Translations under genes and position numbers: made by a program
Source: Candidatus Hodarchaeota archaeon
GTDB taxonomy: Archaea > Asgardarchaeota > Heimdallarchaeia > Hodarchaeales > Hodarchaeaceae
Length of the DNA: 39,010 bases
Assembly: GCA_016840035.1 (NCBI GenBank)
Contig: JAEOTC010000092.1
Span: forward strand, 1 to 39,010
Direction of reading: 5' to 3'
Notes under the pieces: model-generated
What the model saw: only the letters and a program-made list of their open reading frames with translations
Database searches by the model: none
Told to the model about the DNA's origin: nothing
In this document: positions 1 through 39,010 of the stretch, in pieces
Layout: each line of letters begins with the position of its first letter
How positions within the stretch are numbered: position 1 is the stretch's first letter

Positions 1-2
1 AA

Positions 3-3000
3 GCGGAAATCAATGTTCGAAAAAATATTTTAGAAAAGGGTTTTTACTTATTTGAAGAGGCAAGAGGGTTATTTGATGATATGGAGCATCATCAGAAAGT
101 TATCAACATTGAAAAGACTGTGTTTGCGGAACTTGGACTAGAAATCCTACAGAAGAATTTTACGAACCCTGAAAAACGGGAGGTAGCTGAAACACTAATC
201 TCACGATCAAAAGCCGCTCATCTCCAAGCACAATCGCTGCATGAATTTTCTAAAATCTTAATTGAAGTAGGTAAAATTTATTTACACAATAACCAGATCG
301 ATACCGCTTTTAATACATTTGATGATGCTATTGATAATTCAAGGATTGTTGGAGATGAGACAGTACCAAATGATGTCATAGAATTCCTCTACTCTGAAGG
401 AACCAACGCAATGGTTAAACTGATTCAATCCTCAAAGGCAAATTTTAAGGATCCGGATAAACTGCCCCCAATGCGTTTTTTCGCAAAGATAAGCGAGATC
501 TGTAAGAGTACAGCACGTGATCAGAGAATAGAAAATGTCGCTATTTATATTCGGGAAGTAGGAAAACAGTTAATTGAACAGGGTTTAATTAAAGACGATT
601 TTATTTATATTACTAAAGCTGTAGATCTGCTAATTTCTCATTCGAGATTTGCTGGGATTCACAAAATTACAGATGAGCTTGAAAACAAAATCGATGAATT
701 TCTTGAGAAAAATATGGTAGTTGAGGCTGAAAAGCTAGAGGAATTCCTCGTTAAAGCATTCACAGACATTAATGAAAAGGAATCAGCAGGTCAAGTAAAA
801 CTCAAGTTTGCACAGTACTACAACCGGTTGGCAAACTTCGAGAAAGAGTTGGAATATTTACGAGAGATCAGCGATCTTTACCAACAAGCTGAACATTCTA
901 CCTTGCAAGCGTTCGCAAGAACTTTAGAGGAGTTATTTATACCTGTAAAAACCACTCTTTTTCAAAGTGATTTTCTCAATATTCTTGGTAATGTCTATTT
1001 ACTATTGGAGGATGGAGATCGATATGATTCACTATTTTCTCAACAAACAAAATTTCTTCTTCAGAACGACCAAGTTGATGAAGCTCTTTCACTCTTCAGT
1101 CAAAATTTTACCTATCTCCGAAGGACAAAAAATGTATCCAGAGCAATGGACCGTTCAAATGAGATAATCGAGAGTTTAAGGGAAAAACAACAGTATACTT
1201 TTATGATTTCGATCATCCATAATCAAGTAAACTTCTTAATCCAGACGAATGCAGGTACTGAAGATGTTGTTCCTGCAGTTCAACGATTAGAAGCTTTAAT
1301 TAATCGATTTCTTGCAAATGAGGACGAATTTACCTTTATCGACCCAGTGTATACTTTAATAACGAATATGTATGATTTTATTGGTATAAAGGAAGCACAA
1401 GGTGATTCTGCTTTTGAAATTAGTGTCAATTTCTTTGAAAAGGGGTTTACTGATCGAGGTTTCGAATATTTGGGGAAAGCATTCAATATTTTCTTACAGG
1501 AACAAATTATGGGAAAAATTGGATTAATCCTTGATTTCGTAGAGAATGGCAAAAACAAGCTACTCGAGGAGAAATCAAGTGATCCACTTGCTGGTCGTTA
1601 TCTCGAATTTCTTATTTCTTGTCTCATTCAATTAAAACACGATGCTGATGCAGCAAATCTGATGTTAGAAAAAGCAGTTCAACTCATTCCTCTTGAAGAA
1701 ACTCTAGCATTTAAACAATTTAGAGCTGCTAGGTCTATCATGTCTCAGATTGGTACAATGGACGAAGTGACTGAATTTGATAAGACTTTTGGATCAGCAC
1801 TCTTAAGCCATGGAAAAACGGACCAAGGTATTGAATTCTTGGCTGATACAAAGCAGCAGACCTCAATTGACTCACTCTCGATTGCAGACGCATATCTATC
1901 AAACGCGCAATCTCATTTTTCCAACAAAGATTATGATACATATTTTACACTTGTAGATCAGGCCCTAAATATCTATTCTGAGTTAGAAATGTTGCAGGAG
2001 GCTTCTTCTATAGCATTAGCAGAAGCACGTAAACTGTGGAGTGTAGATAACATTGCCTACACTATGATTTTCTTAGAACGTGCTTGGGAACCACTTTCAA
2101 GAGTCATTGTTACAGAAGTTACCCTCTCAATCCAACCCATTACTCAAGTCCTAACTGGTTTCATTGACGAGTTATTTTCTCAGCGTCGTTTTGATGAAGC
2201 TTTGGGCTTTATTGAACTTCTTGAACGGATTTATAAACATTTTAATCAATTGGATAAAATCCTTGAAATAGAGCGGAAGAAAATCGAAGCTTTTATTGGT
2301 CGAGGGAATTATGATGGTGCAATCGCTAAAGTATATGATGTCGTTAATCTTGGGATTGACGATTTTAAAATTAATGAAGTAGCGATTTTAATCCATGACT
2401 TTCTACCCTATTTTTTCCAATATGCCCCTGGAAAGACTAAGGACATTCTTAAGCTCTATTTCAAACTTCTAATGGGATCTACTAGTCCAAATTCGTCATT
2501 AGTTGATGAAACGGCCGAAAAATATGCTAATTTAGTGTTTAGCACACTGGATCGAAATGAAACAGATCTTTTCAATTCACAACTGACTCTACTCATTGAT
2601 TCATTGGTAGAAATGAAGGAAGCAGGTAATCAAGCGATCACCCTTACAATGGATGTGATCAACAAATTTATTGATCGATCATTGTTCAAAAGAATTGCTC
2701 AATTACTAACCCAACATCAAGAGAGTTATAATTCCCTTTTACCTGAATTTAAATTGAAGCTTATAAAAGAATTAAATCCTGTTCTCACCTCGAAGAATTT
2801 TCCCGAAGATCAGGTACTATCTCTTATCCCCTGGTTAGGTGCATTTGCCAAACCGTTAAATGATGAAGAAAAGGATACAGCTGCGATTATTTTATTTAAC
2901 CTTGGAAACTTTTATCGAAAGAAGAAGGAAATCAAGATGGCAGCACACGAAGAAGCATTAAAAGTGTCTCAGGGGATTTCTAGCACGGTAACTACATTTA

Positions 3001-3329
3001 ATTTACTAGAGGCCCAATTTAGAACTGAATTCAGTGCGGGAGAATATATCAGATCCTTGGAAATTCTAGATGATATTATTGATAAACTCACTGATCAAAC
3101 TGTGTCAAAAGAAATTGCCGTTAACTTCATTGATCTTTTAAATGAACTTCTTCCCGATTTAGGTCGACGAAAGAAGAAAAAATGGTTGGATCTTTTTACA
3201 GAAAAATACCAGATTATCAGTACAAAATTTCTTGGGGAGAAAATTGTGATGTCTGCGGCGGATGAACAGTATTCAGAACAGCTTTTGGATGAAATGATGG
3301 ATTTTACAAGTAAAAAAGAAAAGAAATAA
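3..3329 (+). CDS. Very large alpha-solenoid protein with TPR/alpha-SNAP-like helical repeats (5'-truncated by the window edge)
   Basis: Frame is open from nt 3 (AEINVRKNILEKGFYLFEEARGLFDD-M), so ATG 81 is probably internal. Entirely helical pattern with TPR/SNAP-like units (e.g. IADAYLSNAQSHFSNKDYDTYFTLVDQALNIY; AGQVKLKFAQYYNRLANFEKELEYL); no TM segment or catalytic motif. Confidence 0.7.
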   Translation, partial: AEINVRKNILEKGFYLFEEARGLFDDMEHHQKVINIEKTVFAELGLEILQKNFTNPEKREVAETLISRSKAAHLQAQSLHEFSKILIEVGKIYLHNNQIDTAFNTFDDAIDNSRIVGDETVPNDVIEFLYSEGTNAMVKLIQSSKANFKDPDKLPPMRFFAKISEICKSTARDQRIENVAIYIREVGKQLIEQGLIKDDFIYITKAVDLLISHSRFAGIHKITDELENKIDEFLEKNMVVEAEKLEEFLVKAFTDINEKESAGQVKLKFAQYYNRLANFEKELEYLREISDLYQQAEHSTLQAFARTLEELFIPVKTTLFQSDFLNILGNVYLLLEDGDRYDSLFSQQTKFLLQNDQVDEALSLFSQNFTYLRRTKNVSRAMDRSNEIIESLREKQQYTFMISIIHNQVNFLIQTNAGTEDVVPAVQRLEALINRFLANEDEFTFIDPVYTLITNMYDFIGIKEAQGDSAFEISVNFFEKGFTDRGFEYLGKAFNIFLQEQIMGKIGLILDFVENGKNKLLEEKSSDPLAGRYLEFLISCLIQLKHDADAANLMLEKAVQLIPLEETLAFKQFRAARSIMSQIGTMDEVTEFDKTFGSALLSHGKTDQGIEFLADTKQQTSIDSLSIADAYLSNAQSHFSNKDYDTYFTLVDQALNIYSELEMLQEASSIALAEARKLWSVDNIAYTMIFLERAWEPLSRVIVTEVTLSIQPITQVLTGFIDELFSQRRFDEALGFIELLERIYKHFNQLDKILEIERKKIEAFIGRGNYDGAIAKVYDVVNLGIDDFKINEVAILIHDFLPYFFQYAPGKTKDILKLYFKLLMGSTSPNSSLVDETAEKYANLVFSTLDRNETDLFNSQLTLLIDSLVEMKEAGNQAITLTMDVINKFIDRSLFKRIAQLLTQHQESYNSLLPEFKLKLIKELNPVLTSKNFPEDQVLSLIPWLGAFAKPLNDEEKDTAAIILFNLGNFYRKKKEIKMAAHEEALKVSQGISSTVTTFNLLEAQFRTEFSAGEYIRSLEILDDIIDKLTDQTVSKEIAVNFIDLLNELLPDLGRRKKKKWLDLFTEKYQIISTKFLGEKIVMSAADEQYSEQLLDEMMDFTSKKEKK

Positions 3330-3410
3330 AAGAATCTGAATCATATGAGTAAATTAAATGCGTAATGCATAAAAAGATGTAATGATACAAAATAGTTGTA
3401 GGTTGGAACT

Positions 3411-3833
3411 ATGTCTGTTCAAGATTACAATCCCTGGATGGGTCAAGAGCTAAAAAAACTGATTGATCTCGTAGTAAATAAAGCTTTTAAAACAAATCCT
3501 GAAGCCATTAATTCCCAAATAGCAGAAATACGTCGTGGACTAGAATATGGACTCAATAATCCTGGTGCAATTGACGATTTAGTAATGAAAGTAGCCCGAA
3601 ATTTTGTTGATTCCTTCCAAGTGTACATGAGACAGGCAAAAAGACCAAATACAGGTATTCCTCCAGGTGGTCAGGCAACCGTTCTTACAGGAGGGACTTT
3701 TGAAGAAACTCCAGAAGCAGAACCCGATCAATTCAGTGTAGACGAATTGAAGGGAGCTCTCGCATCCCGTAAAAAGCAGAAGGTTGAGAAGAAAATGAAA
3801 GGGTCTATGGATCTCCTCAAAGACTATGAATGA
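3411..3833 (+). CDS. Hypothetical soluble protein (helical N-domain, Pro/Gly/acidic linker, basic C-terminal helix)
   Basis: 140-aa ORF, ATG start preceded by AGGTTGGA; 3' end overlaps the convergent kinase gene by 10 nt. Confidence 0.7.
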   Translation: MSVQDYNPWMGQELKKLIDLVVNKAFKTNPEAINSQIAEIRRGLEYGLNNPGAIDDLVMKVARNFVDSFQVYMRQAKRPNTGIPPGGQATVLTGGTFEETPEAEPDQFSVDELKGALASRKKQKVEKKMKGSMDLLKDYE

Positions 3834-4354
3834 TTGGATATCTTCGTTACTATCTCATCAAGTCTGCTGTTAAGTTCATCGATTGAACCATTATTTTCTA
3901 AATGATAATCTACCGCTAGCTCCATGACTTGGTTTTCTGTCAAATGCTGAGACCATTTTTGCCAATCCGCATCGGAAATCTTTTCGGTGCCTCGTTTTTC
4001 AATTCTACGTCTACGGATATCAGAATCGGTACCAATCCGTATAAATATGAACCCCAGTGGACGTAAGAATTCAATTTCATTTTGTCTTCGGATATCATCA
4101 ATTACGATTGCAGAATCACTTGATTGAACTTTGTTGAAAATATAACGGACCCAGACGTCATCATCAAATTCTCTCATAAATTTCCCAATTCCCTGAAGGA
4201 AGTCTCTTGTTGGTTCAATTTCTAACTCCTTTGCAATATCGCGCATTTTTCCAGATAATCGTAACTTCTTACAATGATATTTTTCACATAAAAAATCTGC
4301 AGCTAGACTCTTTCCTGAACCCATATTCCCTGTAATTCCAATTAATAACCGCAT
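3824..4354 (-). CDS. P-loop kinase of the NMP-kinase fold (dephospho-CoA kinase/UPF0200/dNMP kinase-like)
   Basis: N-terminal Walker A IGITGNMGSGKS; IVIDDIRRQNE; LID arginines IRRRRIEKRG; C-terminal DYHLENNGS. Confidence 0.8.
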   Translation of the reverse strand: MRLLIGITGNMGSGKSLAADFLCEKYHCKKLRLSGKMRDIAKELEIEPTRDFLQGIGKFMREFDDDVWVRYIFNKVQSSDSAIVIDDIRRQNEIEFLRPLGFIFIRIGTDSDIRRRRIEKRGTEKISDADWQKWSQHLTENQVMELAVDYHLENNGSIDELNSRLDEIVTKISNHS

Positions 4355-4409
4355 GATAGTCTACTCAACATTTTATGCAAGATTTCTCTAGATTAAAAAA
4401 ATCAATGTT

Positions 4410-4451
4410 GATCCTGTTAAGGAAAGAAACATTTACTTTTCTAACAGGATC
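4410..4451. other. Intergenic inverted repeat / hairpin
   Basis: GATCCTGTTA (4410-4419) and TAACAGGATC (4442-4451) are perfect reverse complements; the stem extends inward via GGAAAG/CTTTTC with one bulge. Confidence 0.6.
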
Positions 4452-4474
4452 TTTAGAAGTTCTAGTCTTATCAA

Positions 4475-6430
4475 TTATTGATCATTTTCCTCGTCTAAAT
4501 AATCTTCACTTGACTCCTGAGGTGCAACTGGTGTAATCTCTTCAGTTTCAGAAGACACGATCTCTTCTATTGGAGTCTCTGAATCATCAACTATTGACTC
4601 TTTTGGTGTATCAACACTTGAGGGAAGATCATAATCCTCTGTTGGGGTTTCTGAATCATCAACTATTGACTCTTCTGGTGTATCGACACTTGAGGGAAGA
4701 TCATCATCCTCTGTTGGAGTAAATGTGGTTGTTGATGTCTCTCTCGTTTTAATTGCTTTATAGATAATATACATTATTCCAAAGAAAAATCCTGCATAAA
4801 ACGCGATGGATTCCACATTTTCAAACGTACCTACAGCGGAGGATAAGATTGTCGTTAATCCAGTAATTGTTCGAAGGGGAGCGTCTGGTATTGCTAATTC
4901 ATAGATATCTCCAAGAATATTAGTGATAATCAGGACAAATGAGGTTGATATAAGTAGAAAGAACATTTCCCCTCTATCCTTGAATCGTGGGGTTACTAGA
5001 GTAACAGAGAGAAACTTGAAGGCACCAGAAAATATGAAAATGATAGGAAGGATTAAAAATGGTAAAAATTCTAATGTAGGCCAAATATCAGCTAAAAATC
5101 CTGAAATAGGCAATACTACTTCGTTATAAAAGAGATAGAAGAAGTTTGGAACCGTTAAATCAATATCGAAATGCAATTGATTTTTTAACATTTCAACGAT
5201 CTCTCCAAAACTATCCCATAAGAGGGATACCCACACACCGAACATAACAAGATATTTAGAAAATACCATTACTCTGGGGGGAGACCTGGCGAGTACCTGT
5301 CCACTTCGAGCTACTTCAATTCCTCTCGACAAAGCTGTAAATATTGCAATGAATGCAAATCCTTCAGCAAAACCTACCACCAATGTGGCAGCGATTGTAA
5401 TTATGATGAAATCTAGTTGAACAAGATCCTCAAAATCCACAATTCGCGTAATAAATGAATCTAGATAGGTGTTAATAATTTCAGCGATATCTATCGCTTC
5501 ACCAGTAAGTAGTTGAATTGTATCCCATCCTGCCCATAGTAATGTTGGGAGGATCCACAAAGTAGCAATGAGGGGAATAATTACAAGTAAATTTACACTA
5601 GTAATAAAGGCAGTTATTTTTACTCCTCTCCACACAATTAAGAAGATTGTTTTTAATACTTGATAGATCCACCAAACCACTGCAAGAAGATACACAATCA
5701 GAACTATTTGCCCAATTGATGTGCTTTGAAGTTGTGCAACAAAAAATGATAGAAAAGGGATAATAATCCATGCGAACAACTTATAAATTGTTCTAACTCC
5801 TTCTTTTTCTTTCTCTTCTATTTCTTCCTCCTTTTTGAATTTTCCAACAACTCTACGCCGTGCAAATGTTGTTAAAATGATAAGAAAGACAATAATAGAG
5901 AAGGCAATAATTAGGAGAAAAAAGGTACCAAAATATAGATTACGCGCTGTTTCATAGAATTTCCTACCCTCAACATCAGAAAGTCCCTCAATCTCGAGAT
6001 CGAAATAATCCAGAATTCCACGCATAAATATTACTGGTAAAAGTTGCAAATATGTTTCTTGTAGGAATACATCTAGGAGAAGATAGATTGCGGAACAAAA
6101 TGACAAAGCAAGCACAGCGAACAACCAAAAACGGGTGTTATAAACCATTTTTCCTGAATCATCTCTTAGCCCAAACTCATTAGCCATGTCAAAAAGGACA
6201 ATTTTCGAAAACCCGAATAAAACAAGGAAAAAACACAAAGATGATAAAATAATGGCAATGACATATTCTGTATTACCATAAGTAACTGTAGACAGATCCT
6301 CAATACTAGCAGAAATAACCATGACAATTATCAGCAAGATTGTAATGACTAAGATCCCGATAATCTTAATCATCTGCTTAGCGAGATACTCTCTCCATGG
6401 AATTCTAGTGACTTTCTCTTTAATTGACAA
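4475..6430 (-). CDS. Polytopic membrane protein of unknown function with acidic low-complexity C-terminal tail
   Basis: 651-aa ORF, TTG start with GAGGA upstream; roughly a dozen hydrophobic segments; D/E/S/T/P-rich tail. Confidence 0.75.
   Translation of the reverse strand: MSIKEKVTRIPWREYLAKQMIKIIGILVITILLIIVMVISASIEDLSTVTYGNTEYVIAIILSSLCFFLVLFGFSKIVLFDMANEFGLRDDSGKMVYNTRFWLFAVLALSFCSAIYLLLDVFLQETYLQLLPVIFMRGILDYFDLEIEGLSDVEGRKFYETARNLYFGTFFLLIIAFSIIVFLIILTTFARRRVVGKFKKEEEIEEKEKEGVRTIYKLFAWIIIPFLSFFVAQLQSTSIGQIVLIVYLLAVVWWIYQVLKTIFLIVWRGVKITAFITSVNLLVIIPLIATLWILPTLLWAGWDTIQLLTGEAIDIAEIINTYLDSFITRIVDFEDLVQLDFIIITIAATLVVGFAEGFAFIAIFTALSRGIEVARSGQVLARSPPRVMVFSKYLVMFGVWVSLLWDSFGEIVEMLKNQLHFDIDLTVPNFFYLFYNEVVLPISGFLADIWPTLEFLPFLILPIIFIFSGAFKFLSVTLVTPRFKDRGEMFFLLISTSFVLIITNILGDIYELAIPDAPLRTITGLTTILSSAVGTFENVESIAFYAGFFFGIMYIIYKAIKTRETSTTTFTPTEDDDLPSSVDTPEESIVDDSETPTEDYDLPSSVDTPKESIVDDSETPIEEIVSSETEEITPVAPQESSEDYLDEENDQ
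4570..4720. repeat. 72-bp in-frame tandem duplication (2 copies; 24-aa unit PTEDxDLPSSVDTPxESIVDDSET)
   Basis: CTGAATCATCAACTATTGACTC starts at 4579 and again at 4651; copies differ at only a few positions. Confidence 0.9.
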
Positions 6431-6557
6431 TATTCCTCAATCCTTAACAATAATGATAAGAACTCTCGTAAGATTTTATTAGATTAACCTTTTATGTCTT
6501 GCTTCCAATTACAAGTTAAACATTGTTGTATCGAGAAACAGTGGAGTCGGGTATTTC

Positions 6558-7106
6558 ATGGATTATACGGAGAAAGCTAAATACCACATGAAAGTGATAG
6601 TATGTGGTACAGGGGCAGTCGGAAAAACTAGTCTTGTTCGCAGATTTGTTGAAAATAAATTCGATTTTAACTATTTACTCACCATCGGAATGGAACCCTC
6701 AAATCGTAAATTACAGGTGAATGGTTTTTTAGTAAATTTAATTATTTTTGATGTTGCAGGACAGGAACGTTTTCAAACTTTGAGAGAAGTTTTCTTCCGG
6801 AAAGCGAATGGAGCATTACTTGTATTCGATTTAACTCGGCCTGATTCTCTTGAAGAGTTATACGAATGGAAGGCCCAAATTGATGAACGGTTAGGAAAGA
6901 ATAAGATCCCTCTTGTTTTGATTGGAAATAAAGCTGATCTCGAGGATATGATCCAAATCGATTATCAAGTCTTAGAAGACACTGTTATTCCTGATTTTCA
7001 GCCTGTGAAATATTTAGAAACCTCAGCCTATCAGAATCATAATGTACATGAGGCATTTTCAATAATTTCTAATGAGGTACTGAAACGGCAAGGGATTATA
7101 AAATAA
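6558..7106 (+). CDS. Rab-like small GTPase (Ras superfamily)
   Basis: G1 GTGAVGKT, G2 LTIG, G3 DVAGQERF, G4 NKAD, G5 ETSA; no C-terminal Cys prenylation motif. Confidence 0.93.
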   Translation: MDYTEKAKYHMKVIVCGTGAVGKTSLVRRFVENKFDFNYLLTIGMEPSNRKLQVNGFLVNLIIFDVAGQERFQTLREVFFRKANGALLVFDLTRPDSLEELYEWKAQIDERLGKNKIPLVLIGNKADLEDMIQIDYQVLEDTVIPDFQPVKYLETSAYQNHNVHEAFSIISNEVLKRQGIIK

Positions 7107-7142
7107 CTGTAGTTTAAGAGGAAAAAAGAAAACCAAGGTCCA

Positions 7143-7913
7143 CTAAATTGGTTTCCATCCAATCTTATTAGATCCTTCATCTCTTAAAACTCTTATATTT
7201 TGAATAGGATCCTGTACAAATGCTTTGGATAGTTTATTGAGATCATCTGGATAATAGGGAGGATTCCATTTAATTCCAATCTCTGATTGATAAATTTCTA
7301 AGGGGACACCAATATCAATTACATAGAAGTCTCCTAGATATTTTTGATCCAGAAGAAGTAAACCAGTTTTTACAAAAGCTATTGTCATTGTCGCTAAGGG
7401 GTGAAATTTACTAAAATTTTCACCTGTTGTGATATCTATTCCTGAAGGACAATCCAATGAGATAACAGGATCATTACTTTGAAAGAATGAAAATACCTGT
7501 TCAGTTAGCTGGTCTTCCCGATACTCAAAGTTATATCCCAGATAACAATCTAAGATAATCGTGTTTTCACTACTTTTTGCAGGAATGCCTTCTTTTATTT
7601 CCACACCCACCATTTTAGCTCTTATCAATTGATCCTTAAGTGTTTTATTTGCAATTTCCTCCCCTTTAGGAAGAAAGATAGAGGTTTTACAGCCCCACGC
7701 AGCCAATCTCCTTGCTGCCACCATACCTCCCCCACCATTGCCTCCCGAACCACACACAATCAAATACGAAGTATTCAGATTTCCCATAAGAAAAGCCAAA
7801 CGTGCAAGATTAGCTCCTGCATTTTCCATCATTATTGACAAAGAAATACCTCGTTGTTCCATCAACCGATCTACTTGAATCATTTGTTCACGGGTTATTC
7901 CTGGCAGAACCAA
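7143..7913 (-). CDS. nnrE: NAD(P)H-hydrate epimerase (stand-alone YjeF N-terminal domain)
   Basis: MIQVDR...MMENAG, VCGSGGNGGGGMVAARRL, ILDCYLGY, VISLDCPSG, ATMTIAFVKTGL, DIGVP motifs of YjeF_N. Confidence 0.9.
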   Translation of the reverse strand: MVLPGITREQMIQVDRLMEQRGISLSIMMENAGANLARLAFLMGNLNTSYLIVCGSGGNGGGGMVAARRLAAWGCKTSIFLPKGEEIANKTLKDQLIRAKMVGVEIKEGIPAKSSENTIILDCYLGYNFEYREDQLTEQVFSFFQSNDPVISLDCPSGIDITTGENFSKFHPLATMTIAFVKTGLLLLDQKYLGDFYVIDIGVPLEIYQSEIGIKWNPPYYPDDLNKLSKAFVQDPIQNIRVLRDEGSNKIGWKPI

Positions 7914-7976
7914 CTAGATCACCACGTTTCTAGACATCGTAAAAGGGAAGGGAACAACAATCTCCAGTAAACTGAA

Positions 7977-9074
7977 TTATTCCACCCCAAAGCTCTCGTA
8001 CACCAACCGTTTACCTCCTTTAGCAAAAGTATCGGTATTAATATACGACATGGATGCAAGAGATTCTGCAAATTCACGTATGAATCCTGTTGTGAAGCGT
8101 TTTAATGCCCCTCGTAGGAAAAATGTTGTTTGGGGTGTAAGAATCAAGGAAAGAACCTGATTTTTCCGTTCAAGAACTAATTGATTTCCCTCAAGGTTCA
8201 CCTCCGAGATGTCAGCTGTTGACTTAGTAGCCTCTTGCATAAGTGAGGTAATTGCTACAATACCACCTGCAAACAATGCTTCATCAAGAGACTCATCATC
8301 GGCTTTAAAGTCATATGAAAAGAGAGGAACACCAGTTTCATGAATTACTAAGATACGATCGGCTTGATGACGATTAAAGACTGCAAAATTATCACGACTC
8401 CCAAAAGAAATGAAATATAGAATAAAACCAATTGCTACATCTGCACGCAAGAGAATTGTAAACACCATGGAATTTAATGATATAGCAATAGGTTTGAACA
8501 TAAAGGGAACCATATATGCAATAATAATTCCTATGATCATATACTTCAACTGCTTCTTCTGAATTGCCCATGCATCATTGTAACCCTTCCATAAGCTTAA
8601 AATTATGAGTAAACTACCCATCCCAGGTAAGAAAAAGGTTAGAAAATCTGTTAATGGATCAAATGATACGATAAACATATCTAACATAGGATGGTAGGTT
8701 GTTACGAATTCTCCCAACAGAATCGCTACCATTGTCCCACCTAAAAACAATGTATGTACCATTTGTTTCCAAGTAAAGATGGTATCATATTCAAACGCCT
8801 CAAAGAAGTATAATAGGAAACAAACAGACAACATAGAACTTATTATAGACAATTTAGATATTAGAACTAAGAATGATTTATCAGAAATAAACATTGCGAT
8901 TAAACCTGAGCCATCCGCAAATAGTAAGGCAATCAATGCCATTAAAAATAGAGTTAATGTTTTGGCATTATATTTTATCCACCGTTTGGACAGACTAAGG
9001 ACGATTATAATTTCAGCCGACACACATAAAACAGCAATCGTCAATGTTATTATTAAATCAGGTGTAAGGATCAT
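7977..9074 (-). CDS. Seven-TM membrane protein fused to a C-terminal longin-like domain
   Basis: Seven hydrophobic helices in the first ~225 aa; the C-terminal ~125 aa follow a beta-beta-alpha-beta-beta-beta-alpha pattern (RILVIHETGVPLFSYDF / DEALFAGGIVAITSLMQE / ISEVNLEGNQLVLERKNQVLSLILT / LRGALKRFTTGF). Confidence 0.72.
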   Translation of the reverse strand: MILTPDLIITLTIAVLCVSAEIIIVLSLSKRWIKYNAKTLTLFLMALIALLFADGSGLIAMFISDKSFLVLISKLSIISSMLSVCFLLYFFEAFEYDTIFTWKQMVHTLFLGGTMVAILLGEFVTTYHPMLDMFIVSFDPLTDFLTFFLPGMGSLLIILSLWKGYNDAWAIQKKQLKYMIIGIIIAYMVPFMFKPIAISLNSMVFTILLRADVAIGFILYFISFGSRDNFAVFNRHQADRILVIHETGVPLFSYDFKADDESLDEALFAGGIVAITSLMQEATKSTADISEVNLEGNQLVLERKNQVLSLILTPQTTFFLRGALKRFTTGFIREFAESLASMSYINTDTFAKGGKRLVYESFGVE

Positions 9075-9240
9075 TTGGAATCCTCGCTAATCTCTAGATT
9101 TCTCCCTTTATATTTCTCTCTTGAATTTAGATAAGAAAATTTGTCTTACTATCCGTTTTTAGTAAATTTATCAATCGAATCAAAAGAAATTTTGAACTAA
9201 TATTTGAAAACACCATAGGAATGAGCATTTACTAGACTCT

Positions 9241-10116
9241 TCAACCCAGATCCTTGTCAAAATGAAATTCCTTTAAATTTTGGCTATTAATTAAGTTCGG
9301 AGGAATAGAAATCAGTTGATTATTCCTGATATCAAGATACCATAGTTTTTTCAAGGATTGAACACTTTCAGGAAGAAATGAAATCTGATTATTTTGCAAA
9401 TAGAGGATTTCAAGATCCTTCATATTCCCAATAGATTCCAATACAGTAAAAAGGGAATTATTGTTCAAATTCAAGCGAATAAGATTGGGTAATCCAGATT
9501 CCCACTGAGGAAACCTCTCTAGTTGGTTGTAACTCATATCTAATTTTTCAAGCTTCTCTAAAGCTCTAAATTGGGTTGGTAAAGAATGTATTTGATTTTC
9601 TCTCAAATCTAAGACTTCAAGGTTCTTTAGGTATCCAATATTTGGGGGGAGTGATTTGATTTTATTAAATCGTAGAAACAACCGCTTTAAATAATAAAGA
9701 CTGCAAATTTCAGGCGGTAAAGAGGTTAAATCTTCATCGGATAAATTTAAGCTAATAATATGTCCCCCTTCAACCTCAACACAAGTTTCAAAGAATTTAT
9801 TACGGTTTTCGTTATCCATTTTCGAAACTAACCGTATTAATATGCTTAACTCCTTTTCATCTAGAGTGGGAAATTTTTTGGTAATATAGTCAGAATTAGA
9901 GAATGGATCATTAACAACGTGAGTTTTCCTTGATCCTCTCGTAATAGGTTTTCCTCTCAGAAATAACAAGGGTAAAGCTATTAATAAATTGAGTATTCTT
10001 ATCAATGTTAACTGAATTATGGGTTTTCTCCATAGAATGATTCCAAGACCCAAACAGAATACTATGAATAAGTAGAGAATATACACATCATTTGCAAAGA
10101 GTGTTTGTTCAATCAA
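9241..10116 (-). CDS. Membrane-anchored leucine-rich repeat protein (7 x 23-aa LRR)
   Basis: N-terminal hydrophobic segments, cap CVEVEGGHIISLNLS, then LxLxxNxLxxLPxxIxxLxxL repeats; TTG start. Confidence 0.9.
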   Translation of the reverse strand: MIEQTLFANDVYILYLFIVFCLGLGIILWRKPIIQLTLIRILNLLIALPLLFLRGKPITRGSRKTHVVNDPFSNSDYITKKFPTLDEKELSILIRLVSKMDNENRNKFFETCVEVEGGHIISLNLSDEDLTSLPPEICSLYYLKRLFLRFNKIKSLPPNIGYLKNLEVLDLRENQIHSLPTQFRALEKLEKLDMSYNQLERFPQWESGLPNLIRLNLNNNSLFTVLESIGNMKDLEILYLQNNQISFLPESVQSLKKLWYLDIRNNQLISIPPNLINSQNLKEFHFDKDLG

Positions 10117-10142
10117 TTACATTATCCATCCTTTTATTTACT

Positions 10143-11297
10143 TCAATCCTCATAAGTAAATTCCTTTAAGTTTGGGAGAGAAGTAATTGATTTTGATAAG
10201 GAAATTATCTGATTACCCCTAATATCTAAGTATTGGAGCTTTGTTAAATTCTCTATACTCTCAGGAAGAAATGATAAATTGTTTTGACTCAAATCAAGAA
10301 CGATGAGATTCTTTAATAAACCAATTGAATTTAAAATTGTTGTCAATCGATTTTTACTTAGATCTAGATTCGTAAGAGAGGGCATTTCTTGTGTCCATGA
10401 AGGAAAAGATTCTAACTTATTGGCACTCAGATCTAGATTTTTTAAGTTGGAGAGGGTTCCAAGTGACTGATTGATAGATTCCAATTGATTTTCACCAAGG
10501 TCAAGTCGTTCAAGATCCTTTAAATACTGGATTTTTGATGGGAGAGTTGTAATTCTATTTGACCGTAGATTAAGTACTTTTAAAAAGCGAAAATCGGACA
10601 AATCACTAGGAAAAGACGTTAATTTCTTTTCAGAAAGATCTAGAATAACAATTCTTCCCTGCTCAGTTTCTACACACTCTTTACAGAAAGATTCATATTC
10701 TTTCATATTTAATTGAGTAACAAGTCGGGCTAACATTTCTCCCTCTTCAGTGGTTAACGAGGGAATAATTTTTCTAATGGTTTTAGATTTAATAACACCT
10801 TTACCTTCAATCGTTTTGTAACGGAATCCTTCTTGATATAATTCATCTTTTGAGAGAAATTTCGACTCGAATGCTAAAAACATAACTACTTTATATGCTG
10901 GATATGTTATAATTATTAGAAGTGACAAGAGAATATAAATAATAATGACAAATGGACCATCTTTTTTTAAATCATCTTTGAACTCCTGCGTTGTGAAAAT
11001 TGGCGCCCAAAAAGATGTGAATATTTCTTTATGGAAATAAGGTTTAAACATACAAAAAAAGTACAACACCCATCCTATTGTTCCAACTATTAGTCCAATG
11101 ATGATAATTACTGGAGTTCCTTCAAGAAATAGTTGGAGAATTCCCCCCCCAGCGATCATTCCAAAAAATAAAAAGACTAAGAGTATTAGATAGACTATGA
11201 ATATAATATAGGATATTAATCCAAGAAATTCAAGAGAAGTATACTTAGTATAATTCACCTTTTGATTCCTAACAATCATAACTTCGGATACTGACAT
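10143..11297 (-). CDS. Membrane-anchored leucine-rich repeat protein (about 3 TM + 7 x 23-aa LRR); paralog of the downstream gene
   Basis: Three hydrophobic segments, cap CVETEQGRIVILDLS, seven LRRs; GGAGG SD-like motif upstream of ATG. Confidence 0.9.
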   Translation of the reverse strand: MSVSEVMIVRNQKVNYTKYTSLEFLGLISYIIFIVYLILLVFLFFGMIAGGGILQLFLEGTPVIIIIGLIVGTIGWVLYFFCMFKPYFHKEIFTSFWAPIFTTQEFKDDLKKDGPFVIIIYILLSLLIIITYPAYKVVMFLAFESKFLSKDELYQEGFRYKTIEGKGVIKSKTIRKIIPSLTTEEGEMLARLVTQLNMKEYESFCKECVETEQGRIVILDLSEKKLTSFPSDLSDFRFLKVLNLRSNRITTLPSKIQYLKDLERLDLGENQLESINQSLGTLSNLKNLDLSANKLESFPSWTQEMPSLTNLDLSKNRLTTILNSIGLLKNLIVLDLSQNNLSFLPESIENLTKLQYLDIRGNQIISLSKSITSLPNLKEFTYED

Positions 11298-11337
11298 TAA
11301 GACTCCTCCATACTATTTTTTCATTACAAATGTATTG

Positions 11338-12960
11338 TTAACTTCCTGTACTACCGACGATCCAATTTCTGTGGCCACAATAGGGACAATCAGGAATATC
11401 TTTCTGTTCAACCTGTCTTAATTCCTCAAACTCAATTTCATGAACTCCTCTTAAACAACGAGAACAGAATTTTGATTCATGAATTCTAATCTTGGTACCA
11501 GAGAGCATAGAATAAGCACTAATCACTCCTCTAAGCATGGAGCTTTGGGACTTGTGAAGGACTTGTGATGCTTTTTCTGTTTGAGTAACCAGCACTCCAA
11601 GCGAAAAGAAAAAGCCCATGATTATTAGAAGCTCAATATTGATGAAATTATTGGACTGATCGATTTCCATTAAGTAGATGTATCCAAAAGCTGCAAATAA
11701 TCCTAAAAAGTGTAAATTTTTCCATAAGGTTTTACTTAATCTTTCAATTGACCCAAGAAGGCCGAAAACGGTTGTATGAAAAAATTTTCCTAAGCTTTTA
11801 CGAGCAATTCTGAGAAAATCACGGAATCGGGACCTGAAGTTACGAATTCCACTACCAATCGACCTAAAGAATCCTATAACTAAATTTTTCCCAAATCCGA
11901 GTAATGTCTTTAAAGCTTCACGGTACTGGTAATTTCTAGCATACTCAATGAACATAATACCAAGATCTATGAGTTTTGTATCATAATCTGTCCATCTTAA
12001 GGATACACCGATGATCACGAGAACTATTCCGACTCCATCAATCAGAACTGTTGTGAATAAATCAATTTGCTCAAGAAATACATAAACTAGCAATGGCCCG
12101 AAGATTAGAACTACTCCTATGTAAGAGATTATTGCACCCAGAGCACTCCAATCTGAGTATTGTCTCCATCGTAAAACATCCAAGATGAACCCAAATAAGA
12201 GAAATAAAAATGCTAAGACAATTAACCCGATAGCAGCTCTTTCTGCTGCAATTTTAAGTACAATAGAAACAAGTACTAAAATGAAGAAACCTAGACCAAT
12301 TAACGTCAGTCGGGAAAATGATATAATATCCGACCATTCTAGATGCATCTCTCTAATAGATCTTCGTGATGTCTTTTCAAATTGTAACTCTGCTGGTTCT
12401 TGTATTTGGGGTTTAGGAACAGAAAGACTATAAGTTTTCGCAATTAATGGTGTTTTCTCTTGGATTACTCCACTGGGTTTAGATTTAGATTCAATTGGAT
12501 GGGATGGAACTGAGGAACCACAATTGTTACAAAATTTCATTGAACTTGAGGCAAGTTTGTTACCACAATTATTACAATGCGATTCTGCAATACCTTTGCT
12601 CTCAATTCTTCCGATTTCCTTTTCTTCAAATGGTGGTTGCATCCCCCTCGATTCTGCGATTTTATCATGTAATGTTATCGTTTGTTCCGGCTTTTCCTGT
12701 TCTTCAACTTTTGCTTTCGACGTTATTTCAGAAGAATACTCTAAATCTCTGTCGCCTATCTCTTCCCCTGTTTTCTTCTCTAAGAAATTTTTGTATCTCT
12801 CCAAAATTGCAGCAAATACTGCGTCTGTGATTTCAGATTTCTCATATTGATCTTTTTGTCGAATAAACCAAGTTTGCCACTCATTCACTTCTTTATCTGT
12901 CTTAGCTAGCTCGGATCCGATATTTATGAGAGCTTCTTGTAATTTTTGGCTCTTTTTCAT
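11338..12960 (-). CDS. Membrane protein with N-terminal helical/SHOCT-like segment, internal zinc ribbon, ~6 TM, amphipathic helices and C-terminal zinc ribbon
   Basis: CNNCG...CNNCG and CSRC...CPYCG Cys pairs; hydrophobic block from ~aa 215; start overlaps the upstream stop (TAATG at 12958-12962). Confidence 0.8.
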   Translation of the reverse strand: MKKSQKLQEALINIGSELAKTDKEVNEWQTWFIRQKDQYEKSEITDAVFAAILERYKNFLEKKTGEEIGDRDLEYSSEITSKAKVEEQEKPEQTITLHDKIAESRGMQPPFEEKEIGRIESKGIAESHCNNCGNKLASSSMKFCNNCGSSVPSHPIESKSKPSGVIQEKTPLIAKTYSLSVPKPQIQEPAELQFEKTSRRSIREMHLEWSDIISFSRLTLIGLGFFILVLVSIVLKIAAERAAIGLIVLAFLFLLFGFILDVLRWRQYSDWSALGAIISYIGVVLIFGPLLVYVFLEQIDLFTTVLIDGVGIVLVIIGVSLRWTDYDTKLIDLGIMFIEYARNYQYREALKTLLGFGKNLVIGFFRSIGSGIRNFRSRFRDFLRIARKSLGKFFHTTVFGLLGSIERLSKTLWKNLHFLGLFAAFGYIYLMEIDQSNNFINIELLIIMGFFFSLGVLVTQTEKASQVLHKSQSSMLRGVISAYSMLSGTKIRIHESKFCSRCLRGVHEIEFEELRQVEQKDIPDCPYCGHRNWIVGSTGS

Positions 12961-15900
12961 TATTTACCACCTTTCTGAATTCTATCTCCTTCCTCAGTTG
13001 ATGAATCACCGAATCTTTTCTGTAGGTTTGATATTTTTAATGAATCGCGGGAGAAGTATGTAATGAAAGGAATAACTACTCCTACAATTATAAAAATGAG
13101 GCCTAAAAGTAAAAGGACAATTACTGGATCATTAGCGAAAATACCAATTAGATTCTCAACCTCTCGGACAGGAATCCCTTGAAGAATTGATGCAAATAAC
13201 CATAAAATGTCCCCTATCAGCGGAATTGGGTAGATAACAGTCTTTGTCCATGCCCCCTTATCATCAAGAAGGCCTGAAACCACTAGAATGACTCCATACC
13301 CAAAAGCTGTAACTCCTAGGGTTACAATAGCAATGTAAATTATTGAATCAAGAATTGCTCCAAATAAATTTAATAATTGCTCTGCAATTCGAGAACTAAA
13401 TGATATTATCGCCCCAATGGCTTTAAGAATTGCTTGAATGGTCAAATCTACCATCTTTCGAATTTCTTCACTCCAAGCTGCTATAAGGAAGATACTTCCA
13501 AATATGAGACAGGGAAGATAGATCCAAATTTCACCATTACTTAGGAGTACAGCTAGACCGATCAGTTCTAGAATAACACCGGTGATCGTTACGGCCATTT
13601 TACGGATGGTATATCGTAAACTCCAAATATAATGGAAATAATTTATTATTCCCTCTTTTATAGCTCCCACAACTTCCCTGATGAAATTCCCAAATGAAAT
13701 GAATGTGCTTCCAATTGCTTTAACTGTTTGGTTGATAAAACTATGCACTTGGGGGTACCATACCAAGTAGAGAAGTAAAAATCCAAGAATTAAGAAGAAA
13801 TTCAGACCTAGGATGACTATTGGGTTAACAGAATAAACAGAGGTTACTATAAGTATAATTCCAGTGACGGTCATAACTGCTCTAAATATAGCTTCTCGAA
13901 TTTTCCAAACATAGACGAAGAAATCGTAAATTGCTCGCTTAATGGCACTCCCAGTATCCCAAAGAAATCTAAGAAATGAAATAAAGGCATCTCTTATTGC
14001 CAAGATGGTCTGGATTATTAACTGATTGATTTCTTTTCTCCAAGCTGCATAAATCAATCCTATTCCTAATAGGGAAAGCAAAACCTGTCCAGCTAGTCCA
14101 AGAGTGGGAGTGAATATTCCATAAAAGATTGAAATCGGTCCTGCAATAGACATCCCCGCGCGTAGGATGGATAATCGATACAACCACAAATACTTTCCAA
14201 AAGCAATCACACTGGCTTTGATCGAATTTCCGATATCAATAAAGAAGCGAACGAATGCTTTCAATCCATCTATAATGGTGGAAACAAGTTTTACAACGAA
14301 ATCATTGATCGGAGTTCTCCAGGGAATGTAAAAGATAACTATTCCAGCGCCAAAGAAACCTCCACGGAGAATTATATCTAAGGAGGGATAAAATAATCCA
14401 AAAAATATGAAAACAGGCCCTGCAATTGTCATTCCAGCCCGTAAAATCGCGATTCGGATTAACCAGAGATAATGTCCAAAAGCGATAACATTGTCTTTGA
14501 TTGCTTTTCCGAGATCCTGTAGGTAACGAAGGAACGATTTCAGCTCCTTGTTAATAGAGGAAGCAAGGCTCACAAAGAAAGCATTAATTGGGATTCTCCA
14601 GGCAAGATAAAAGATGATAATTCCGCACCCGAATACAAGAGGTTGAATCCAAGGTCCTAATGAAGGAGAAATTACCGCAAATGTTGAGGCTAGAATTCCT
14701 ACAACTGTCATAATTCCCCTGACTATATTTTCACGAATTGACCAGATATAGCTAAGGGTATCAACAAAAGCTTGTTTTATCGCTCTTCCTGTATTCCATA
14801 TAAAATGTCCAAATTGAATAAAACTATTATTGATCAGAGATATCCAAGCAAGGTAAATCAATCCAATTCCAAAAATGATTAGGAAATAGCGAAATTCTAG
14901 CTCTAGAAAACTTGAAATTGATGATAATGAAAAAATAATAAGACTCCAACCTGAAAGTGTTAGAATCCCTCTAGCAATCGCAATACGAATGCTCCACAAA
15001 TATCTAACCATAGAAATAAATGATTGAATTGTACTATTCACAAAATTATTTATTTCCTTGAAGAATACACGATAGACAACTAATAATCCTACCCCTGCAT
15101 GAAGTGTCCGAAAAGCCACATTCATATCATTTAATGAATGTAATGCTGTTTCAGGATAGAAAATGCCAAGTAGAACTAGTACAACACCTAATAGAAATCC
15201 CAGTAAGAAAATTCGACGCAGTAATTGGTCACTAAATCTCTGATAATCAGTGGGGACTCTGAAAAGATACAGATCCAAGTAAAGAATTGTAAGAGAAAGA
15301 GTTCCAAAAAGAATTGAAACAAATAAGACTTCTAGACTATAATCATGACCTTGTATCAGGAGGGAGTCGAGAGCAGAAAGCATCATATAGAGTAGTAAAA
15401 ACTCGCAGAAGATTAATTCAAAGGTTCTAATAATATGGGCTTTATTATCCCAGAGTAATGTTGAAATTTCTTTGTACCAAGTAACCAAAAGTAGAGCGGA
15501 ACCAATTCCCACAGCCCAGAATCCGTTTATACCACGAGGCCAGTAAAATATTACCAACACACCAAGATTTACGAAAAAAAACCCTAATCCTGTTACAGAA
15601 TATTTGATTATTTTCCAAAAATTAAATCTCACAATATATATCAGTATTTGATCTAGTTGCGTTACCTCTAAGAAAAAGCCCAATGTAGTTAAAAGAAGAC
15701 CGATTAATAACAGAGAGTTTAGAATGGAAGAGAAATTTATTATTATAGGAAAGACTTCCTCTAATACTAGATCACAACTACAGGGTACTGCAGTGAGGAA
15801 TAACCCTGAGAATCCAATCAAACCTCCAATATTAGTCAGTTTGTTTCTTTTAACATTTATATAACGTAATTGTAAGAATCCTATAACTAAACCTAATAAA

Positions 15901-16100
15901 AATATTCCTAAAAGGATTAAAATGACTCCAAGTGTTAGCTCATCATATATCTCTAGTAAAGTGTTCTCGAGTATTTTTAAAACAAAAAGCAAAAGGATAC
16001 CGATGGAAGCTACTCGAACCAATATCCTAATTTGCGATTCCCAATCTCTCACGTCAGGTGGAGAAAATTCATCAACGGAGCTAGATTTAGATTTAATCAT
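12960..16100 (-). CDS. Large polytopic membrane protein built from ~93-aa TM-hairpin + amphipathic-helix repeats
   Basis: 1046-aa ORF; recurring Y[LIV]WxxRxxIxRxxxTxxG...Yx[AP]WxxxIN units. Confidence 0.8.
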   Translation of the reverse strand: MIKSKSSSVDEFSPPDVRDWESQIRILVRVASIGILLLFVLKILENTLLEIYDELTLGVILILLGIFLLGLVIGFLQLRYINVKRNKLTNIGGLIGFSGLFLTAVPCSCDLVLEEVFPIIINFSSILNSLLLIGLLLTTLGFFLEVTQLDQILIYIVRFNFWKIIKYSVTGLGFFFVNLGVLVIFYWPRGINGFWAVGIGSALLLVTWYKEISTLLWDNKAHIIRTFELIFCEFLLLYMMLSALDSLLIQGHDYSLEVLFVSILFGTLSLTILYLDLYLFRVPTDYQRFSDQLLRRIFLLGFLLGVVLVLLGIFYPETALHSLNDMNVAFRTLHAGVGLLVVYRVFFKEINNFVNSTIQSFISMVRYLWSIRIAIARGILTLSGWSLIIFSLSSISSFLELEFRYFLIIFGIGLIYLAWISLINNSFIQFGHFIWNTGRAIKQAFVDTLSYIWSIRENIVRGIMTVVGILASTFAVISPSLGPWIQPLVFGCGIIIFYLAWRIPINAFFVSLASSINKELKSFLRYLQDLGKAIKDNVIAFGHYLWLIRIAILRAGMTIAGPVFIFFGLFYPSLDIILRGGFFGAGIVIFYIPWRTPINDFVVKLVSTIIDGLKAFVRFFIDIGNSIKASVIAFGKYLWLYRLSILRAGMSIAGPISIFYGIFTPTLGLAGQVLLSLLGIGLIYAAWRKEINQLIIQTILAIRDAFISFLRFLWDTGSAIKRAIYDFFVYVWKIREAIFRAVMTVTGIILIVTSVYSVNPIVILGLNFFLILGFLLLYLVWYPQVHSFINQTVKAIGSTFISFGNFIREVVGAIKEGIINYFHYIWSLRYTIRKMAVTITGVILELIGLAVLLSNGEIWIYLPCLIFGSIFLIAAWSEEIRKMVDLTIQAILKAIGAIISFSSRIAEQLLNLFGAILDSIIYIAIVTLGVTAFGYGVILVVSGLLDDKGAWTKTVIYPIPLIGDILWLFASILQGIPVREVENLIGIFANDPVIVLLLLGLIFIIVGVVIPFITYFSRDSLKISNLQKRFGDSSTEEGDRIQKGGK
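13350..15002 (-). repeat. Six protein-level tandem repeats (spacings 84, 93, 93, 93, 94 aa)
   Basis: Unit starts YLWSIR (aa 367), YIWSIR (451), YLWLIR (544), YLWLYR (637), YVWKIR (730), YIWSLR (824); diverged at DNA level. Confidence 0.85.
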
Positions 16101-16362
16101 CTTGTGATTCGACTCCCTTAATCAATTTTTGTCTATTTACAAAATCGCTGAACTTCTTAGCAAGATAGAATTCAGGAATAATGCCAATAATGGAAAATAT
16201 GATTAAAATTGAAACATCCTCAACATTATATTCATCAATTCCATGAGAATTATTCGTTTCACTACTCACATAAGGTGTATTACTCAAAATAATTACACAG
16301 ATGCCAATAATAATTATAAGACGTTTTTTCAGACCTAAATGAGCTCCATTGTATTGCTTCAT
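16093..16362 (-). CDS. Small membrane protein (signal-peptide-like N-terminus plus one C-terminal TM); first gene of the membrane operon
   Basis: KKRLIIIIGICVIILSNTPYVSS, acidic spacer, VSILIIFSIIGIIPEFYL; stop overlaps the next start by 8 nt; GGTGA upstream of ATG. Confidence 0.65.
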   Translation of the reverse strand: MKQYNGAHLGLKKRLIIIIGICVIILSNTPYVSSETNNSHGIDEYNVEDVSILIIFSIIGIIPEFYLAKKFSDFVNRQKLIKGVESQDD

Positions 16363-16562
16363 GAAATTTCACCGAATAAATGTAATCCGCAAATTAAGGC
16401 ATATAAGGCCTAATTAAGTTTTCTTAGAACGATTACTTTGTGTGACAAACAATGAGAAATTCACATCTCAATAATTATAAGAGGAAAGGTTAGTTCGAGA
16501 ACGTGAAATAATTTGTAGTATTTCATTAATTTGGGAATAATCAATCTGGAAATTGGATCTCT

Positions 16563-16856
16563 ATGAACGATTCTGTCAATATACATCTATATGGACCAGT
16601 GAAATTTCAATTTAGCCCTAAAGCAAAATTATCAGAAGAAACGATCATAGAAATACCTTTTGTGTTCAATGAAACGGTTGAACATCTATTACAACGATTA
16701 AATTTATCAGATTCGGATTATGGGGAGTGCTTCATTAACCATTCCATTGTAAAAAATGTTTCTGATCTTATTCCTAGAAATGCTAGAGTAGCAATATTTT
16801 CCCATGGAATGCTCTTAATTGATGGTGGTCTTTACATCAAAAAATGGAAGCATTAA
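16563..16856 (+). CDS. MoaD/ThiS-fold (beta-grasp) protein with internal GG and C-terminal extension
   Basis: VNIHLYG...ETVEHLLQRLNL...CFINH...ARVAIF matches the MoaD pattern; ends SHGMLLIDGG-LYIKKWKH. Confidence 0.75.
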   Translation: MNDSVNIHLYGPVKFQFSPKAKLSEETIIEIPFVFNETVEHLLQRLNLSDSDYGECFINHSIVKNVSDLIPRNARVAIFSHGMLLIDGGLYIKKWKH

Positions 16857-16890
16857 TCAAAGGACGCGAAAAATAGAGGATTGAATTATC

Positions 16891-17232
16891 ATGATTGATG
16901 TCCATATCTATGGATTAATAAAAAAGAAGTTCGATCCAAATGCCTCCCTTGGGGACAATATGATTATTAAGTTAAACCATCATGATGGTTTACTCCTTCA
17001 AGACGTGTTCAAGGAACTTGATCTCTCCCAGGAGGATTGTGGTGATTGTTTCGTTAATGGGAAGGTAATTAAGCGAGATGAAAACCCCGAAATCAAGGAT
17101 AATTCTCGCGTAGCCATTTTTTCAGAAGGAATGTATCTTCTGTGTGGGGGGCAGCACTTGAAAGGACATGGATTCATTACTCGTTCTGCTCCTAAAGATT
17201 ACGACTACTTTCACTTGTCATCAGGTGAGTAA
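16891..17232 (+). CDS. MoaD/ThiS-fold protein with internal CGG and long His/aromatic-rich extension; paralog of the previous gene
   Basis: IDVHIYG...LQDVFKELDL...CFVNGK...IKDNSRVAIF; ends SEGMYLLCGG-QHLKGHGFITRSAPKDYDYFHLSSGE. Confidence 0.78.
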   Translation: MIDVHIYGLIKKKFDPNASLGDNMIIKLNHHDGLLLQDVFKELDLSQEDCGDCFVNGKVIKRDENPEIKDNSRVAIFSEGMYLLCGGQHLKGHGFITRSAPKDYDYFHLSSGE

Positions 17233-17481
17233 TTGACCAATATTAAAGTAAAACTATTTGCTACTTTAAGAGATCGGGGACCAGAGGGAATAGCTATTGG
17301 TGAGTCATTTTCTTTGACATTAGAACCAGAAACAAATTTTCATCAGTTATTGCAACAATTAAAAATTACTAGGGATGAAGCGAAGATCATTATGAGAAAT
17401 CATATTACCATCAAATCCCTAGATGAACTCTTGCAGGAAAATGACGAAATTGCAATATTTCCTCCCATAGGAGGAGGTTGA
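17233..17481 (+). CDS. moaD: Canonical MoaD/SAMP-type sulfur carrier protein
   Basis: IKVKLFATLR...LQENDEIAIFPPIGGG-stop; TTG start directly after the previous stop with AGGTGA SD; adjacent to AOR. Confidence 0.88.
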   Translation: MTNIKVKLFATLRDRGPEGIAIGESFSLTLEPETNFHQLLQQLKITRDEAKIIMRNHITIKSLDELLQENDEIAIFPPIGGG

Positions 17482-17607
17482 TTTAGACTTAATTCGAATA
17501 TCACTATAATTCCATGTTTCATTTTATCGATACTCTCCTGAATATGATTTAATTTGTACAAGTTCCATATAGACTCCATATTGTAACTCTTTTTTCCTCC
17601 AAAGATC

Positions 17608-17619
17608 GAAAGGTTTAAA
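17608..17619 (+). promoter_or_regulatory. Probable BRE/TATA promoter of aor
   Basis: GAAAGG-TTTAAA (purine-rich BRE followed by TATA box) about 110 nt upstream of the likely ATG. Confidence 0.5.
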
Positions 17620-17726
17620 CTCCTCGACAGTTCTAACCTCGAACAACTTCCAAAGAGCCTCTTGAGGTAGAATTGGAAAACACTCATTTCAAGGTAATTT
17701 TCTAAAAATATCAATCGGTGGTAATA

Positions 17727-19505
17727 ATGCCTCAAATATTAAGAGTTAATATGTCGGATATGACGACAAAATTTGAAGAATTTCCTGAAAAATATAAAAA
17801 GCTCGGTGGCAGAGCATTAACCTCCACAATGGTTTTTGATGAAGTTCCCCCTACATGTGAACCCCTAGGTCCATTAAATAAAGTTATAATCGCTCCAGGG
17901 ATAGTAACAGGTACGAATGCACCTAGTTCGGGTCGCTTAAGCGTAGGTGGAAAATCTCCATTAACTGGAGGAATAAAAGAAGCTAATGCAGGTGGATTAA
18001 CTGCACAGAAAATAGCAAAGTTAGGCCTAAAAGCAGTAGTTCTAGAAGGGCAACCAAAATCGAAAGACAAGTGGTTTAATATTGTTATAAAGAAAGGTAC
18101 AGCAGAAATTGTTGATGCGAATGACTTTGCTGGTATGGGACTCTATGAACTTATAGGAAAAGTCTGGGAGAAATATCCAAGTAAGCCAGGTATTATTGGT
18201 TGTGGTATTGCAGGACAAAAATTAATGCGTTCCGCAGGCGTTTTCGGTAATAACGTGGAAAATAACGATCCTGGAAGATATGCAGGTCGTGGTGGTCTTG
18301 GTGCAGTAATTGGTTCCAAAAGAATCATTGCAATCATAACAGATGATACGGATGGTGAGCGTCCAGCTGCAGTAAATAAAGAATTGTACGATGAAGGGCG
18401 AAAGAAGCTCGTTGCAGCTCTCAATGAACATGCTGTTACTGGAGTGCTAGAAAAGGATGGGAAACCCTACGGAGGTCTCAAAAATTACGGCACCAATGTC
18501 CTTCAAAATATTATTAATGAAGCAGGAGCTTTACCAGCCAGAAACTGGCGTGAAGGTCGTTTTGACGGTGCAGCCAAGATATCTGGAGAAGCTACCCATG
18601 AGCTTGTAGATAAAGTGAAAGCTAAGTTCCCTGATAGTCCCGCTCAGTATGCACATGCATGTCATCCTGGTTGTATCATAAAATGCTCTAATGTTGTTCC
18701 CTACGAGGATACTGGAAAACTACAAGTCTCTCCTCTCGAATATGAAACTGCTTGGGCGCTTGGAACGAATTGTGGGATCGATAGTCACTTTCATGTGTCT
18801 GAACTCAATCGTGTTTGTAACGATCTAGGTCTAGATACTATAGAAGCTGGGAATACAATTGCCGTTGCTATGGAAGCAGGATTACTGAATTTTGGTGATG
18901 GACCAGCAGCTGTTAATTTTTTAAAGAAAGTCGGTTCTGATTCACCAATGGGGAATTTAATTGGTTTAGGGGCATTAGGATTGGGTCAGGCATTTGGGGT
19001 TACTCATGTTGCTCATTGTAAAGGTCAATCGCTCCCTGCTTATGATCCACGACCAATTAGAGGAATTGGAGTTACATACGCTACAGGACCACAAGGAGGA
19101 GACCACACTCAGGGTTACACTATCGCTCCTGAAATTCTTCAGGTCGGTGGAACTCCTGATAGAATGGATGTGAACAAAGCTGAATTATCCAGAGCTTTTC
19201 AAGCAACTACTGCATTCATTGACTCAACAGGCTACTGTTTATTTATTGCTTTTGCTATCCTCGATATAGCTTCTGGTTCCGAAGGTATGGTTCAATCTAT
19301 TCAAGGGTTTTTAGGCGATACGTCTATTGATGCAGTTGCATATGGAATGGATGTTCTCAAGAAGGAAAGAGAATTCAATAAGAAAGCTGGGTTTACTAAA
19401 GTCGACGATCGACTTCCAGAATTCTTCCAAACTGAACCCCTTCCCCCCCACAACGTGGTATTCGAAGTTTCTGATGAAGAATTAGATAAAGTCTTTGAAA
19501 ATTAA
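17727..19505 (+). CDS. aor: Tungsten-dependent aldehyde:ferredoxin oxidoreductase family protein
   Basis: KSPLTGGIKEANAGG, GRGGLGAVIGSK, [4Fe-4S] ligands CHPGCIIKC and distal GYCLF, EYET, DLGLDTI; ATG 17727 (GGTGG SD at 17717-17721) preferred over GTG 17718. Confidence 0.95.
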   Translation: MPQILRVNMSDMTTKFEEFPEKYKKLGGRALTSTMVFDEVPPTCEPLGPLNKVIIAPGIVTGTNAPSSGRLSVGGKSPLTGGIKEANAGGLTAQKIAKLGLKAVVLEGQPKSKDKWFNIVIKKGTAEIVDANDFAGMGLYELIGKVWEKYPSKPGIIGCGIAGQKLMRSAGVFGNNVENNDPGRYAGRGGLGAVIGSKRIIAIITDDTDGERPAAVNKELYDEGRKKLVAALNEHAVTGVLEKDGKPYGGLKNYGTNVLQNIINEAGALPARNWREGRFDGAAKISGEATHELVDKVKAKFPDSPAQYAHACHPGCIIKCSNVVPYEDTGKLQVSPLEYETAWALGTNCGIDSHFHVSELNRVCNDLGLDTIEAGNTIAVAMEAGLLNFGDGPAAVNFLKKVGSDSPMGNLIGLGALGLGQAFGVTHVAHCKGQSLPAYDPRPIRGIGVTYATGPQGGDHTQGYTIAPEILQVGGTPDRMDVNKAELSRAFQATTAFIDSTGYCLFIAFAILDIASGSEGMVQSIQGFLGDTSIDAVAYGMDVLKKEREFNKKAGFTKVDDRLPEFFQTEPLPPHNVVFEVSDEELDKVFEN

Positions 19506-20452
19506 TTTTCTTCAAAGATTTTCATCTTCCTTTTTTTTACGGGAGCGGTGATTAAGGCAACACCGATAGCGCATATTATCCCTCCGATTAGTGCTAAAAG
19601 AGAAAATTCTCCGAGAAATATCCAGGCAAATAGTAATGAAAAGAGAGGGATTAAGAATTGGATATTAGCTGCATAAATTGCCCCATAATTTTGGACAAGC
19701 TGCAGATACAAAGTAAATGCGATTGCTGCTGCTCCGACCCCAATGATCAATAACCCAGTAACACTTCCGATTGTATAACTACTTACTGGGGGTACTGTTT
19801 CAAAAATTAACGAAGCGAAGAGAAGAAAAACTGCTGCAAAGCTTAAGTTTAAGGAAGTCACTTCTAGACTTGAATCATCTGAAAATAGCTTTTTGATGGA
19901 TAAAGAATACCCAGCCCAAGCTACTCCCGATAAAAATCCAAGAAAGTTTCCCAATAAAAAGTGATTGAAATTATCTATGAGGAGATCACTTGAAGCGAGA
20001 AACACCAAACAAATGCCAAATGTTGAGATCAGAAGCGCAAGAGTTTTTCGTGATGAATAAGCTTCATCAGAAAACAATATAGGAGCGACCAAATAAACTA
20101 ACCCAGGATTGAAATTAAGCAGCACGGAACTTGAGGCACCTAATATATAGTGGATCGAAAAATTCTGTCCGATTATCATCAAAACTAACCAAAGTGCACA
20201 GAAAATATGGGCCTTAGTACGTTTTAATAAGAGAGTTACACTATTCGAGAGATTTCCACGAAAAAGTAAGATAATAAATAAAGTTAAAAAACCCAGGAGA
20301 TATCGAAGAAAACCAAAGAAGAGACCAGGAAATAATTCTTCGTTACCAACCCAAATCTTCGATACTAAAGGCGGAGTTGACCATAACACGACAATAATCA
20401 GCGCGGATATGAAAAAACTTAAAGATAATTCTTTTCTTGAATCGTTTGCCAA
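19502..20452 (-). CDS. DMT superfamily (EamA) transporter
   Basis: About 10 TM in two repeats; LWST, FLRYLLG, SSVLLNFNP, GVAWAGYS, IAFTLY, QFLIPLFSLLFAWIFLGE; overlaps the aor stop by 4 nt. Confidence 0.9.
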   Translation of the reverse strand: MANDSRKELSLSFFISALIIVVLWSTPPLVSKIWVGNEELFPGLFFGFLRYLLGFLTLFIILLFRGNLSNSVTLLLKRTKAHIFCALWLVLMIIGQNFSIHYILGASSSVLLNFNPGLVYLVAPILFSDEAYSSRKTLALLISTFGICLVFLASSDLLIDNFNHFLLGNFLGFLSGVAWAGYSLSIKKLFSDDSSLEVTSLNLSFAAVFLLFASLIFETVPPVSSYTIGSVTGLLIIGVGAAAIAFTLYLQLVQNYGAIYAANIQFLIPLFSLLFAWIFLGEFSLLALIGGIICAIGVALITAPVKKRKMKIFEEN

Positions 20453-20489
20453 AATTGTTCGCTCAATATCCTTATTTATGCTAGACTAC

Positions 20490-21383
20490 TCATACTAAAG
20501 TAGCTAAATAAATAGATCTTAAGAACGAATGGACTGTTTGACCTCCGTCGATTTCTAGTTCCCTTGACATTGGTAGACAATATCGGATCATTAGAGAATT
20601 TTCTGTTATTGTGAGAAAAGAGGCAATAGAACTCTGATTTATAAGAAGATCACCACGAGAGTAGGTTAGGATAATAGTGTTTGGTTGGAATTCGGGGAGA
20701 AATTCTGAGATTTGATTAAACAAGGATTCATAAACAAGGAAACTAAAGTGTGGTTGTGAAAATATTCCTTGAATCTTAGATGCAATAACCTCATCAATAT
20801 GTTCCCAACCATAAGATAATTGAGCTGACATCTCAGACGTCTCGAGGTTATTTACGATTACCTCGTTGGATGATGTACGTGAAGCGTGGATTTCAATGTA
20901 TCTCAAAGGGTAAATCTTTTCATATTGGTCAATAGGTATATTCCTTCCAAATCCAAGTGAAACAATAAGGTCAAACCAAAAAGAATCATCCTGATTCGAA
21001 GCATGTGCAATTCTACAGTCATCAGTAGAAATTTCAGCTTCCAACCACTTGAAAAGATTCCTGATTTTTCTGGAAATTGCTGTTCCAGCGAGATAAGGAA
21101 TACCCCTTCCGAATAATCCTTCGCAAAGAAAGAATATTCTAAAATTTTTATTCTGTATAGTAAAAAAACCAATTCCTTCATTATTAGGTATTTTAAAACC
21201 GTAAACTCCTGACATTATATAAACATTTGGAGGGGGTTCAATTTCAGCTAAAGCAGTAACAAGAGCAGTATAGAGTGAGCCTCCAAGGATCGGTTCGAGG
21301 TCTGATCCAACACGTAAATGACAATGGCCAATGATAGATTTACAGTACAAATGCTGAATCCAAATTTGAGATACTACTACCAT
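20490..21383 (-). CDS. Hypothetical protein with probable N-terminal longin-like domain
   Basis: 297-aa ORF; VSQIWIQH..IIGHCHL / EPILGGSLYTALVTALAEI / three beta strands / AISRKIRNLFKWLE fits longin topology. Confidence 0.55.
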   Translation of the reverse strand: MVVVSQIWIQHLYCKSIIGHCHLRVGSDLEPILGGSLYTALVTALAEIEPPPNVYIMSGVYGFKIPNNEGIGFFTIQNKNFRIFFLCEGLFGRGIPYLAGTAISRKIRNLFKWLEAEISTDDCRIAHASNQDDSFWFDLIVSLGFGRNIPIDQYEKIYPLRYIEIHASRTSSNEVIVNNLETSEMSAQLSYGWEHIDEVIASKIQGIFSQPHFSFLVYESLFNQISEFLPEFQPNTIILTYSRGDLLINQSSIASFLTITENSLMIRYCLPMSRELEIDGGQTVHSFLRSIYLATLV

Positions 21384-21516
21384 GTAATGTTCCTACTGTT
21401 TTTTTACTGATGAGAAATGAGATTAATGGGATACTTTCCGATATGATTAACTCTGAAGAATAGAATAGATAGAATAGGATGAAAAAACCTATTCATGTAT
21501 TCGTTATTTTTATCTT

Positions 21517-21591
21517 GGTTAAATCGGGTTAAAATAAATTATCTAGTTAAATTAACCGAAAATTAATTTTATACCCAGTAAGATTTAACCC
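21517..21591. promoter_or_regulatory. Cluster of GGTTAAA/TTTAACC half-sites in a divergent intergenic region (candidate operator array)
   Basis: GGTTAAATC 21517-21525 and GATTTAACC 21582-21590 form a perfect 9-bp inverted pair; additional GGGTTAAA 21526, AGTTAAA 21545, TTAACCG 21552. Confidence 0.4.
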
Positions 21592-21799
21592 ATTTTTCCC
21601 TCTTCCTTTTCTTTTTATTGCTACCAACGGTTTCAGAAGCAATGTTTTAAAAAAAATCACTCCATTATCAAAAAGTATAAATAATACTATTCTCAAAAAG
21701 GATAACAAATTATAAATTTATTCAGATTGAAAATCCTGGTCTGGATAGAATCATATCGGCTAATGAAATTTTGAAGAACTTATAGGAGGAAAAATTCTC

Positions 21800-22168
21800 T
21801 TGGAAAAGGAAAAAATAACAATTCTTGAATATTTGGCCACCTATCAAATTGCCTCTCCGCAACAACTCAACCATTACTTAGTGGTTACTCGTAAAACAAT
21901 GAAAACAACATCGTCGATTTACAAATATATCCGTGAATTAACTGTTGAAAATTACATTGAAGAAGTTGCACCAAATCATAGACAATTCATGATTACGGAT
22001 AAAGGTCGATTAGTATTAAGATGTCAAGGTAGGAAAAATATTGAGAGGCAAAGAGAATGTCCTATAGTGAACATCTTCATATACAATCACTCTTCCAATA
22101 ATACAAAATTCCCTCCCTATTATAATTTTCATCCTTATCAACATCCATCTAGAGGTAGGTACTGGTGA
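21800..22168 (+). CDS. Winged helix-turn-helix protein
   Basis: ILEYL...SPQQL...SSIYKYIRELTVENYIE...FMITDKGRLVL; TTG start with AGGAGG SD; GTGA overlap with the next gene. Confidence 0.75.
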   Translation: MEKEKITILEYLATYQIASPQQLNHYLVVTRKTMKTTSSIYKYIRELTVENYIEEVAPNHRQFMITDKGRLVLRCQGRKNIERQRECPIVNIFIYNHSSNNTKFPPYYNFHPYQHPSRGRYW

Positions 22169-22698
22169 TAGATTTACTCGCTGCAAGGGGATCTATTGAA
22201 ATCCTCATTTATCTAAAAAATCAAGAAAACCCTGTATCAATCCCAGGAATAAATAGCTATTTCCAGTCGAAGAAGTCGAAACTAAACTTAACCTCAGCCA
22301 CAATTTATCGTAGAGTAAAAGAACTGCAATTAGCAGGTATTTTAGAGAAAACCACTAATAATGCAATTGAATTAACGAAGTATGGAAAGGAAAAACTATC
22401 TGACGTTCAGGAAAGGGAATATCGCCTTAAAAGGTCACGTCGAGAAATTCTCAATGTAATCCAAGAACAGGAGGGAATTAGTGTCAGAGAACTACAGCAT
22501 TATGGATTTTCTCCAACAACGATCAAAAGATCGATTGACGATTTAGAAGAACTGGAATTAATCAAGCAGTACGTAGAGGAGGCGATGAAGCTTTCTCCTA
22601 AAAAGGTCGGTCGTCCAAAAAAACGTCATCAATTGACTAAAAAGGGGTTAAAAGTACTAAAAAAACAAGAAGAGCTAGAAGAAGAGTTAAAAAAATAA
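22165..22698 (+). CDS. Tandem double winged-HTH DNA-binding protein
   Basis: Two wHTH units: SATIYRRVKELQLAGILE..IELTKYGKE and SPTTIKRSIDDLEELELI..GRPKKRHQLTKKG. Confidence 0.85.
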   Translation: MIDLLAARGSIEILIYLKNQENPVSIPGINSYFQSKKSKLNLTSATIYRRVKELQLAGILEKTTNNAIELTKYGKEKLSDVQEREYRLKRSRREILNVIQEQEGISVRELQHYGFSPTTIKRSIDDLEELELIKQYVEEAMKLSPKKVGRPKKRHQLTKKGLKVLKKQEELEEELKK

Positions 22699-22712
22699 AG
22701 GAGTAAATAGAA

Positions 22713-23999
22713 ATGAAAGAAACAAACACATTGCAAAAAAATATAAAAATTCGAGTATCTCCTTCAAGTGAGTACGCACTAGGGAGTGGAGATACTCATC
22801 TCTACACACAACTAGAACTAGAAGCATTAGAGGAAATTATTGAAACAAAAGATAGAGTTTCACTTAATTTAAGTGTTGTATTAGATCGATCTGGTTCAAT
22901 GGGGGGATCTAAGATTGAAAAGGCAAAGAAGGCTGTGGAGTTTATTGTAGAAAATTTATCCAAGTCAGATATTTTTTCACTAGTAATCTATGATGATGTC
23001 ATCGATACCATTATAGAGGCAAACTCAATTGCGGAAAAAGCTACAATTCTTGCAAAAGTAAGAAGCATAACAGCAAGAAACATGACAGACCTTCATGGTG
23101 GAATGATGGAAGGAGTAAAACAAGTTCGTCTAAACACGAACCTAGAGTACAGAAATGTTGTCTTACTTCTATCAGACGGGTTAGCAAACGTTGGAATCAC
23201 CTCTAGAATCCAAGTAGGAGAAGCAGCAAAAGCAGTTCATGACAACGATGGGATTACAATTAGTACATTTGGAATTGGTGATGATTTTGATGAGGACATG
23301 CTTGTGAATATTGCCGACTCAGCTTCTGGTGAATTTTACTACATTAAATCGGCAGATGATATTCCAAAATTTATTGAAAAGGAATTCAAGGGTCTTTTAG
23401 CTACCATAGCGTCAAATATCAAGGTTAGAGTACATCCAGCTTCAGGAGTCAACATTGAGCGAATCTTAGGAGTGTCCCTTCAAGATCAAAAAACTCAACC
23501 ACTAAAACTAGGAGATCTTAGGTCTGGGAATAATCGGTTAGTAATCCTAGACCTGATGCTGTCACCTGGAAAGTTGGATACTAAGCAGGAGATCGTGAGT
23601 TTTCAAGTTGAATGGATTCCTGTACAGTCAGGTACGGAAACCATGAGTCAGCAATTTCCTTGTTCTATAACTTATACAAACGATGAAAAATTACTAGAAA
23701 CTGAAAATCAGAGCGTTTTAGATAACGTTGTGATATTAGAAACTGCCTTGGTACGAGAAAGAGCTATCCATTTGGCAGATCGAGGCGAATTTTCTGCTGC
23801 TCAAAAGTTAATTTTATCCCAACAATCGAAATTAAAACACCGATCTGACTTAGTTGGCGCATCCCCTGAGCTAAAATCAGTAATGTGGGAAAACAAGGCA
23901 TTATTATCTAATACACTCGATAAAAAGTTGTACACAAGGTCTTCAAGAAAGTTCGCCTCAAATATGATGTATTCTCTTAGAAAACAACGAAAGAAATAG
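22713..23999 (+). CDS. von Willebrand factor type A (vWA) domain protein, YfbK/'Ca-activated chloride channel homolog' type
   Basis: Intact MIDAS: VVLDRSGSM, T in NMTDL, LLLSDGLANVG; STFGIGDDFDEDML; C-terminal beta-sandwich and helix AIHLADRGEFSAAQKLI; AAGGAG SD. Confidence 0.9.
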   Translation: MKETNTLQKNIKIRVSPSSEYALGSGDTHLYTQLELEALEEIIETKDRVSLNLSVVLDRSGSMGGSKIEKAKKAVEFIVENLSKSDIFSLVIYDDVIDTIIEANSIAEKATILAKVRSITARNMTDLHGGMMEGVKQVRLNTNLEYRNVVLLLSDGLANVGITSRIQVGEAAKAVHDNDGITISTFGIGDDFDEDMLVNIADSASGEFYYIKSADDIPKFIEKEFKGLLATIASNIKVRVHPASGVNIERILGVSLQDQKTQPLKLGDLRSGNNRLVILDLMLSPGKLDTKQEIVSFQVEWIPVQSGTETMSQQFPCSITYTNDEKLLETENQSVLDNVVILETALVRERAIHLADRGEFSAAQKLILSQQSKLKHRSDLVGASPELKSVMWENKALLSNTLDKKLYTRSSRKFASNMMYSLRKQRKK

Positions 24000-24025
24000 A
24001 TGTATTTGGAGACTTTTCTCTCCAT

Positions 24026-24047
24026 CTTTCCTTTTTTTTGTTTTATG
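24026..24047 (+). terminator. Oligo-T archaeal terminator after the wHTH-wHTH-vWA operon
   Basis: CTTTCCTTTTTTTTGTTTT about 30 nt after the stop. Confidence 0.5.
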
Positions 24048-24467
24048 TTACTTTTTGGAGAGGGATATAGATTCTAGTGATTTTTGAAGGACTATATTCT
24101 GTTCCTCCAATCTATCTAGTTTTGAGAAGACTTCTCTCCAAATTGGTGATATTTCCCTTGTTAATTGTTGTTCTGCACGATAAGTTCCTTTCCTAAAATC
24201 CAACCAACCTACAATCACTGCTACTGGAAAATATATAATTCCAAATATTATAAAGAACACGGAGAATGATTTTAGAAATTCAGGCACAAAGAACAGATTT
24301 TTGAATAATAGATTATAAAAAATTAAAGTAAAATTAATTAAGGAGAACATTAATGCGAACCAGTTCCCGTGACCTCGTAGAAAGTATTGTCTTAACCGTG
24401 CACCTTCATCAATGGCATTTCGTAATAGTTTTTTTATTTTGATATAATCATCAGACTTTTTTGACAT
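24048..24467 (-). CDS. Small two-TM membrane protein with C-terminal coiled coil
   Basis: WFALMFSLINFTLIFYNLLF and FSVFFIIFGIIYFPVAVIVGWL, then heptads VFSKLDRLEEQNIVLQKSLE; ATG 24467 has an AGGTGA SD (the track's GTG 24476 lies within that SD). Confidence 0.75.
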   Translation of the reverse strand: MSKKSDDYIKIKKLLRNAIDEGARLRQYFLRGHGNWFALMFSLINFTLIFYNLLFKNLFFVPEFLKSFSVFFIIFGIIYFPVAVIVGWLDFRKGTYRAEQQLTREISPIWREVFSKLDRLEEQNIVLQKSLESISLSKK

Positions 24468-24664
24468 AATCTTCACCTTGGAATCTGAAGATACCTCAAT
24501 GGTTTAACCCTTACTTCATTCATGGGACTTATATTTCTTAATGGATTCTCTAACTTTGTGAAAAAACGGTCCTAAATTCGCATAGCTCAAAGGAAATTTG
24601 CTCTTTTCAAGATCCATTATAGAAGACTTTATTAAGGGGAAGAAACATATTATTAACCAGAGAA

Positions 24665-24781
24665 ATGGGAATACTAGTAAGAAAAGTAAAATTGATGATG
24701 AACCTACTGGATGTCATCTTCACATATGGAGTAGGTTTCATATTTCTCTTTGGCATACTGTTTCTACTTTACCTACTCTAA
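24665..24781 (+). CDS. Putative 38-aa single-TM micropeptide (not in the ORF track)
   Basis: ATG 24665 to TAA 24781 reads MGILVRKVKLMMNLLDVIFTYGVGFIFLFGILFLLYLL; TTTATTAA box at 24628-24635. Confidence 0.5.
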   Translation: MGILVRKVKLMMNLLDVIFTYGVGFIFLFGILFLLYLL

Positions 24782-24842
24782 ATCATTCACCTTAGACAGA
24801 AATATCATTTTTTTGTCCAATTACTTCTTTGAGAGAGTCAAA

Positions 24843-26942
24843 TTATGCTATCTTACTTAGAATTACCTCTATCTGAAATACATGATTAGATTCTGTAATT
24901 TTAAAGAAAGGAAATAATGATGTTCCTTGATATTGTTCTTCAAATCCGATCTCGGTCTTTGTAAACGAATATACGGGAAAAACCATACATTTTACTGACT
25001 CTGGGAACGTAACAGACAATGAAACCTTCTCAAGCTCATTTAAGTCTTGAATCATAAAAAAAGTGCATTGCTCTTCAGTAACAAATTCACTTAGGTTAAA
25101 TTTCCTCTCATTTAAATATCCATGAGTTTTATAAGGGTAAGAAGCTCCAAGAAAGTTCATTTCTGGAGAGAAATAAAAAATATTTTCCCCCTTCCCTTCT
25201 GGAAAATTGATCTCATAATCGACTATTAGTGAGGATTCTTGGAGACAGTAGGATTTACTCACAGAGCATGGAATATCCTCTTCGTTTCTTCCCAGAATCT
25301 TACCGAACCGATTAAGACTTAGTCTTCCTTTCGGAACATGCTCTATCGTATATTTCTGATTTGTAAAATTACCGATATCCTTATATTGATTTGATTGATA
25401 TTTTTGGATTGTGGAAATTTCACGAAAGAAATGATCTTGAAATGTCCACTTCTCTATACTATCTTCAGCCACAGCCGCATCATCAGTATGATAAGCTTCG
25501 AGTTTTCGTCTAAGGACATTCTGAAAGTCATATGTCCCTTTCTTAAGATTTAAAGAAAAAACAGATCCTCCCCTTAGTGATGATACAAAGCAAGAAATGC
25601 TTTTATTTTCTAAAATACCGTCAAGTTGACCATCTAACAATACATCTTGAATTTTAAGTTCAGGAAGGATGATAGCATTATCCTGACACGCACGATCGAT
25701 TAAATATTCTGCTGTATTCACGAATTTCAGACAGGCGTGCCGTAGAAATCTATAATAGATTCCACCAAACATTCCTGACCAGTACGAATCATTTGACTGA
25801 CTTGCTAGGATATTGTCCCAGATTTCATTTGATTCCGAAATCGATATTTGAGATGCGATTCGATTTAGTTTTTCTCTACAATATAACATCCTTTTGTGCA
25901 TTACATTCGATTGTGAGTACTTCACGAGAAAATTTTGCCAGATTGACCCTTGGGTAAACATTAAAACGTCTTCTGCATTTGGAATGTCGTTTTCTAATGC
26001 TTTCGTCCTTAAATTTTCAATTCGCTTTCGTAATGGTGTAGGAAGTGCCCAAATTGCCATCTTGTCATATGAACTTGTCGGTAAGTAGATGAGTCCTTGT
26101 GAACCATGATTTTCCATGTATTCACTTATCAGAACAGATTTTATCCAGCTATGTTCAAGAATCGATTCAAAAAAGCTATCCATCCAGCCTTTTGTTCCAT
26201 CATATCCCGAAACATAACATATATCATGAGTTGTACGATCACCCGCTGGCCAGACTCCCATTTTTTCAGCATCTGAAATCATCACAACTATTTTCTCGTG
26301 AGATTGATCACATGCCTTCTTAAGATACTCAATGGATTCTGAGGGCGATTTCCATGGCACAAAATAGCGTATGGATTCATTAATTGGAAAAATCGTTACT
26401 GAGTTTCCTTGATACTCAGTTTCGTACGTATAAAATGTTTCTTCTTCCGATAATCCAATTATATGGAGTAAATAATCATCAATGAATGTGTATTCAATAC
26501 CTAGCTTTTGGAGAGTTGAAGGTAAATCCGGTACCCACACTCTTTCTGCTAACCATATCCCTTTTGGAGAGATACCATAATTCTCTTTCCACCAATCAAC
26601 CATCATTATTATTTGTCGGAGACGATCTTCTTCAGGAATAATCGCAAGAATTGGCTCATAAAACCCTCCTCCTATAATTTCAACCTGTTTATTAGCATTT
26701 AGCTCGGAGATTATATCTAAAAATTCAGGGTGGTTATTTTTTAACCAAATAAGAAGGGGCCCACTAATATGAAGGTTGATTTTTATTTCTGTATAATTTG
26801 CAATCGTCCTAAAAAGGGGAAGATATGCTTTTTGATACGCTTCCTCAATAACCCATGGAAGATTACCTACAGGTTGATGCATATGGAATACAATCGGAAA
26901 ATAAACTGAACCTTGGTTTGAGTGATTCGTCAAGCTCTTCAC
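24843..26942 (-). CDS. GH57 alpha-amylase / 4-alpha-glucanotransferase
   Basis: GH57 conserved regions HMHQP, GGGFYEPIL, WLAERVW (nucleophile Glu), SDAEKMG (acid/base Asp), ASQSNDSYWSG; C-terminal beta-sandwich ending YQGTSLFP. Confidence 0.93.
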   Translation of the reverse strand: MKSLTNHSNQGSVYFPIVFHMHQPVGNLPWVIEEAYQKAYLPLFRTIANYTEIKINLHISGPLLIWLKNNHPEFLDIISELNANKQVEIIGGGFYEPILAIIPEEDRLRQIIMMVDWWKENYGISPKGIWLAERVWVPDLPSTLQKLGIEYTFIDDYLLHIIGLSEEETFYTYETEYQGNSVTIFPINESIRYFVPWKSPSESIEYLKKACDQSHEKIVVMISDAEKMGVWPAGDRTTHDICYVSGYDGTKGWMDSFFESILEHSWIKSVLISEYMENHGSQGLIYLPTSSYDKMAIWALPTPLRKRIENLRTKALENDIPNAEDVLMFTQGSIWQNFLVKYSQSNVMHKRMLYCREKLNRIASQISISESNEIWDNILASQSNDSYWSGMFGGIYYRFLRHACLKFVNTAEYLIDRACQDNAIILPELKIQDVLLDGQLDGILENKSISCFVSSLRGGSVFSLNLKKGTYDFQNVLRRKLEAYHTDDAAVAEDSIEKWTFQDHFFREISTIQKYQSNQYKDIGNFTNQKYTIEHVPKGRLSLNRFGKILGRNEEDIPCSVSKSYCLQESSLIVDYEINFPEGKGENIFYFSPEMNFLGASYPYKTHGYLNERKFNLSEFVTEEQCTFFMIQDLNELEKVSLSVTFPESVKCMVFPVYSFTKTEIGFEEQYQGTSLFPFFKITESNHVFQIEVILSKIA

Positions 26943-26959
26943 ATGAGAAAATGGACTAT

Positions 26960-27748
26960 TCAGATAATAAGCTGTTTGATTTCAGCGATTTTTGATTCCA
27001 CTGTAGTAATTGTATCAGAGGGGGCAATCTTAGGATTCGCGTCAATTAACAGTAATAATCCTTCACCTAGAATATAAACAAAGATATTTGAAACGCCACT
27101 AACAGCAAGAAAGAACTCGGGTTGTTCTAAATGGGCAGCAAAAGCTCCTCGTATAGCACGAACAGCGGCAGGAAGAATCTTTGGATCCATTTGATTAACT
27201 ATTACTGCTCCCGTGAAAGAAGAAACACAGGCACCCTGAATTGCTTCTTCTGTTGATTTCCAACTTAAGAGTACTTCATCAACGGATTGTTTCATTGATT
27301 CTCCCATATACCGACTTTCCCCAGTCATAACCGTTAAAATGGCTTCGTCAAAGTCTTGTTTCTCTTTTTTTGTTATCCGAATTGATTTTCTACCAAATTT
27401 ATATGAAAAACTACCCAGGAATAAAGTCATCAAGGTTCTAAGTTTAAATTCTATATCCAGTAGTGATGCTGAAGCCGAAGATACCAATGCGAAAAGACCT
27501 TCACCTCGAACAATGCCAGCGATCCGCATTGAAGCGAAATCAACATAGAAAATTTGGCCTGGATCAATTTGTTCTTCCTTCAATCCTTGAGAAAGATCAA
27601 AAGCTGATTGCAACAATGTAAAGATTTGTTTGGGAGAGAAATCATCAGTATCCTTTGAAGGACGAAAATCCTTCGAAATTAATGGACGTCCTTTATCTGT
27701 GAATACAAAGAAACCTAAAAAGATTTCAAGCTCATCAAATGAAACCAT
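26960..27748 (-). CDS. Longin-like + roadblock/LC7 two-domain protein
   Basis: N-half FFVFTDKGRPLISKDF / IFTLLQSAFDLS / IFYVDFASMRIAGIVRGEGLFALVS / IEFKLRTLMTLF (longin-like); C-half VDEVLLSW..IQGACVSSFTGAVIVNQM..FFLAVSGVSNIFVYILGEGLLLLIDA..IAEIKQLI (roadblock-like). Confidence 0.75.
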   Translation of the reverse strand: MVSFDELEIFLGFFVFTDKGRPLISKDFRPSKDTDDFSPKQIFTLLQSAFDLSQGLKEEQIDPGQIFYVDFASMRIAGIVRGEGLFALVSSASASLLDIEFKLRTLMTLFLGSFSYKFGRKSIRITKKEKQDFDEAILTVMTGESRYMGESMKQSVDEVLLSWKSTEEAIQGACVSSFTGAVIVNQMDPKILPAAVRAIRGAFAAHLEQPEFFLAVSGVSNIFVYILGEGLLLLIDANPKIAPSDTITTVESKIAEIKQLII

Positions 27749-27754
27749 TTGTTT

Positions 27755-28297
27755 TCACTCTCCTAATATTAACTTGCCCATTTGAACAAAAGCGTCTTCT
27801 ACCTTAGAGCCAGTTTTTGCTGATGTAGTAATGAATTCTTCTGCTTCTAATTTTTTCATTATTTCCTCTCGAGAACCAGGTACTTCTTCTTTAGCGAGAT
27901 CTTCCTTATTCCCAATAACAATGATTTTGGCGTTAGGACTCTGTTCTCGTACATCATCTCGCCATCTCTCGAGTTTTGTAAATGTCTCCTCTGTCCGAGA
28001 TAAATCAAAGACAAGAAAAACACCATGGGCTTTTTTCAGGTATAGGTGACGAAAATTAGTAAATCCAGATTGACCAGCTACATCCCAGATCTGATAGATT
28101 AACTCCTGTTTTCCACCATCATGAGTATCTAGCATTACAGTTTTGGATAAGAAGTCAACTCCTAGTGTGATTTGATATCCCTCTTCAAAAAAATTGTCCA
28201 CATAACGTTTAATCAGGCTAGTCTTCCCCACTTCTGGTTCACCGACTAATAACAGCTTAAAGGCAAATTTACCCGATTTTCCTTTCTTTTTCGGCAT
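27755..28297 (-). CDS. Rab-like small GTPase with N-terminal polybasic extension
   Basis: G1 GEPEVGKT, G2 ITLGVDF, G3 WDVAGQ, G4 NKED, G5 TSAK; starts MPKKKGKSGK; GAGGAG SD. Confidence 0.94.
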   Translation of the reverse strand: MPKKKGKSGKFAFKLLLVGEPEVGKTSLIKRYVDNFFEEGYQITLGVDFLSKTVMLDTHDGGKQELIYQIWDVAGQSGFTNFRHLYLKKAHGVFLVFDLSRTEETFTKLERWRDDVREQSPNAKIIVIGNKEDLAKEEVPGSREEIMKKLEAEEFITTSAKTGSKVEDAFVQMGKLILGE

Positions 28298-28369
28298 GGA
28301 ACTATCTCCTCTTTCTTTTTGGGCAATAGAATTGAGATTATTTTAACGATTTTCTCTGAAAAGTATTTT

Positions 28370-28384
28370 CTTAAAAGGATTCGC
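28370..28384 (-). promoter_or_regulatory. Possible BRE/TATA promoter of the GTPase operon
   Basis: Minus strand GCGAATCC-TTTTAAG about 75 nt upstream of the GTPase ATG. Confidence 0.35.
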
Positions 28385-28519
28385 CAATTTCGACGAATTA
28401 TAACGTATTAGGTTAATATTATATTAATAGATAATTATGATGACTTATCAATAAATTGCATTCCATTACTATTACATGATCTTGAGTACTTCTCCATTAA
28501 TAAAGACTCGTGAACACCT

Positions 28520-31105
28520 ATGACGTCTCTATGTCAAATCAGTTTCAATTTACAGGCAGAAGGGAAGGCAAAAATTGAATCCTTCCGTTTTAATGTTAAT
28601 ACACTCTCGGATCCGTCCGTAGAATTTCCTAGCTTCCCAAAAGATAAAATGTTACGAGCTTTAAGTGAACATAGCCGGGCACAACGGTATGGATTCGCTC
28701 AAGGCCATTTGAAAAATCTCAAATTTAAAAAATGCGACGAATTTAGTAGTGAAGAAGAAATTCACATACTGATGTTAGTTTTTGAAAAGATCGGTCCTAT
28801 TTCGCTAGTTTTTAGGAACAAATTTGAATATTTGGTCTTAGAGGGCATTGACTCCCAATATAACTACATTGGTTATAAAACACTTGTAAATCTTCTTATT
28901 CAGGTTATCAAACCAGAAACGGAGCCCATCCAAGGATTAGGAAGGATTAAAGCCGTTTATCATGCATCCAATACGCAAGAATTGGCACGGAAAGCATCCT
29001 ATGTTCCAATTCTCGATACAACGGAAGGTAAGATTACTCTATTTACGTTAAGTATCATTTTACCTACACTAGTCGTTATCGTTCTTCCTCTTGAATGGCT
29101 AGATGAAATGTTCTCATATTTGTTGGTGTTAGGTCTTCTTTCAATACTAGTGTGTTCATATTCAATAATCAAGCGCTCTTTACGTCATGCACCTCTCGGT
29201 ATAATATCATTGATTGCTTCATATCTGATAACTGAAACTTTAATACATTTTGATATACTAACAGCTGGGATTAATCCATGGGGAATTTTCAATAATATTT
29301 CCAGGCAAAATCTGATTGGAATCTTACGAAATCAACCAATCGTAAACTCAATTGGTTCTCAAATATTCATTGGGTTTGACCTCCTTGGTGCGATTGTACC
29401 TTTCCTTGATATCATCCTCTTAGGTATCATTCCATTTACCATTGGTGCTGGATTATCAGGATTATTGGAGAAGGTTGAAAAATTCTCTATACGAACTATT
29501 GCTGTTAAATCATTCTTTGCAGCATTATTTCTAATTTTTATTATTGCTATTCCAACCACTTATCATGCATTTGGAAAAGGTATGGAAGGTACACTCTATG
29601 CAAGTATAGGTGTTACTCAAACTGCAGAAATTTTTTCAGAGAGGTTTTTTGCTAATCTTGAAGATAATATTGATGAATTATGGACTCTTATTCATTCTGC
29701 TCAATATAATTTTGATAAAGCGGATAATTCCTTTCGACAATTTGCTGAAAATCCTCTTATAGCATCTCTTCTTCCGCTAATATTTCCAGAAGTGGCAGGA
29801 ATCCCCCTTAAGGATCTTCCAAAGATACTAGCCTTAACTGATGTTGTTTCTGAATCATTAGGTTATGTTCCAAACTTGTTATGGTCTTTGACAAATTTAG
29901 AATCAGGGATAAACCTTACTTTCTCAATTCTACAGGACTCCATTGGTCAATCCACAGTAGGTGGGTATGGGGCTTCTTCTGTAGCAGTATATGATCCATC
30001 AATGCGTGATGCTTTAAACCTCCTGATTCAGGGTACAAATAACCTTTCATCAATTGAAGCTCCCTTGTTAATTCTTTTCTCACAAGCGAGAGAGAAAATA
30101 GATTATTCAGTCTTTGCGGAAATTTCCTCAGTTCTAACGGAACTAGAACTTGTACTCCCTATCTTGATTACTATTTTAGATGGATTAGTTCCTTGGGTTA
30201 ATAGTACATATAAATTAACTCTTGTCATTGACGATCTATTTGATTTTCAATTTGAAAGTGCCTATTTACAGAGTGCGGTAGATGATTTTAATCGATCAAC
30301 ATCAATTTCCGATCTCGATATTGCATCCCTACCAAATACCTCCATTGTTCCTATCAGAGACCTCTCAGAGTTTAGTACCAATCTTCACTCCGTTACAAAA
30401 TACTTCCTTTACACAATTGAAAATGGAACTCAAATGTTTCAACAGCTGAATAGTACATTGAGACTGTTTCAAGATGTAGCATTTTCTGATCCTCAAAATA
30501 TTGATGATCCCATTTGGCAAGAAATTGAGGATGGATTAAACCAAACAGAATATCATCTGAATGCAACACAATACAGCTTAGCTGAGATGAGTAATATTGT
30601 AACTTCCCAAAGTGAGCTGGATTATCAAGAGTTAAACTCTTTCCTTGGAGAACTACAAACATTTATTGATGATACGAGTACTGAATTTGATGTGGTTCAA
30701 GAATATTTCGATGCTCTTGAGGGTACATACGATGCAAGCTCTCACTTTTCTATGGGTGTTAAATTATTAAATGAAACTCTAATGGCAAATGGCACTCTTG
30801 CAGGTGATTATTCTTCGACTAGAGGGAATTTTACTCAAAGTCAAATTATCGCAAATCAAACATCAGACATCCTACTAAACATTCCAACTCATCTTCTGAA
30901 TCAAAGTGCAATTACAAATTGGGAAAACCTAGTTAAAGGAGATATTGGGAATAACTTAACTAATTCAATCTATGTTAATTCAGCAAACTGTATCGCCTTG
31001 ATTGACACAATTGTGGGTGCTGGATTTATCAATCCGCTAGATGGTTTGAGATTTGCTGAAATATTAAATGATGCAGATATGATGGATTGGAATATCTTCT
31101 CCTGA
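28520..31105 (+). CDS. Multi-pass membrane protein with large helical, sequon-rich (probably N-glycosylated) C-terminal ectodomain
   Basis: About 170-aa soluble N-domain, about 5 TM, then ~500 aa of amphipathic helices containing 15 N-x-S/T sequons. Confidence 0.72.
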   Translation: MTSLCQISFNLQAEGKAKIESFRFNVNTLSDPSVEFPSFPKDKMLRALSEHSRAQRYGFAQGHLKNLKFKKCDEFSSEEEIHILMLVFEKIGPISLVFRNKFEYLVLEGIDSQYNYIGYKTLVNLLIQVIKPETEPIQGLGRIKAVYHASNTQELARKASYVPILDTTEGKITLFTLSIILPTLVVIVLPLEWLDEMFSYLLVLGLLSILVCSYSIIKRSLRHAPLGIISLIASYLITETLIHFDILTAGINPWGIFNNISRQNLIGILRNQPIVNSIGSQIFIGFDLLGAIVPFLDIILLGIIPFTIGAGLSGLLEKVEKFSIRTIAVKSFFAALFLIFIIAIPTTYHAFGKGMEGTLYASIGVTQTAEIFSERFFANLEDNIDELWTLIHSAQYNFDKADNSFRQFAENPLIASLLPLIFPEVAGIPLKDLPKILALTDVVSESLGYVPNLLWSLTNLESGINLTFSILQDSIGQSTVGGYGASSVAVYDPSMRDALNLLIQGTNNLSSIEAPLLILFSQAREKIDYSVFAEISSVLTELELVLPILITILDGLVPWVNSTYKLTLVIDDLFDFQFESAYLQSAVDDFNRSTSISDLDIASLPNTSIVPIRDLSEFSTNLHSVTKYFLYTIENGTQMFQQLNSTLRLFQDVAFSDPQNIDDPIWQEIEDGLNQTEYHLNATQYSLAEMSNIVTSQSELDYQELNSFLGELQTFIDDTSTEFDVVQEYFDALEGTYDASSHFSMGVKLLNETLMANGTLAGDYSSTRGNFTQSQIIANQTSDILLNIPTHLLNQSAITNWENLVKGDIGNNLTNSIYVNSANCIALIDTIVGAGFINPLDGLRFAEILNDADMMDWNIFS

Positions 31106-31136
31106 GAAAATACAGGTGGAATGCTTCTTCTTGTTG

Positions 31137-32615
31137 CTACAAGAAGGAAAATTCCGTCTCCTCCTTAAGATATGGTTGTGGATCCATATCCCAAACAGAA
31201 AGATCAAATTCACCCCTGGTGGTTGCTAATTCTCGAATCACTTGACCTACATGTCTCGCTGCATCATCTCTCCAAAATTCTTCTCCAAATTCATCTATCA
31301 TTTGATTCATCCATTCTTTAACCCTTACACTTGCTAACATGTAGGAGGGGGCGTATATGTCATAATTGGGTGTTATGTGGTGTGTTAACCAATAATCACC
31401 TGGTATCTCCCAGAAATATCTCTTAGTTAATTCCTGAAACCTTTTAGATGCATCCTCATATGAATAGTCTTGTTTCCAATACTCGATCTTCATCAGGGAA
31501 TTTGCAGCATAAAAAACTAGGAAATAGAGATTTATAAAATGACGTCGGTCTATGATATCTTGAACTACTTCCTTGCTCATTCCGAGCTCATTTTCTAAGT
31601 ATAATGGCTGTTGTAGAAGCATTTCAAGAAAAATGGAAAATGTTTCGGCCACACTCATGGGGATAATGTACCGTTTCCAAAAGGAATCGTTTTCATTACC
31701 AGAGGCTCCGTGTATTCCGTGACCATATTCGTGATAAAGGCTTGTAAAATCACTAAATGGGGAAACACGTTTATAGACAACACGTATGTCATTAGGAACC
31801 TGAATAGAGAAACAAAATGCGGAAGGTGATTTCTTCTCCCGATCTTCATTATCCACTTTGATTTTTTTCAATTCTTCGTTGAAACCAAGATGAGTTAACA
31901 CCTTTTCGATCGATTTCTGGGGATTTTTCTTGGTAAAATACTGGTTCAAGGGAGAATAGATCCTCCCTCTTGCTAGATAGAAATCATCATAGTACTCAAA
32001 GGATTCTTTACCAAGGATTTCGGGAGCAAAATGATCAGCTGCCTCCAGAAACGACTTTCTTGCCCCATCTCCTAGAATATTTATAAAATCCTTTAATTTT
32101 TCAAATGTCAAATATTCACGTTCTAGATAAGCATCAAGAGGACTCGTTTCGTAGAGCTTATAGACTTGTCGTGAAATATTAAATCGTTTTGTTATTAGTG
32201 AGGCTAACTGAGGGGCTTTCTGTATGAAGTCATCGTAAACCTGTTTACGATTTACGTCATTTGACTCTGAAGCGTTAAATTGACGCCATGATCCCCAATT
32301 AACTGGTTTTCCATGAACTTTGAAATCCTTATTTGATAGAACTTTCGTTCGTTCTTCATAGAGCTCTAATGTAACTGGTAATTTGCGAGCTTGTGATATG
32401 GCATAAATACTGTGTAAATAGAACGACCGAGGTTCTTGAAAATTAGTAAGAAACTCCGTGCTTAATTCCACAAGTGAATTACTGACGCTTTCCATTATTG
32501 TTTTGTCATATTCCAAACCACTGGTTTGATTATATCGTTGTTCAGAGAGTTGAATATGAAATTCTTCGAATTTCCTGCCGAGATTATTGATCTTATTATC
32601 AGAAGAAGAGGCCAC
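31137..32615 (-). CDS. Gluzincin metallopeptidase, M3 (oligoendopeptidase F)-like
   Basis: DREKKSPSAFCF, LYHEYGHGIH (HExxH), SVAETFS (third ligand Glu), HITPNYDIYAPSY; GTG 32615 has a GGGTGA SD (the track's start is 32678). Confidence 0.82.
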   Translation of the reverse strand: MASSSDNKINNLGRKFEEFHIQLSEQRYNQTSGLEYDKTIMESVSNSLVELSTEFLTNFQEPRSFYLHSIYAISQARKLPVTLELYEERTKVLSNKDFKVHGKPVNWGSWRQFNASESNDVNRKQVYDDFIQKAPQLASLITKRFNISRQVYKLYETSPLDAYLEREYLTFEKLKDFINILGDGARKSFLEAADHFAPEILGKESFEYYDDFYLARGRIYSPLNQYFTKKNPQKSIEKVLTHLGFNEELKKIKVDNEDREKKSPSAFCFSIQVPNDIRVVYKRVSPFSDFTSLYHEYGHGIHGASGNENDSFWKRYIIPMSVAETFSIFLEMLLQQPLYLENELGMSKEVVQDIIDRRHFINLYFLVFYAANSLMKIEYWKQDYSYEDASKRFQELTKRYFWEIPGDYWLTHHITPNYDIYAPSYMLASVRVKEWMNQMIDEFGEEFWRDDAARHVGQVIRELATTRGEFDLSVWDMDPQPYLKEETEFSFL

Positions 32616-32798
32616 TAAGTTCACCCTTGATAAATTGAAGGACTCCCAAGATAGATGTAAAAGAGATTTTCGAATCAATTAAAGTGTTTTTTGACTCAGC
32701 CTGAATTGGTAGTAACCTTTTTGAGGATAGGTAATCACATTATAACAGCGACTTTTTTTGAATTAGAGGTTGATTCAAAGGTTTAAAGGTGATAATTA

Positions 32799-33626
32799 AT
32801 GGAACCAGTTGATATAGTCGGGGTAGTATTTATTATCTTAGGAATTATATTTTATTTGGCACTTGGAATACGACTTTATAGATCTTATAAAGATTCGGAA
32901 AAGAAACAAACGTTATATCTATCTTTACTGCTGATTTTCGGTGGAATGGCATTATTGTCTCTTACTCTTGAACAAGTAATACTACTTGTTAATGCAGATC
33001 CGCTTGATTCACAAACGGTTGATGATGCTATCAGTATTTTGAAATATTCAGAAATTGATGTCTTCTGGGTAGCATTTATGTTTGCTACTCTGGCTTGGAT
33101 AACTAGTAGTATGGCAATCATTGCTGCAAACTTTTTCACTCAATCATTTTTCCCTGAAAGTAATAAAAGACTATTACTCATCCCTATCATTTTAATGGTT
33201 GGGTTCCTCCTTCTTCTGACTTTATCTCCCTTTTATTATGAATACGTGGAAGGGGATTGGAGTCCCAATCACGATGCCTCAACAACTTTTCTTAAATGGA
33301 TTCTTTTCTTGATACCTTTATGGACAATATCATTCCTCTTCTTGTACCTAAGCGTGTCTCTAAAGCGAAAAGGAGTAATCGCATGGCGTCGAGTTGGTTG
33401 GTTCTTCATGAGTCAGGTAATATTATCAATCGGATTTACAATTGAAATATTAAATCCAGGTACTATTACCACTTTTCTTGATAGTCTCAACATAAACATA
33501 GATTTATTACTGAATAAAGCTTTGTGGGCTGTATCATCACGATTTATGGTCATGATGTATCCCATCCTCATGTGGATTGCTGTATATACTCCCAATTGGG
33601 CAAAAGGTTTGCTTGGTGTGTCCTAA
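32799..33626 (+). CDS. Stand-alone seven-TM membrane protein
   Basis: Seven hydrophobic helices, basic loops after TM1 and TM5, C-terminal YTPNWAKGLLG; AGGTGA SD. Confidence 0.78.
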   Translation: MEPVDIVGVVFIILGIIFYLALGIRLYRSYKDSEKKQTLYLSLLLIFGGMALLSLTLEQVILLVNADPLDSQTVDDAISILKYSEIDVFWVAFMFATLAWITSSMAIIAANFFTQSFFPESNKRLLLIPIILMVGFLLLLTLSPFYYEYVEGDWSPNHDASTTFLKWILFLIPLWTISFLFLYLSVSLKRKGVIAWRRVGWFFMSQVILSIGFTIEILNPGTITTFLDSLNINIDLLLNKALWAVSSRFMVMMYPILMWIAVYTPNWAKGLLGVS

Positions 33627-33635
33627 GCTCCAATC

Positions 33636-33651
33636 CTTCCTTCTTTTTTTT
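33636..33651 (+). terminator. Oligo-T terminator between convergent genes
   Basis: CTTCCTTCTTTTTTTT immediately after the 7TM gene stop. Confidence 0.45.
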
Positions 33652-34774
33652 AGAATCCATCTATCCAGTCCATAAAACGGGAAGATACTTGTTTAAAAAG
33701 TAATTCTCGAATTAGGGGATTTCGTTTTGCTGAAAGATCTACCGCAACTTCAATTAAATCTTCATCATACTGTTTGCGAACTTCTGCAATTAATGGTTCT
33801 CGTTCCTCTTCTGGATAAGTAAACACATCAATTAATTGATTTGCTACTTCTAAAATTTGAATGTATGCCCGATCAAGTATCACTTCAGCGCGATTTGGAC
33901 TTTGTTTGATTTGTTTCAATATCTCTTTCGAGTAATTGCAGGAATGTCCATTTTTTACTTGTTTTTTATTACTATCAATAAGTAACTCTTGAGGGTAACG
34001 TTTAGTAAGGTTTTTGGGTATTCCTATCACATCAGCTTGTTTGGGATCAATTACATCCTCAGTATAACTGACTTTTCGGAGAACTATCTGTGGAATCAGA
34101 AGATCCAAGCTATGGACTATTAAATCAATCAGCACTTGAGATTCTCCAGTCACCATAACTGGATTTCCCCGATAAATTGCGCCAAGAATTCTATCATCAT
34201 TCTTTTTTATTTGAGAAAATAAGAAATCAAGATTACCTCCCTCGGTTTTCTCTGAATAAGTAACCCTTTTTTCTATTATTTGTACCTGTGTTGTTGTATC
34301 TTTTTCTGTTACTTCCCAATGATTCAATAAATCTTGCAACTCATTCGATAACACTTTGCCCTCTCCGTAGGTGAATTGCTGCTTAATCTTGGAAGCAATA
34401 TCATCTGCGGTATGTTTTAGGAAAGGAACCTTAGAATATAGAAAAGCTTGTTTTTCATCTGGAACAAGATAGATAAGTGCCGAAACACACTGGGGAGTTG
34501 AAGGATCATCCTGTCGAATTTGGAATAAATATATAAAACCGATTCGTTTTTTTGTGAGACTTGGAAAGGGAAGAATCGCTTCGGTATTGTCTAACTCTGA
34601 ACTAGTCATCATAGATAAGGGCATTGTAGACTTTAACGCAACTTGGGCTGCTTCAGAATCCGAAAGATCATGTTTTGTATAAAAAATAGGAACAGCTTGC
34701 TTCAGTTTTGTAAATACACAAAATAGAACTTCTCTATCCAATTTATTCCATCTCGTTTCAAATTTAAAAATCAT
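33650..34774 (-). CDS. DENN-like (folliculin-like) protein: uDENN/longin + core alpha/beta DENN + helical dDENN
   Basis: N-domain VLFCVFT..VPIFY / AAQVALKS / EAILPFPS..IGFIYLFQI..VSALIYLV; core RILGAIYRGNPVMVTG..LIVHSLDLLIP..LRKVSY..ADVIGI..LLID; helical C-terminus. True start may be TTG 34741. Confidence 0.65.
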   Translation of the reverse strand: MIFKFETRWNKLDREVLFCVFTKLKQAVPIFYTKHDLSDSEAAQVALKSTMPLSMMTSSELDNTEAILPFPSLTKKRIGFIYLFQIRQDDPSTPQCVSALIYLVPDEKQAFLYSKVPFLKHTADDIASKIKQQFTYGEGKVLSNELQDLLNHWEVTEKDTTTQVQIIEKRVTYSEKTEGGNLDFLFSQIKKNDDRILGAIYRGNPVMVTGESQVLIDLIVHSLDLLIPQIVLRKVSYTEDVIDPKQADVIGIPKNLTKRYPQELLIDSNKKQVKNGHSCNYSKEILKQIKQSPNRAEVILDRAYIQILEVANQLIDVFTYPEEEREPLIAEVRKQYDEDLIEVAVDLSAKRNPLIRELLFKQVSSRFMDWIDGF

Positions 34775-34862
34775 TATTTTTGAAGAAAACGTGATATAAT
34801 AAGTTGACGTATTTTCTCGTATAGAACAGGGTTTTAATAATTAGTTTCAAAGATGCACTCGT

Positions 34863-35504
34863 ATGGTAGAAAGCATATACAGGATATTTAATTCCCTAAG
34901 AATGCACATAAGTAACGCATTAAGAAATAAAAAAATCCTATTCGTCCTTATTTTAGGTAATTTGCTAGGAGCAATTATTGGTTTTCAATACTATATAGAG
35001 ATCATTAGAATTACTGATTTCCCTCTATACCTGTGGATATTAATTCCTGATTGTCCTATGGCAGTTTTCCTGTTGATTGGCTTTTATGTTCAGGGGGATA
35101 AGCAGAGATACTTAAATTACAATTTTTTTGTATTCATTCAAGGGATTAGGGGTGCCATTTTTACATATCTGATTGTAGCAAATTTCTCCTCATTAGATAT
35201 CGAAATTGTCATTATTGGCCATACAATTTTACTCCTCCAAGCCATTCTGATTCTTCCTTTTCTGAAAGATTTACGAATTAATAAGGGAACAATTTTCGTA
35301 ATATTTTTGACACTCTTCAATGATTTTATGGACTTTTTTGGTTTCTTTTCGTTCACTACTCCCACTCTCGCACAGCTACCAACAATACAACCTATGTTTG
35401 AGTTTTTCCTTCTTACAATTATTGGTTTAGATCTCCTGATGATATTAACTGGATTGAGTATACCGGCTCTTTTCAAACGATATGAACCAACAGTAGCCAA
35501 TTGA
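34863..35504 (+). CDS. DUF1405 (YpjA-like) integral membrane protein
   Basis: NLLGAIIGFQYY...LWILIPDCPMA, conserved H (IIGHT) and NDFMDF. Confidence 0.8.
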   Translation: MVESIYRIFNSLRMHISNALRNKKILFVLILGNLLGAIIGFQYYIEIIRITDFPLYLWILIPDCPMAVFLLIGFYVQGDKQRYLNYNFFVFIQGIRGAIFTYLIVANFSSLDIEIVIIGHTILLLQAILILPFLKDLRINKGTIFVIFLTLFNDFMDFFGFFSFTTPTLAQLPTIQPMFEFFLLTIIGLDLLMILTGLSIPALFKRYEPTVAN

Positions 35505-35569
35505 TCGTTTAAATTAGTTGTATTTCAGAATTGAAGATCGTAAATATTCCCAAAGAATTACCCAAAAAT

Positions 35570-35995
35570 CTATACTTCTAATTGATTGAGAAAAGAGCCT
35601 AAATATTCTATCAATTGAGCATCTGAATTATATTTTTTTACTTGAAGCAAAGAAGAGGTGTTTCCAGTAATCATAGCAGATATAGGCCTAAATTCCTCAC
35701 TATACACCGCCAAAACTGGTTTTTTTGTACATAATGCGTAAGCAATTTCATAACCAACCCCTAAACTTGGAACTGAGACTTCTGCAATCATGCAATCGCA
35801 TTCATTTAACCAGTTTTCATCTTGGGTGAAAATTTCTACATCAGTCATTGATTCCTCCGTCTCCATTACATCTTTTGAAGCTACATGAAATGTGAGGACC
35901 TCTTGATTCTTATTTTCTAAGAAATTGAGGATTTCTTCATACGTTTTCTGTAATTGTCTGCCTCCACGTATCGCACCTGACAAATAAATCTTCAA
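35570..35995 (-). CDS. 2'-deoxynucleoside 5'-phosphate N-hydrolase (DNPH1/Rcl-like; nucleoside 2-deoxyribosyltransferase family)
   Basis: KIYLSGAIRGGR, VLTFHV, IFTQDENWL, IAEVSVPSLGVGYEI (catalytic Glu), ISAMITG. Confidence 0.88.
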   Translation of the reverse strand: MKIYLSGAIRGGRQLQKTYEEILNFLENKNQEVLTFHVASKDVMETEESMTDVEIFTQDENWLNECDCMIAEVSVPSLGVGYEIAYALCTKKPVLAVYSEEFRPISAMITGNTSSLLQVKKYNSDAQLIEYLGSFLNQLEV

Positions 35996-36028
35996 GTTCT
36001 TCCCAGCTTTCCTTTCCGTACCAATTTA

Positions 36029-36769
36029 TTATTTTTTCAGAAAAAGGGCAGTATATTGTTTCGCTTTCGGATCAGTGACTTCTTCACTAAACTTATGCAT
36101 AACACGAGTGAGAATTTCCTTTATATCATTGAACGTAACGCCTTTCTCGTTACATAATGTCTCCACTTTCTTGTGAAGAACGGGATTTGTCCTCAAAATT
36201 TGAGAAAGCAAGTAAAATGTAATTTTCTCGTCATTCGTTCTTTTTTGGAGAAATTTGAGTATATTTTTTTCTGACCGTTGATAACGATTGGAGTTAATCA
36301 ATTGAAATAAAATAGGGTAATACTCCTCAGATTTCATTACTTGCCAATCTCGAATTTCCTGAATTCCACGTAAGGTTTCTATGTAGTGTTTTTCCATTAA
36401 CAAGTCTGTAAATCCGATTTTTTGCCATGATTCAAGTTTTTTTACTAAGGTTTGATATTCTGTATCCGTTTCAATGTTGGCTTCAATAGATCGGATCCTA
36501 TACTCCATTAAACCTAGTATAAAACCCGGGGAATACGATTTAAGGCTTGATTCAAGATCAGGCGCAGAACATACTTCTTCTTGAATTTTTTTTAACACCA
36601 GTCGATTTTTATTCAATATAGGCTCATTTGACTCGCTTTCCAATGAATCTAATGCCCAATAAATAAACAAAGCCTTTTCAGAATTTTTTGATTCTCTAAT
36701 TATGGAATCTAAATCTTCTTGTTCTTTTAATAGCTTCTGGATCTCAGAAAAAACAATAGGTTGAGTCAA
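36029..36769 (-). CDS. Hypothetical alpha-helical protein
   Basis: 246-aa ORF, TTG start with GAGGG upstream; no motif recognised. Confidence 0.6.
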   Translation of the reverse strand: MTQPIVFSEIQKLLKEQEDLDSIIRESKNSEKALFIYWALDSLESESNEPILNKNRLVLKKIQEEVCSAPDLESSLKSYSPGFILGLMEYRIRSIEANIETDTEYQTLVKKLESWQKIGFTDLLMEKHYIETLRGIQEIRDWQVMKSEEYYPILFQLINSNRYQRSEKNILKFLQKRTNDEKITFYLLSQILRTNPVLHKKVETLCNEKGVTFNDIKEILTRVMHKFSEEVTDPKAKQYTALFLKK

Positions 36770-36845
36770 TGTTATACCCTCAGAAATTCCTTAAATCAGC
36801 TGATTTGTAGATAACTCAAAAATGTTGACATTCAGAATTTAATTT

Positions 36846-36876
36846 AAAAAAAAAAGAGAAGTAGAAAAAAAGAGAG
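36846..36876 (-). terminator. Oligo-T terminator of the HEAT/beta-sandwich gene
   Basis: T7 and T10 runs on the minus strand starting about 20 nt after the stop. Confidence 0.6.
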
Positions 36877-36889
36877 GATGCTTTTGGGT

Positions 36890-39010
36890 TTAACCCACTA
36901 GCATACGGTAAACTTCAGCAGGATCGTGTTCTCCAGGAGCTCTGATTTTAAATCGAATCTCAACCTTCTGTTCTGGTTGAACTTCTTCAAAAATCCATTT
37001 CATGGCTTGACCATTATTTACTGAAGAATGTTCCTCAAATCCGACTTCAGGATCCTCATGAGTTTCACCTACTAATTCAAATCCTTGAGGTAAGAAATCA
37101 GTGATTTCTACATTCTGAATAACGGCTGTTCCATCATTAATTCCTCGAAGAACCACTTCGTATTCGTTGGTTTCCTCGGAGGAAGTTGAAGATACCATTT
37201 TACCGATTTTGAGCTTACGACGCTCGTGAACAACGGTAATTGGACCTGCTTCTGCTTCTGCAGAGATCGGTTTAACTTCTGGATACATGTTACCTAGGAC
37301 TGTGACAGTCCCAGTAAATTCTTCTTCAGGTTTTGCAGTCGCATAAAGGGGATATTTTACAAGGATTTCTTGATCCTGTTCGAGTGGCCCGAATACTGTC
37401 TCTTCTAGATGTTCCATAGTAATTACTACATTACTTCCTGAAACATCAAAAGTGAATTCGTCAAGTAGTTCGCTCTCTTTAAGGATTTCAACCTGTTCGC
37501 GTTCTGGGCCTTCAAATCCTTCTGGAATTGCTTCTGACAATTGAAGATACATAATTTCCGTACTACCAATGGACTTTACTACCTGTTCGGAAATTATCTC
37601 TGTTCTCCTAAACGAGGGAATTACGAGAGGTTCGTAGGCCTTCGTAACTTCGATTCCCATGAATGGTAATGCATAACCAGGTAGAACACATTCTGCAATT
37701 ACTTCAGCATCGAATAGGTACTTTACACTTAGATCAAGTTCTCTACCAAACTGTGGAATTGCAGTGTCATCTTCAACCGTAATTGTCCATGGATCAAGGG
37801 AAAATGTTTCACTAGGGTCAATAGATCGTTCTTCTTCTGGGAAGTCTTTACCTAACCATTCAACACGAACATTTCCTTCATCAAGAGGACCTTCAAAGAT
37901 TCTAACTTCTTTTAAGTCCATTTCAAACTCGCTAGTATTCTCAAGCTCAAACAAACAGTCGAAATCCCCTGGATTTTCTTCTTGTTCTTCACGAGAGATG
38001 AATTGAAAGACTGATGAACTACCTGTGATTGTGTCCAGACCTAATCCTGACAAACTCTTTTCTTTTACCTTGTAAGTGGCTTTCGTGTCACCAATAATGT
38101 AGGGATCATTACCCTCTTCTGGTAGAGTAACTTTCATAACACAACTAGCTTCGATTGTGTCACCTGCTTCAATTTCTTCAATTTCCCAAAGAATATGACT
38201 TCCATCATCGTCTGAACTTTGTCTTAAAGTTCCAACACTAGCATAAAATTCCCCAACACTAGTAGAATCATCCCAGATGTATTTTTTTACAACGACATCA
38301 TTTAAGGCATCATCAAAATCGTTGGAAAGCTTTAAGGTAAACTTCATTCCAGATTCTTCACCTCGTGCAAAGAGAGGAGGTGAATCTTCTTTTTCTAAGT
38401 CCCAAAAATCTTCCTTAACGGTAAATTTGGGTGCTTCTACTTGAAACTCAAATGGTACATATTTTGATGATTTAGGGTCTAACTCTTTCAAAGCAAACGA
38501 GTTTCCAAAAACTGCAGTTCCCTGTTCTTCATCTGCTTCAAACGAAACTTCATCAACACCTTCTAATACGGTATCGATGGCCCATATCCTATCTTTACTA
38601 CCTGTGTTGACTACTTCTAGCTTCCCAGTACCAACAAGACCATCAATTTGTTCACCCTCTTCATCTACTAGATTATTATCTCTATCAATTCGATATTGGA
38701 GGGATTCTTGAATCCTTACATATAATCCAGCTTGCCCCTTCTCTGATTCATCTAATGCACGATAATCTTCAGCAGCCCGTTGTTCGTCTTCCTCGGAAAA
38801 TTCACTTTCACCTACGGGTCTTCCAGACTGTTGAATTTTATTGGCTCCGTCTTTCGCCTTGTTTCGTGTTCCTCGATCTCTATCATCCCGCTGAATCCTC
38901 TGTAGTACAGAGACTGCCTCTGGGTCGTTTAAAACTACAATTGAATCAATTGCGGCTTTTCTGACGTCTTTTTCTGGATCTTTTAGAGCAAAATCGAAGA
39001 GAATGTGCAA
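36890..39010 (-). CDS. Acidic multidomain protein: HEAT repeats + mu-homology-like region + DUF11/Ig-like beta-sandwich repeats (5'-truncated)
   Basis: Frame runs to the window edge; HEAT units ALKDPEKDVRKAAIDSIVVLNDPEAVSVL, DRDRGTRNKAKDGA; beta-rich remainder with IEVTKAY..LSEAIPEGF and LKIGKMV..VEITDFLPQGF..MKWIFEEVQP. Confidence 0.72.
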   Translation of the reverse strand: MHILFDFALKDPEKDVRKAAIDSIVVLNDPEAVSVLQRIQRDDRDRGTRNKAKDGANKIQQSGRPVGESEFSEEDEQRAAEDYRALDESEKGQAGLYVRIQESLQYRIDRDNNLVDEEGEQIDGLVGTGKLEVVNTGSKDRIWAIDTVLEGVDEVSFEADEEQGTAVFGNSFALKELDPKSSKYVPFEFQVEAPKFTVKEDFWDLEKEDSPPLFARGEESGMKFTLKLSNDFDDALNDVVVKKYIWDDSTSVGEFYASVGTLRQSSDDDGSHILWEIEEIEAGDTIEASCVMKVTLPEEGNDPYIIGDTKATYKVKEKSLSGLGLDTITGSSSVFQFISREEQEENPGDFDCLFELENTSEFEMDLKEVRIFEGPLDEGNVRVEWLGKDFPEEERSIDPSETFSLDPWTITVEDDTAIPQFGRELDLSVKYLFDAEVIAECVLPGYALPFMGIEVTKAYEPLVIPSFRRTEIISEQVVKSIGSTEIMYLQLSEAIPEGFEGPEREQVEILKESELLDEFTFDVSGSNVVITMEHLEETVFGPLEQDQEILVKYPLYATAKPEEEFTGTVTVLGNMYPEVKPISAEAEAGPITVVHERRKLKIGKMVSSTSSEETNEYEVVLRGINDGTAVIQNVEITDFLPQGFELVGETHEDPEVGFEEHSSVNNGQAMKWIFEEVQPEQKVEIRFKIRAPGEHDPAEVYRMLVG

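Follow-up and report, generated by a model that had tools for sequence, protein, structure and literature searches.

Reticulon and REEP proteins shape membranes through short double hairpins and oligomerisation (PMC9804665), and hydropathy suggests a comparable layout for one protein of the locus described here: short hydrophobic hairpins with amphipathic helices, a design thought to wedge one leaflet in reticulon and REEP (DP1/Yop1) proteins (PMC9804665). Other parts of the locus recall the PGF-CTERM/archaeosortase and PEP-CTERM/exosortase systems, in which surface proteins with little else in common share a short conserved C-terminal TM signature and a basic tail, LRR proteins of the membrane-tethered or Roco type from Asgard archaea and bacteria, and eukaryote-like type-I receptor or adhesin complexes, with a lectin, beta-helix or fn3 ectodomain, a single TM helix and a short conserved cytosolic tail. 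The host belongs to the Hodarchaeales, one of the archaeal groups that are placed nearest to eukaryotes. The window analysed here, a 39,010-nt stretch of a contig from a Candidatus Hodarchaeota archaeon, carries five genes that a sequence-only reading had taken for one membrane complex matching no system it recognised; that description fits g1-g3, whose coupling is conserved, and is not supported for the five-gene unit. We instead read the annotation unit as a module of three genes, with the LRR pair as a local addition seen only in this genome.

16363-16430, minus strand: candidate promoter of the cluster with its 5' leader, as read from the sequence
16093-16362, minus strand: g1 (gene A), ORF of 89 aa, candidate type-I membrane protein (anchor alignment, hydropathy, synteny)
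12960-16100, minus strand: g2 (gene B), ORF of 1046 aa, giant repeat membrane protein
11338-12960, minus strand: g3 (gene C), ORF of 540 aa, zinc-ribbon TM protein
10143-11297, minus strand: g4, ORF of 384 aa with about three TM segments, a short helical pre-LRR region and about seven LRRs
9241-10116, minus strand: g5, ORF of 291 aa with a TTG start, g4 paralog with about two TM segments, a pre-LRR region and about seven LRRs

Genetically, the layout is as first described: the five genes are minus-strand ORFs spanning 9241-16362, with overlaps of 8 nt between g1 and g2 and 1 nt (TAATG) between g2 and g3, followed by gaps of 40 and 26 nt, and an SD-like motif precedes every start from g1 to g5 (GGTGA, GGGAG, GGTGG, GGAGG and a weaker GGATGGA). 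Kyte-Doolittle hydrophobic segments in each product agree with the claim of five membrane proteins. The claimed absence of enzyme and transporter motifs also holds, and no defence family was found either, Pfam, NCBIfam and PADLOC matching only LRR and zinc-ribbon models. Two paralog pairs had also been proposed: g4/g5 stands (43% identity over 228 aa, E 9e-51), whereas g2/g3 was rejected as unsupported (BLASTP E 1.7; hhalign probability 14.7%; g3 homologs not matched by an HMM of 43 g2 repeats even at E<=10 with filters off) and reflects a common general design only. In the putative promoter, AT-rich TTATAT and TTAATT elements can be read 35-50 nt upstream of the g1 ATG, with GGTGA 8 nt upstream, and the GGAG of the g2 ribosome-binding site falls inside the conserved terminal EGVE codons of gene A. 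Several oligo-T runs follow the g5 stop and none follow those of g3 or g4, and g4 and g5 are probably on the same transcript as the core module; bacterial sigma-70 promoter and intrinsic-terminator scans were uninformative here, the host being an archaeon. A gene overlooked earlier, g6 (7977-9074, same strand, downstream of g5), encodes a 365-aa membrane protein and has a conserved TATA-like element of its own, and is therefore regarded as a separate transcription unit.

Evolutionarily, 13 related loci were compared, ten from sampled genomes and three from metagenome contigs. g2 and g3 are adjacent at every one of them, overlapping by 1 or 4 nt in ten, and g3, which is single-copy per genome in relatives, was found in 12 of the 13 g2-bearing relatives. 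Synteny, proposed as a check on the operon, thus divides the cluster: the g1-g2-g3 coupling is kept across relatives, and the LRR genes are unlinked to the module in related genomes. The sister genome G002 (AOR, three ThiS-like genes, a 681-aa beta-helix gene, g2, g3, g6, YjeF_N and a Ras-like GTPase) is colinear with the window and has g6 directly after g3, with no LRR genes between; the window departs from it only by the head deletion described below and by a 2-kb LRR insertion. A check of the insertion's surroundings for a mobile-element signature showed neither direct nor inverted flanking repeats other than the LRR periodicity itself. The core module evolves fast relative to its neighbours, with identity to G002 of 44% for g2 and 46% for g3, while 11 flanking genes reach 66-92%. 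The family has 53 matches in a set of 1.84 billion representative proteins, and every named strong match checked belongs to Hodarchaeales or Heimdall LC_3, so that the three-gene module appears restricted to one Asgard group, so far Hodarchaeales. Literature searches returned no paper describing the g1-g3 family.

Architecturally, gene A is a variable surface protein. Relatives encode upstream of g2 surface proteins of 415-903 aa (six at 438-714 aa) whose heads differ (Beta_helix/NosD, Laminin_G_3 with fn3, Lectin_C, or F5_F8_type_C, i.e. discoidin) and which have in common a conserved proline-rich stalk, a TM anchor (IIPE-x-Y-x-G) and a basic tail. g1 consists of a signal-peptide-like N-terminal segment, about 20 exposed residues and the conserved C-terminal anchor (IIPEFYLAKKFS...GVE); its residues 39-87 align with the anchor of the relatives' proteins, and P63, E64, G83 and V84 are invariant in that alignment. 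From this we identify g1 as a headless version of these proteins: in this genome the head was deleted in frame, shrinking from several hundred residues to about 20, a state missed before that alters the functional picture. An anchor-bearing upstream gene occurs at 9 of the 13 loci, a tenth anchor copy lies on a contig fragment (G015, L021), and the gene is missing at four loci (L017-L019 and L042), so the head subunit is dispensable or replaced in some lineages. A six-frame scan of this genome (87% complete) found exactly one anchor copy, which argues for a dedicated partner and led us to reject the anchor as a general sorting signal, since such signals mark many cargoes. The PE-containing motif of the anchor is superficially reminiscent of CTERM sorting signals, but it sits at the cytosolic end of the helix, whereas the CTERM motif precedes the helix, and with its single copy and the lack of any NCBIfam CTERM match among the gene products, this excludes gene A as archaeosortase or exosortase cargo (PGF-, PEF-, PEP-CTERM); nor is a sortase-like protease encoded. 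Like type-I receptors and adhesins, gene A is co-encoded with polytopic and cytosol-facing partners; the likeness is architectural only, no homology of the membrane parts was found, and the module, unlike those complexes, has no signalling domain (kinase, GTPase).

The giant protein g2 divides into three regions.

15003-16100, minus strand: N-terminal polytopic domain, aa 1-366, with about eight hydrophobic helices (hydropathy, alignment to relatives)
13353-15002, minus strand: repeat array of six tandem units of about 93 aa, aa 367-916 (repeat HMM)
12960-13352, minus strand: C-terminal membrane domain, aa 917-1046, kept in relatives (alignment to relatives)

Relatives match g2 best in its N-terminal and C-terminal domains (36-50% identity over about aa 5-415 and 35-41% over aa 885-1040). 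In each repeat (i-E 1e-19 to 3e-29 per repeat in the HMM search), the anchor Y[ILV]WxxR is combined with a predicted short TM hairpin, the motif W(R/K)xxIN and an amphipathic helix of 40 aa, and arrays in the family run from 6 to at least 12 units. The linker helices reach hydrophobic moments of 0.50-0.73 against a shuffle mean of 0.40, and the hairpin helices, judged by hydropathy and alignment only, measure about 14-18 residues with a short outer loop. AF2 modelled g2 with low confidence (pLDDT 58, pTM 0.25), so that hairpin geometry and topology are taken from hydropathy only. A Pfam scan of g2 matched no family, and a PDB sequence search with the repeat profile returned nothing relevant.

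Three segments of g3 can be told apart.

12769-12960, minus strand: predicted cytosolic N-terminal three-helix module, aa 1-64, 'EWxxWFxRQ' (pLDDT 82-96; BLASTP)
12511-12579, minus strand: first zinc ribbon, CNNCG...CNNCG at aa 128-150 (match to Pfam Zn_Ribbon_1 with E 1.2e-4, under the curated cut-off)
11362-12333, minus strand: conserved core, aa 210-533 (alignment with 43 invariant columns; pLDDT 70-88)

Longer homologs carry modules homologous to the N-terminal one, repeated in their C-terminal tails (BLASTP E 2e-12 and 7e-9 against L018), and since these cytosolic modules are N-terminal here and C-terminal there, the two ends of the TM core should face the same side. The first zinc ribbon sits in a disordered linker at a position not conserved among relatives, and it alone accounts for the Pfam matches of g3 (Zn_Ribbon_1 and Zn_ribbon_3), which fall just below the cut-off (22.2 vs 25 bits). 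The core combines TM helices bearing D(V/I)LRWR..(E/D)W(G/S)ALGA with amphipathic helices, W.N.HW.GL and a C4 ribbon (FCSRCLRG...CP(F/Y)CG..W), the C-terminal CxxC...CPxC being invariant in 11 of 11 homologs. A Foldseek search of the PDB gave nothing at E<=0.001, a PDB sequence search with the g3 profile gave no match, and a wide VIA-align search returned generic folds only, namely three-helix bundles and helical hairpins (best Z 8.4).

Functionally, the reading we prefer, tentatively and at somewhat short of an even chance, is that a three-gene core with an LRR addition forms a complex for surface recognition or adhesion whose ligand-binding head can be exchanged. Gene order, coupling, conservation, domain content, head deletion, LRR insertion and fast divergence are observed; how the complex assembles, its topology and its function we infer. 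Gene A would be a single-pass surface protein whose extracellular head is exchanged freely between lineages while its anchor is kept, and the N-terminal TM domain, 93-aa hairpin/amphipathic units and C-terminal TM domain of gene B would form an extended in-membrane platform on which the conserved anchor docks the variable head outside. Gene C, with its cytosolic C4 zinc ribbon and shuffled helical modules, may link this platform to cytosolic partners, the three core proteins presumably assembling together in the membrane. In this genome, the tandem TM-anchored LRR genes inserted downstream of g3 could supply the module with new, probably cytosolic, protein-binding subunits. A complex prediction with the g1 anchor, g2 aa 1-365 and g3 aa 205-540 scored 0.09 (mark 0.32), a value that bears neither way on binding. 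Conserved, translationally coupled and with no detectable relative outside its group, the trio, whose surface subunit bears swappable and probably glycan-binding heads, is a candidate lineage-specific system for surface recognition or membrane organisation, and heads that are gained, swapped or lost, along with the fast divergence, point to selection from partners, viruses or substrates.

Alternatively, g2 could itself be the active part, bending or stabilising the membrane, for example in cell protrusions, through reticulon-like wedge hairpins and in-plane amphipathic helices, with the head and zinc-ribbon proteins as accessories. The repeated, predicted short hairpins, each followed by a strongly amphipathic helix, suit such a role. 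Reticulon and REEP proteins act through short hairpins and need multiplicity, achieved by oligomers in reticulons (PMC9804665); in g2 it would come from tandem repeats. However, g2 has no sequence similarity to these proteins (no reticulon homology or TB2/DP1/HVA22 family in Pfam), carries six or more hairpins per chain along with large TM domains at both termini, has a surface protein and a zinc-ribbon protein as coupled partners, and is an archaeal cytoplasmic-membrane protein rather than an ER protein. The curvature scaffold suggested by the sequence-only reading has the design of short hairpins and amphipathic helices in its favour, and no reticulon or REEP homology. Given also the low-confidence g2 model, and because a pure scaffold explains neither why g2 is coupled to a variable head (lectin or beta-helix) that has its own dedicated anchor nor why g2 and g3 diverge much faster than their neighbours, we consider this explanation unlikely.

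Both ideas could be merged into an adhesion and membrane-shaping organiser: a giant chain of reticulon-like hairpin wedges would form a curved or extended membrane platform, with interchangeable lectin or beta-helix heads as adhesins outside and a zinc-finger adaptor to the cytosol, the TM-LRR pair being a newly recruited alternative recognition set. We regard this as speculative and rather improbable; if true, it would give Hodarchaeales a lineage-specific transmembrane machine with plug-in recognition subunits. As to the adaptor, distant g3 relatives carry RING-like fingers.

Decay of the module in this genome is another possible meaning of the headless g1: the head deletion would have inactivated the module, g1 would be a remnant, and the LRR pair would be an unrelated insertion into a dispensable locus. 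Consistent with decay are the loss of nearly the whole head, the eight genomes in which the module was not found among the 21 sampled ones closest to this genome (same GTDB genus), and an in-frame TAA that interrupts g2 in G014. Against it, the g1 frame is intact, with its signal-peptide-like start, all conserved anchor residues and an SD motif, and g2 (1046 aa) and g3 (540 aa) are uninterrupted and keep all family-invariant residues; we judge decay decidedly unlikely.

The original proposal, that g1-g5 join in fixed stoichiometry in a single membrane machine for remodelling, sensing or antiviral defence, with a scaffold, a zinc-finger adaptor and a pair of LRR proteins for recognition, turns on the LRR pair. 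Both proteins belong to the LRR superfamily, with about seven canonical 23-residue LRRs each (LRR_8 92.7 and 83.6 bits against a cut-off of 27, E 1e-26 and 8e-24; LRR_4 68.6 and 89.6 bits), and the positive-inside rule favours a cytoplasmic LRR domain in g5 and gives g4 no preference. The canonical LRRs are shared with Roco-type proteins, and in relatives the closest LRR domains show 35-45% identity to those of g4 and g5, one of them in a Ras/Roc GTPase fusion; in contrast, g4 and g5 lack any GTPase, kinase, NB-ARC or E3 domain, and their TM anchors are orphans. Type III effectors (XopAC, XopL, XopAE, SspH2) and internalins were rejected as identities, with NCBIfam scores of 19-85 bits against cut-offs of 450-1243 that reflect the LRRs only. 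In favour of a five-subunit machine are the tight spacing, an SD-like motif at each start and oligo-T runs only after g5, and in a distant genome (G030) an LRR gene adjoins a distantly related g2/g3-like pair. Yet G026, the closest relative of the G030 locus, has no LRR gene there, and none lies beside g2-g3 at any of the 13 related loci, the colinear sister included; the membrane half of g4 (residues 1-215, non-LRR) found no relative among 5.8 billion proteins, and g4 is specific to this genome among those searched. LRR genes are also abundant, each of these genomes having dozens of candidates, so that adjacency by chance is plausible and the position could be incidental. A PADLOC-DB v2 search with g1-g5 and g6 (E<=0.01) matched no defence family, so the defence part of the proposed sensing or defence role is unsupported and was rejected. 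Taken as a whole, the five-subunit machine is improbable.

Finally, a zinc-finger/RING-related membrane system, with g3 as an effector marking or recruiting cytosolic proteins and g2 as its platform, is highly improbable: distant g3-like proteins of other Heimdall families do combine zinc ribbons with a RING-H2-like pattern at their end and are 4-nt coupled to a gene for a 603-622-aa g2-like protein, but their zf-RING_2 matches stay below the Pfam cut-off (18-21 vs 27.3 bits; E 4e-4 and 3e-3), the Hodarchaeales g3 has a plain C4 ribbon only, with no C3H2C3 cross-brace pattern, the module has no linked E1- or E2-like genes, and the ThiS-like neighbours sit beside AOR, a position at which they were seen, apart from the window, only in G002. 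In L043, an EamA gene occupies that position.

The five genes lie on the minus strand of the window, as follows, g1 being the first to be read.

16093-16362, minus strand: g1, 89-aa ORF
12960-16100, minus strand: g2, 1046-aa ORF
11338-12960, minus strand: g3, 540-aa ORF
10143-11297, minus strand: g4, 384-aa ORF
9241-10116, minus strand: g5, 291-aa ORF with a TTG start

As the sequence-only reading had described, the co-oriented genes are closely spaced: g1 and g2 overlap by 8 nt and g2 and g3 by 1 nt (TAATG), while g4 follows g3 after 40 nt and g5 follows g4 after 26 nt, with an SD-like motif before each start (in order GGTGA, GGGAG, GGTGG, GGAGG, and a weaker GGATGGA), and the membrane character it assigned to all five was borne out by Kyte-Doolittle hydrophobic segments in every product. 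Pfam and NCBIfam matches in g1-g5 comprised LRR models (g4, g5), near-threshold zinc ribbons (g3), and nothing else, and a PADLOC search of the five genes gave no match. The observation behind the proposed five-gene system is thus largely correct, but the five genes are not a conserved unit; what is real is a three-gene core (a surface-protein gene represented here by g1, the hairpin-repeat polytopic g2, and the zinc-ribbon TM protein g3) that is lineage-restricted and unlike any described system.

Taxonomically, the names carried by database matches assign the organism to Candidatus Hodarchaeales (Heimdallarchaeia), and a search of 40 related genomes detected g2 in 13 of the 21 belonging to the same GTDB genus and in none of the 19 from other families. 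Across 13 loci, ten from the searched genomes and three reached via metagenome contigs, a g3 homolog (375-1412 aa) always directly followed the g2 homolog (1011-1762 aa), with a junction overlap of 1 or 4 nt in ten. Among the 40 genomes g3 is single-copy and occurs in 12 of the 13 relatives with g2, and three further genomes carry contig-end fragments of it.

Upstream of g2, nine of the 13 loci encode a 415-903-aa product whose gene overlaps g2 by 4 nt, and a tenth copy of this anchor-bearing protein lies on a contig fragment (locus L021 of genome G015). These surface proteins have a signal-peptide-like start wherever the N-terminus was inspected, extracellular domains that vary (Beta_helix/NosD; Laminin_G_3 with fn3; Lectin_C; Lectin_C with NosD; F5_F8_type_C), and a C-terminal end that is kept, (I/V)DN-PPPxD-TM-IIPE(L/F/V)Y(L/I)G(K/R)(K/R)(F/L)S...EGVE. 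It is to this very anchor that residues 39-87 of g1 align, and only ~20 residues separate it from an N-terminus resembling a signal peptide or TM segment; g1 is a headless surface protein, its head lost in this genome. The EGVE codons of the anchor protein, GAAGGAGTNGAA (window 16096-16110; related loci L011-L016, L043, and L044), include GGAG, which doubles as the ribosome-binding site of the overlapping gene g2, so that the same bases are constrained both as protein tail and for translational coupling. In the window's genome (87% complete), a six-frame scan found the anchor motif only once, which favours a partner dedicated to g2 and g3 over a general sorting signal.

The sister genome G002 shares the window's gene order through AOR, three ThiS-like genes, the module, the membrane protein gene g6, YjeF_N, a Ras-family GTPase, and further genes, and two differences separate them across this stretch: G002 carries a 681-aa beta-helix gene in place of the 89-aa g1, and its g3-g6 interval measures 231 nt versus the 2263 nt that hold g4 and g5 in the window. 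The window genome has thus lost the head and gained two inserted TM-LRR genes. Evolutionarily, the core module is a fast-evolving island, since identity between the two genomes is 44% for g2 and 46% for g3, far below the 66-92% of flanking proteins. Functionally, the three core genes form a membrane module that is conserved and translationally coupled and whose extracellular head is exchangeable. That its three proteins would assemble together is suggested by this coupling, by their co-occurrence, and by the conserved anchor dedicated to them. From the nature of the heads (lectin, beta-helix) and the fast evolution, we posit that the module may serve surface recognition or adhesion, with the hairpin repeats as its platform.

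Structurally, aa 367-916 of g2 form six tandem ~93-aa units anchored on Y[ILV]WxxR, and an HMM built on 43 repeats taken from 11 homologs detected at least 6 units, and as many as ~12, in each g2 homolog. Each repeat combines a basic interfacial helix, two short hydrophobic helices (~14-18 residues each, with a 2-6-residue loop between them), a conserved Trp, and a ~40-residue helix with a high hydrophobic moment of 0.50-0.73 (mean after shuffling, 0.40); AF2 gave an all-helical model of low confidence (pLDDT 58). The short hairpins and amphipathic helices could also suit a curvature scaffold, a reading that we consider unlikely. In g3, the core (aa ~210-533) has 43 invariant positions in the homolog alignment and the motifs D(V/I)LRWR..(E/D)W(G/S)ALGA, W.N.HW.GL, and a C4 ribbon, FCSRCLRG...CP(F/Y)CG..W. 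This core was modelled at pLDDT 70-88. Outside it, at the N-terminus of g3, is a three-helix module with pLDDT up to 96; related modules recur in the long C-terminal tails of larger g3 homologs (745-1412 aa; BLASTP E 2e-12 and 7e-9 against one of them), and most of these tails end in a zinc ribbon. That such cytosolic modules occur both before and after the TM core implies that both of its ends would face the cytoplasm. The long g3 homologs at L016-L019 have tails with 3-7 tandem ~46-aa cytosolic repeats, FPDY.SY.RAQ.LGA..YSEL..I....APD.ETA.KI, which matched no Pfam family. A search for solved structures or fold matches turned up nothing past generic helical bundles.

One g2 homolog, in genome G014 (L013:2453-7288, G014:C1), is split by one in-frame TAA into ORFs of 146 and 1454 aa, which reflects a broken gene or else an error in sequencing. 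This interruption and the headless g1 could be put down to a decaying locus, a reading that is quite improbable.

Two paralog pairs had been claimed. The g4/g5 pair holds (43% identity over 228 aa, E 9e-51), the similarity running through a short helical stretch before the LRRs and about seven of the LRRs themselves, with the membrane anchors excluded. The g2/g3 pair is not supported: BLASTP between them gave only E 1.7, the 43-repeat HMM matched no g3 homolog, even with filters disabled and a cut-off of E<=10, and profile-profile comparison gave a probability of 14.7%. Synteny likewise removes the LRR genes from the conserved unit, with none beside the g2-g3 pair in the 13 related loci. LRR matches in related genomes are many, located elsewhere, and cover the LRR part of g4 only; for g4 residues 1-215, a search of 5.8 billion proteins yielded no relative. 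The LRR stretch has the lowest G+C of the window (31% over 9001-11000 versus 35-37% either side), as would fit a segment that is young or inserted, and no mobile-element repeats were found flanking it. Since oligo-T runs occur only after g5, we infer that g4 and g5 are co-transcribed with the module. Their LRR domains are probably cytosolic, as suggested by the positive-inside rule (g5), the lack of a signal peptide, and one of their nearest LRR relatives, which is fused to Ras/Roc GTPase domains. Such co-transcription would suit the five-subunit machine first envisaged, with scaffold, zinc adaptor, and LRR recognition subunits; given the synteny, we regard that machine as very unlikely.

The three-gene module has a narrow distribution at larger scale also: the g2 repeat profile matched 53 proteins among 1.84 billion representatives, every named strong match that was looked up being from Hodarchaeales or Heimdall LC_3, and the g3 profile matched seven clusters, every named one from Hodarchaeales. 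Distant g3-like proteins in other Heimdall families (TM-core E-values of 8e-19 to 8e-12) form a comparable pair, in which the gene for a ~420-aa g3-like protein shows 4-nt coupling to that for a polytopic protein of 603-622 aa with a g2-like C-terminus.

L046, 10991-14073: distant pair, other Heimdall families
L047, 8682-11815: distant pair, other Heimdall families
L048, 3300-4511: distant pair, other Heimdall families

The C-termini of these g3-like proteins carry zinc ribbons and a RING-H2-like CxHxxxFHxxHxxxW...CPxC, below the Pfam cut-off, and a RING-related system, to which that motif might point, has the slightest probability of the readings considered. In the distant genome G030, a divergently oriented LRR protein gene adjoins the distant pair.

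Downstream of the module, g6 (7977-9074, minus strand) encodes 365 aa with ~7 hydrophobic helices and a soluble ~140-aa C-terminal domain without a Pfam match; its identity is 81-85% in three close relatives and 60% at L043. It is a separate unit, since a conserved TATA-like element of its own, CTTATTTTAAAT, precedes its start by ~55 nt, and its linkage to the module is limited to the closest relatives. On the other side, three tandem ThiS/MoaD-like small genes and then an aldehyde:ferredoxin oxidoreductase occupy 16563-19505 (plus strand), a block kept in G002 at 66-92% identity and probably tied to the tungstopterin cofactor rather than to the membrane module. A Ras/Roc-family small GTPase (6558-7106, plus strand; Pfam Ras E 3.5e-43) is kept two genes downstream of the module in close relatives.

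Follow-up and report, generated by a model that had tools for sequence, protein, structure and literature searches.

A repeat-built polytopic membrane protein in a conserved three-gene module of a Hodarchaeales-type Asgard genus: a candidate in-membrane scaffold

Gene organization of the locus

The window, a stretch of 39,010 nucleotides of contig JAEOTC010000092.1, was analysed around the gene of a repeat protein (REP, P0001). REP is encoded at positions 12960..16100 on the minus strand as a polytopic membrane protein of 1046 aa and is present as a single copy in its own genome. It is the middle gene of a translationally coupled trio that is conserved in several genomes. Upstream of REP lies the gene of an 89-aa membrane protein (P0046; 16093..16362, minus strand), which has an N-terminal signal/TM segment, almost no ectodomain, and a conserved C-terminal anchor (...IIPEFYLAKKFSDFVNRQ....). 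The stop of this gene overlaps the start of REP by 8 nt (ATGATTAA). Downstream, the stop of REP and the ATG of the partner gene (11338..12960, minus strand) overlap by 1 nt (TAATG). In the 540-aa partner, a zinc ribbon lies in the cytoplasmic N-terminal region, the membrane core extends over approximately aa 209-470, and a second zinc ribbon at the C-terminus (CxRC...CPxCG) is invariant. Two TM-LRR genes (9241..11297, minus strand) are co-oriented behind the partner gene after a 40-nt gap with a GGAGG motif.

The order anchor gene-REP-partner gene, with overlaps of 1-8 nt at nearly all junctions, was found in the window and in loci L013, L017, L023, L024, L026, and L028. L025 also has the trio, and an in-frame stop breaks REP there; L014 has the upstream anchor gene, and in L016 and L018 REP overlaps the partner gene. 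A partner homolog directly follows REP in nine other loci (eight read as DNA, plus the contig of P0002), and the junction in the eight DNA-read loci is a stop/start overlap in seven and a 22-nt gap in L026. The partner family comprises 22 clusters with a narrow range like that of REP, several of them named Hodarchaeales by NCBI. Gene order is the basis on which an association of REP with its two neighbours is proposed.

Equivalents of the 89-aa protein, with the same position and anchor, occur in eight other loci, and seven of the eight carry large ectodomains. These single-pass proteins share a conserved "IPE[FLV]Y-basic" anchor, and their ectodomain varies: it is a beta-helix, a C-type lectin, or, as in this locus, missing. 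Because the closest relative, L028, retains an anchor-only version of 58 aa, the anchor is apparently the conserved part of the upstream protein. Three further matches to IPEFY-type anchors were found in the same genome, and none of them is a C-terminal anchor; therefore, this anchor is not a general sorting signal here. The NCBIfam CTERM models matched neither P0046 nor two large homologs. In addition, an LRR gene occupies the same place in L028, and loci with a large ectodomain on the upstream protein yielded none; the TM-LRR genes are possibly associated with the module in this sub-lineage alone. The gene neighbourhood, with its conserved anchor protein and zinc-ribbon partner, had not been part of the initial annotation of this DNA.

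Architecture of REP and of its repeat unit

A 93-aa repeat had been annotated at positions 13350-15002, which correspond to aa 367-917 of the REP ORF. This repeat is real: the mean BLOSUM62 self-score of aa 345-876 peaked at 0.636 at an offset of 93 (0.118 at an offset of 186), whereas in 500 shuffles the highest score at any offset averaged -0.479 +/- 0.055 and never exceeded -0.176. The two anchor motifs recognized previously also recur, YxWxxR at six positions (aa 367, 451, 544, 637, 730, and 824; spacings of 84, 93, 93, 93, and 94) and YxxW at five (aa 416, 498, 591, 684, and 778). The count of six clear copies with degenerate ones upstream needs correction, since the array contains four full units and two shortened ones, with degenerate copies on either side. 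Unit 1 (14844..15068; aa 345-419, 75 aa; unit HMM, 58 bits; alignment A2) is without one 18-residue helix module, and unit 2 (14598..14843; aa 420-501, 82 aa; 100 bits; alignment A2) is 11 residues shorter. The full units are unit 3 (14319..14597; aa 502-594, 93 aa), unit 4 (14040..14318; aa 595-687, 93 aa), unit 5 (13758..14039; aa 688-781, 94 aa), and unit 6 (13473..13757; aa 782-876, 95 aa). All four are supported by the anchor motifs, alignment A2, and the unit HMM, and units 3-5 also by an AlphaFold three-unit model (pLDDT 86); all six units lie on the minus strand. The identity of the units to the first one is 13-51% (alignment A2). Tandem Repeats Finder detected no DNA-level tandem repeats in the REP gene, and the duplications are therefore old here. 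The base composition gave no sign of recent transfer, with GC flat at about 0.33-0.41 across the window.

The array is flanked by conserved domains. The N-terminal domain (15591..16100, minus strand; aa 1-170) is predicted to have four membrane helices and carries, on the cytoplasmic side, the motif QLR[YW]IN..RNK.TN.GG (alignment A6). It was modelled with a pLDDT of about 80 in the full-length prediction (helices 20-46, 49-84, 91-116, and 118-147) and was found in every full-length family member; its 'CSC' is not conserved (alignment A6). Degenerate hairpin units follow (15069..15590, minus strand; aa 171-344), each closing with an aromatic residue, a basic residue, and an I-N/S motif. They are conserved with P0002, P0003, and others, and VIA-align on aa 212-352 returned a generic four-helix bundle only. 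At the other end (12963..13472, minus strand; aa 877-1046), a degenerate last unit (aa 877-975) merges into the conserved C-terminal domain, in which two membrane helices flank a conserved segment of ~48 residues (GxWT..IP..G....A...QG) and a basic tail follows. The ~48-residue segment is probably external. Y36, G37, and G87 of this domain are invariant (alignment A4), and its pLDDT in the full-length model is 85-92.

The anatomy of one unit, a ~50-residue cationic amphipathic helix built of 18-residue modules plus a Gly-rich hairpin, is repeated in one chain and conserved across the family. In the composition statistics of 103 non-redundant units, columns 1-53 contain 6.35 K+R versus 2.59 D+E (net charge, +3.8), the turn of the hairpin contains 0.38 K+R versus 1.09 D+E, and the two hydrophobic helices have about 0.05 charges each. 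Conservation is highest at W93 (100%), G85 (99%), G60 (90%), and R/K53 (90%). The hairpin helices have about 16 and 15 hydrophobic residues and are bounded by R53 and W93, which span 40-42 residues. The two hydrophobic segments of the initial annotation are therefore retained, but its short Pro-containing turn is replaced by a polar, acidic turn of 3-16 residues in which 34% of the units have P at column 71.

The long helix was confirmed as amphipathic: the hydrophobic moment of the first helix is 0.6-0.72, above the 99th percentile of shuffled 18-mers (0.50). Taken over 49 residues, the hydrophobic periodicity of the long helix is strongest at 98-100 degrees. The internal 18-residue echo seen earlier in this gene holds at the family level: among offsets 3-29, the self-correlation of the column profile is highest at 18 (0.62). 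Furthermore, the length of the helix from W93 to R53 is quantised (35, 46, 53, 57, 64, and 75 residues) in steps of 4, 7, 11, and 18 residues, which are whole numbers of turns. Hydrophobic residues occupy 49% of its positions, a conserved stripe of Ala and small residues runs along columns 14, 18, 21, 32, and 36, and aromatic residues or His (F, Y, W, H) are found at columns 7, 25, 40, 43, and 45. On the charge pattern, the long helices are predicted to be cytoplasmic. An acidic turn of 3-16 residues, 57% of it polar, Gly, or Pro, next to a helix of net +3.8 fits a spanning hairpin with the turn outside. This pattern suggests that the hairpins cross the membrane instead of wedging to half its depth, and the hairpin wedge proposed in the initial annotation is weakened accordingly.

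The REP family consists of about 44 clusters with 3-9 units each and is confined to one genus among the genomes searched; its C-terminal domain was found in 11 of the 21 other genomes of that genus. Related loci were recovered with a narrow N-domain alignment, and one other scan gave no relatives. The placement of the host group in Hodarchaeales follows the record titles and NCBI names. Full-length relatives are 950-1550 aa long with 3-9 units (unit HMM), and neighbouring units are near-identical in some of them. The function of REP therefore tolerates or scales with unit number, which is expected of a scaffold and not of an enzyme or transporter. The patchy distribution within one genus indicates that the module is dispensable. 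It also makes a general role in Asgard protrusions, to which the initial annotation related the repeat, unlikely, and speaks against the module being central to eukaryogenesis-related cell biology.

Structure prediction and homology searches

The AlphaFold model of three units (pLDDT 86.4, pTM 0.36) is all helix, with a TM1 of about 22 residues and a 5-residue turn. The TM helices run on into the long ones (as in 75-139), which are predicted to be unbroken in the middle. In the full-length model (pTM 0.35), the N- and C-terminal domains are confident and the amphipathic helices have pLDDT values below 50. A Foldseek search of the PDB, which had been put forward as a check for reticulon/REEP/caveolin-type folds, gave no match at E <= 0.5 for either model. 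VIA-align returned generic helical hairpins and four-helix bundles at Z <= 7.0 and <= 10.5, below the level at which the tool is meaningful for helical proteins. Reticulon, REEP, caveolin, and Piezo chains were absent from the VIA-align lists for both models, an absence that does not exclude them. Sequence-profile searches of the PDB with the unit, C-domain, N-domain, and partner alignments gave nothing below E 0.027.

Pfam (E <= 10) and NCBIfam contained no family for REP or the 540-aa partner. The Reticulon profile (PF02453) did not match P0001 or its parts even at E <= 10, and a six-frame search of the whole genome found none at E <= 0.001; the control genomes were also blank, hence this genome result is weak alone. 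The REEP profile (TB2/DP1/HVA22, PF03134) had no match in REP and none in the whole genome, but the control genomes were likewise blank. The initial annotation offered reticulons and REEPs as an analogy, and no homology to them was found. REP represents a new, previously undescribed protein family without a sequence or fold relative in Pfam, NCBIfam, or the PDB.

A secondary transporter or other compact polytopic bundle, the outcome originally named as one that would contradict a membrane-shaping array, was not supported: neither AlphaFold model is a confident compact bundle. The evidence consists of pTM values of 0.35-0.36, the absence of a Foldseek match at E <= 0.001 and of a PDB transporter fold, ~0.05 charges per membrane helix, and the range of 3-9 units; the low pTM is weak evidence in this respect. 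Hidden paralogy between REP and the 540-aa partner was not established (best BLASTP E, 1.7); hhalign with the partner core gave a probability of 32% over 70 columns against the three-unit profile and 0.7% against the C-domain. A complex prediction with the REP N-domain, REP 782-1046, the partner core, and the 89-aa protein returned a score of 0.00 ('no answer'), which is evidence neither way.

A candidate scaffold and alternative readings

We tentatively favour, with somewhat less than even confidence, the reading that REP is a length-adjustable in-membrane scaffold within the three-gene module. REP would be the central polytopic subunit of this module, so far limited to one Hodarchaeales-type Asgard genus. 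In each unit, a net-positive amphipathic helix of ~50 residues would lie on the cytoplasmic side, and its five-turn (18-residue) modules would keep one hydrophobic face in register. The Gly-rich helical hairpin would span the membrane with its short acidic turn outside. The array would form an extended scaffold of adjustable length, in which the hairpins would stand as bilayer pickets while the amphipathic helices would lie in or on the cytoplasmic leaflet. The two co-translated partners would dock onto the conserved terminal domains of REP, and the array may organise, stiffen, or bend the membrane patch beneath the complex.

By analogy with known systems, a membrane-shaping role of REP is plausible. 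Apolipoproteins, perilipins, and synucleins (11/22-mer repeats) also have long amphipathic helices made of short modules with the hydrophobic face in register, whereas REP has an 18-residue module (3.6 residues per turn), TM hairpins that tether both ends of the helix, and a strongly cationic character. Mic10 of the MICOS complex resembles REP in having a short-turned TM hairpin whose two helices both carry conserved glycines (G60, G67, and G85 in REP); in Mic10, these residues cause the helices to pack and the membrane to bend. Mic10 itself is small, has one hairpin, and oligomerises, whereas the REP hairpins are covalently joined by long amphipathic helices; the likeness is one of design, and homology is not claimed. 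A bolder version of the scaffold reading, which is unlikely, is that REP forms a tunable single-chain membrane-shaping belt of in-plane cationic five-turn-module helices pinned by Gly-rich hairpins. Acting with the surface lectin/beta-helix protein and the cytoplasmic zinc-ribbon partner, the belt would then set the curvature or stiffness of a defined membrane patch, and REP would be an independently evolved archaeal counterpart of the reticulon/REEP or Piezo-blade architecture.

It is unlikely that REP is a reticulon/REEP-like curvature generator, whose hairpins would wedge into the cytoplasmic leaflet and, together with in-plane helices, form an arc that tubulates the membrane for Asgard protrusions or vesicles. 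Asymmetric insertion into one leaflet is an established route of membrane bending. REEP/Yop1 proteins (PF03134) and reticulons (PF02453) share with REP short hydrophobic hairpins of nearly charge-free membrane helices and an amphipathic helix that comes after them on the cytoplasmic side. The short hairpin helices of REP are near those described for the reticulon/REEP hairpins, its AlphaFold models are not compact, and a strongly amphipathic cationic helix comes after every hairpin. An amphipathic helix behind the hairpins is also a REEP feature (PMC10162974), a likeness of design that is no evidence of homology. The chains differ in that REP has at least six units as against one or two hairpins per subunit, an amphipathic helix of 35-75 residues made of 18-mers, an acidic turn of variable length, and an operon with two partner proteins. 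The two hydrophobic segments of reticulon hairpins (30-35 residues each) do not fully cross the membrane; the R53-W93 hairpin of REP is of similar length, but its acidic, polar turn fits an exposed outer loop and argues for exposure on the far side. Neither the Reticulon nor the TB2/DP1/HVA22 profile matches, and the family is present in only about half of the genomes of one genus. In addition, insertion into the cytoplasmic leaflet would be expected to bend the membrane towards the cytoplasm, opposite to outward protrusions. Even for Yop1p and REEP1, the contribution of the wedge has been doubted, and curved oligomeric scaffolding via TM homo-oligomerisation is favoured instead (PMC10162974).

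An alternative that is about as unlikely is that the long helices are not membrane-bound and pack against one another in the cytoplasm as a helical bundle or sheet. REP would then be a cytoskeletal or adaptor platform, with the hairpins serving only to anchor it in the membrane. The small-residue stripe adjoins the hydrophobic face, and together with the hydrophobic half of the positions it would also suit such packing. Steps of 7, 11, and 18 residues are typical of coiled-coil-like packing too, the predicted TM helices are continuous with the long helices, and the top structural neighbours (Z of 6-10, not significant) are helical hairpins and bundles that are soluble. On the other hand, the periodicity lies at 98-100 degrees and not at 103, as would suit a straight amphipathic helix better, and the net charge per unit and the interfacial aromatic residues suit the lipid-headgroup interface. 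A helix of ~70 Å with both ends at the membrane surface must run along it unless folded back, and the models predict no break at which it could do so.

Still less probable, and very unlikely in our estimate, is a Piezo-like channel or mechanosensor with the C-terminal domain, possibly oligomerised, as its core, the repeat array as a tension or curvature arm, and the surface protein as the coupling to the outside. The blades of Piezo are arms of tandem TM units with in-plane helices, and REP likewise presents a long linear array of TM units joined by interfacial helices, with a variable repeat arm followed by a constant C-terminal module. This module is the most conserved part of REP, contains the sole sizeable segment that is predicted to be external, and has invariant polar or small residues. 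In contrast to the 4-TM units of Piezo, those of REP have two TM helices, and the membrane helices are almost free of charged and polar residues. Neither Piezo nor any channel was matched by REP in the fold and sequence searches; this does not count as a negative result, and the inter-unit geometry of the models (pTM 0.35-0.36) is not confident.

Archaeosortases, which are polytopic membrane enzymes, recognize C-terminal sorting signals in archaea, and REP is strictly paired with a protein whose conserved anchor resembles the PGF-/PEF-CTERM signals in its C-terminal Pro-Glu-aromatic motif, hydrophobic helix, and basic tail. The least probable alternative, that REP is a biogenesis or sorting factor for this surface protein (an insertase, retention, or processing machine) and not a scaffold, nevertheless faces an anchor in reversed order (TM helix, IPE[FLV]Y, and basic tail, as against motif, helix, and basic cluster in CTERM signals) that has no NCBIfam match and occurs once per genome next to REP, the absence of conserved Cys, His, or Arg candidates in REP (including the 'CSC'), a variable repeat number that would be odd in an enzyme, and anchor-only mini-proteins (89 and 58 aa) that have nothing to sort.

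If the array shapes or stiffens the membrane, Asgard archaea would have in REP their first described integral-membrane curvature scaffold, and the 'hairpin plus amphipathic helix' principle would have been invented independently. Regardless of its function, REP defines a new family with a clean structural rule, namely that the helix length varies by whole turns only, and its modular units are attractive for reconstitution and design. It also belongs to a three-gene envelope module that is itself new and whose surface protein comes with interchangeable ectodomains (a beta-helix, a C-type lectin, or none).

Repeat array and unit of REP

The repeat lies within one long ORF (12960-16100, minus strand) encoding a membrane protein of 1046 aa (P0001, hereafter REP); the range examined in the initial annotation, 13350-15002, corresponds to aa 367-917. 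When aa 345-876 were compared with themselves using BLOSUM62, offsets of 93 and 186 gave mean self-scores of 0.636 and 0.118, respectively. In 500 shuffles, the highest score within offsets 20-299 had a mean of -0.479 (sd 0.055) and never exceeded -0.176. The 93-aa repeat proposed in that annotation was thereby confirmed, and the two motifs it had named, YxWxxR (aa 367, 451, 544, 637, 730, and 824) and YxxW (aa 416, 498, 591, 684, and 778), recur in register along the protein. Repeat units are indeed present where six copies had been counted, but they are unequal in length: four are full units of 93-95 aa (aa 502-594, 595-687, 688-781, and 782-876), and two are shortened to 75 aa (aa 345-419) and 82 aa (aa 420-501). 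A degenerate unit (aa 877-975) grades into the C-terminal domain; further hairpins, likewise degenerate, occupy about aa 172-344. The units showed 13-51% identity with the first one. Since Tandem Repeats Finder detected no DNA-level repeat in the gene, the duplications in this genome are old.

A HMMER search of 1.84 billion representative proteins yielded 44 REP-family clusters at E <= 0.001, the longest member being 1554 aa. Full-length members contain 3-9 units according to a unit HMM, and all of them share an N-terminal domain (aa 1-170; motif QLR[YW]IN..RNK.TN.GG), a variable repeat region, and a C-terminal domain (aa 900-1046), in which the sole sizeable external segment of REP is probably located. 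Additional repeat types are present in some members, as are near-identical adjacent units, which would be a sign of recent tandem amplification in these homologues. Such near-identical neighbours were observed in P0006 (aa 720-921), P0009 (aa 827-1047), P0003 (aa 601-878), and P0031. A second repeat type of about 130-160 aa, characterised by the motifs YYRE... and W[YR]xP.RH.YFRG[IV]TT.LS, occurs in many homologues (P0002, aa 380-610; P0005, P0006, P0008, P0009, and P0019) and is missing from the REP of the window.

Column statistics were obtained from 103 non-redundant units of the family. An amphipathic segment (columns 4-52) is followed by R/K at column 53 (90% conserved), a hydrophobic stretch (columns 54-69; T57 83%, G60 90%, G67 66%), a polar turn (columns 70-78) ranging from 3 to 16 residues, a second hydrophobic stretch (columns 79-92; G85 99%, Y90 63%), and an invariant W93. 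The amphipathic part (columns 1-53) carries 6.35 K+R and 2.59 D+E per unit, the turn 0.38 and 1.09, and each hydrophobic helix about 0.05 of either kind. By the established positive-inside rule, the long amphipathic helices would be cytoplasmic. Because the turn is acidic, polar, and variable in length, it is best explained as an external loop. Taken together, these two assignments suggest that the hairpins would span the membrane via short helices (about 18 residues from R53 to the turn) and not enter it as half-depth wedges.

The hydrophobicity of columns 4-52 gave a Fourier peak at 98-100 degrees, and the hydrophobic moment of the first half of the long helix was 0.6-0.72 (99th percentile of shuffles, 0.50). 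The profile of the family unit correlated with itself at offsets 18 (0.62), 11 (0.40), and 7 (0.37), so that the 18-residue echo initially seen within the units holds for the whole family; the 75-aa unit of REP equals the 93-aa unit less one 18-mer. Across the family, the distance from W93 to the next R53 takes the discrete values 35 (n=11), 46, 53 (n=39), 57 (n=15), 64, and 75, which differ in steps of 4, 7, 11, or 18 residues, corresponding to 1, 2, 3, or 5 turns of the helix. These whole-turn steps indicate that insertions and deletions are tolerated only when the hydrophobic face stays in phase with the flanking hairpins.

A three-unit model (aa 502-781), predicted from an alignment of 49 three-unit windows, was entirely helical (pLDDT 86.4, pTM 0.36), with long helices of about 44 residues, a TM1 of about 22, and turns of 5-6 residues. 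The full-length model (pLDDT 66, pTM 0.35) was confident in the N-terminal (about 80) and C-terminal (85-92) domains and weak in the amphipathic linkers. Neither model formed the compact transporter-like bundle that had been envisaged as the outcome opposed to a curvature scaffold. No sequence or fold relative of REP was found outside its family: Foldseek gave no match to the PDB at E <= 0.5 with either model, the hits of VIA-align were all generic helical hairpins or four-helix bundles, whose Z values (<= 7.0 and <= 10.5) lie under the tool's own meaningful level for helical proteins, and PDB-sequence profiles, Pfam (even at E <= 10), and NCBIfam contained no relative. The Reticulon and TB2/DP1/HVA22 profiles, run against the whole genome, likewise gave no match.

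The three-gene module

The REP gene is the middle member of a conserved three-gene set newly found here. The gene of an 89-aa anchor protein (16093-16362) overlaps the start of REP by 8 nt, and that of a 540-aa zinc-ribbon membrane protein, the partner (11338-12960), starts at the REP stop codon (TAATG). Among related loci in other genomes, partner homologues lie directly 3' of REP with a 1-4 nt overlap at L013, L016, L017, L018, L023, L024, L025, and L028 and after a 22-nt gap at L026; on the P0002 contig, the gene after the REP homologue encodes the partner homologue P0049. The stop/start overlaps in a set order imply that the three genes are co-translated, and their products may associate physically. 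The anchor proteins share a conserved C-terminal E/K-G-V-E/S (window 16080-16130; L013, L017, L023, L024, L025, and L026), which probably stems from a GGAG/GGTG ribosome-binding motif that serves REP and lies inside the upstream coding sequence; such an embedded motif is a sign of translational coupling.

The 89-aa protein has ...IIPEFYLAKKFSDFVNRQ... at its C-terminus, and the anchor pattern consists of D[FIV][ST], a hydrophobic helix, [IF]PE[FLV][YF], and a basic tail. At seven other loci, its position is taken by a protein of 228-975 aa, in which an N-terminal signal/TM segment and a variable ectodomain (parallel beta-helix/NosD with or without F5/8-type-C, or C-type lectin) precede the same C-terminal anchor. 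In the closest relative (L028; REP 51% identical), the upstream gene encodes a 58-aa anchor-only protein. Thus, the anchor is conserved and the ectodomain optional, which suggests that the anchor itself is a subunit. A PGF/PEF-CTERM-type signal was ruled out because the order of elements differs and no NCBIfam model matched. No further anchor of this type was found in the same genome.

In the conserved core of the partner, a membrane region precedes an invariant CxRC...CPxCG zinc ribbon; further zinc ribbons occur at variable positions. At about aa 300-370 of the partner (encoded at 11338-12960), there is a TM hairpin of its own followed by a basic amphipathic stretch (GFFRSIGSGIRNFRSRFRDF). 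With hhalign, this region aligned weakly with a REP unit (probability 32%, E 5e-4, 70 columns), a result that hints at a shared design without being significant; paralogy between REP and the partner was not confirmed.

Distribution and flanking genes

REP is present in one copy in its genome. Among 200 sampled genomes of the phylum, family matches were confined to the genus of the window. Over the class, a C-domain profile matched 11 of the 21 other genomes of the genus and neither of the two genomes of the sister family; two marginal matches (E about 5e-4) among the other 59 genomes were regarded as noise. The NCBI names of partner proteins point to Hodarchaeales/Heimdall-group Asgard archaea. 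From its restriction to one genus and to 11 of 21 other genomes, it is apparent that the module is lineage-specific and dispensable. In L025 (G107:C1), an in-frame TAA occurs near the start of the REP homologue (about 3455-3923), and the ORF resumes 470 nt past the stop of the anchor gene; this may be due to pseudogene formation or to an error in the assembly.

Two TM-LRR genes follow the partner gene in the window (9241-11297), and one 210-aa LRR gene does so in L028 (8581-9213). An LRR gene at this position was seen only in the sub-lineage whose small upstream protein has little or no ectodomain (window and L028), and none was found in loci where the ectodomain is a beta-helix or a lectin; either the LRR gene or the ectodomain may provide the binding domain. 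Synteny continues past the module between the window (4475-9074) and L028 (9362-13897), covering a 365-aa membrane protein, a YjeF_N protein (7143-7913 in the window), and a Ras/Arf/Roc-like small GTPase on the opposite strand (6558-7106) followed by a protein of roughly 630-650 aa. The P0002 contig also has the GTPase and, behind it, the large protein. L013, L017, and L018, of the other sub-lineage, do not have this adjacency and are flanked by a wHTH regulator, an SDR, and a MacB-type ABC transporter. The other flank of the window (16563-19505) contains an aldehyde:ferredoxin oxidoreductase, to which a 595-aa protein in L023 (151-1938) and L024 (552-2339) was likened by size and position, and also looks syntenic in close relatives; in L028, a small ThiS-fold gene (2026-2298) lies on that side. 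No link between the genes of 16563-19505 and the module was evident.

Possible role of the array

A structural role fits better than catalysis or transport, because a variable number of units is tolerated, the membrane helices are free of charge, the helix lengths preserve phase, and a compact fold is absent. We tentatively propose, at somewhat less than even odds, that REP is a scaffold within the membrane. The Gly-rich hairpins would act as pickets, and the cationic helices, 50-110 Å long, would run along the leaflet facing the cytoplasm; the anchor protein and the zinc-ribbon partner would bind at the conserved end domains, and the number of units would set the scaffold length.

The array might only organise or stiffen a membrane patch, or it might serve as a cytoplasmic helical platform. 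A third possibility, raised in the initial annotation by analogy with reticulons, is that it bends the membrane. If helices were inserted into the cytoplasmic leaflet alone, the membrane would be expected to bend towards the cytoplasm more readily than to form outward protrusions. The analogy itself is weakened, however, since the chemistry of the turn makes a half-depth wedge less likely. Furthermore, for Yop1p/REEP themselves, curved oligomeric scaffolding and not wedging is indicated as dominant (PMC10162974). The remaining reading is that the array might belong to a channel as its arm.

To our knowledge, neither a single-chain array of a hairpin plus a whole-turn-quantised amphipathic helix nor the three-gene module has a described counterpart. 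Striking as its structure is, REP occurs in only about half of the genomes in a single genus and is therefore unlikely to be central to the cell biology of Asgard archaea.

Follow-up and report, generated by a model that had tools for sequence, protein, structure and literature searches.

A Rab-like GTPase and a longin-roadblock protein, a candidate exchange factor, encoded as a conserved gene pair in Hodarchaeales

The tri-longin (TLD) exchange factors comprise Mon1-Ccz1 for Rab7/Ypt7, Fuzzy-Inturned for Rab23 and HPS1-HPS4 for Rab32/38. In Mon1/Ccz1, the first domain (LD1) is a canonical longin and the second (LD2) is of the roadblock type (Klink et al., 2022, PMC8833172). Exchange factors of this group make use of a Tyr-Lys/Arg pair in switch I of the Rab, and in TRAPP a longin dimer likewise provides the catalytic platform for a Rab (Kiontke, 2017, PMC5216073; for the TLD group also Wilmes, 2025, preprint). 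In MglA-MglB of Myxococcus and related prokaryotic pairs, the gene for a small GTPase adjoins that for a roadblock-domain protein, and MglB, a lone roadblock domain, is a GAP. An Asgard operon has also been described in which a LAMTOR1-like roadblock protein, a Rab-like GTPase and a DENN protein are encoded together (Liu et al., 10.1101/2020.10.19.343400).

The window considered here is a stretch of 39,010 nucleotides of a Hodarchaeales genome. Its list of open reading frames contains three co-oriented genes on the minus strand, which encode, in order of reading, a Rab-like small GTPase of 180 residues (27755..28297), a protein of 262 residues that we call MID (27748..26960) and a GH57 enzyme of 699 residues (24843..26942). 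Six nucleotides separate the GTPase stop from the MID start (27749..27754) and 17 separate the TGA of MID from the GTG start of the GH57 gene (26943..26959), so the arrangement given in the original prediction holds. All three frames are kept in related genomes and are therefore genuine genes, not chance ORFs; the plus-strand frames within them are short shadows of 64–74 residues. At the 14 other orthologous loci the GTPase/MID junction ranges from -11 to 8 nt (counting the longest ORF), and the MID/GH57 junction spans 17–48 nt across the window and 11 of those loci. The GTPase ATG has a GGAG-type ribosome-binding site 8 nt upstream; no Shine-Dalgarno-like sequence is seen in the 17-nt MID/GH57 gap. 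Upstream of the GTPase is an AT-rich divergent intergenic region of 222 nt (28298..28519) with A/T-rich, TATA-like stretches about 40–55 nt upstream; to judge from its sequence, this region is likely the promoter region of the operon. On its far side, a gene on the plus strand (28520..31105) encodes an 861-residue membrane protein with no Pfam family. This gene is in position at 12 of 14 orthologous loci, including two without GH57; it appears to be a conserved neighbour of the GTPase-MID pair and only a putative member of the system.

The GTPase matches Pfam Ras (9.8e-39), Roc (1.7e-30) and Gtr1_RagA (4.4e-8), and NCBIfam small_GTP (1.8e-22). Among solved structures it is closest to Rab2A/2B, Rab1, Rab6 and Sec4 (∼1e-28), and the Thorarchaeota Rab 7ezb matches at 2.9e-25. 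The top 60 matches listed among solved structures consist of Rabs and the equivalent yeast Ypt/Sec4 proteins with three exceptions, namely an unnamed fly chain, one chain labelled ‘GTP-binding protein’ and the Thorarchaeota Rab. Motifs G1 to G5 are all present (GxxxxGKT, the switch I T, DxxGQ, NKxD and SAK), and in the window they read GEPEVGKT, Tyr-Gln before TLGVDF, DVAGQ, NKED and SAK. With these motifs and with Rabs as its closest relatives, the protein is assigned by sequence to the Rab family. A Rag/Gtr identity was considered and rejected, given a protein of 180 residues that consists of a single GTPase domain, with no C-terminal roadblock domain, and a weaker score against Gtr1_RagA than against Ras.

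A comparison of motifs and termini over 15 orthologues reveals two further features of the GTPase. First, it carries a conserved polybasic N-terminal extension, and its C-terminus (...GKLILGE) has no Cys; a C-terminal Cys motif for geranylgeranylation occurs in 0 of the 29 partner GTPases listed. The protein would thus be without a lipid-anchor cysteine, and the polybasic N-terminus may confer electrostatic affinity for membranes. Second, switch I contains Tyr-Gln in the window GTPase and in all 14 orthologues, and Tyr-Ser in the paralogue, and therefore the window GTPase lacks the lysine that TLD exchange factors use. Tyr-Lys stands at the same place in the partner GTPases of L057, L058, L093 and L094 and of both L115 pairs. 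The window GTPase consequently departs from the substrates of TLD factors both in this residue (Tyr-Gln as opposed to Tyr-Lys/Arg) and in its lack of a prenylation cysteine, whereas the partners in these sister lineages share the Tyr-Lys pair with them.

Window MID has no Pfam match at E values up to 10, and the label of a longin/roadblock fusion that it had been given therefore needed testing. Its assignment is made through its paralogues, to which it is homologous over its full length (BLAST 1e-17 to 1e-23). In three sets of scanned MID-family members, Fuz_longin_1 (PF19036), which corresponds to LD1 of Mon1/Fuzzy/HPS1, is the top Pfam match for 11 of 22, 14 of 17 and 9 of 10, always in the same register (residues ∼8–125 against model positions 1–100). 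Most of these matches fall below the curated cut-off and a single member exceeds it (28.2 vs 26.1 bits). A six-frame PF19036 search of the genome picked up neither MID gene, the model also gives matches with E ≤ 1 in two bacteria used as controls, and profile searches of solved structures found nothing. The family matches point to a canonical longin-type domain at residues ∼1–125 of MID (27374..27748; boundaries approximate), with a strand 1-2 loop that reads G-x-P. No Sybindin or Sedlin match is listed for any scanned family member; in structural alignment, a Sybindin/Sedlin cluster covers residues 9–142 of the MID homologue P0068 with a TM score of 0.75. P0068 thus has a longin fold in common with the TRAPP subunits Bet5/TRAPPC1 and Trs23/TRAPPC4, although in TRAPP no roadblock domain is fused to the longins and no Bet3-type partner adjoins the GTPase-MID pair.

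The second domain of MID, of roadblock/LC7 type, is placed at residues ∼150–262 (26960..27301, including the stop) by hhalign and by structural alignment. The C-terminal half of the MID family aligns with 10 Robl_LC7 proteins that this genome encodes over 108 columns at an hhalign probability of 90.9 (E 1.1e-6), as compared to 2.5 for the N-terminal half; 20 column shuffles scored no higher than 13.4 and the reversed alignment scored 22.3, whereas the true comparison scored 39.2. Robl_LC7 clusters align structurally to residues 131–254 of P0068. This likeness is visible only by profile-profile and structural comparison: none of the 22 and 17 members scanned matches Robl_LC7 (PF03259) at E values up to 10, and a PF03259 search of the genome listed 14 places, none on contig C36. 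A family-conserved G-E-[ST]-R motif (residues 143–146) ends the linker helix just upstream of the roadblock domain.

P0068 is 47% identical to window MID, and its stored Atlas model, of moderate confidence (pLDDT 0.73, pTM 0.55), was used for the structural alignments. Over 188 residues (9–255) the model aligns, at a borderline TM score of 0.54, to a eukaryotic, Mon1-type cluster that carries Fuz_longin_1/2/3. MID ends after the roadblock domain, and all 69 relatives are 162–266 residues long; a search for longer forms with a third domain among proteins of 474–2000 residues returned none at E ≤ 1, which is weak evidence. At the level of the family, then, profiles and models identify MID as a longin plus roadblock protein, and its predicted domain order is that of LD1-LD2 of the tri-longin Rab exchange factors minus LD3. 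Like the TLD subunits, it would have, to judge from its family, a Fuz_longin_1-like longin followed by a roadblock domain, and it is partnered with a Rab-like GTPase. Unlike them, it has 262 residues as opposed to ∼450–650, lacks the lamtor-type LD3, shares an operon with its GTPase and has no known heteromeric partner. The original prediction was accordingly borne out in its Rab-like, fusion-protein and GH57 labels, but its framing in terms of the Rag/Ragulator/GATOR/FLCN machinery was not, with a GTPase that is Rab-like (Ras 9.8e-39 vs Gtr1_RagA 4.4e-8) and a MID whose nearest named relatives are exchange-factor subunits of the Mon1/Fuzzy/HPS1 type.

The comparison across loci covered 34 GTPase-MID pairs. 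The GTPase adjoins MID in all 33 loci with enough sequence: it is directly upstream at 14 of 14 orthologous loci and at all 14 paralogous or distant loci whose upstream sequence is available (2 more, cut by contig ends, stand outside this count), and the same order recurs in all 6 pairs at 5 loci of three other families, among which L093 is 72% identical to L057. Against 47 small-GTPase ORFs in the genome there are just 2 MID genes of full length, both behind a GTPase, the second forming a paralogous GTPase-MID pair. Trees of the 34 pairs show the same three major clades for GTPase and for MID, and L058 is the sister of the window's group in both. At 18 loci of more distant full-length MID relatives in other Asgard families, none has an adjacent GTPase. 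The GTPase and MID thus form a conserved, cognate switch-and-regulator module of two genes, with strict adjacency and co-diversification, and the idea of a self-contained unit of GTPase and single-chain longin-roadblock protein stands. Most genomes of the family have two diverged MID paralogues, and the order at L058 is GTPase-MID-MID, an arrangement that would be compatible with a heterodimer; in the TLD exchange factors, two paralogous subunits pair through LD1 and LD3.

The pair resembles MglA-MglB in its gene arrangement and in a roadblock partner that is probably a dimeric platform on the switch regions, and differs in that MID has a Mon1-type longin before its roadblock domain and that the window GTPase is Rab-like with a normal DxxGQ. 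It shares with the operon of Liu et al. a conserved Asgard neighbourhood in which a Rab-like GTPase is encoded with roadblock-superfamily and longin-containing candidate regulators; the partners in that operon are a LAMTOR1-like roadblock protein and a DENN protein, and the authors, their supplementary family tables aside, mention neither a two-domain Mon1-like protein nor the strict pairing.

We consider it reasonably probable that the locus encodes a GTPase together with its own longin-roadblock regulator, of the TLD LD1-LD2 type without a third domain, with MID as a putative exchange factor and the GH57 enzyme as a neighbour. By analogy, an exchange-factor role is the likeliest for MID. The protein would dimerise by way of its longin sheet, its roadblock sheet or both, as is general for proteins of these two kinds, bind the neighbouring GTPase at its switch regions and most likely promote nucleotide exchange on it; the roadblock domain would be a structural or docking part, not a second catalytic one. 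A more far-reaching version, which we regard as tentative and on balance doubtful, has MID represent, in archaea, the ancestral state of the subunits that make up Mon1-Ccz1, Fuzzy-Inturned and BLOC-3. As an LD1-LD2 dimer it would act as the exchange factor for the upstream GTPase, with the Tyr-Lys mechanism already present in sister lineages and the two paralogues per Hodarchaeales genome as the first step to heterodimers. In its boldest form, the GH57 enzyme would be the metabolic output.

Alternatively, MID could be a GAP, either with its roadblock domain working in the manner of the MglB dimer on MglA, or with an arginine finger supplied by its longin domain as in FLCN, NPRL2 and SMCR8. Asgard longins with GAP-type motifs have been published, but the strand 1-2 loop of MID does not have the GP motif of GAP longins (PMC12290439), and its closest named relatives are exchange-factor longins rather than FLCN/NPRL2 types. 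The roadblock-like C-terminal half would suit a GAP, as would an Arg in G-E-[ST]-R that is conserved in most of the MID family; however, only M1, K102, G143 and G180 are invariant over the wide family, and no arginine is among them. The GTPase retains the catalytic Gln of DxxGQ on which a GAP might act, yet Pro and Glu occupy the places of Ras Gly12 and Gly13 in its P-loop. In Ras, residues replacing these glycines hinder an inserted arginine finger, and they may do so here. A GAP role therefore seems unlikely to us.

Somewhat less likely still is a non-catalytic role for MID, as a platform or effector that binds one nucleotide state and docks the GTPase, comparable to SRX/SR-beta or to Ragulator and the Rags. 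Longin and roadblock dimers are often non-catalytic platforms (Levine, 2013, PMC3747258), the window GTPase lacks the catalytic lysine known from the TLD mechanism, and the conserved, divergently transcribed membrane protein would fit a docking function. Nothing is directly contrary to such a platform, but the specific resemblance of MID to LD1, the catalytic domain in the TLD group, favours catalysis, as do the Tyr-Lys partner GTPases of the sister lineages.

The third gene encodes an enzyme with matches above cut-off to Glyco_hydro_57 (4.5e-44), AmyA-A_glucT_m (1.2e-23) and AmyA-gluTrfs_C (1.5e-31), and it aligns with the Thermococcus litoralis 4-alpha-glucanotransferase (1k1w) at 5.4e-109. 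In this alignment the Glu of TERVW is matched by AERVW and the second Asp of DDGEK by SDAEK; we take these to be the two catalytic acids of 1k1w. With three domains and both acids conserved, the enzyme is of the 4-alpha-glucanotransferase/AmyA type, its specificity being predicted; it has no hydrophobic N-terminal leader, and it differs from the T. litoralis enzyme in being encoded behind a GTPase-regulator pair. GH57 follows MID in the window and at 11 of the 14 other orthologous loci, and the 17–48 nt spacing leaves no room for an intergenic promoter and makes co-transcription with the pair in this lineage probable. Behind the 21 other pairs it is absent throughout; 15 of these pairs come from the 14 usable paralogous or distant loci, the remaining 6 from other families. 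The pair is retained in three genomes, 70, 90 and 94% complete, that have no orthologue of this GH57 anywhere, only ∼400-residue GH57 relatives of 27–28% identity elsewhere. The 12 linked loci are kin with a shared long syntenic block and thus amount to about one event, and the trees suggest that the linkage was gained once and later lost. Among the pairs compared, the GH57 gene is confined to the orthologous one. Despite the likely co-transcription, a single module of three genes in which the switch controls or reports alpha-glucan turnover, the tie to storage carbohydrates first proposed, is very improbable given this distribution and the lack of any further glycogen gene seen within the window. 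The GH57 gene is best read as a lineage-specific neighbour that joined the pair a single time in one clade, rather than as an obligatory component of the switch, and its linkage is of lesser importance than the GTPase-MID pair.

Ras-superfamily GTPases number in the dozens in Asgard genomes, alongside many proteins of the longin and roadblock types. In the cultured strain MK-D1 these genes generally lie outside operons, which makes it hard to match a GTPase with its GAP or GEF (Tran et al., 2024, PMC10933270). At the present locus, by contrast, one particular GTPase and one particular regulator-like protein stay side by side, and the latter resembles the catalytic core of the activators of Rab7, Rab23 and Rab32. 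The GTPase-MID pair, with MID as the candidate exchange factor, can be expressed and assayed; it bears on whether activation of Rabs by longin platforms predates eukaryotes, and on whether the Tyr-Lys mechanism is ancestral.

The cluster, carried on a contig of an Asgard archaeon, consists of three co-oriented genes on the minus strand, which ORF calls place at 28297–27755 (a Rab-like small GTPase of 180 aa), 27748–26960 (a protein of 262 aa, here MID) and 26942–24843 (a GH57 enzyme of 699 aa). These coordinates bear out exactly the gaps of 6 and 17 nt in the original prediction. The GTPase matches the Pfam families Ras (9.8e-39) and Roc (1.7e-30), with Gtr1_RagA reaching merely 4.4e-8, and its best relatives among solved GTPases are Rab2A/2B, Rab1, Rab6 and Sec4 (~1e-28), along with a Thorarchaeota Rab (2.9e-25). 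It has no C-terminal cysteine, and a Lys-rich N-terminal extension, present in 15 of 15 orthologues, may confer electrostatic affinity for membranes. The closest relatives of MID are named in their sources as Candidatus Hodarchaeales or Heimdallarchaeota archaeon. A second Rab/Ras-like GTPase is encoded in the window at 6558–7106 on the plus strand (Pfam Ras 3.5e-43, P-loop GTGAVGKT) and has no adjoining MID gene; its relatives lie ~4.5 kb from the GTPase–MID pair in L043 and L044 (L designates loci fetched from Asgard genomes).

MID itself has no match in Pfam or NCBIfam, and a search of 1.84 billion representatives returned only 22 clusters for its family. At E ≤ 0.001 there are 69 relatives of 162–266 aa, 64 of which measure 260–266 aa and are 59–91% identical to MID over the whole length; no longer relatives, whether fused or tri-longin, were found above 474 aa. 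The N-terminal domain becomes recognizable at the family level. In FUZ, MON1 and HPS1 the first longin domain corresponds to Fuz_longin_1 (PF19036), and this is the top Pfam family in 11 of the 22 members of a broad family alignment (A2), in 14 of the 17 members of a further alignment (A3) and in 9 of 10 singly scanned proteins in each of two sets, these alignments and sets overlapping in part. The matches always fall at residues ~8–125 and model positions 1 to ~100, and they mostly score 16–25 bits, under the curated cut-off of 26.1 bits, which the MID member at L059 exceeds with 28.2 bits. Sybindin, Sedlin, SRX and Robl_LC7 were listed for none of the A2 or A3 members in the Pfam scan. A six-frame search of the genome holding the window with PF19036 missed both of its MID genes while matching other proteins, and the same kind of search gave weak matches in two control bacteria. 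Three proteins of ~741–757 aa on contigs C40 (5663–7900), C246 and C262 of this genome have a weak PF19036 match near one end; the 745-aa protein on C40 is not a tri-longin-domain (TLD) protein; it has TPR repeats and resembles longins weakly in its C-terminal part.

The C-terminal half of MID was compared, as a family profile of residues 150–262, with the aligned Robl_LC7 proteins from the genome holding the window, 10 of which score above the Pfam cut-off and were used. The hhalign probability is 90.9 (E 1.1e-6) over 108 columns, covering the whole roadblock domain, versus 2.5 for the N-terminal half; among the hhalign controls, 20 column shuffles gave at most 13.4 and the reversed alignment 22.3, as against 39.2 for the real one. 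Close orthologues alone match Robl_LC7 weakly (probability 21.2 over 34 columns). The two halves of MID show no trace of internal duplication (hhalign probability 0.8 against each other). The ESM Atlas model of a relative 47% identical to MID (P0068; pLDDT 0.73, pTM 0.55) aligns with a eukaryotic FUZ/MON1/HPS1 cluster carrying Fuz_longin_1, 2 and 3, across 188 residues between positions 9 and 255 (TM 0.54 by query). Within this model, a Sybindin/Sedlin cluster aligns to residues 9–142 (TM 0.75 by row) and Robl_LC7 clusters align to residues 131–254. HMM searches of solved structures with A2 or with A1, the narrow orthologue alignment, returned chance-level rows or nothing.

Mon1 and Ccz1 are each built from a canonical longin domain (LD1), a roadblock-type domain (LD2) and a lamtor-type domain (LD3) (Klink et al. 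2022, PMC8833172). Set against this LD1-LD2-LD3 layout, MID has the LD1-LD2 order and ends there. The description of MID as a longin/roadblock fusion was thus right, and the family Pfam matches, the hhalign comparison and the P0068 model narrow it to the LD1-LD2 order of subunits of TLD Rab exchange factors. Lacking an LD3, and paired here with a GTPase that departs from the switch I motif of TLD substrates (see below), MID does not strictly count as a TLD family member.

The pairing of MID with a GTPase was followed through related genomes. Among 301 genomes from the phylum, the A1 profile has matches in 25, mostly two per genome; all 20 genomes of the window's family-level group are among these. 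The A2 model matches 391 of 400 Asgard genomes, a count that measures the superfamily and not the two-domain family, because in the genome holding the window all A2 matches beyond the two full-length MID genes are partial, longin-only or roadblock-only. In the 14 orthologous loci, fetched with ~7 kb of flank where the contig allowed, the synteny of GTPase and MID is complete: the GTPase lies directly upstream in 14/14, at gaps of −11 to 8 nt when measured from the longest ORF. Among 16 loci of the second paralogue or of distant members, two are cut by contig ends, and a small GTPase is directly upstream in all 14 that retain upstream sequence. In other families, 6/6 MID genes (five loci, three families) follow a GTPase; one of these loci, L093, is 72% identical to the already counted L057, the two coming from sister genomes of one genus. 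The genome holding the window encodes 47 small-GTPase ORFs among 4505 ORFs of at least 90 aa and just two full-length MID genes, both located behind a GTPase gene. FastTree trees of 34 MIDs and of their 34 GTPases recover the same three major clades, and L058 is sister to the group of the window in both. Since both paralogous pairs occur in the same genomes, the agreement of the trees suggests that GTPase and MID were duplicated together; it amounts to a few independent events only.

Farther out, the arrangement disappears. An adjacent GTPase occurs in 0 of 18 loci of more distant full-length MID relatives (E ~1e-23 to 1e-28; three other families), so the operon is confined to one part of the phylum. 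This result fits Tran et al. (2024, PMC10933270), who state that the GTPase genes of strain MK-D1 do not, as a rule, share operons with roadblock or longin genes. The upstream neighbours of these distant relatives are unrelated proteins; hidden MID paralogues, as in Mon1/Ccz1-like pairs, were rejected there (hhalign probability 0.5–0.9).

The second pair of the genome holding the window is on contig C11 at 38345–39722 (L045 5385–6762). Its MID is 26–28% identical to that of the window, and the Lys-rich tail of its GTPase is C-terminal and not N-terminal. Behind this pair come a 158-aa protein with no assigned family, an M42 peptidase, a HEAT-repeat protein and an ERCC4 nuclease. Two loci of other lineages hold multiple copies, namely a GTPase–MID–MID array in L058 (639–2807, minus strand) and a GTPase–MID–GTPase–MID tandem in L115 (2455–5120, plus strand). 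A heterodimeric regulator of the Mon1/Ccz1 kind would be expected to look like such a tandem MID pair.

Longin dimers form the catalytic platforms of the TRAPP and TLD exchange factors. In Mon1-Ccz1, switch I of Ypt7 is gripped by both LD1 domains, with Tyr37 in a pocket and Lys38 displacing the magnesium ion (PMC5216073). TLD substrates share a Tyr-Lys/Arg motif in switch I (preprint 10.1101/2025.03.27.645700, section 6). All MID-partner GTPases keep the tyrosine, and the residue after it varies: Tyr-Lys occurs in L057, L058, L093, L094 and both pairs of L115, Tyr-Ser in the GTPases of the paralogous group, and Tyr-Gln in L116, in the GTPase of the window and in all 14 of its orthologues. The GTPase of the window thus departs from the motif of TLD substrates. 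MID probably acts much as the catalytic core of TLD exchange factors does. In our reading, a MID dimer would grip the partner GTPase by its switch regions and would most likely promote nucleotide exchange on it, the lysine step presumably having been lost or replaced in this pair. We consider it quite probable that MID is a cognate regulator of this GTPase and, as one part of that probability, put its being an exchange factor at slightly under an even chance. Less probable alternatives are a non-catalytic platform and a role for MID as a GAP, either MglB-like or FLCN-like. No arginine is invariant across the wide MID family, where only M1, K102, G143 and G180 are, and the P-loop of the GTPase (GEPEVGKT) has Pro and Glu in place of Gly12 and Gly13 of Ras, substitutions that, by what is generally known of Ras, would disfavour an inserted arginine finger.

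The third protein contains the GH57 catalytic domain and the AmyA middle and C-terminal domains (Pfam). Its match to chain 1k1w, a 4-alpha-glucanotransferase, reaches 5.4e-109, and what we take to be the two catalytic acids of 1k1w fall in conserved columns of that alignment. The window and 11 of the 14 other orthologous loci have its gene directly behind MID (gaps of 17–48 nt), so that synteny of all three genes, in contrast to that of GTPase and MID, is incomplete. In the lineage of the window, the 17-nt spacer leaves no room for a promoter, and co-transcription of the GH57 gene with the pair is likely on this spacing. GH57 is near none of the 21 other GTPase–MID pairs, of which 15 belong to the 14 paralogous or distant loci that could be used and 6 to other families. 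The three orthologous loci without it come from genomes 70, 90 and 94% complete, whose sole GH57 relatives are ~400 aa long and 27–28% identical. On the tree, two of these loci branch off first within the group while the third sits deeper among its members, a pattern of either one gain and one loss or two losses.

GH57-linked loci share a much longer syntenic block, in which a peptidase-like gene and an 861-aa membrane protein are followed by the pair, then GH57, then a small membrane protein. The 861-aa protein has no Pfam family and is encoded at 28520–31105 on the plus strand, divergently from the GTPase gene, with 222 nt between the two; visual inspection shows several hydrophobic stretches at residues ~170–360 and a long C-terminal portion in which N-x-S/T sequons abound. 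Present at the same position in 12 of the 14 orthologous loci, including two without GH57, this divergent gene is at least as faithful a neighbour as GH57. On the other side, a VWA-domain protein (22713–23999, plus strand; VWA 2.2e-20) is preceded by two small winged-helix proteins (21800–22698, plus strand), a trio whose place beside the cluster is conserved in no genomes but the closest two (L039 and L041). No other glycogen genes were found in the window. The proposed tie of the switch to alpha-glucan metabolism has the likely co-transcription in its favour; against it stand the absence of GH57 from the 21 other pairs and from three orthologous loci, the tree pattern, the long shared block, the fidelity of the 861-aa neighbour and the lack of other glycogen genes in the window. 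The carbohydrate link is weak.

Elsewhere in the genome holding the window, a small-GTPase ORF is followed by two Robl_LC7 genes on contig C144 (7807–9958), and another GTPase ORF sits between two Robl_LC7 genes on contig C112 (88502–90463), arrangements which indicate that GTPase–roadblock neighbourhoods are common there. A 320-aa Arf-like GTPase (Pfam Arf 8e-32; contig C11 6862–7824, equivalent to L118 1363–2325, minus strand) carries a C-terminal extension with weak matches to the MID longin profile and to MAPKK1_Int (MP1/LAMTOR3), and by these matches is a predicted fusion of a GTPase with a longin- or roadblock-like domain.

The general theme of Asgard small GTPases, longins and roadblocks, with some fusions and operons, is already in print. 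Liu et al. (10.1101/2020.10.19.343400) count 130 roadblock-superfamily families and describe an operon of a LAMTOR1-like roadblock, a Rab-like GTPase and a DENN protein, which differs in its partners from the GTPase–MID pair. In the openly accessible texts that it covered, our literature search found no account of an Asgard longin-roadblock protein of the Mon1 type that is paired with a Rab-like GTPase; the supplementary lists of Asgard families by Liu et al. and by Eme et al. may contain the MID family. Overall, the observation of the cluster is confirmed and its earlier interpretation partly supported, and the valuable part of the finding is the pair of GTPase and regulator.

Follow-up and report, generated by a model that had tools for sequence, protein, structure and literature searches.

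Encoded near one end of the window, which is an entire contig of 39,010 nucleotides (JAEOTC010000092.1) from Candidatus Hodarchaeota archaeon, is the multidomain protein outlined in Table 1. Because the window corresponds to the whole contig, the reading frame is open at its 5' end, and the apparent TTG start at position 39010 is an artifact of that open end. The orthologues, which contain 734–740 residues and cover 100% of the query, indicate that ∼33 codons are missing. As proposed in the initial annotation, HEAT units, an acidic linker, and a mu-homology domain (MHD) are accommodated in one reading frame, judging from a Pfam match to HEAT_2, the isoelectric point of the linker, and the predicted fold. 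The motifs cited there are likewise present, at residues 96–135, 257–281, and 311–325, which correspond to window positions ∼38036–38725 (given earlier as 38020–38728).

Table 1. Positions in the window of the gene, its encoded domains, and the downstream gene
Feature	Position	Strand	Residues	Basis and remarks
HEAT-MHD-sandwich-DUF11 protein, reading frame	36890..39010	(-)	706 aa + stop	5' end open at contig end
HEAT repeats	38825..39010	(-)	1–62	Two repeats (three in full-length orthologues); Pfam HEAT_2, modeled helices
Acidic linker, predicted as one long helix	38735..38824	(-)	63–92	pI, pLDDT, modeled helix
Mu-homology domain (predicted)	37676..38734	(-)	∼93–445	Foldseek, VIA, PF00928 in orthologues
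MHD subdomain B (predicted)	38030..38398	(-)	approximately 205–327	DUF11-like sequence; SLSGLGL motif at end
Block most conserved in family	37676..38023	(-)	330–445	Invariant alignment columns
β-Sandwich, pilin/CnaB/cohesin/MG type (predicted)	37223..37669	(-)	448–596	Modeled fold
DUF11 domain	36941..37213	(-)	600–690	Pfam PF01345, TIGR01451
Conserved C-terminal helix (DP.EVYRML.G)	36896..36922	(-)	697–705	Alignment and model
Downstream co-directional gene, no known family	36029..36769	(-)	246 aa	Neighbor conserved within genus only; gaps 38–160 nt

The N-terminal region matches HEAT_2 over residues 5–52, and in the AlphaFold2 model its helices are delineated by residues 2–10, 14–27, 32–42, and 46–62. 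The full-length orthologues add one more repeat, giving three repeats of ∼30 residues each and ∼90 residues in total. When the A1 family profile was compared with the sequences in the PDB, alphaRep/PBS-lyase HEAT proteins matched at profile positions 4–90, with an E value of 7e-35 for 9sah_A summed over the repeats; HEAT/alphaRep proteins were the only matches, and no mu subunit was found at E ≤ 1. Among the family members scanned individually, none matched Adaptin_N (PF01602), the hits being to HEAT_2, HEAT_PBS, and alphaRep, and none matched the longin domain Clat_adaptor_s (PF01217). Scans of the organism's own genome with PF00928 and PF01217 returned nothing, yet the control genomes were silent as well. 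Recovery of the N-terminus had been suggested as a check for a longin domain or a longer solenoid. Neither was found; the orthologue N-termini consist of hydrophilic HEAT sequence, and they carry no signal peptide. HEAT repeats at the N-terminus characterize the heimdallarchaeial branch and occur in 7 of 71 family representatives, with other branches differing (TPR, for example). The linker, residues 61–92, has a pI of 4.1. Its pLDDT is low at residues 67–89 (below 50 at 67–71 and 81–89), and a helix is modeled from 73 to 91.

The predicted mu-homology domain and C-terminal sandwiches

Elsewhere, MHDs typify the coat adaptors of eukaryotes. The AlphaFold2 model of the protein has a pLDDT of 85.1, and Foldseek matched it to mu4, mu2, mu1, and delta-COP at E values of ∼1e-10, with TM-scores of 0.58–0.68 per target. 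The VIA structure comparison gave a Z-score of 19.6 against AP-4 mu4 (3l81_A), with 223 of 250 residues aligned at an rmsd of 2.5 Å. The corresponding Z-scores were 19.3 for AP-2 mu2 (7ofp_A, 237 residues aligned), 17.2 for delta-COP (4o8q_B), and 16.2 for SGIP1 (5aws_A). Overall, the MHDs of AP-4, AP-2, AP-1, AP-3, delta-COP, and SGIP1 aligned over 223–237 residues with Z-scores of 16–19.6 and rmsds of 2.5–3.8 Å. All of these alignments span model residues 91–445, and the final aligned residue is 444–447 for every target. On the basis of these comparisons, residues ∼91–445 are confidently predicted to fold as a true two-lobed, interleaved MHD, as had been suggested from the sequence, and not as independent Ig domains.

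The extent of the domain differs from that first assigned: the predicted MHD spans residues ∼91–445 and ends at ∼445, not at ∼335 as in the earlier range of ∼93–335. Given this span, the first of the three additional β-sandwiches that were thought to follow lies inside the MHD, and two remain, namely residues 448–596 and the DUF11 domain at 600–690. With ∼350 residues, versus ∼260 in eukaryotes, the span is ∼90–130 residues longer. The conserved block from 330 to 445, characterized by the motifs GSSSVFQF, FDC.FELENTSEFEMDL, and IPQFGR.LDLSVKY, leads back to subdomain A in the model, with additional strands. The pI of the MHD is 4.07, and that of the whole protein is 4.3.

At the sequence level the likeness is fainter. 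In the Pfam scan the protein itself did not match PF00928 at E ≤ 1, and 18 of 28 orthologues did; orthologue P0033 reached 32.2 bits against a gathering score of 31.6 bits. For the relative P0066 the match scored 40.9 bits (E 1.9e-10) and ran from profile position 12 to 236 of 259, and the alignments of P0066, P0068, and P0031 all reach positions 12–236, past the DUF11-like part. Among 71 diverse relatives, PF00928 was found in 38 and DUF11 in 69. A broad family profile run against the PDB retrieved AP-3 mu at an E value of 0.0068, with the mu-chain alignments covering subdomain B only.

The model of the C-terminal region has a pLDDT of 87.6. In the VIA comparison (wide), the sandwich formed by residues 448–596 gave a Z-score of 15.0 against 4igb_C, 13–14 against pilins, and 11–12 against cohesins and the A2M receptor-binding domain (RBD). 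The domain at residues 600–690 passes PF01345 (34.5 bits; cut-off, 24.6 bits; E 2.8e-8) and also matches TIGR01451. These sandwiches resemble adaptin ears weakly and without specificity. The family profile matched the gamma1-adaptin ear among PDB sequences at an E value of 0.016, and Alpha_adaptinC2 (PF02883) and AP3B1_C each gave weak matches in 4 of the 71 relatives, the best to PF02883 at 7e-6. The 50 best structural matches of the C-terminal model, a list that is filled by the 448–596 sandwich, include no adaptin ear. The C-terminal YRML was considered as a self YxxPhi ligand and rejected, since its tyrosine is replaced by histidine, phenylalanine, or glutamine in several orthologues. As the initial annotation had stated, there is no C-terminal anchor: no transmembrane helix was found, and hydropathy on the Kyte-Doolittle scale peaks at 1.46 for 19-residue stretches.

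Distribution of the family and its conserved neighbor

The gene is present in single copy in its own genome. Of 20 genomes of the genus, 18 carry it, and the orthologues are 63–93% identical at full coverage. Among 301 genomes of the phylum, an MHD-only profile detected the family in 142, about half of the sampled Asgard genomes. The A2 profile retrieved 187 cluster representatives at E ≤ 1e-3, and the named ones with a match to the whole MHD are all Asgard. With its alignable MHD, downstream block, and DUF11 domain, the protein is a member of this Asgard MHD-DUF11 family.

The wider family has been known since 2023, when it was listed among the "Adap_comp_sub (PF00928)" candidates of Eme et al. 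(Nature 618:992, PMC10307638, Suppl. 4.3.1, Table S3), who argued that Asgard archaea hold building blocks of AP complexes. That analysis rests on Pfam hits alone and describes the AP domains as "not fused to each other." In superfamily architecture the candidates considered here from that table agree with the present protein: the MHD precedes a W/F-D-C..F.N.SEF block, a sandwich, and DUF11. The motifs NRIW and DC..F.N.SEF are common to the present family and the Loki-, Hel-, Hermod-, and Jordarchaeial sequences of the table. No Hodarchaeales entry is found among about 36 of the 44 entries of Table S3, and in the supplementary file searched the orthologue motif GSSSVFQF does not occur. The Alpha_adaptinC2 candidates of Eme et al. 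are different proteins, and therefore no fusion with the MHD family is shown by them. The protein described here is the Hodarchaeales orthologue, with a HEAT N-terminus, of a family already on record. A literature search returned no paper combining "Asgard" with "mu homology domain" or with "Adap_comp_sub." Kostlbacher et al. 2026 (PMC12962969) mention adaptor proteins in passing only, and a structural-clustering preprint of 2026 (PMC13734099) refers to AP gamma adaptin and not to the MHD. No RNA sequencing runs are listed and no expression data were found; the DNA runs are marine-sediment metagenomes.

The only neighbor conserved across the class is a protein with four HhH motifs. Its gene lies directly upstream of the MHD gene in 19 of 19 loci of the genus (main lineage, upstream side visible); in other families of the class the two genes are likewise neighbors, arranged head-to-head, such that two orientations occur class-wide. 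The intergenic gap is ∼250–270 nt, and hence co-transcription is not implied. The N-terminal and HhH parts of the protein have pI values of ∼9.0–9.3, its acidic linker 4.1, and the whole 7.7, and Pfam matches are to HHH_5, IMS_HHH, and DNA_pol_lambda fingers. Within the genus only, genes for thymidylate kinase and nucleoside deoxyribosyltransferase flank the pair. A Ras-family GTPase gene is positioned 9 kb away in genus-level synteny, and no candidates for adaptin-like large or sigma subunits were identified near the gene. ESM Atlas searches with the HhH neighbor and with the downstream 246-residue protein gave best scores of 0.80–0.81 and no lead.

A complex of the MHD and HhH proteins was predicted with a score of 0.58, a value in a band where passing predictions are mostly wrong unless backed by a good prior; the best control scored 0.00, as did one of the three runs. 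The runs agree in at least 68% of contacts, and the pLDDT of the partner is at least 66. In the calibration, 58 of 80 solved complexes and 2 of 110 mismatches attained the mark, and those passing at 0.60 or under comprised seven of the 80 solved complexes and both mismatches. The prediction, which came with no reported interface, lends weak support to binding.

Interpretation and comparison with known systems

The protein, the single-copy orthologue of an Asgard-wide MHD-DUF11 family, is in our view probably a cytosolic, strongly acidic, multidomain scaffold that serves as a protein-binding platform with an HhH partner. Its domains are, in order, three HEAT repeats, the acidic linker, the MHD, a pilin/cohesin-like sandwich, DUF11, and a short C-terminal helix. 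By analogy with eukaryotic MHDs, the MHD and/or the HEAT repeats may form the platform. The likeliest partner would be the basic four-HhH protein encoded next to it across the class, whose gene in this genome presumably falls past the end of the contig, in the adjoining assembly gap. Nothing observed here demonstrates a role in vesicle coats or as a cargo adaptor, or ties the protein to membranes.

It might be argued that no real MHD exists here and that a run of generic DUF11/Ig-like sandwiches mimics its motif order and Pfam matches. Indeed, in the relatives PF00928 profile positions ∼120–233 and DUF11 overlap on subdomain B, and bacterial DUF11 repeat proteins match the subdomain-B part of the A2 profile 8–15 times each. 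One of these, an LPXTG surface protein, exceeds the PF00928 cut-off, scoring 46.8 bits over positions 126–204 only, so that a PF00928 score alone is unspecific; the present protein has no PF00928 match of its own. The bacterial matches, however, never cover the subdomain A part, whereas those of P0066, P0068, and P0031 extend beyond the DUF11-like part. Moreover, the agreement with mu4 lies far above generic sandwich matches, and similar Z-scores recur for five other MHD families, always over the same model residues. The caution about DUF11 mimicry expressed in the initial annotation applies to subdomain B but not to the MHD as a whole, and we regard the lack of a real MHD as highly improbable. 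DUF11-repeat proteins are usually secreted or act as surface adhesins, but such a role is scarcely credible here. A DUF11 domain and a pilin-like sandwich are present, and some orthologues are annotated at JGI as "uncharacterized repeat protein (TIGR01451 family)," but no orthologue has a signal peptide, transmembrane segment, or anchor, and the N-terminus is a HEAT array.

The protein was originally viewed as a candidate single-chain proto-adaptor, with trunk, MHD, and appendage in one chain. Such a chain would select membrane cargo and help to form vesicles or membrane buds, perhaps with nearby small GTPases. The MHD fold and the absence of a signal peptide agree with that proposal; an adaptin trunk, a longin domain, specific ears, and a membrane or coat tie do not emerge. 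MHDs of trafficking adaptors are the top structural matches, and to our knowledge the fold is known in eukaryotes from such adaptors only. The faint ear matches, the syntenic Ras-family gene, and the AP building blocks discussed in PMC10307638 also speak for it. Yet the HEAT part is short and unlike adaptin, and the bacterial LPXTG protein matches PF02883 as well (1.8e-5), nearly passing the ear model. In AP-2 mu2, basic patches serve acidic-lipid binding, whereas the MHD here is acidic. In addition, residues 448–596 are best matched by pilin/cohesin folds, and the class-wide neighbor is neither a membrane nor a GTPase gene. A whole MHD-like module is also carried by a 4745-residue Heimdall protein with SBBP and Big_13 repeats, and thus the module is not tied to coats. 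A proto-adaptor is, on balance, unlikely. Also doubtful is a nucleic-acid- or chromatin-linked factor with no membrane role, in which the acidic MHD protein would regulate, chaperone, or mimic a ligand of its basic neighbor. The class-wide adjacency in two orientations, the Pfam matches of the HhH protein, the opposite charges of the two proteins, the complex prediction, and the flanking nucleotide-metabolism genes are all consistent with it. HhH/DUF4332-type modules are no proof of DNA binding, however, the flanking genes are conserved in the genus only, and the complex score is subject to the reservation given above.

We consider it quite improbable that the eukaryotic MHD arose from a prokaryotic stock represented by this family, with a DUF11-type sandwich placed in a second sandwich, which would make the family a living relative of the mu/delta ancestor. 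A confidently predicted, conserved, single-copy MHD in Hodarchaeales supports the view that the module is older than eukaryotes, and the protein is a concrete candidate for expression and testing. The conserved pairing with HhH suggests that the ancestral context of the MHD may have been other than membrane traffic. The DUF11-like subdomain B, together with a bacterial surface protein that passes PF00928, calls for caution regarding prokaryotic "adaptor" claims based on Pfam only.

The N-terminal ∼90 residues of the family are strongly alike to alphaRep and PBS-lyase HEAT proteins, from which the family differs in having only three repeats fused to β-domains; the adaptin large-subunit trunk, by contrast, is a long solenoid of several hundred residues. 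With bacterial DUF11/TIGR01451 surface proteins the protein shares its C-terminal domain and the character of subdomain B. The bacterial proteins are wall-anchored, secreted arrays of repeats, whereas the present protein is probably cytosolic, and in its predicted fold a single such sandwich is inserted into another to yield the MHD. In the medium (mu/delta) subunits of AP, COPI, and TSET a longin domain precedes the MHD, and its place is taken here by the three HEAT repeats; the F-BAR domain of other eukaryotic MHD proteins is likewise absent, and the MHD is longer and strongly acidic. With the eukaryotic MHDs themselves, those of the AP-1 to AP-4 mu subunits, delta-COP, and SGIP1/FCHo, the protein has in common a two-lobed, all-β predicted fold and a sequence similarity that is weak but real, with identities of 9–15%.

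Completeness and domain organization of the MHD protein

The source MAG is 4.3 Mb in size and 87% complete, and the window comprises its entire contig C36. A protein search with the product of the MHD gene, hereafter the MHD protein, returned 54 relatives (41-93% identity across 100% of the query), those with names all arising from Hodarchaeales/Heimdallarchaeia MAGs. The orthologues are labeled 'HEAT repeat domain-containing protein' by NCBI. Complete orthologues contain 734-740 residues versus 706 in the window, and thus only ~33 residues are missing. In an alignment of 28 sequences this stretch corresponds to one further HEAT repeat with a hydrophilic N-terminus (MS..LESSDKNTR..AA.ALG..RTK). 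The initial annotation had left room there for a signal peptide, a longin domain, or a longer solenoid, none of which was found in the 28 sequences.

Coordinates of the MHD gene and of conserved neighbors in the window
Feature	Position	Strand	Description	Basis
MHD-protein ORF	36890-39010	minus	706 aa; 5' side open at contig end	
Terminal helix, DP.EVYRML.G	36896-36922	minus	residues 697-705	AlphaFold2 and conservation
Conserved neighbor	33650-34774	minus	374 aa	
Conserved neighbor	32799-33626	plus	275 aa	
Ras-family small GTPase and adjacent ORF	26960-28297	minus	adjacent ORF of 262 aa, without Pfam match	Pfam Ras, E 9.8e-39

A Pfam scan of the window protein revealed a DUF11 match at residues 600-690 (34.5 bits), a HEAT_2 match at residues 5-52 that fell below threshold, and nothing else. 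The AlphaFold2 model, calculated with the orthologue alignment, is confident (pLDDT 85.1). Four helices lie within residues 2-62, followed by a poorly ordered acidic linker that includes a helix at 73-91 and by a β-only fold that continues to residue 690. When modeled separately, the C-terminal 263 residues gave a pLDDT of 87.6. The sandwich formed by residues 448-596 matches pilin/CnaB-type domains with Z of 13-15 and both cohesins and the α-2-macroglobulin receptor-binding domain with Z of ~11-12, and the final domain is DUF11. The pI of the entire protein is 4.3 (155 Asp and Glu versus 68 Lys and Arg) and that of the MHD on its own is 4.07; the sequence-property computation indicated no hydrophobic segment. 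The YxxΦ-like 'YRML' of the C-terminal helix probably does not act as a tyrosine-type sorting motif; several orthologues have His, Phe, or Gln in place of the tyrosine.

The mu-homology domain and DUF11 cross-matching

The initial annotation had proposed an MHD ending at residue ~335, with AP-2 μ2 and δ-COP among the structures for comparison. A Foldseek search of the predicted structure against the PDB yielded the MHDs of AP-4 μ4, AP-2 μ2, AP-1 μ1, and δ-COP at E ~1e-10, with TM values of 0.58-0.68 per target. The integrin and PrgB entries ranked above them have rmsds of 17-40 Å and are generic multi-sandwich matches. Re-alignment with VIA gave Z values of 19.6 for μ4 (rmsd 2.5 Å, 223 of 250 residues aligned), 19.3 for μ2 (237 residues aligned), 18.4 for μ1, 17.9 for μ3, 17.2 for δ-COP, and 16.2 for SGIP1. 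Every VIA match spans model residues 91-445, and thus the assignment of this region as an MHD is a confident prediction. The domain is present as proposed, but in the model it ends at ~445, taking in roughly 90-130 extra residues and with them the block at 330-445, which is the most conserved of the family.

The Pfam model for the MHD, PF00928, matches 18 of the 28 orthologues at E≤1, the best of them (P0033) at 32.2 bits, barely above the cut-off of 31.6 bits; a muniscin μHD model matches two. It had been cautioned that DUF11-type repeats can mimic such patterns, and for subdomain B this is the case. Indeed, in a profile search of 1.84 billion proteins, bacterial DUF11 giants matched the MHD profile in subdomain B only, with many matches per protein. 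One protein from that search, P0080, an LPXTG-anchored DUF11 repeat protein from Erysipelothrix, matches Alpha_adaptinC2 at 1.8e-5 and exceeds the PF00928 gathering score (46.8 bits), yet only over profile positions 126-204, within subdomain B. Judged by sequence, Pfam matches limited to subdomain B are not specific, and, as P0080 illustrates, Pfam-only calls of MHDs or adaptin ears in prokaryotes can be DUF11 cross-hits. The evidence for the whole MHD reaches further. The PF00928 alignments of P0066 (a relative), P0068, and P0031 span profile positions 12-236, and these together with the fold exceed DUF11 mimicry. Those whole-MHD matches in the search that carry a name are all Asgard.

P0071, a Heimdallarchaeota protein of 4745 residues, contains SBBP, 18 Big_13, and cadherin-like repeats. 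Its residues 3639-3955 match the near-whole MHD profile (positions 12-342, E 1.5e-21), and thus an MHD-like module also occurs in a giant protein of surface-type appearance.

Gene neighborhood and a candidate partner

Within the genus the order is fixed: thymidylate kinase, MFS transporter, HhH protein (four helix-hairpin-helix modules), MHD gene, a 250-aa gene of no known family, and nucleoside deoxyribosyltransferase. In other families of the class the HhH gene alone still adjoins the MHD gene, there head-to-head. The HhH protein is composed of a ~100-aa β-rich N-domain, an acidic linker (pI 4.1), and four HhH/DUF4332-like modules; the N-terminal and HhH portions are basic (pI ~9.0-9.3), and the pI of the whole is 7.7. 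At loci L002-L005 of the closest relatives (~7860-8190), a separate ~107-aa ORF duplicating the N-terminal β domain lies just upstream of the HhH protein. Contig C260 of the same genome (locus L055, 1-1893) carries an MFS gene, whose product is 80% identical to its L005 counterpart, along with a gene for a 108-aa HhH N-domain paralogue; their order is the one that relatives show upstream of the MHD gene. The content and order of C260 place the HhH gene, together with the 5'-terminal ~33 codons of the MHD gene, in an assembly gap, across which C260 probably abuts the right end of the window.

Synteny of the Ras-family GTPase and its 262-aa neighbor, which lie ~9 kb from the MHD gene, is conserved at the genus level. 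The 374-aa and 275-aa neighbors match no Pfam family at E≤0.01. In other classes of the phylum (loci L049, L050, and L054), ~600-aa MHD-family paralogues adjoin a different, six-gene conserved block (clusters c14-c19), and the HhH gene is absent beside them.

A complex of a full-length orthologue with residues 1-215 of its HhH neighbor was predicted in three runs. The score was 0.58 versus 0.00 for the best control, with one of the three runs also at 0.00; the runs share at least 68% of contacts, and the partner pLDDT is at least 66. In calibration, 58 of 80 solved complexes reached the mark, as did 2 of 110 mismatches; at 0.60 or less, only 7 of those 80 did so, plus both passing mismatches. 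Taken with the class-wide adjacency, the complex prediction modestly raises the odds of binding, lending it weak support short of a demonstration. The best-supported mechanism is that of a soluble scaffold, in which the MHD and/or the HEAT repeats would hold partners, the HhH protein being the first candidate.

Distribution and relation to adaptor proteins

An MHD-only profile detected a single copy in this genome. Within the genus, 18 of 20 genomes contain a clear orthologue, and across the phylum the profile found more distantly related proteins, often two to three per genome, in 142 of the 301 genomes sampled. Among 71 diverse representatives, DUF11 is found in 69, PF00928 in 38, HEAT_2 in seven, and TPR N-termini in two. 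PF00928 was previously reported in 'most Asgard archaeal phyla', with 44 candidates listed and AP domains 'not fused to each other' (Eme et al. 2023, PMC10307638). The listed Loki-, Hel-, Hermod-, and Jordarchaeial proteins are plainly members of the same family; ~36 of the 44 candidates include no Hodarchaeales entry, and the orthologue motif GSSSVFQF does not appear in the accessible part of the table. With its HEAT fusion, the MHD protein adds a new heimdallarchaeial member to this already listed Asgard family. Some 'Adap_comp_sub' candidates in Table S3 of that paper seem to bear little resemblance to the MHD family and are possible false positives, for example helical-looking proteins from Gerdarchaeales and Heimdallarchaeaceae and hydrophobic ~330-residue proteins from Lokiarchaeales.

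The observation behind the initial annotation is confirmed, and its interpretation as a single-chain proto-adaptor is partly supported. An MHD does share one chain with HEAT repeats, but these are of another type than an adaptin trunk, and the likeness to adaptin ears is weak at the sequence level: a broad family profile matched the γ1 adaptin ear at E 0.016, and Alpha_adaptinC2 matches occur in 4 of 71 relatives. The protein might serve in a coat or as a cargo adaptor, a less likely reading than the soluble scaffold. In place of the adaptin trunk (Adaptin_N, which gave no match in the individually scanned members), the complete protein carries ~90 residues of HEAT repeats that match alphaRep and PBS-lyase-type repeats, and its predicted MHD superposes onto those of eukaryotic μ1-μ4, δ-COP, and SGIP1 with Z values of 16.2-19.6.
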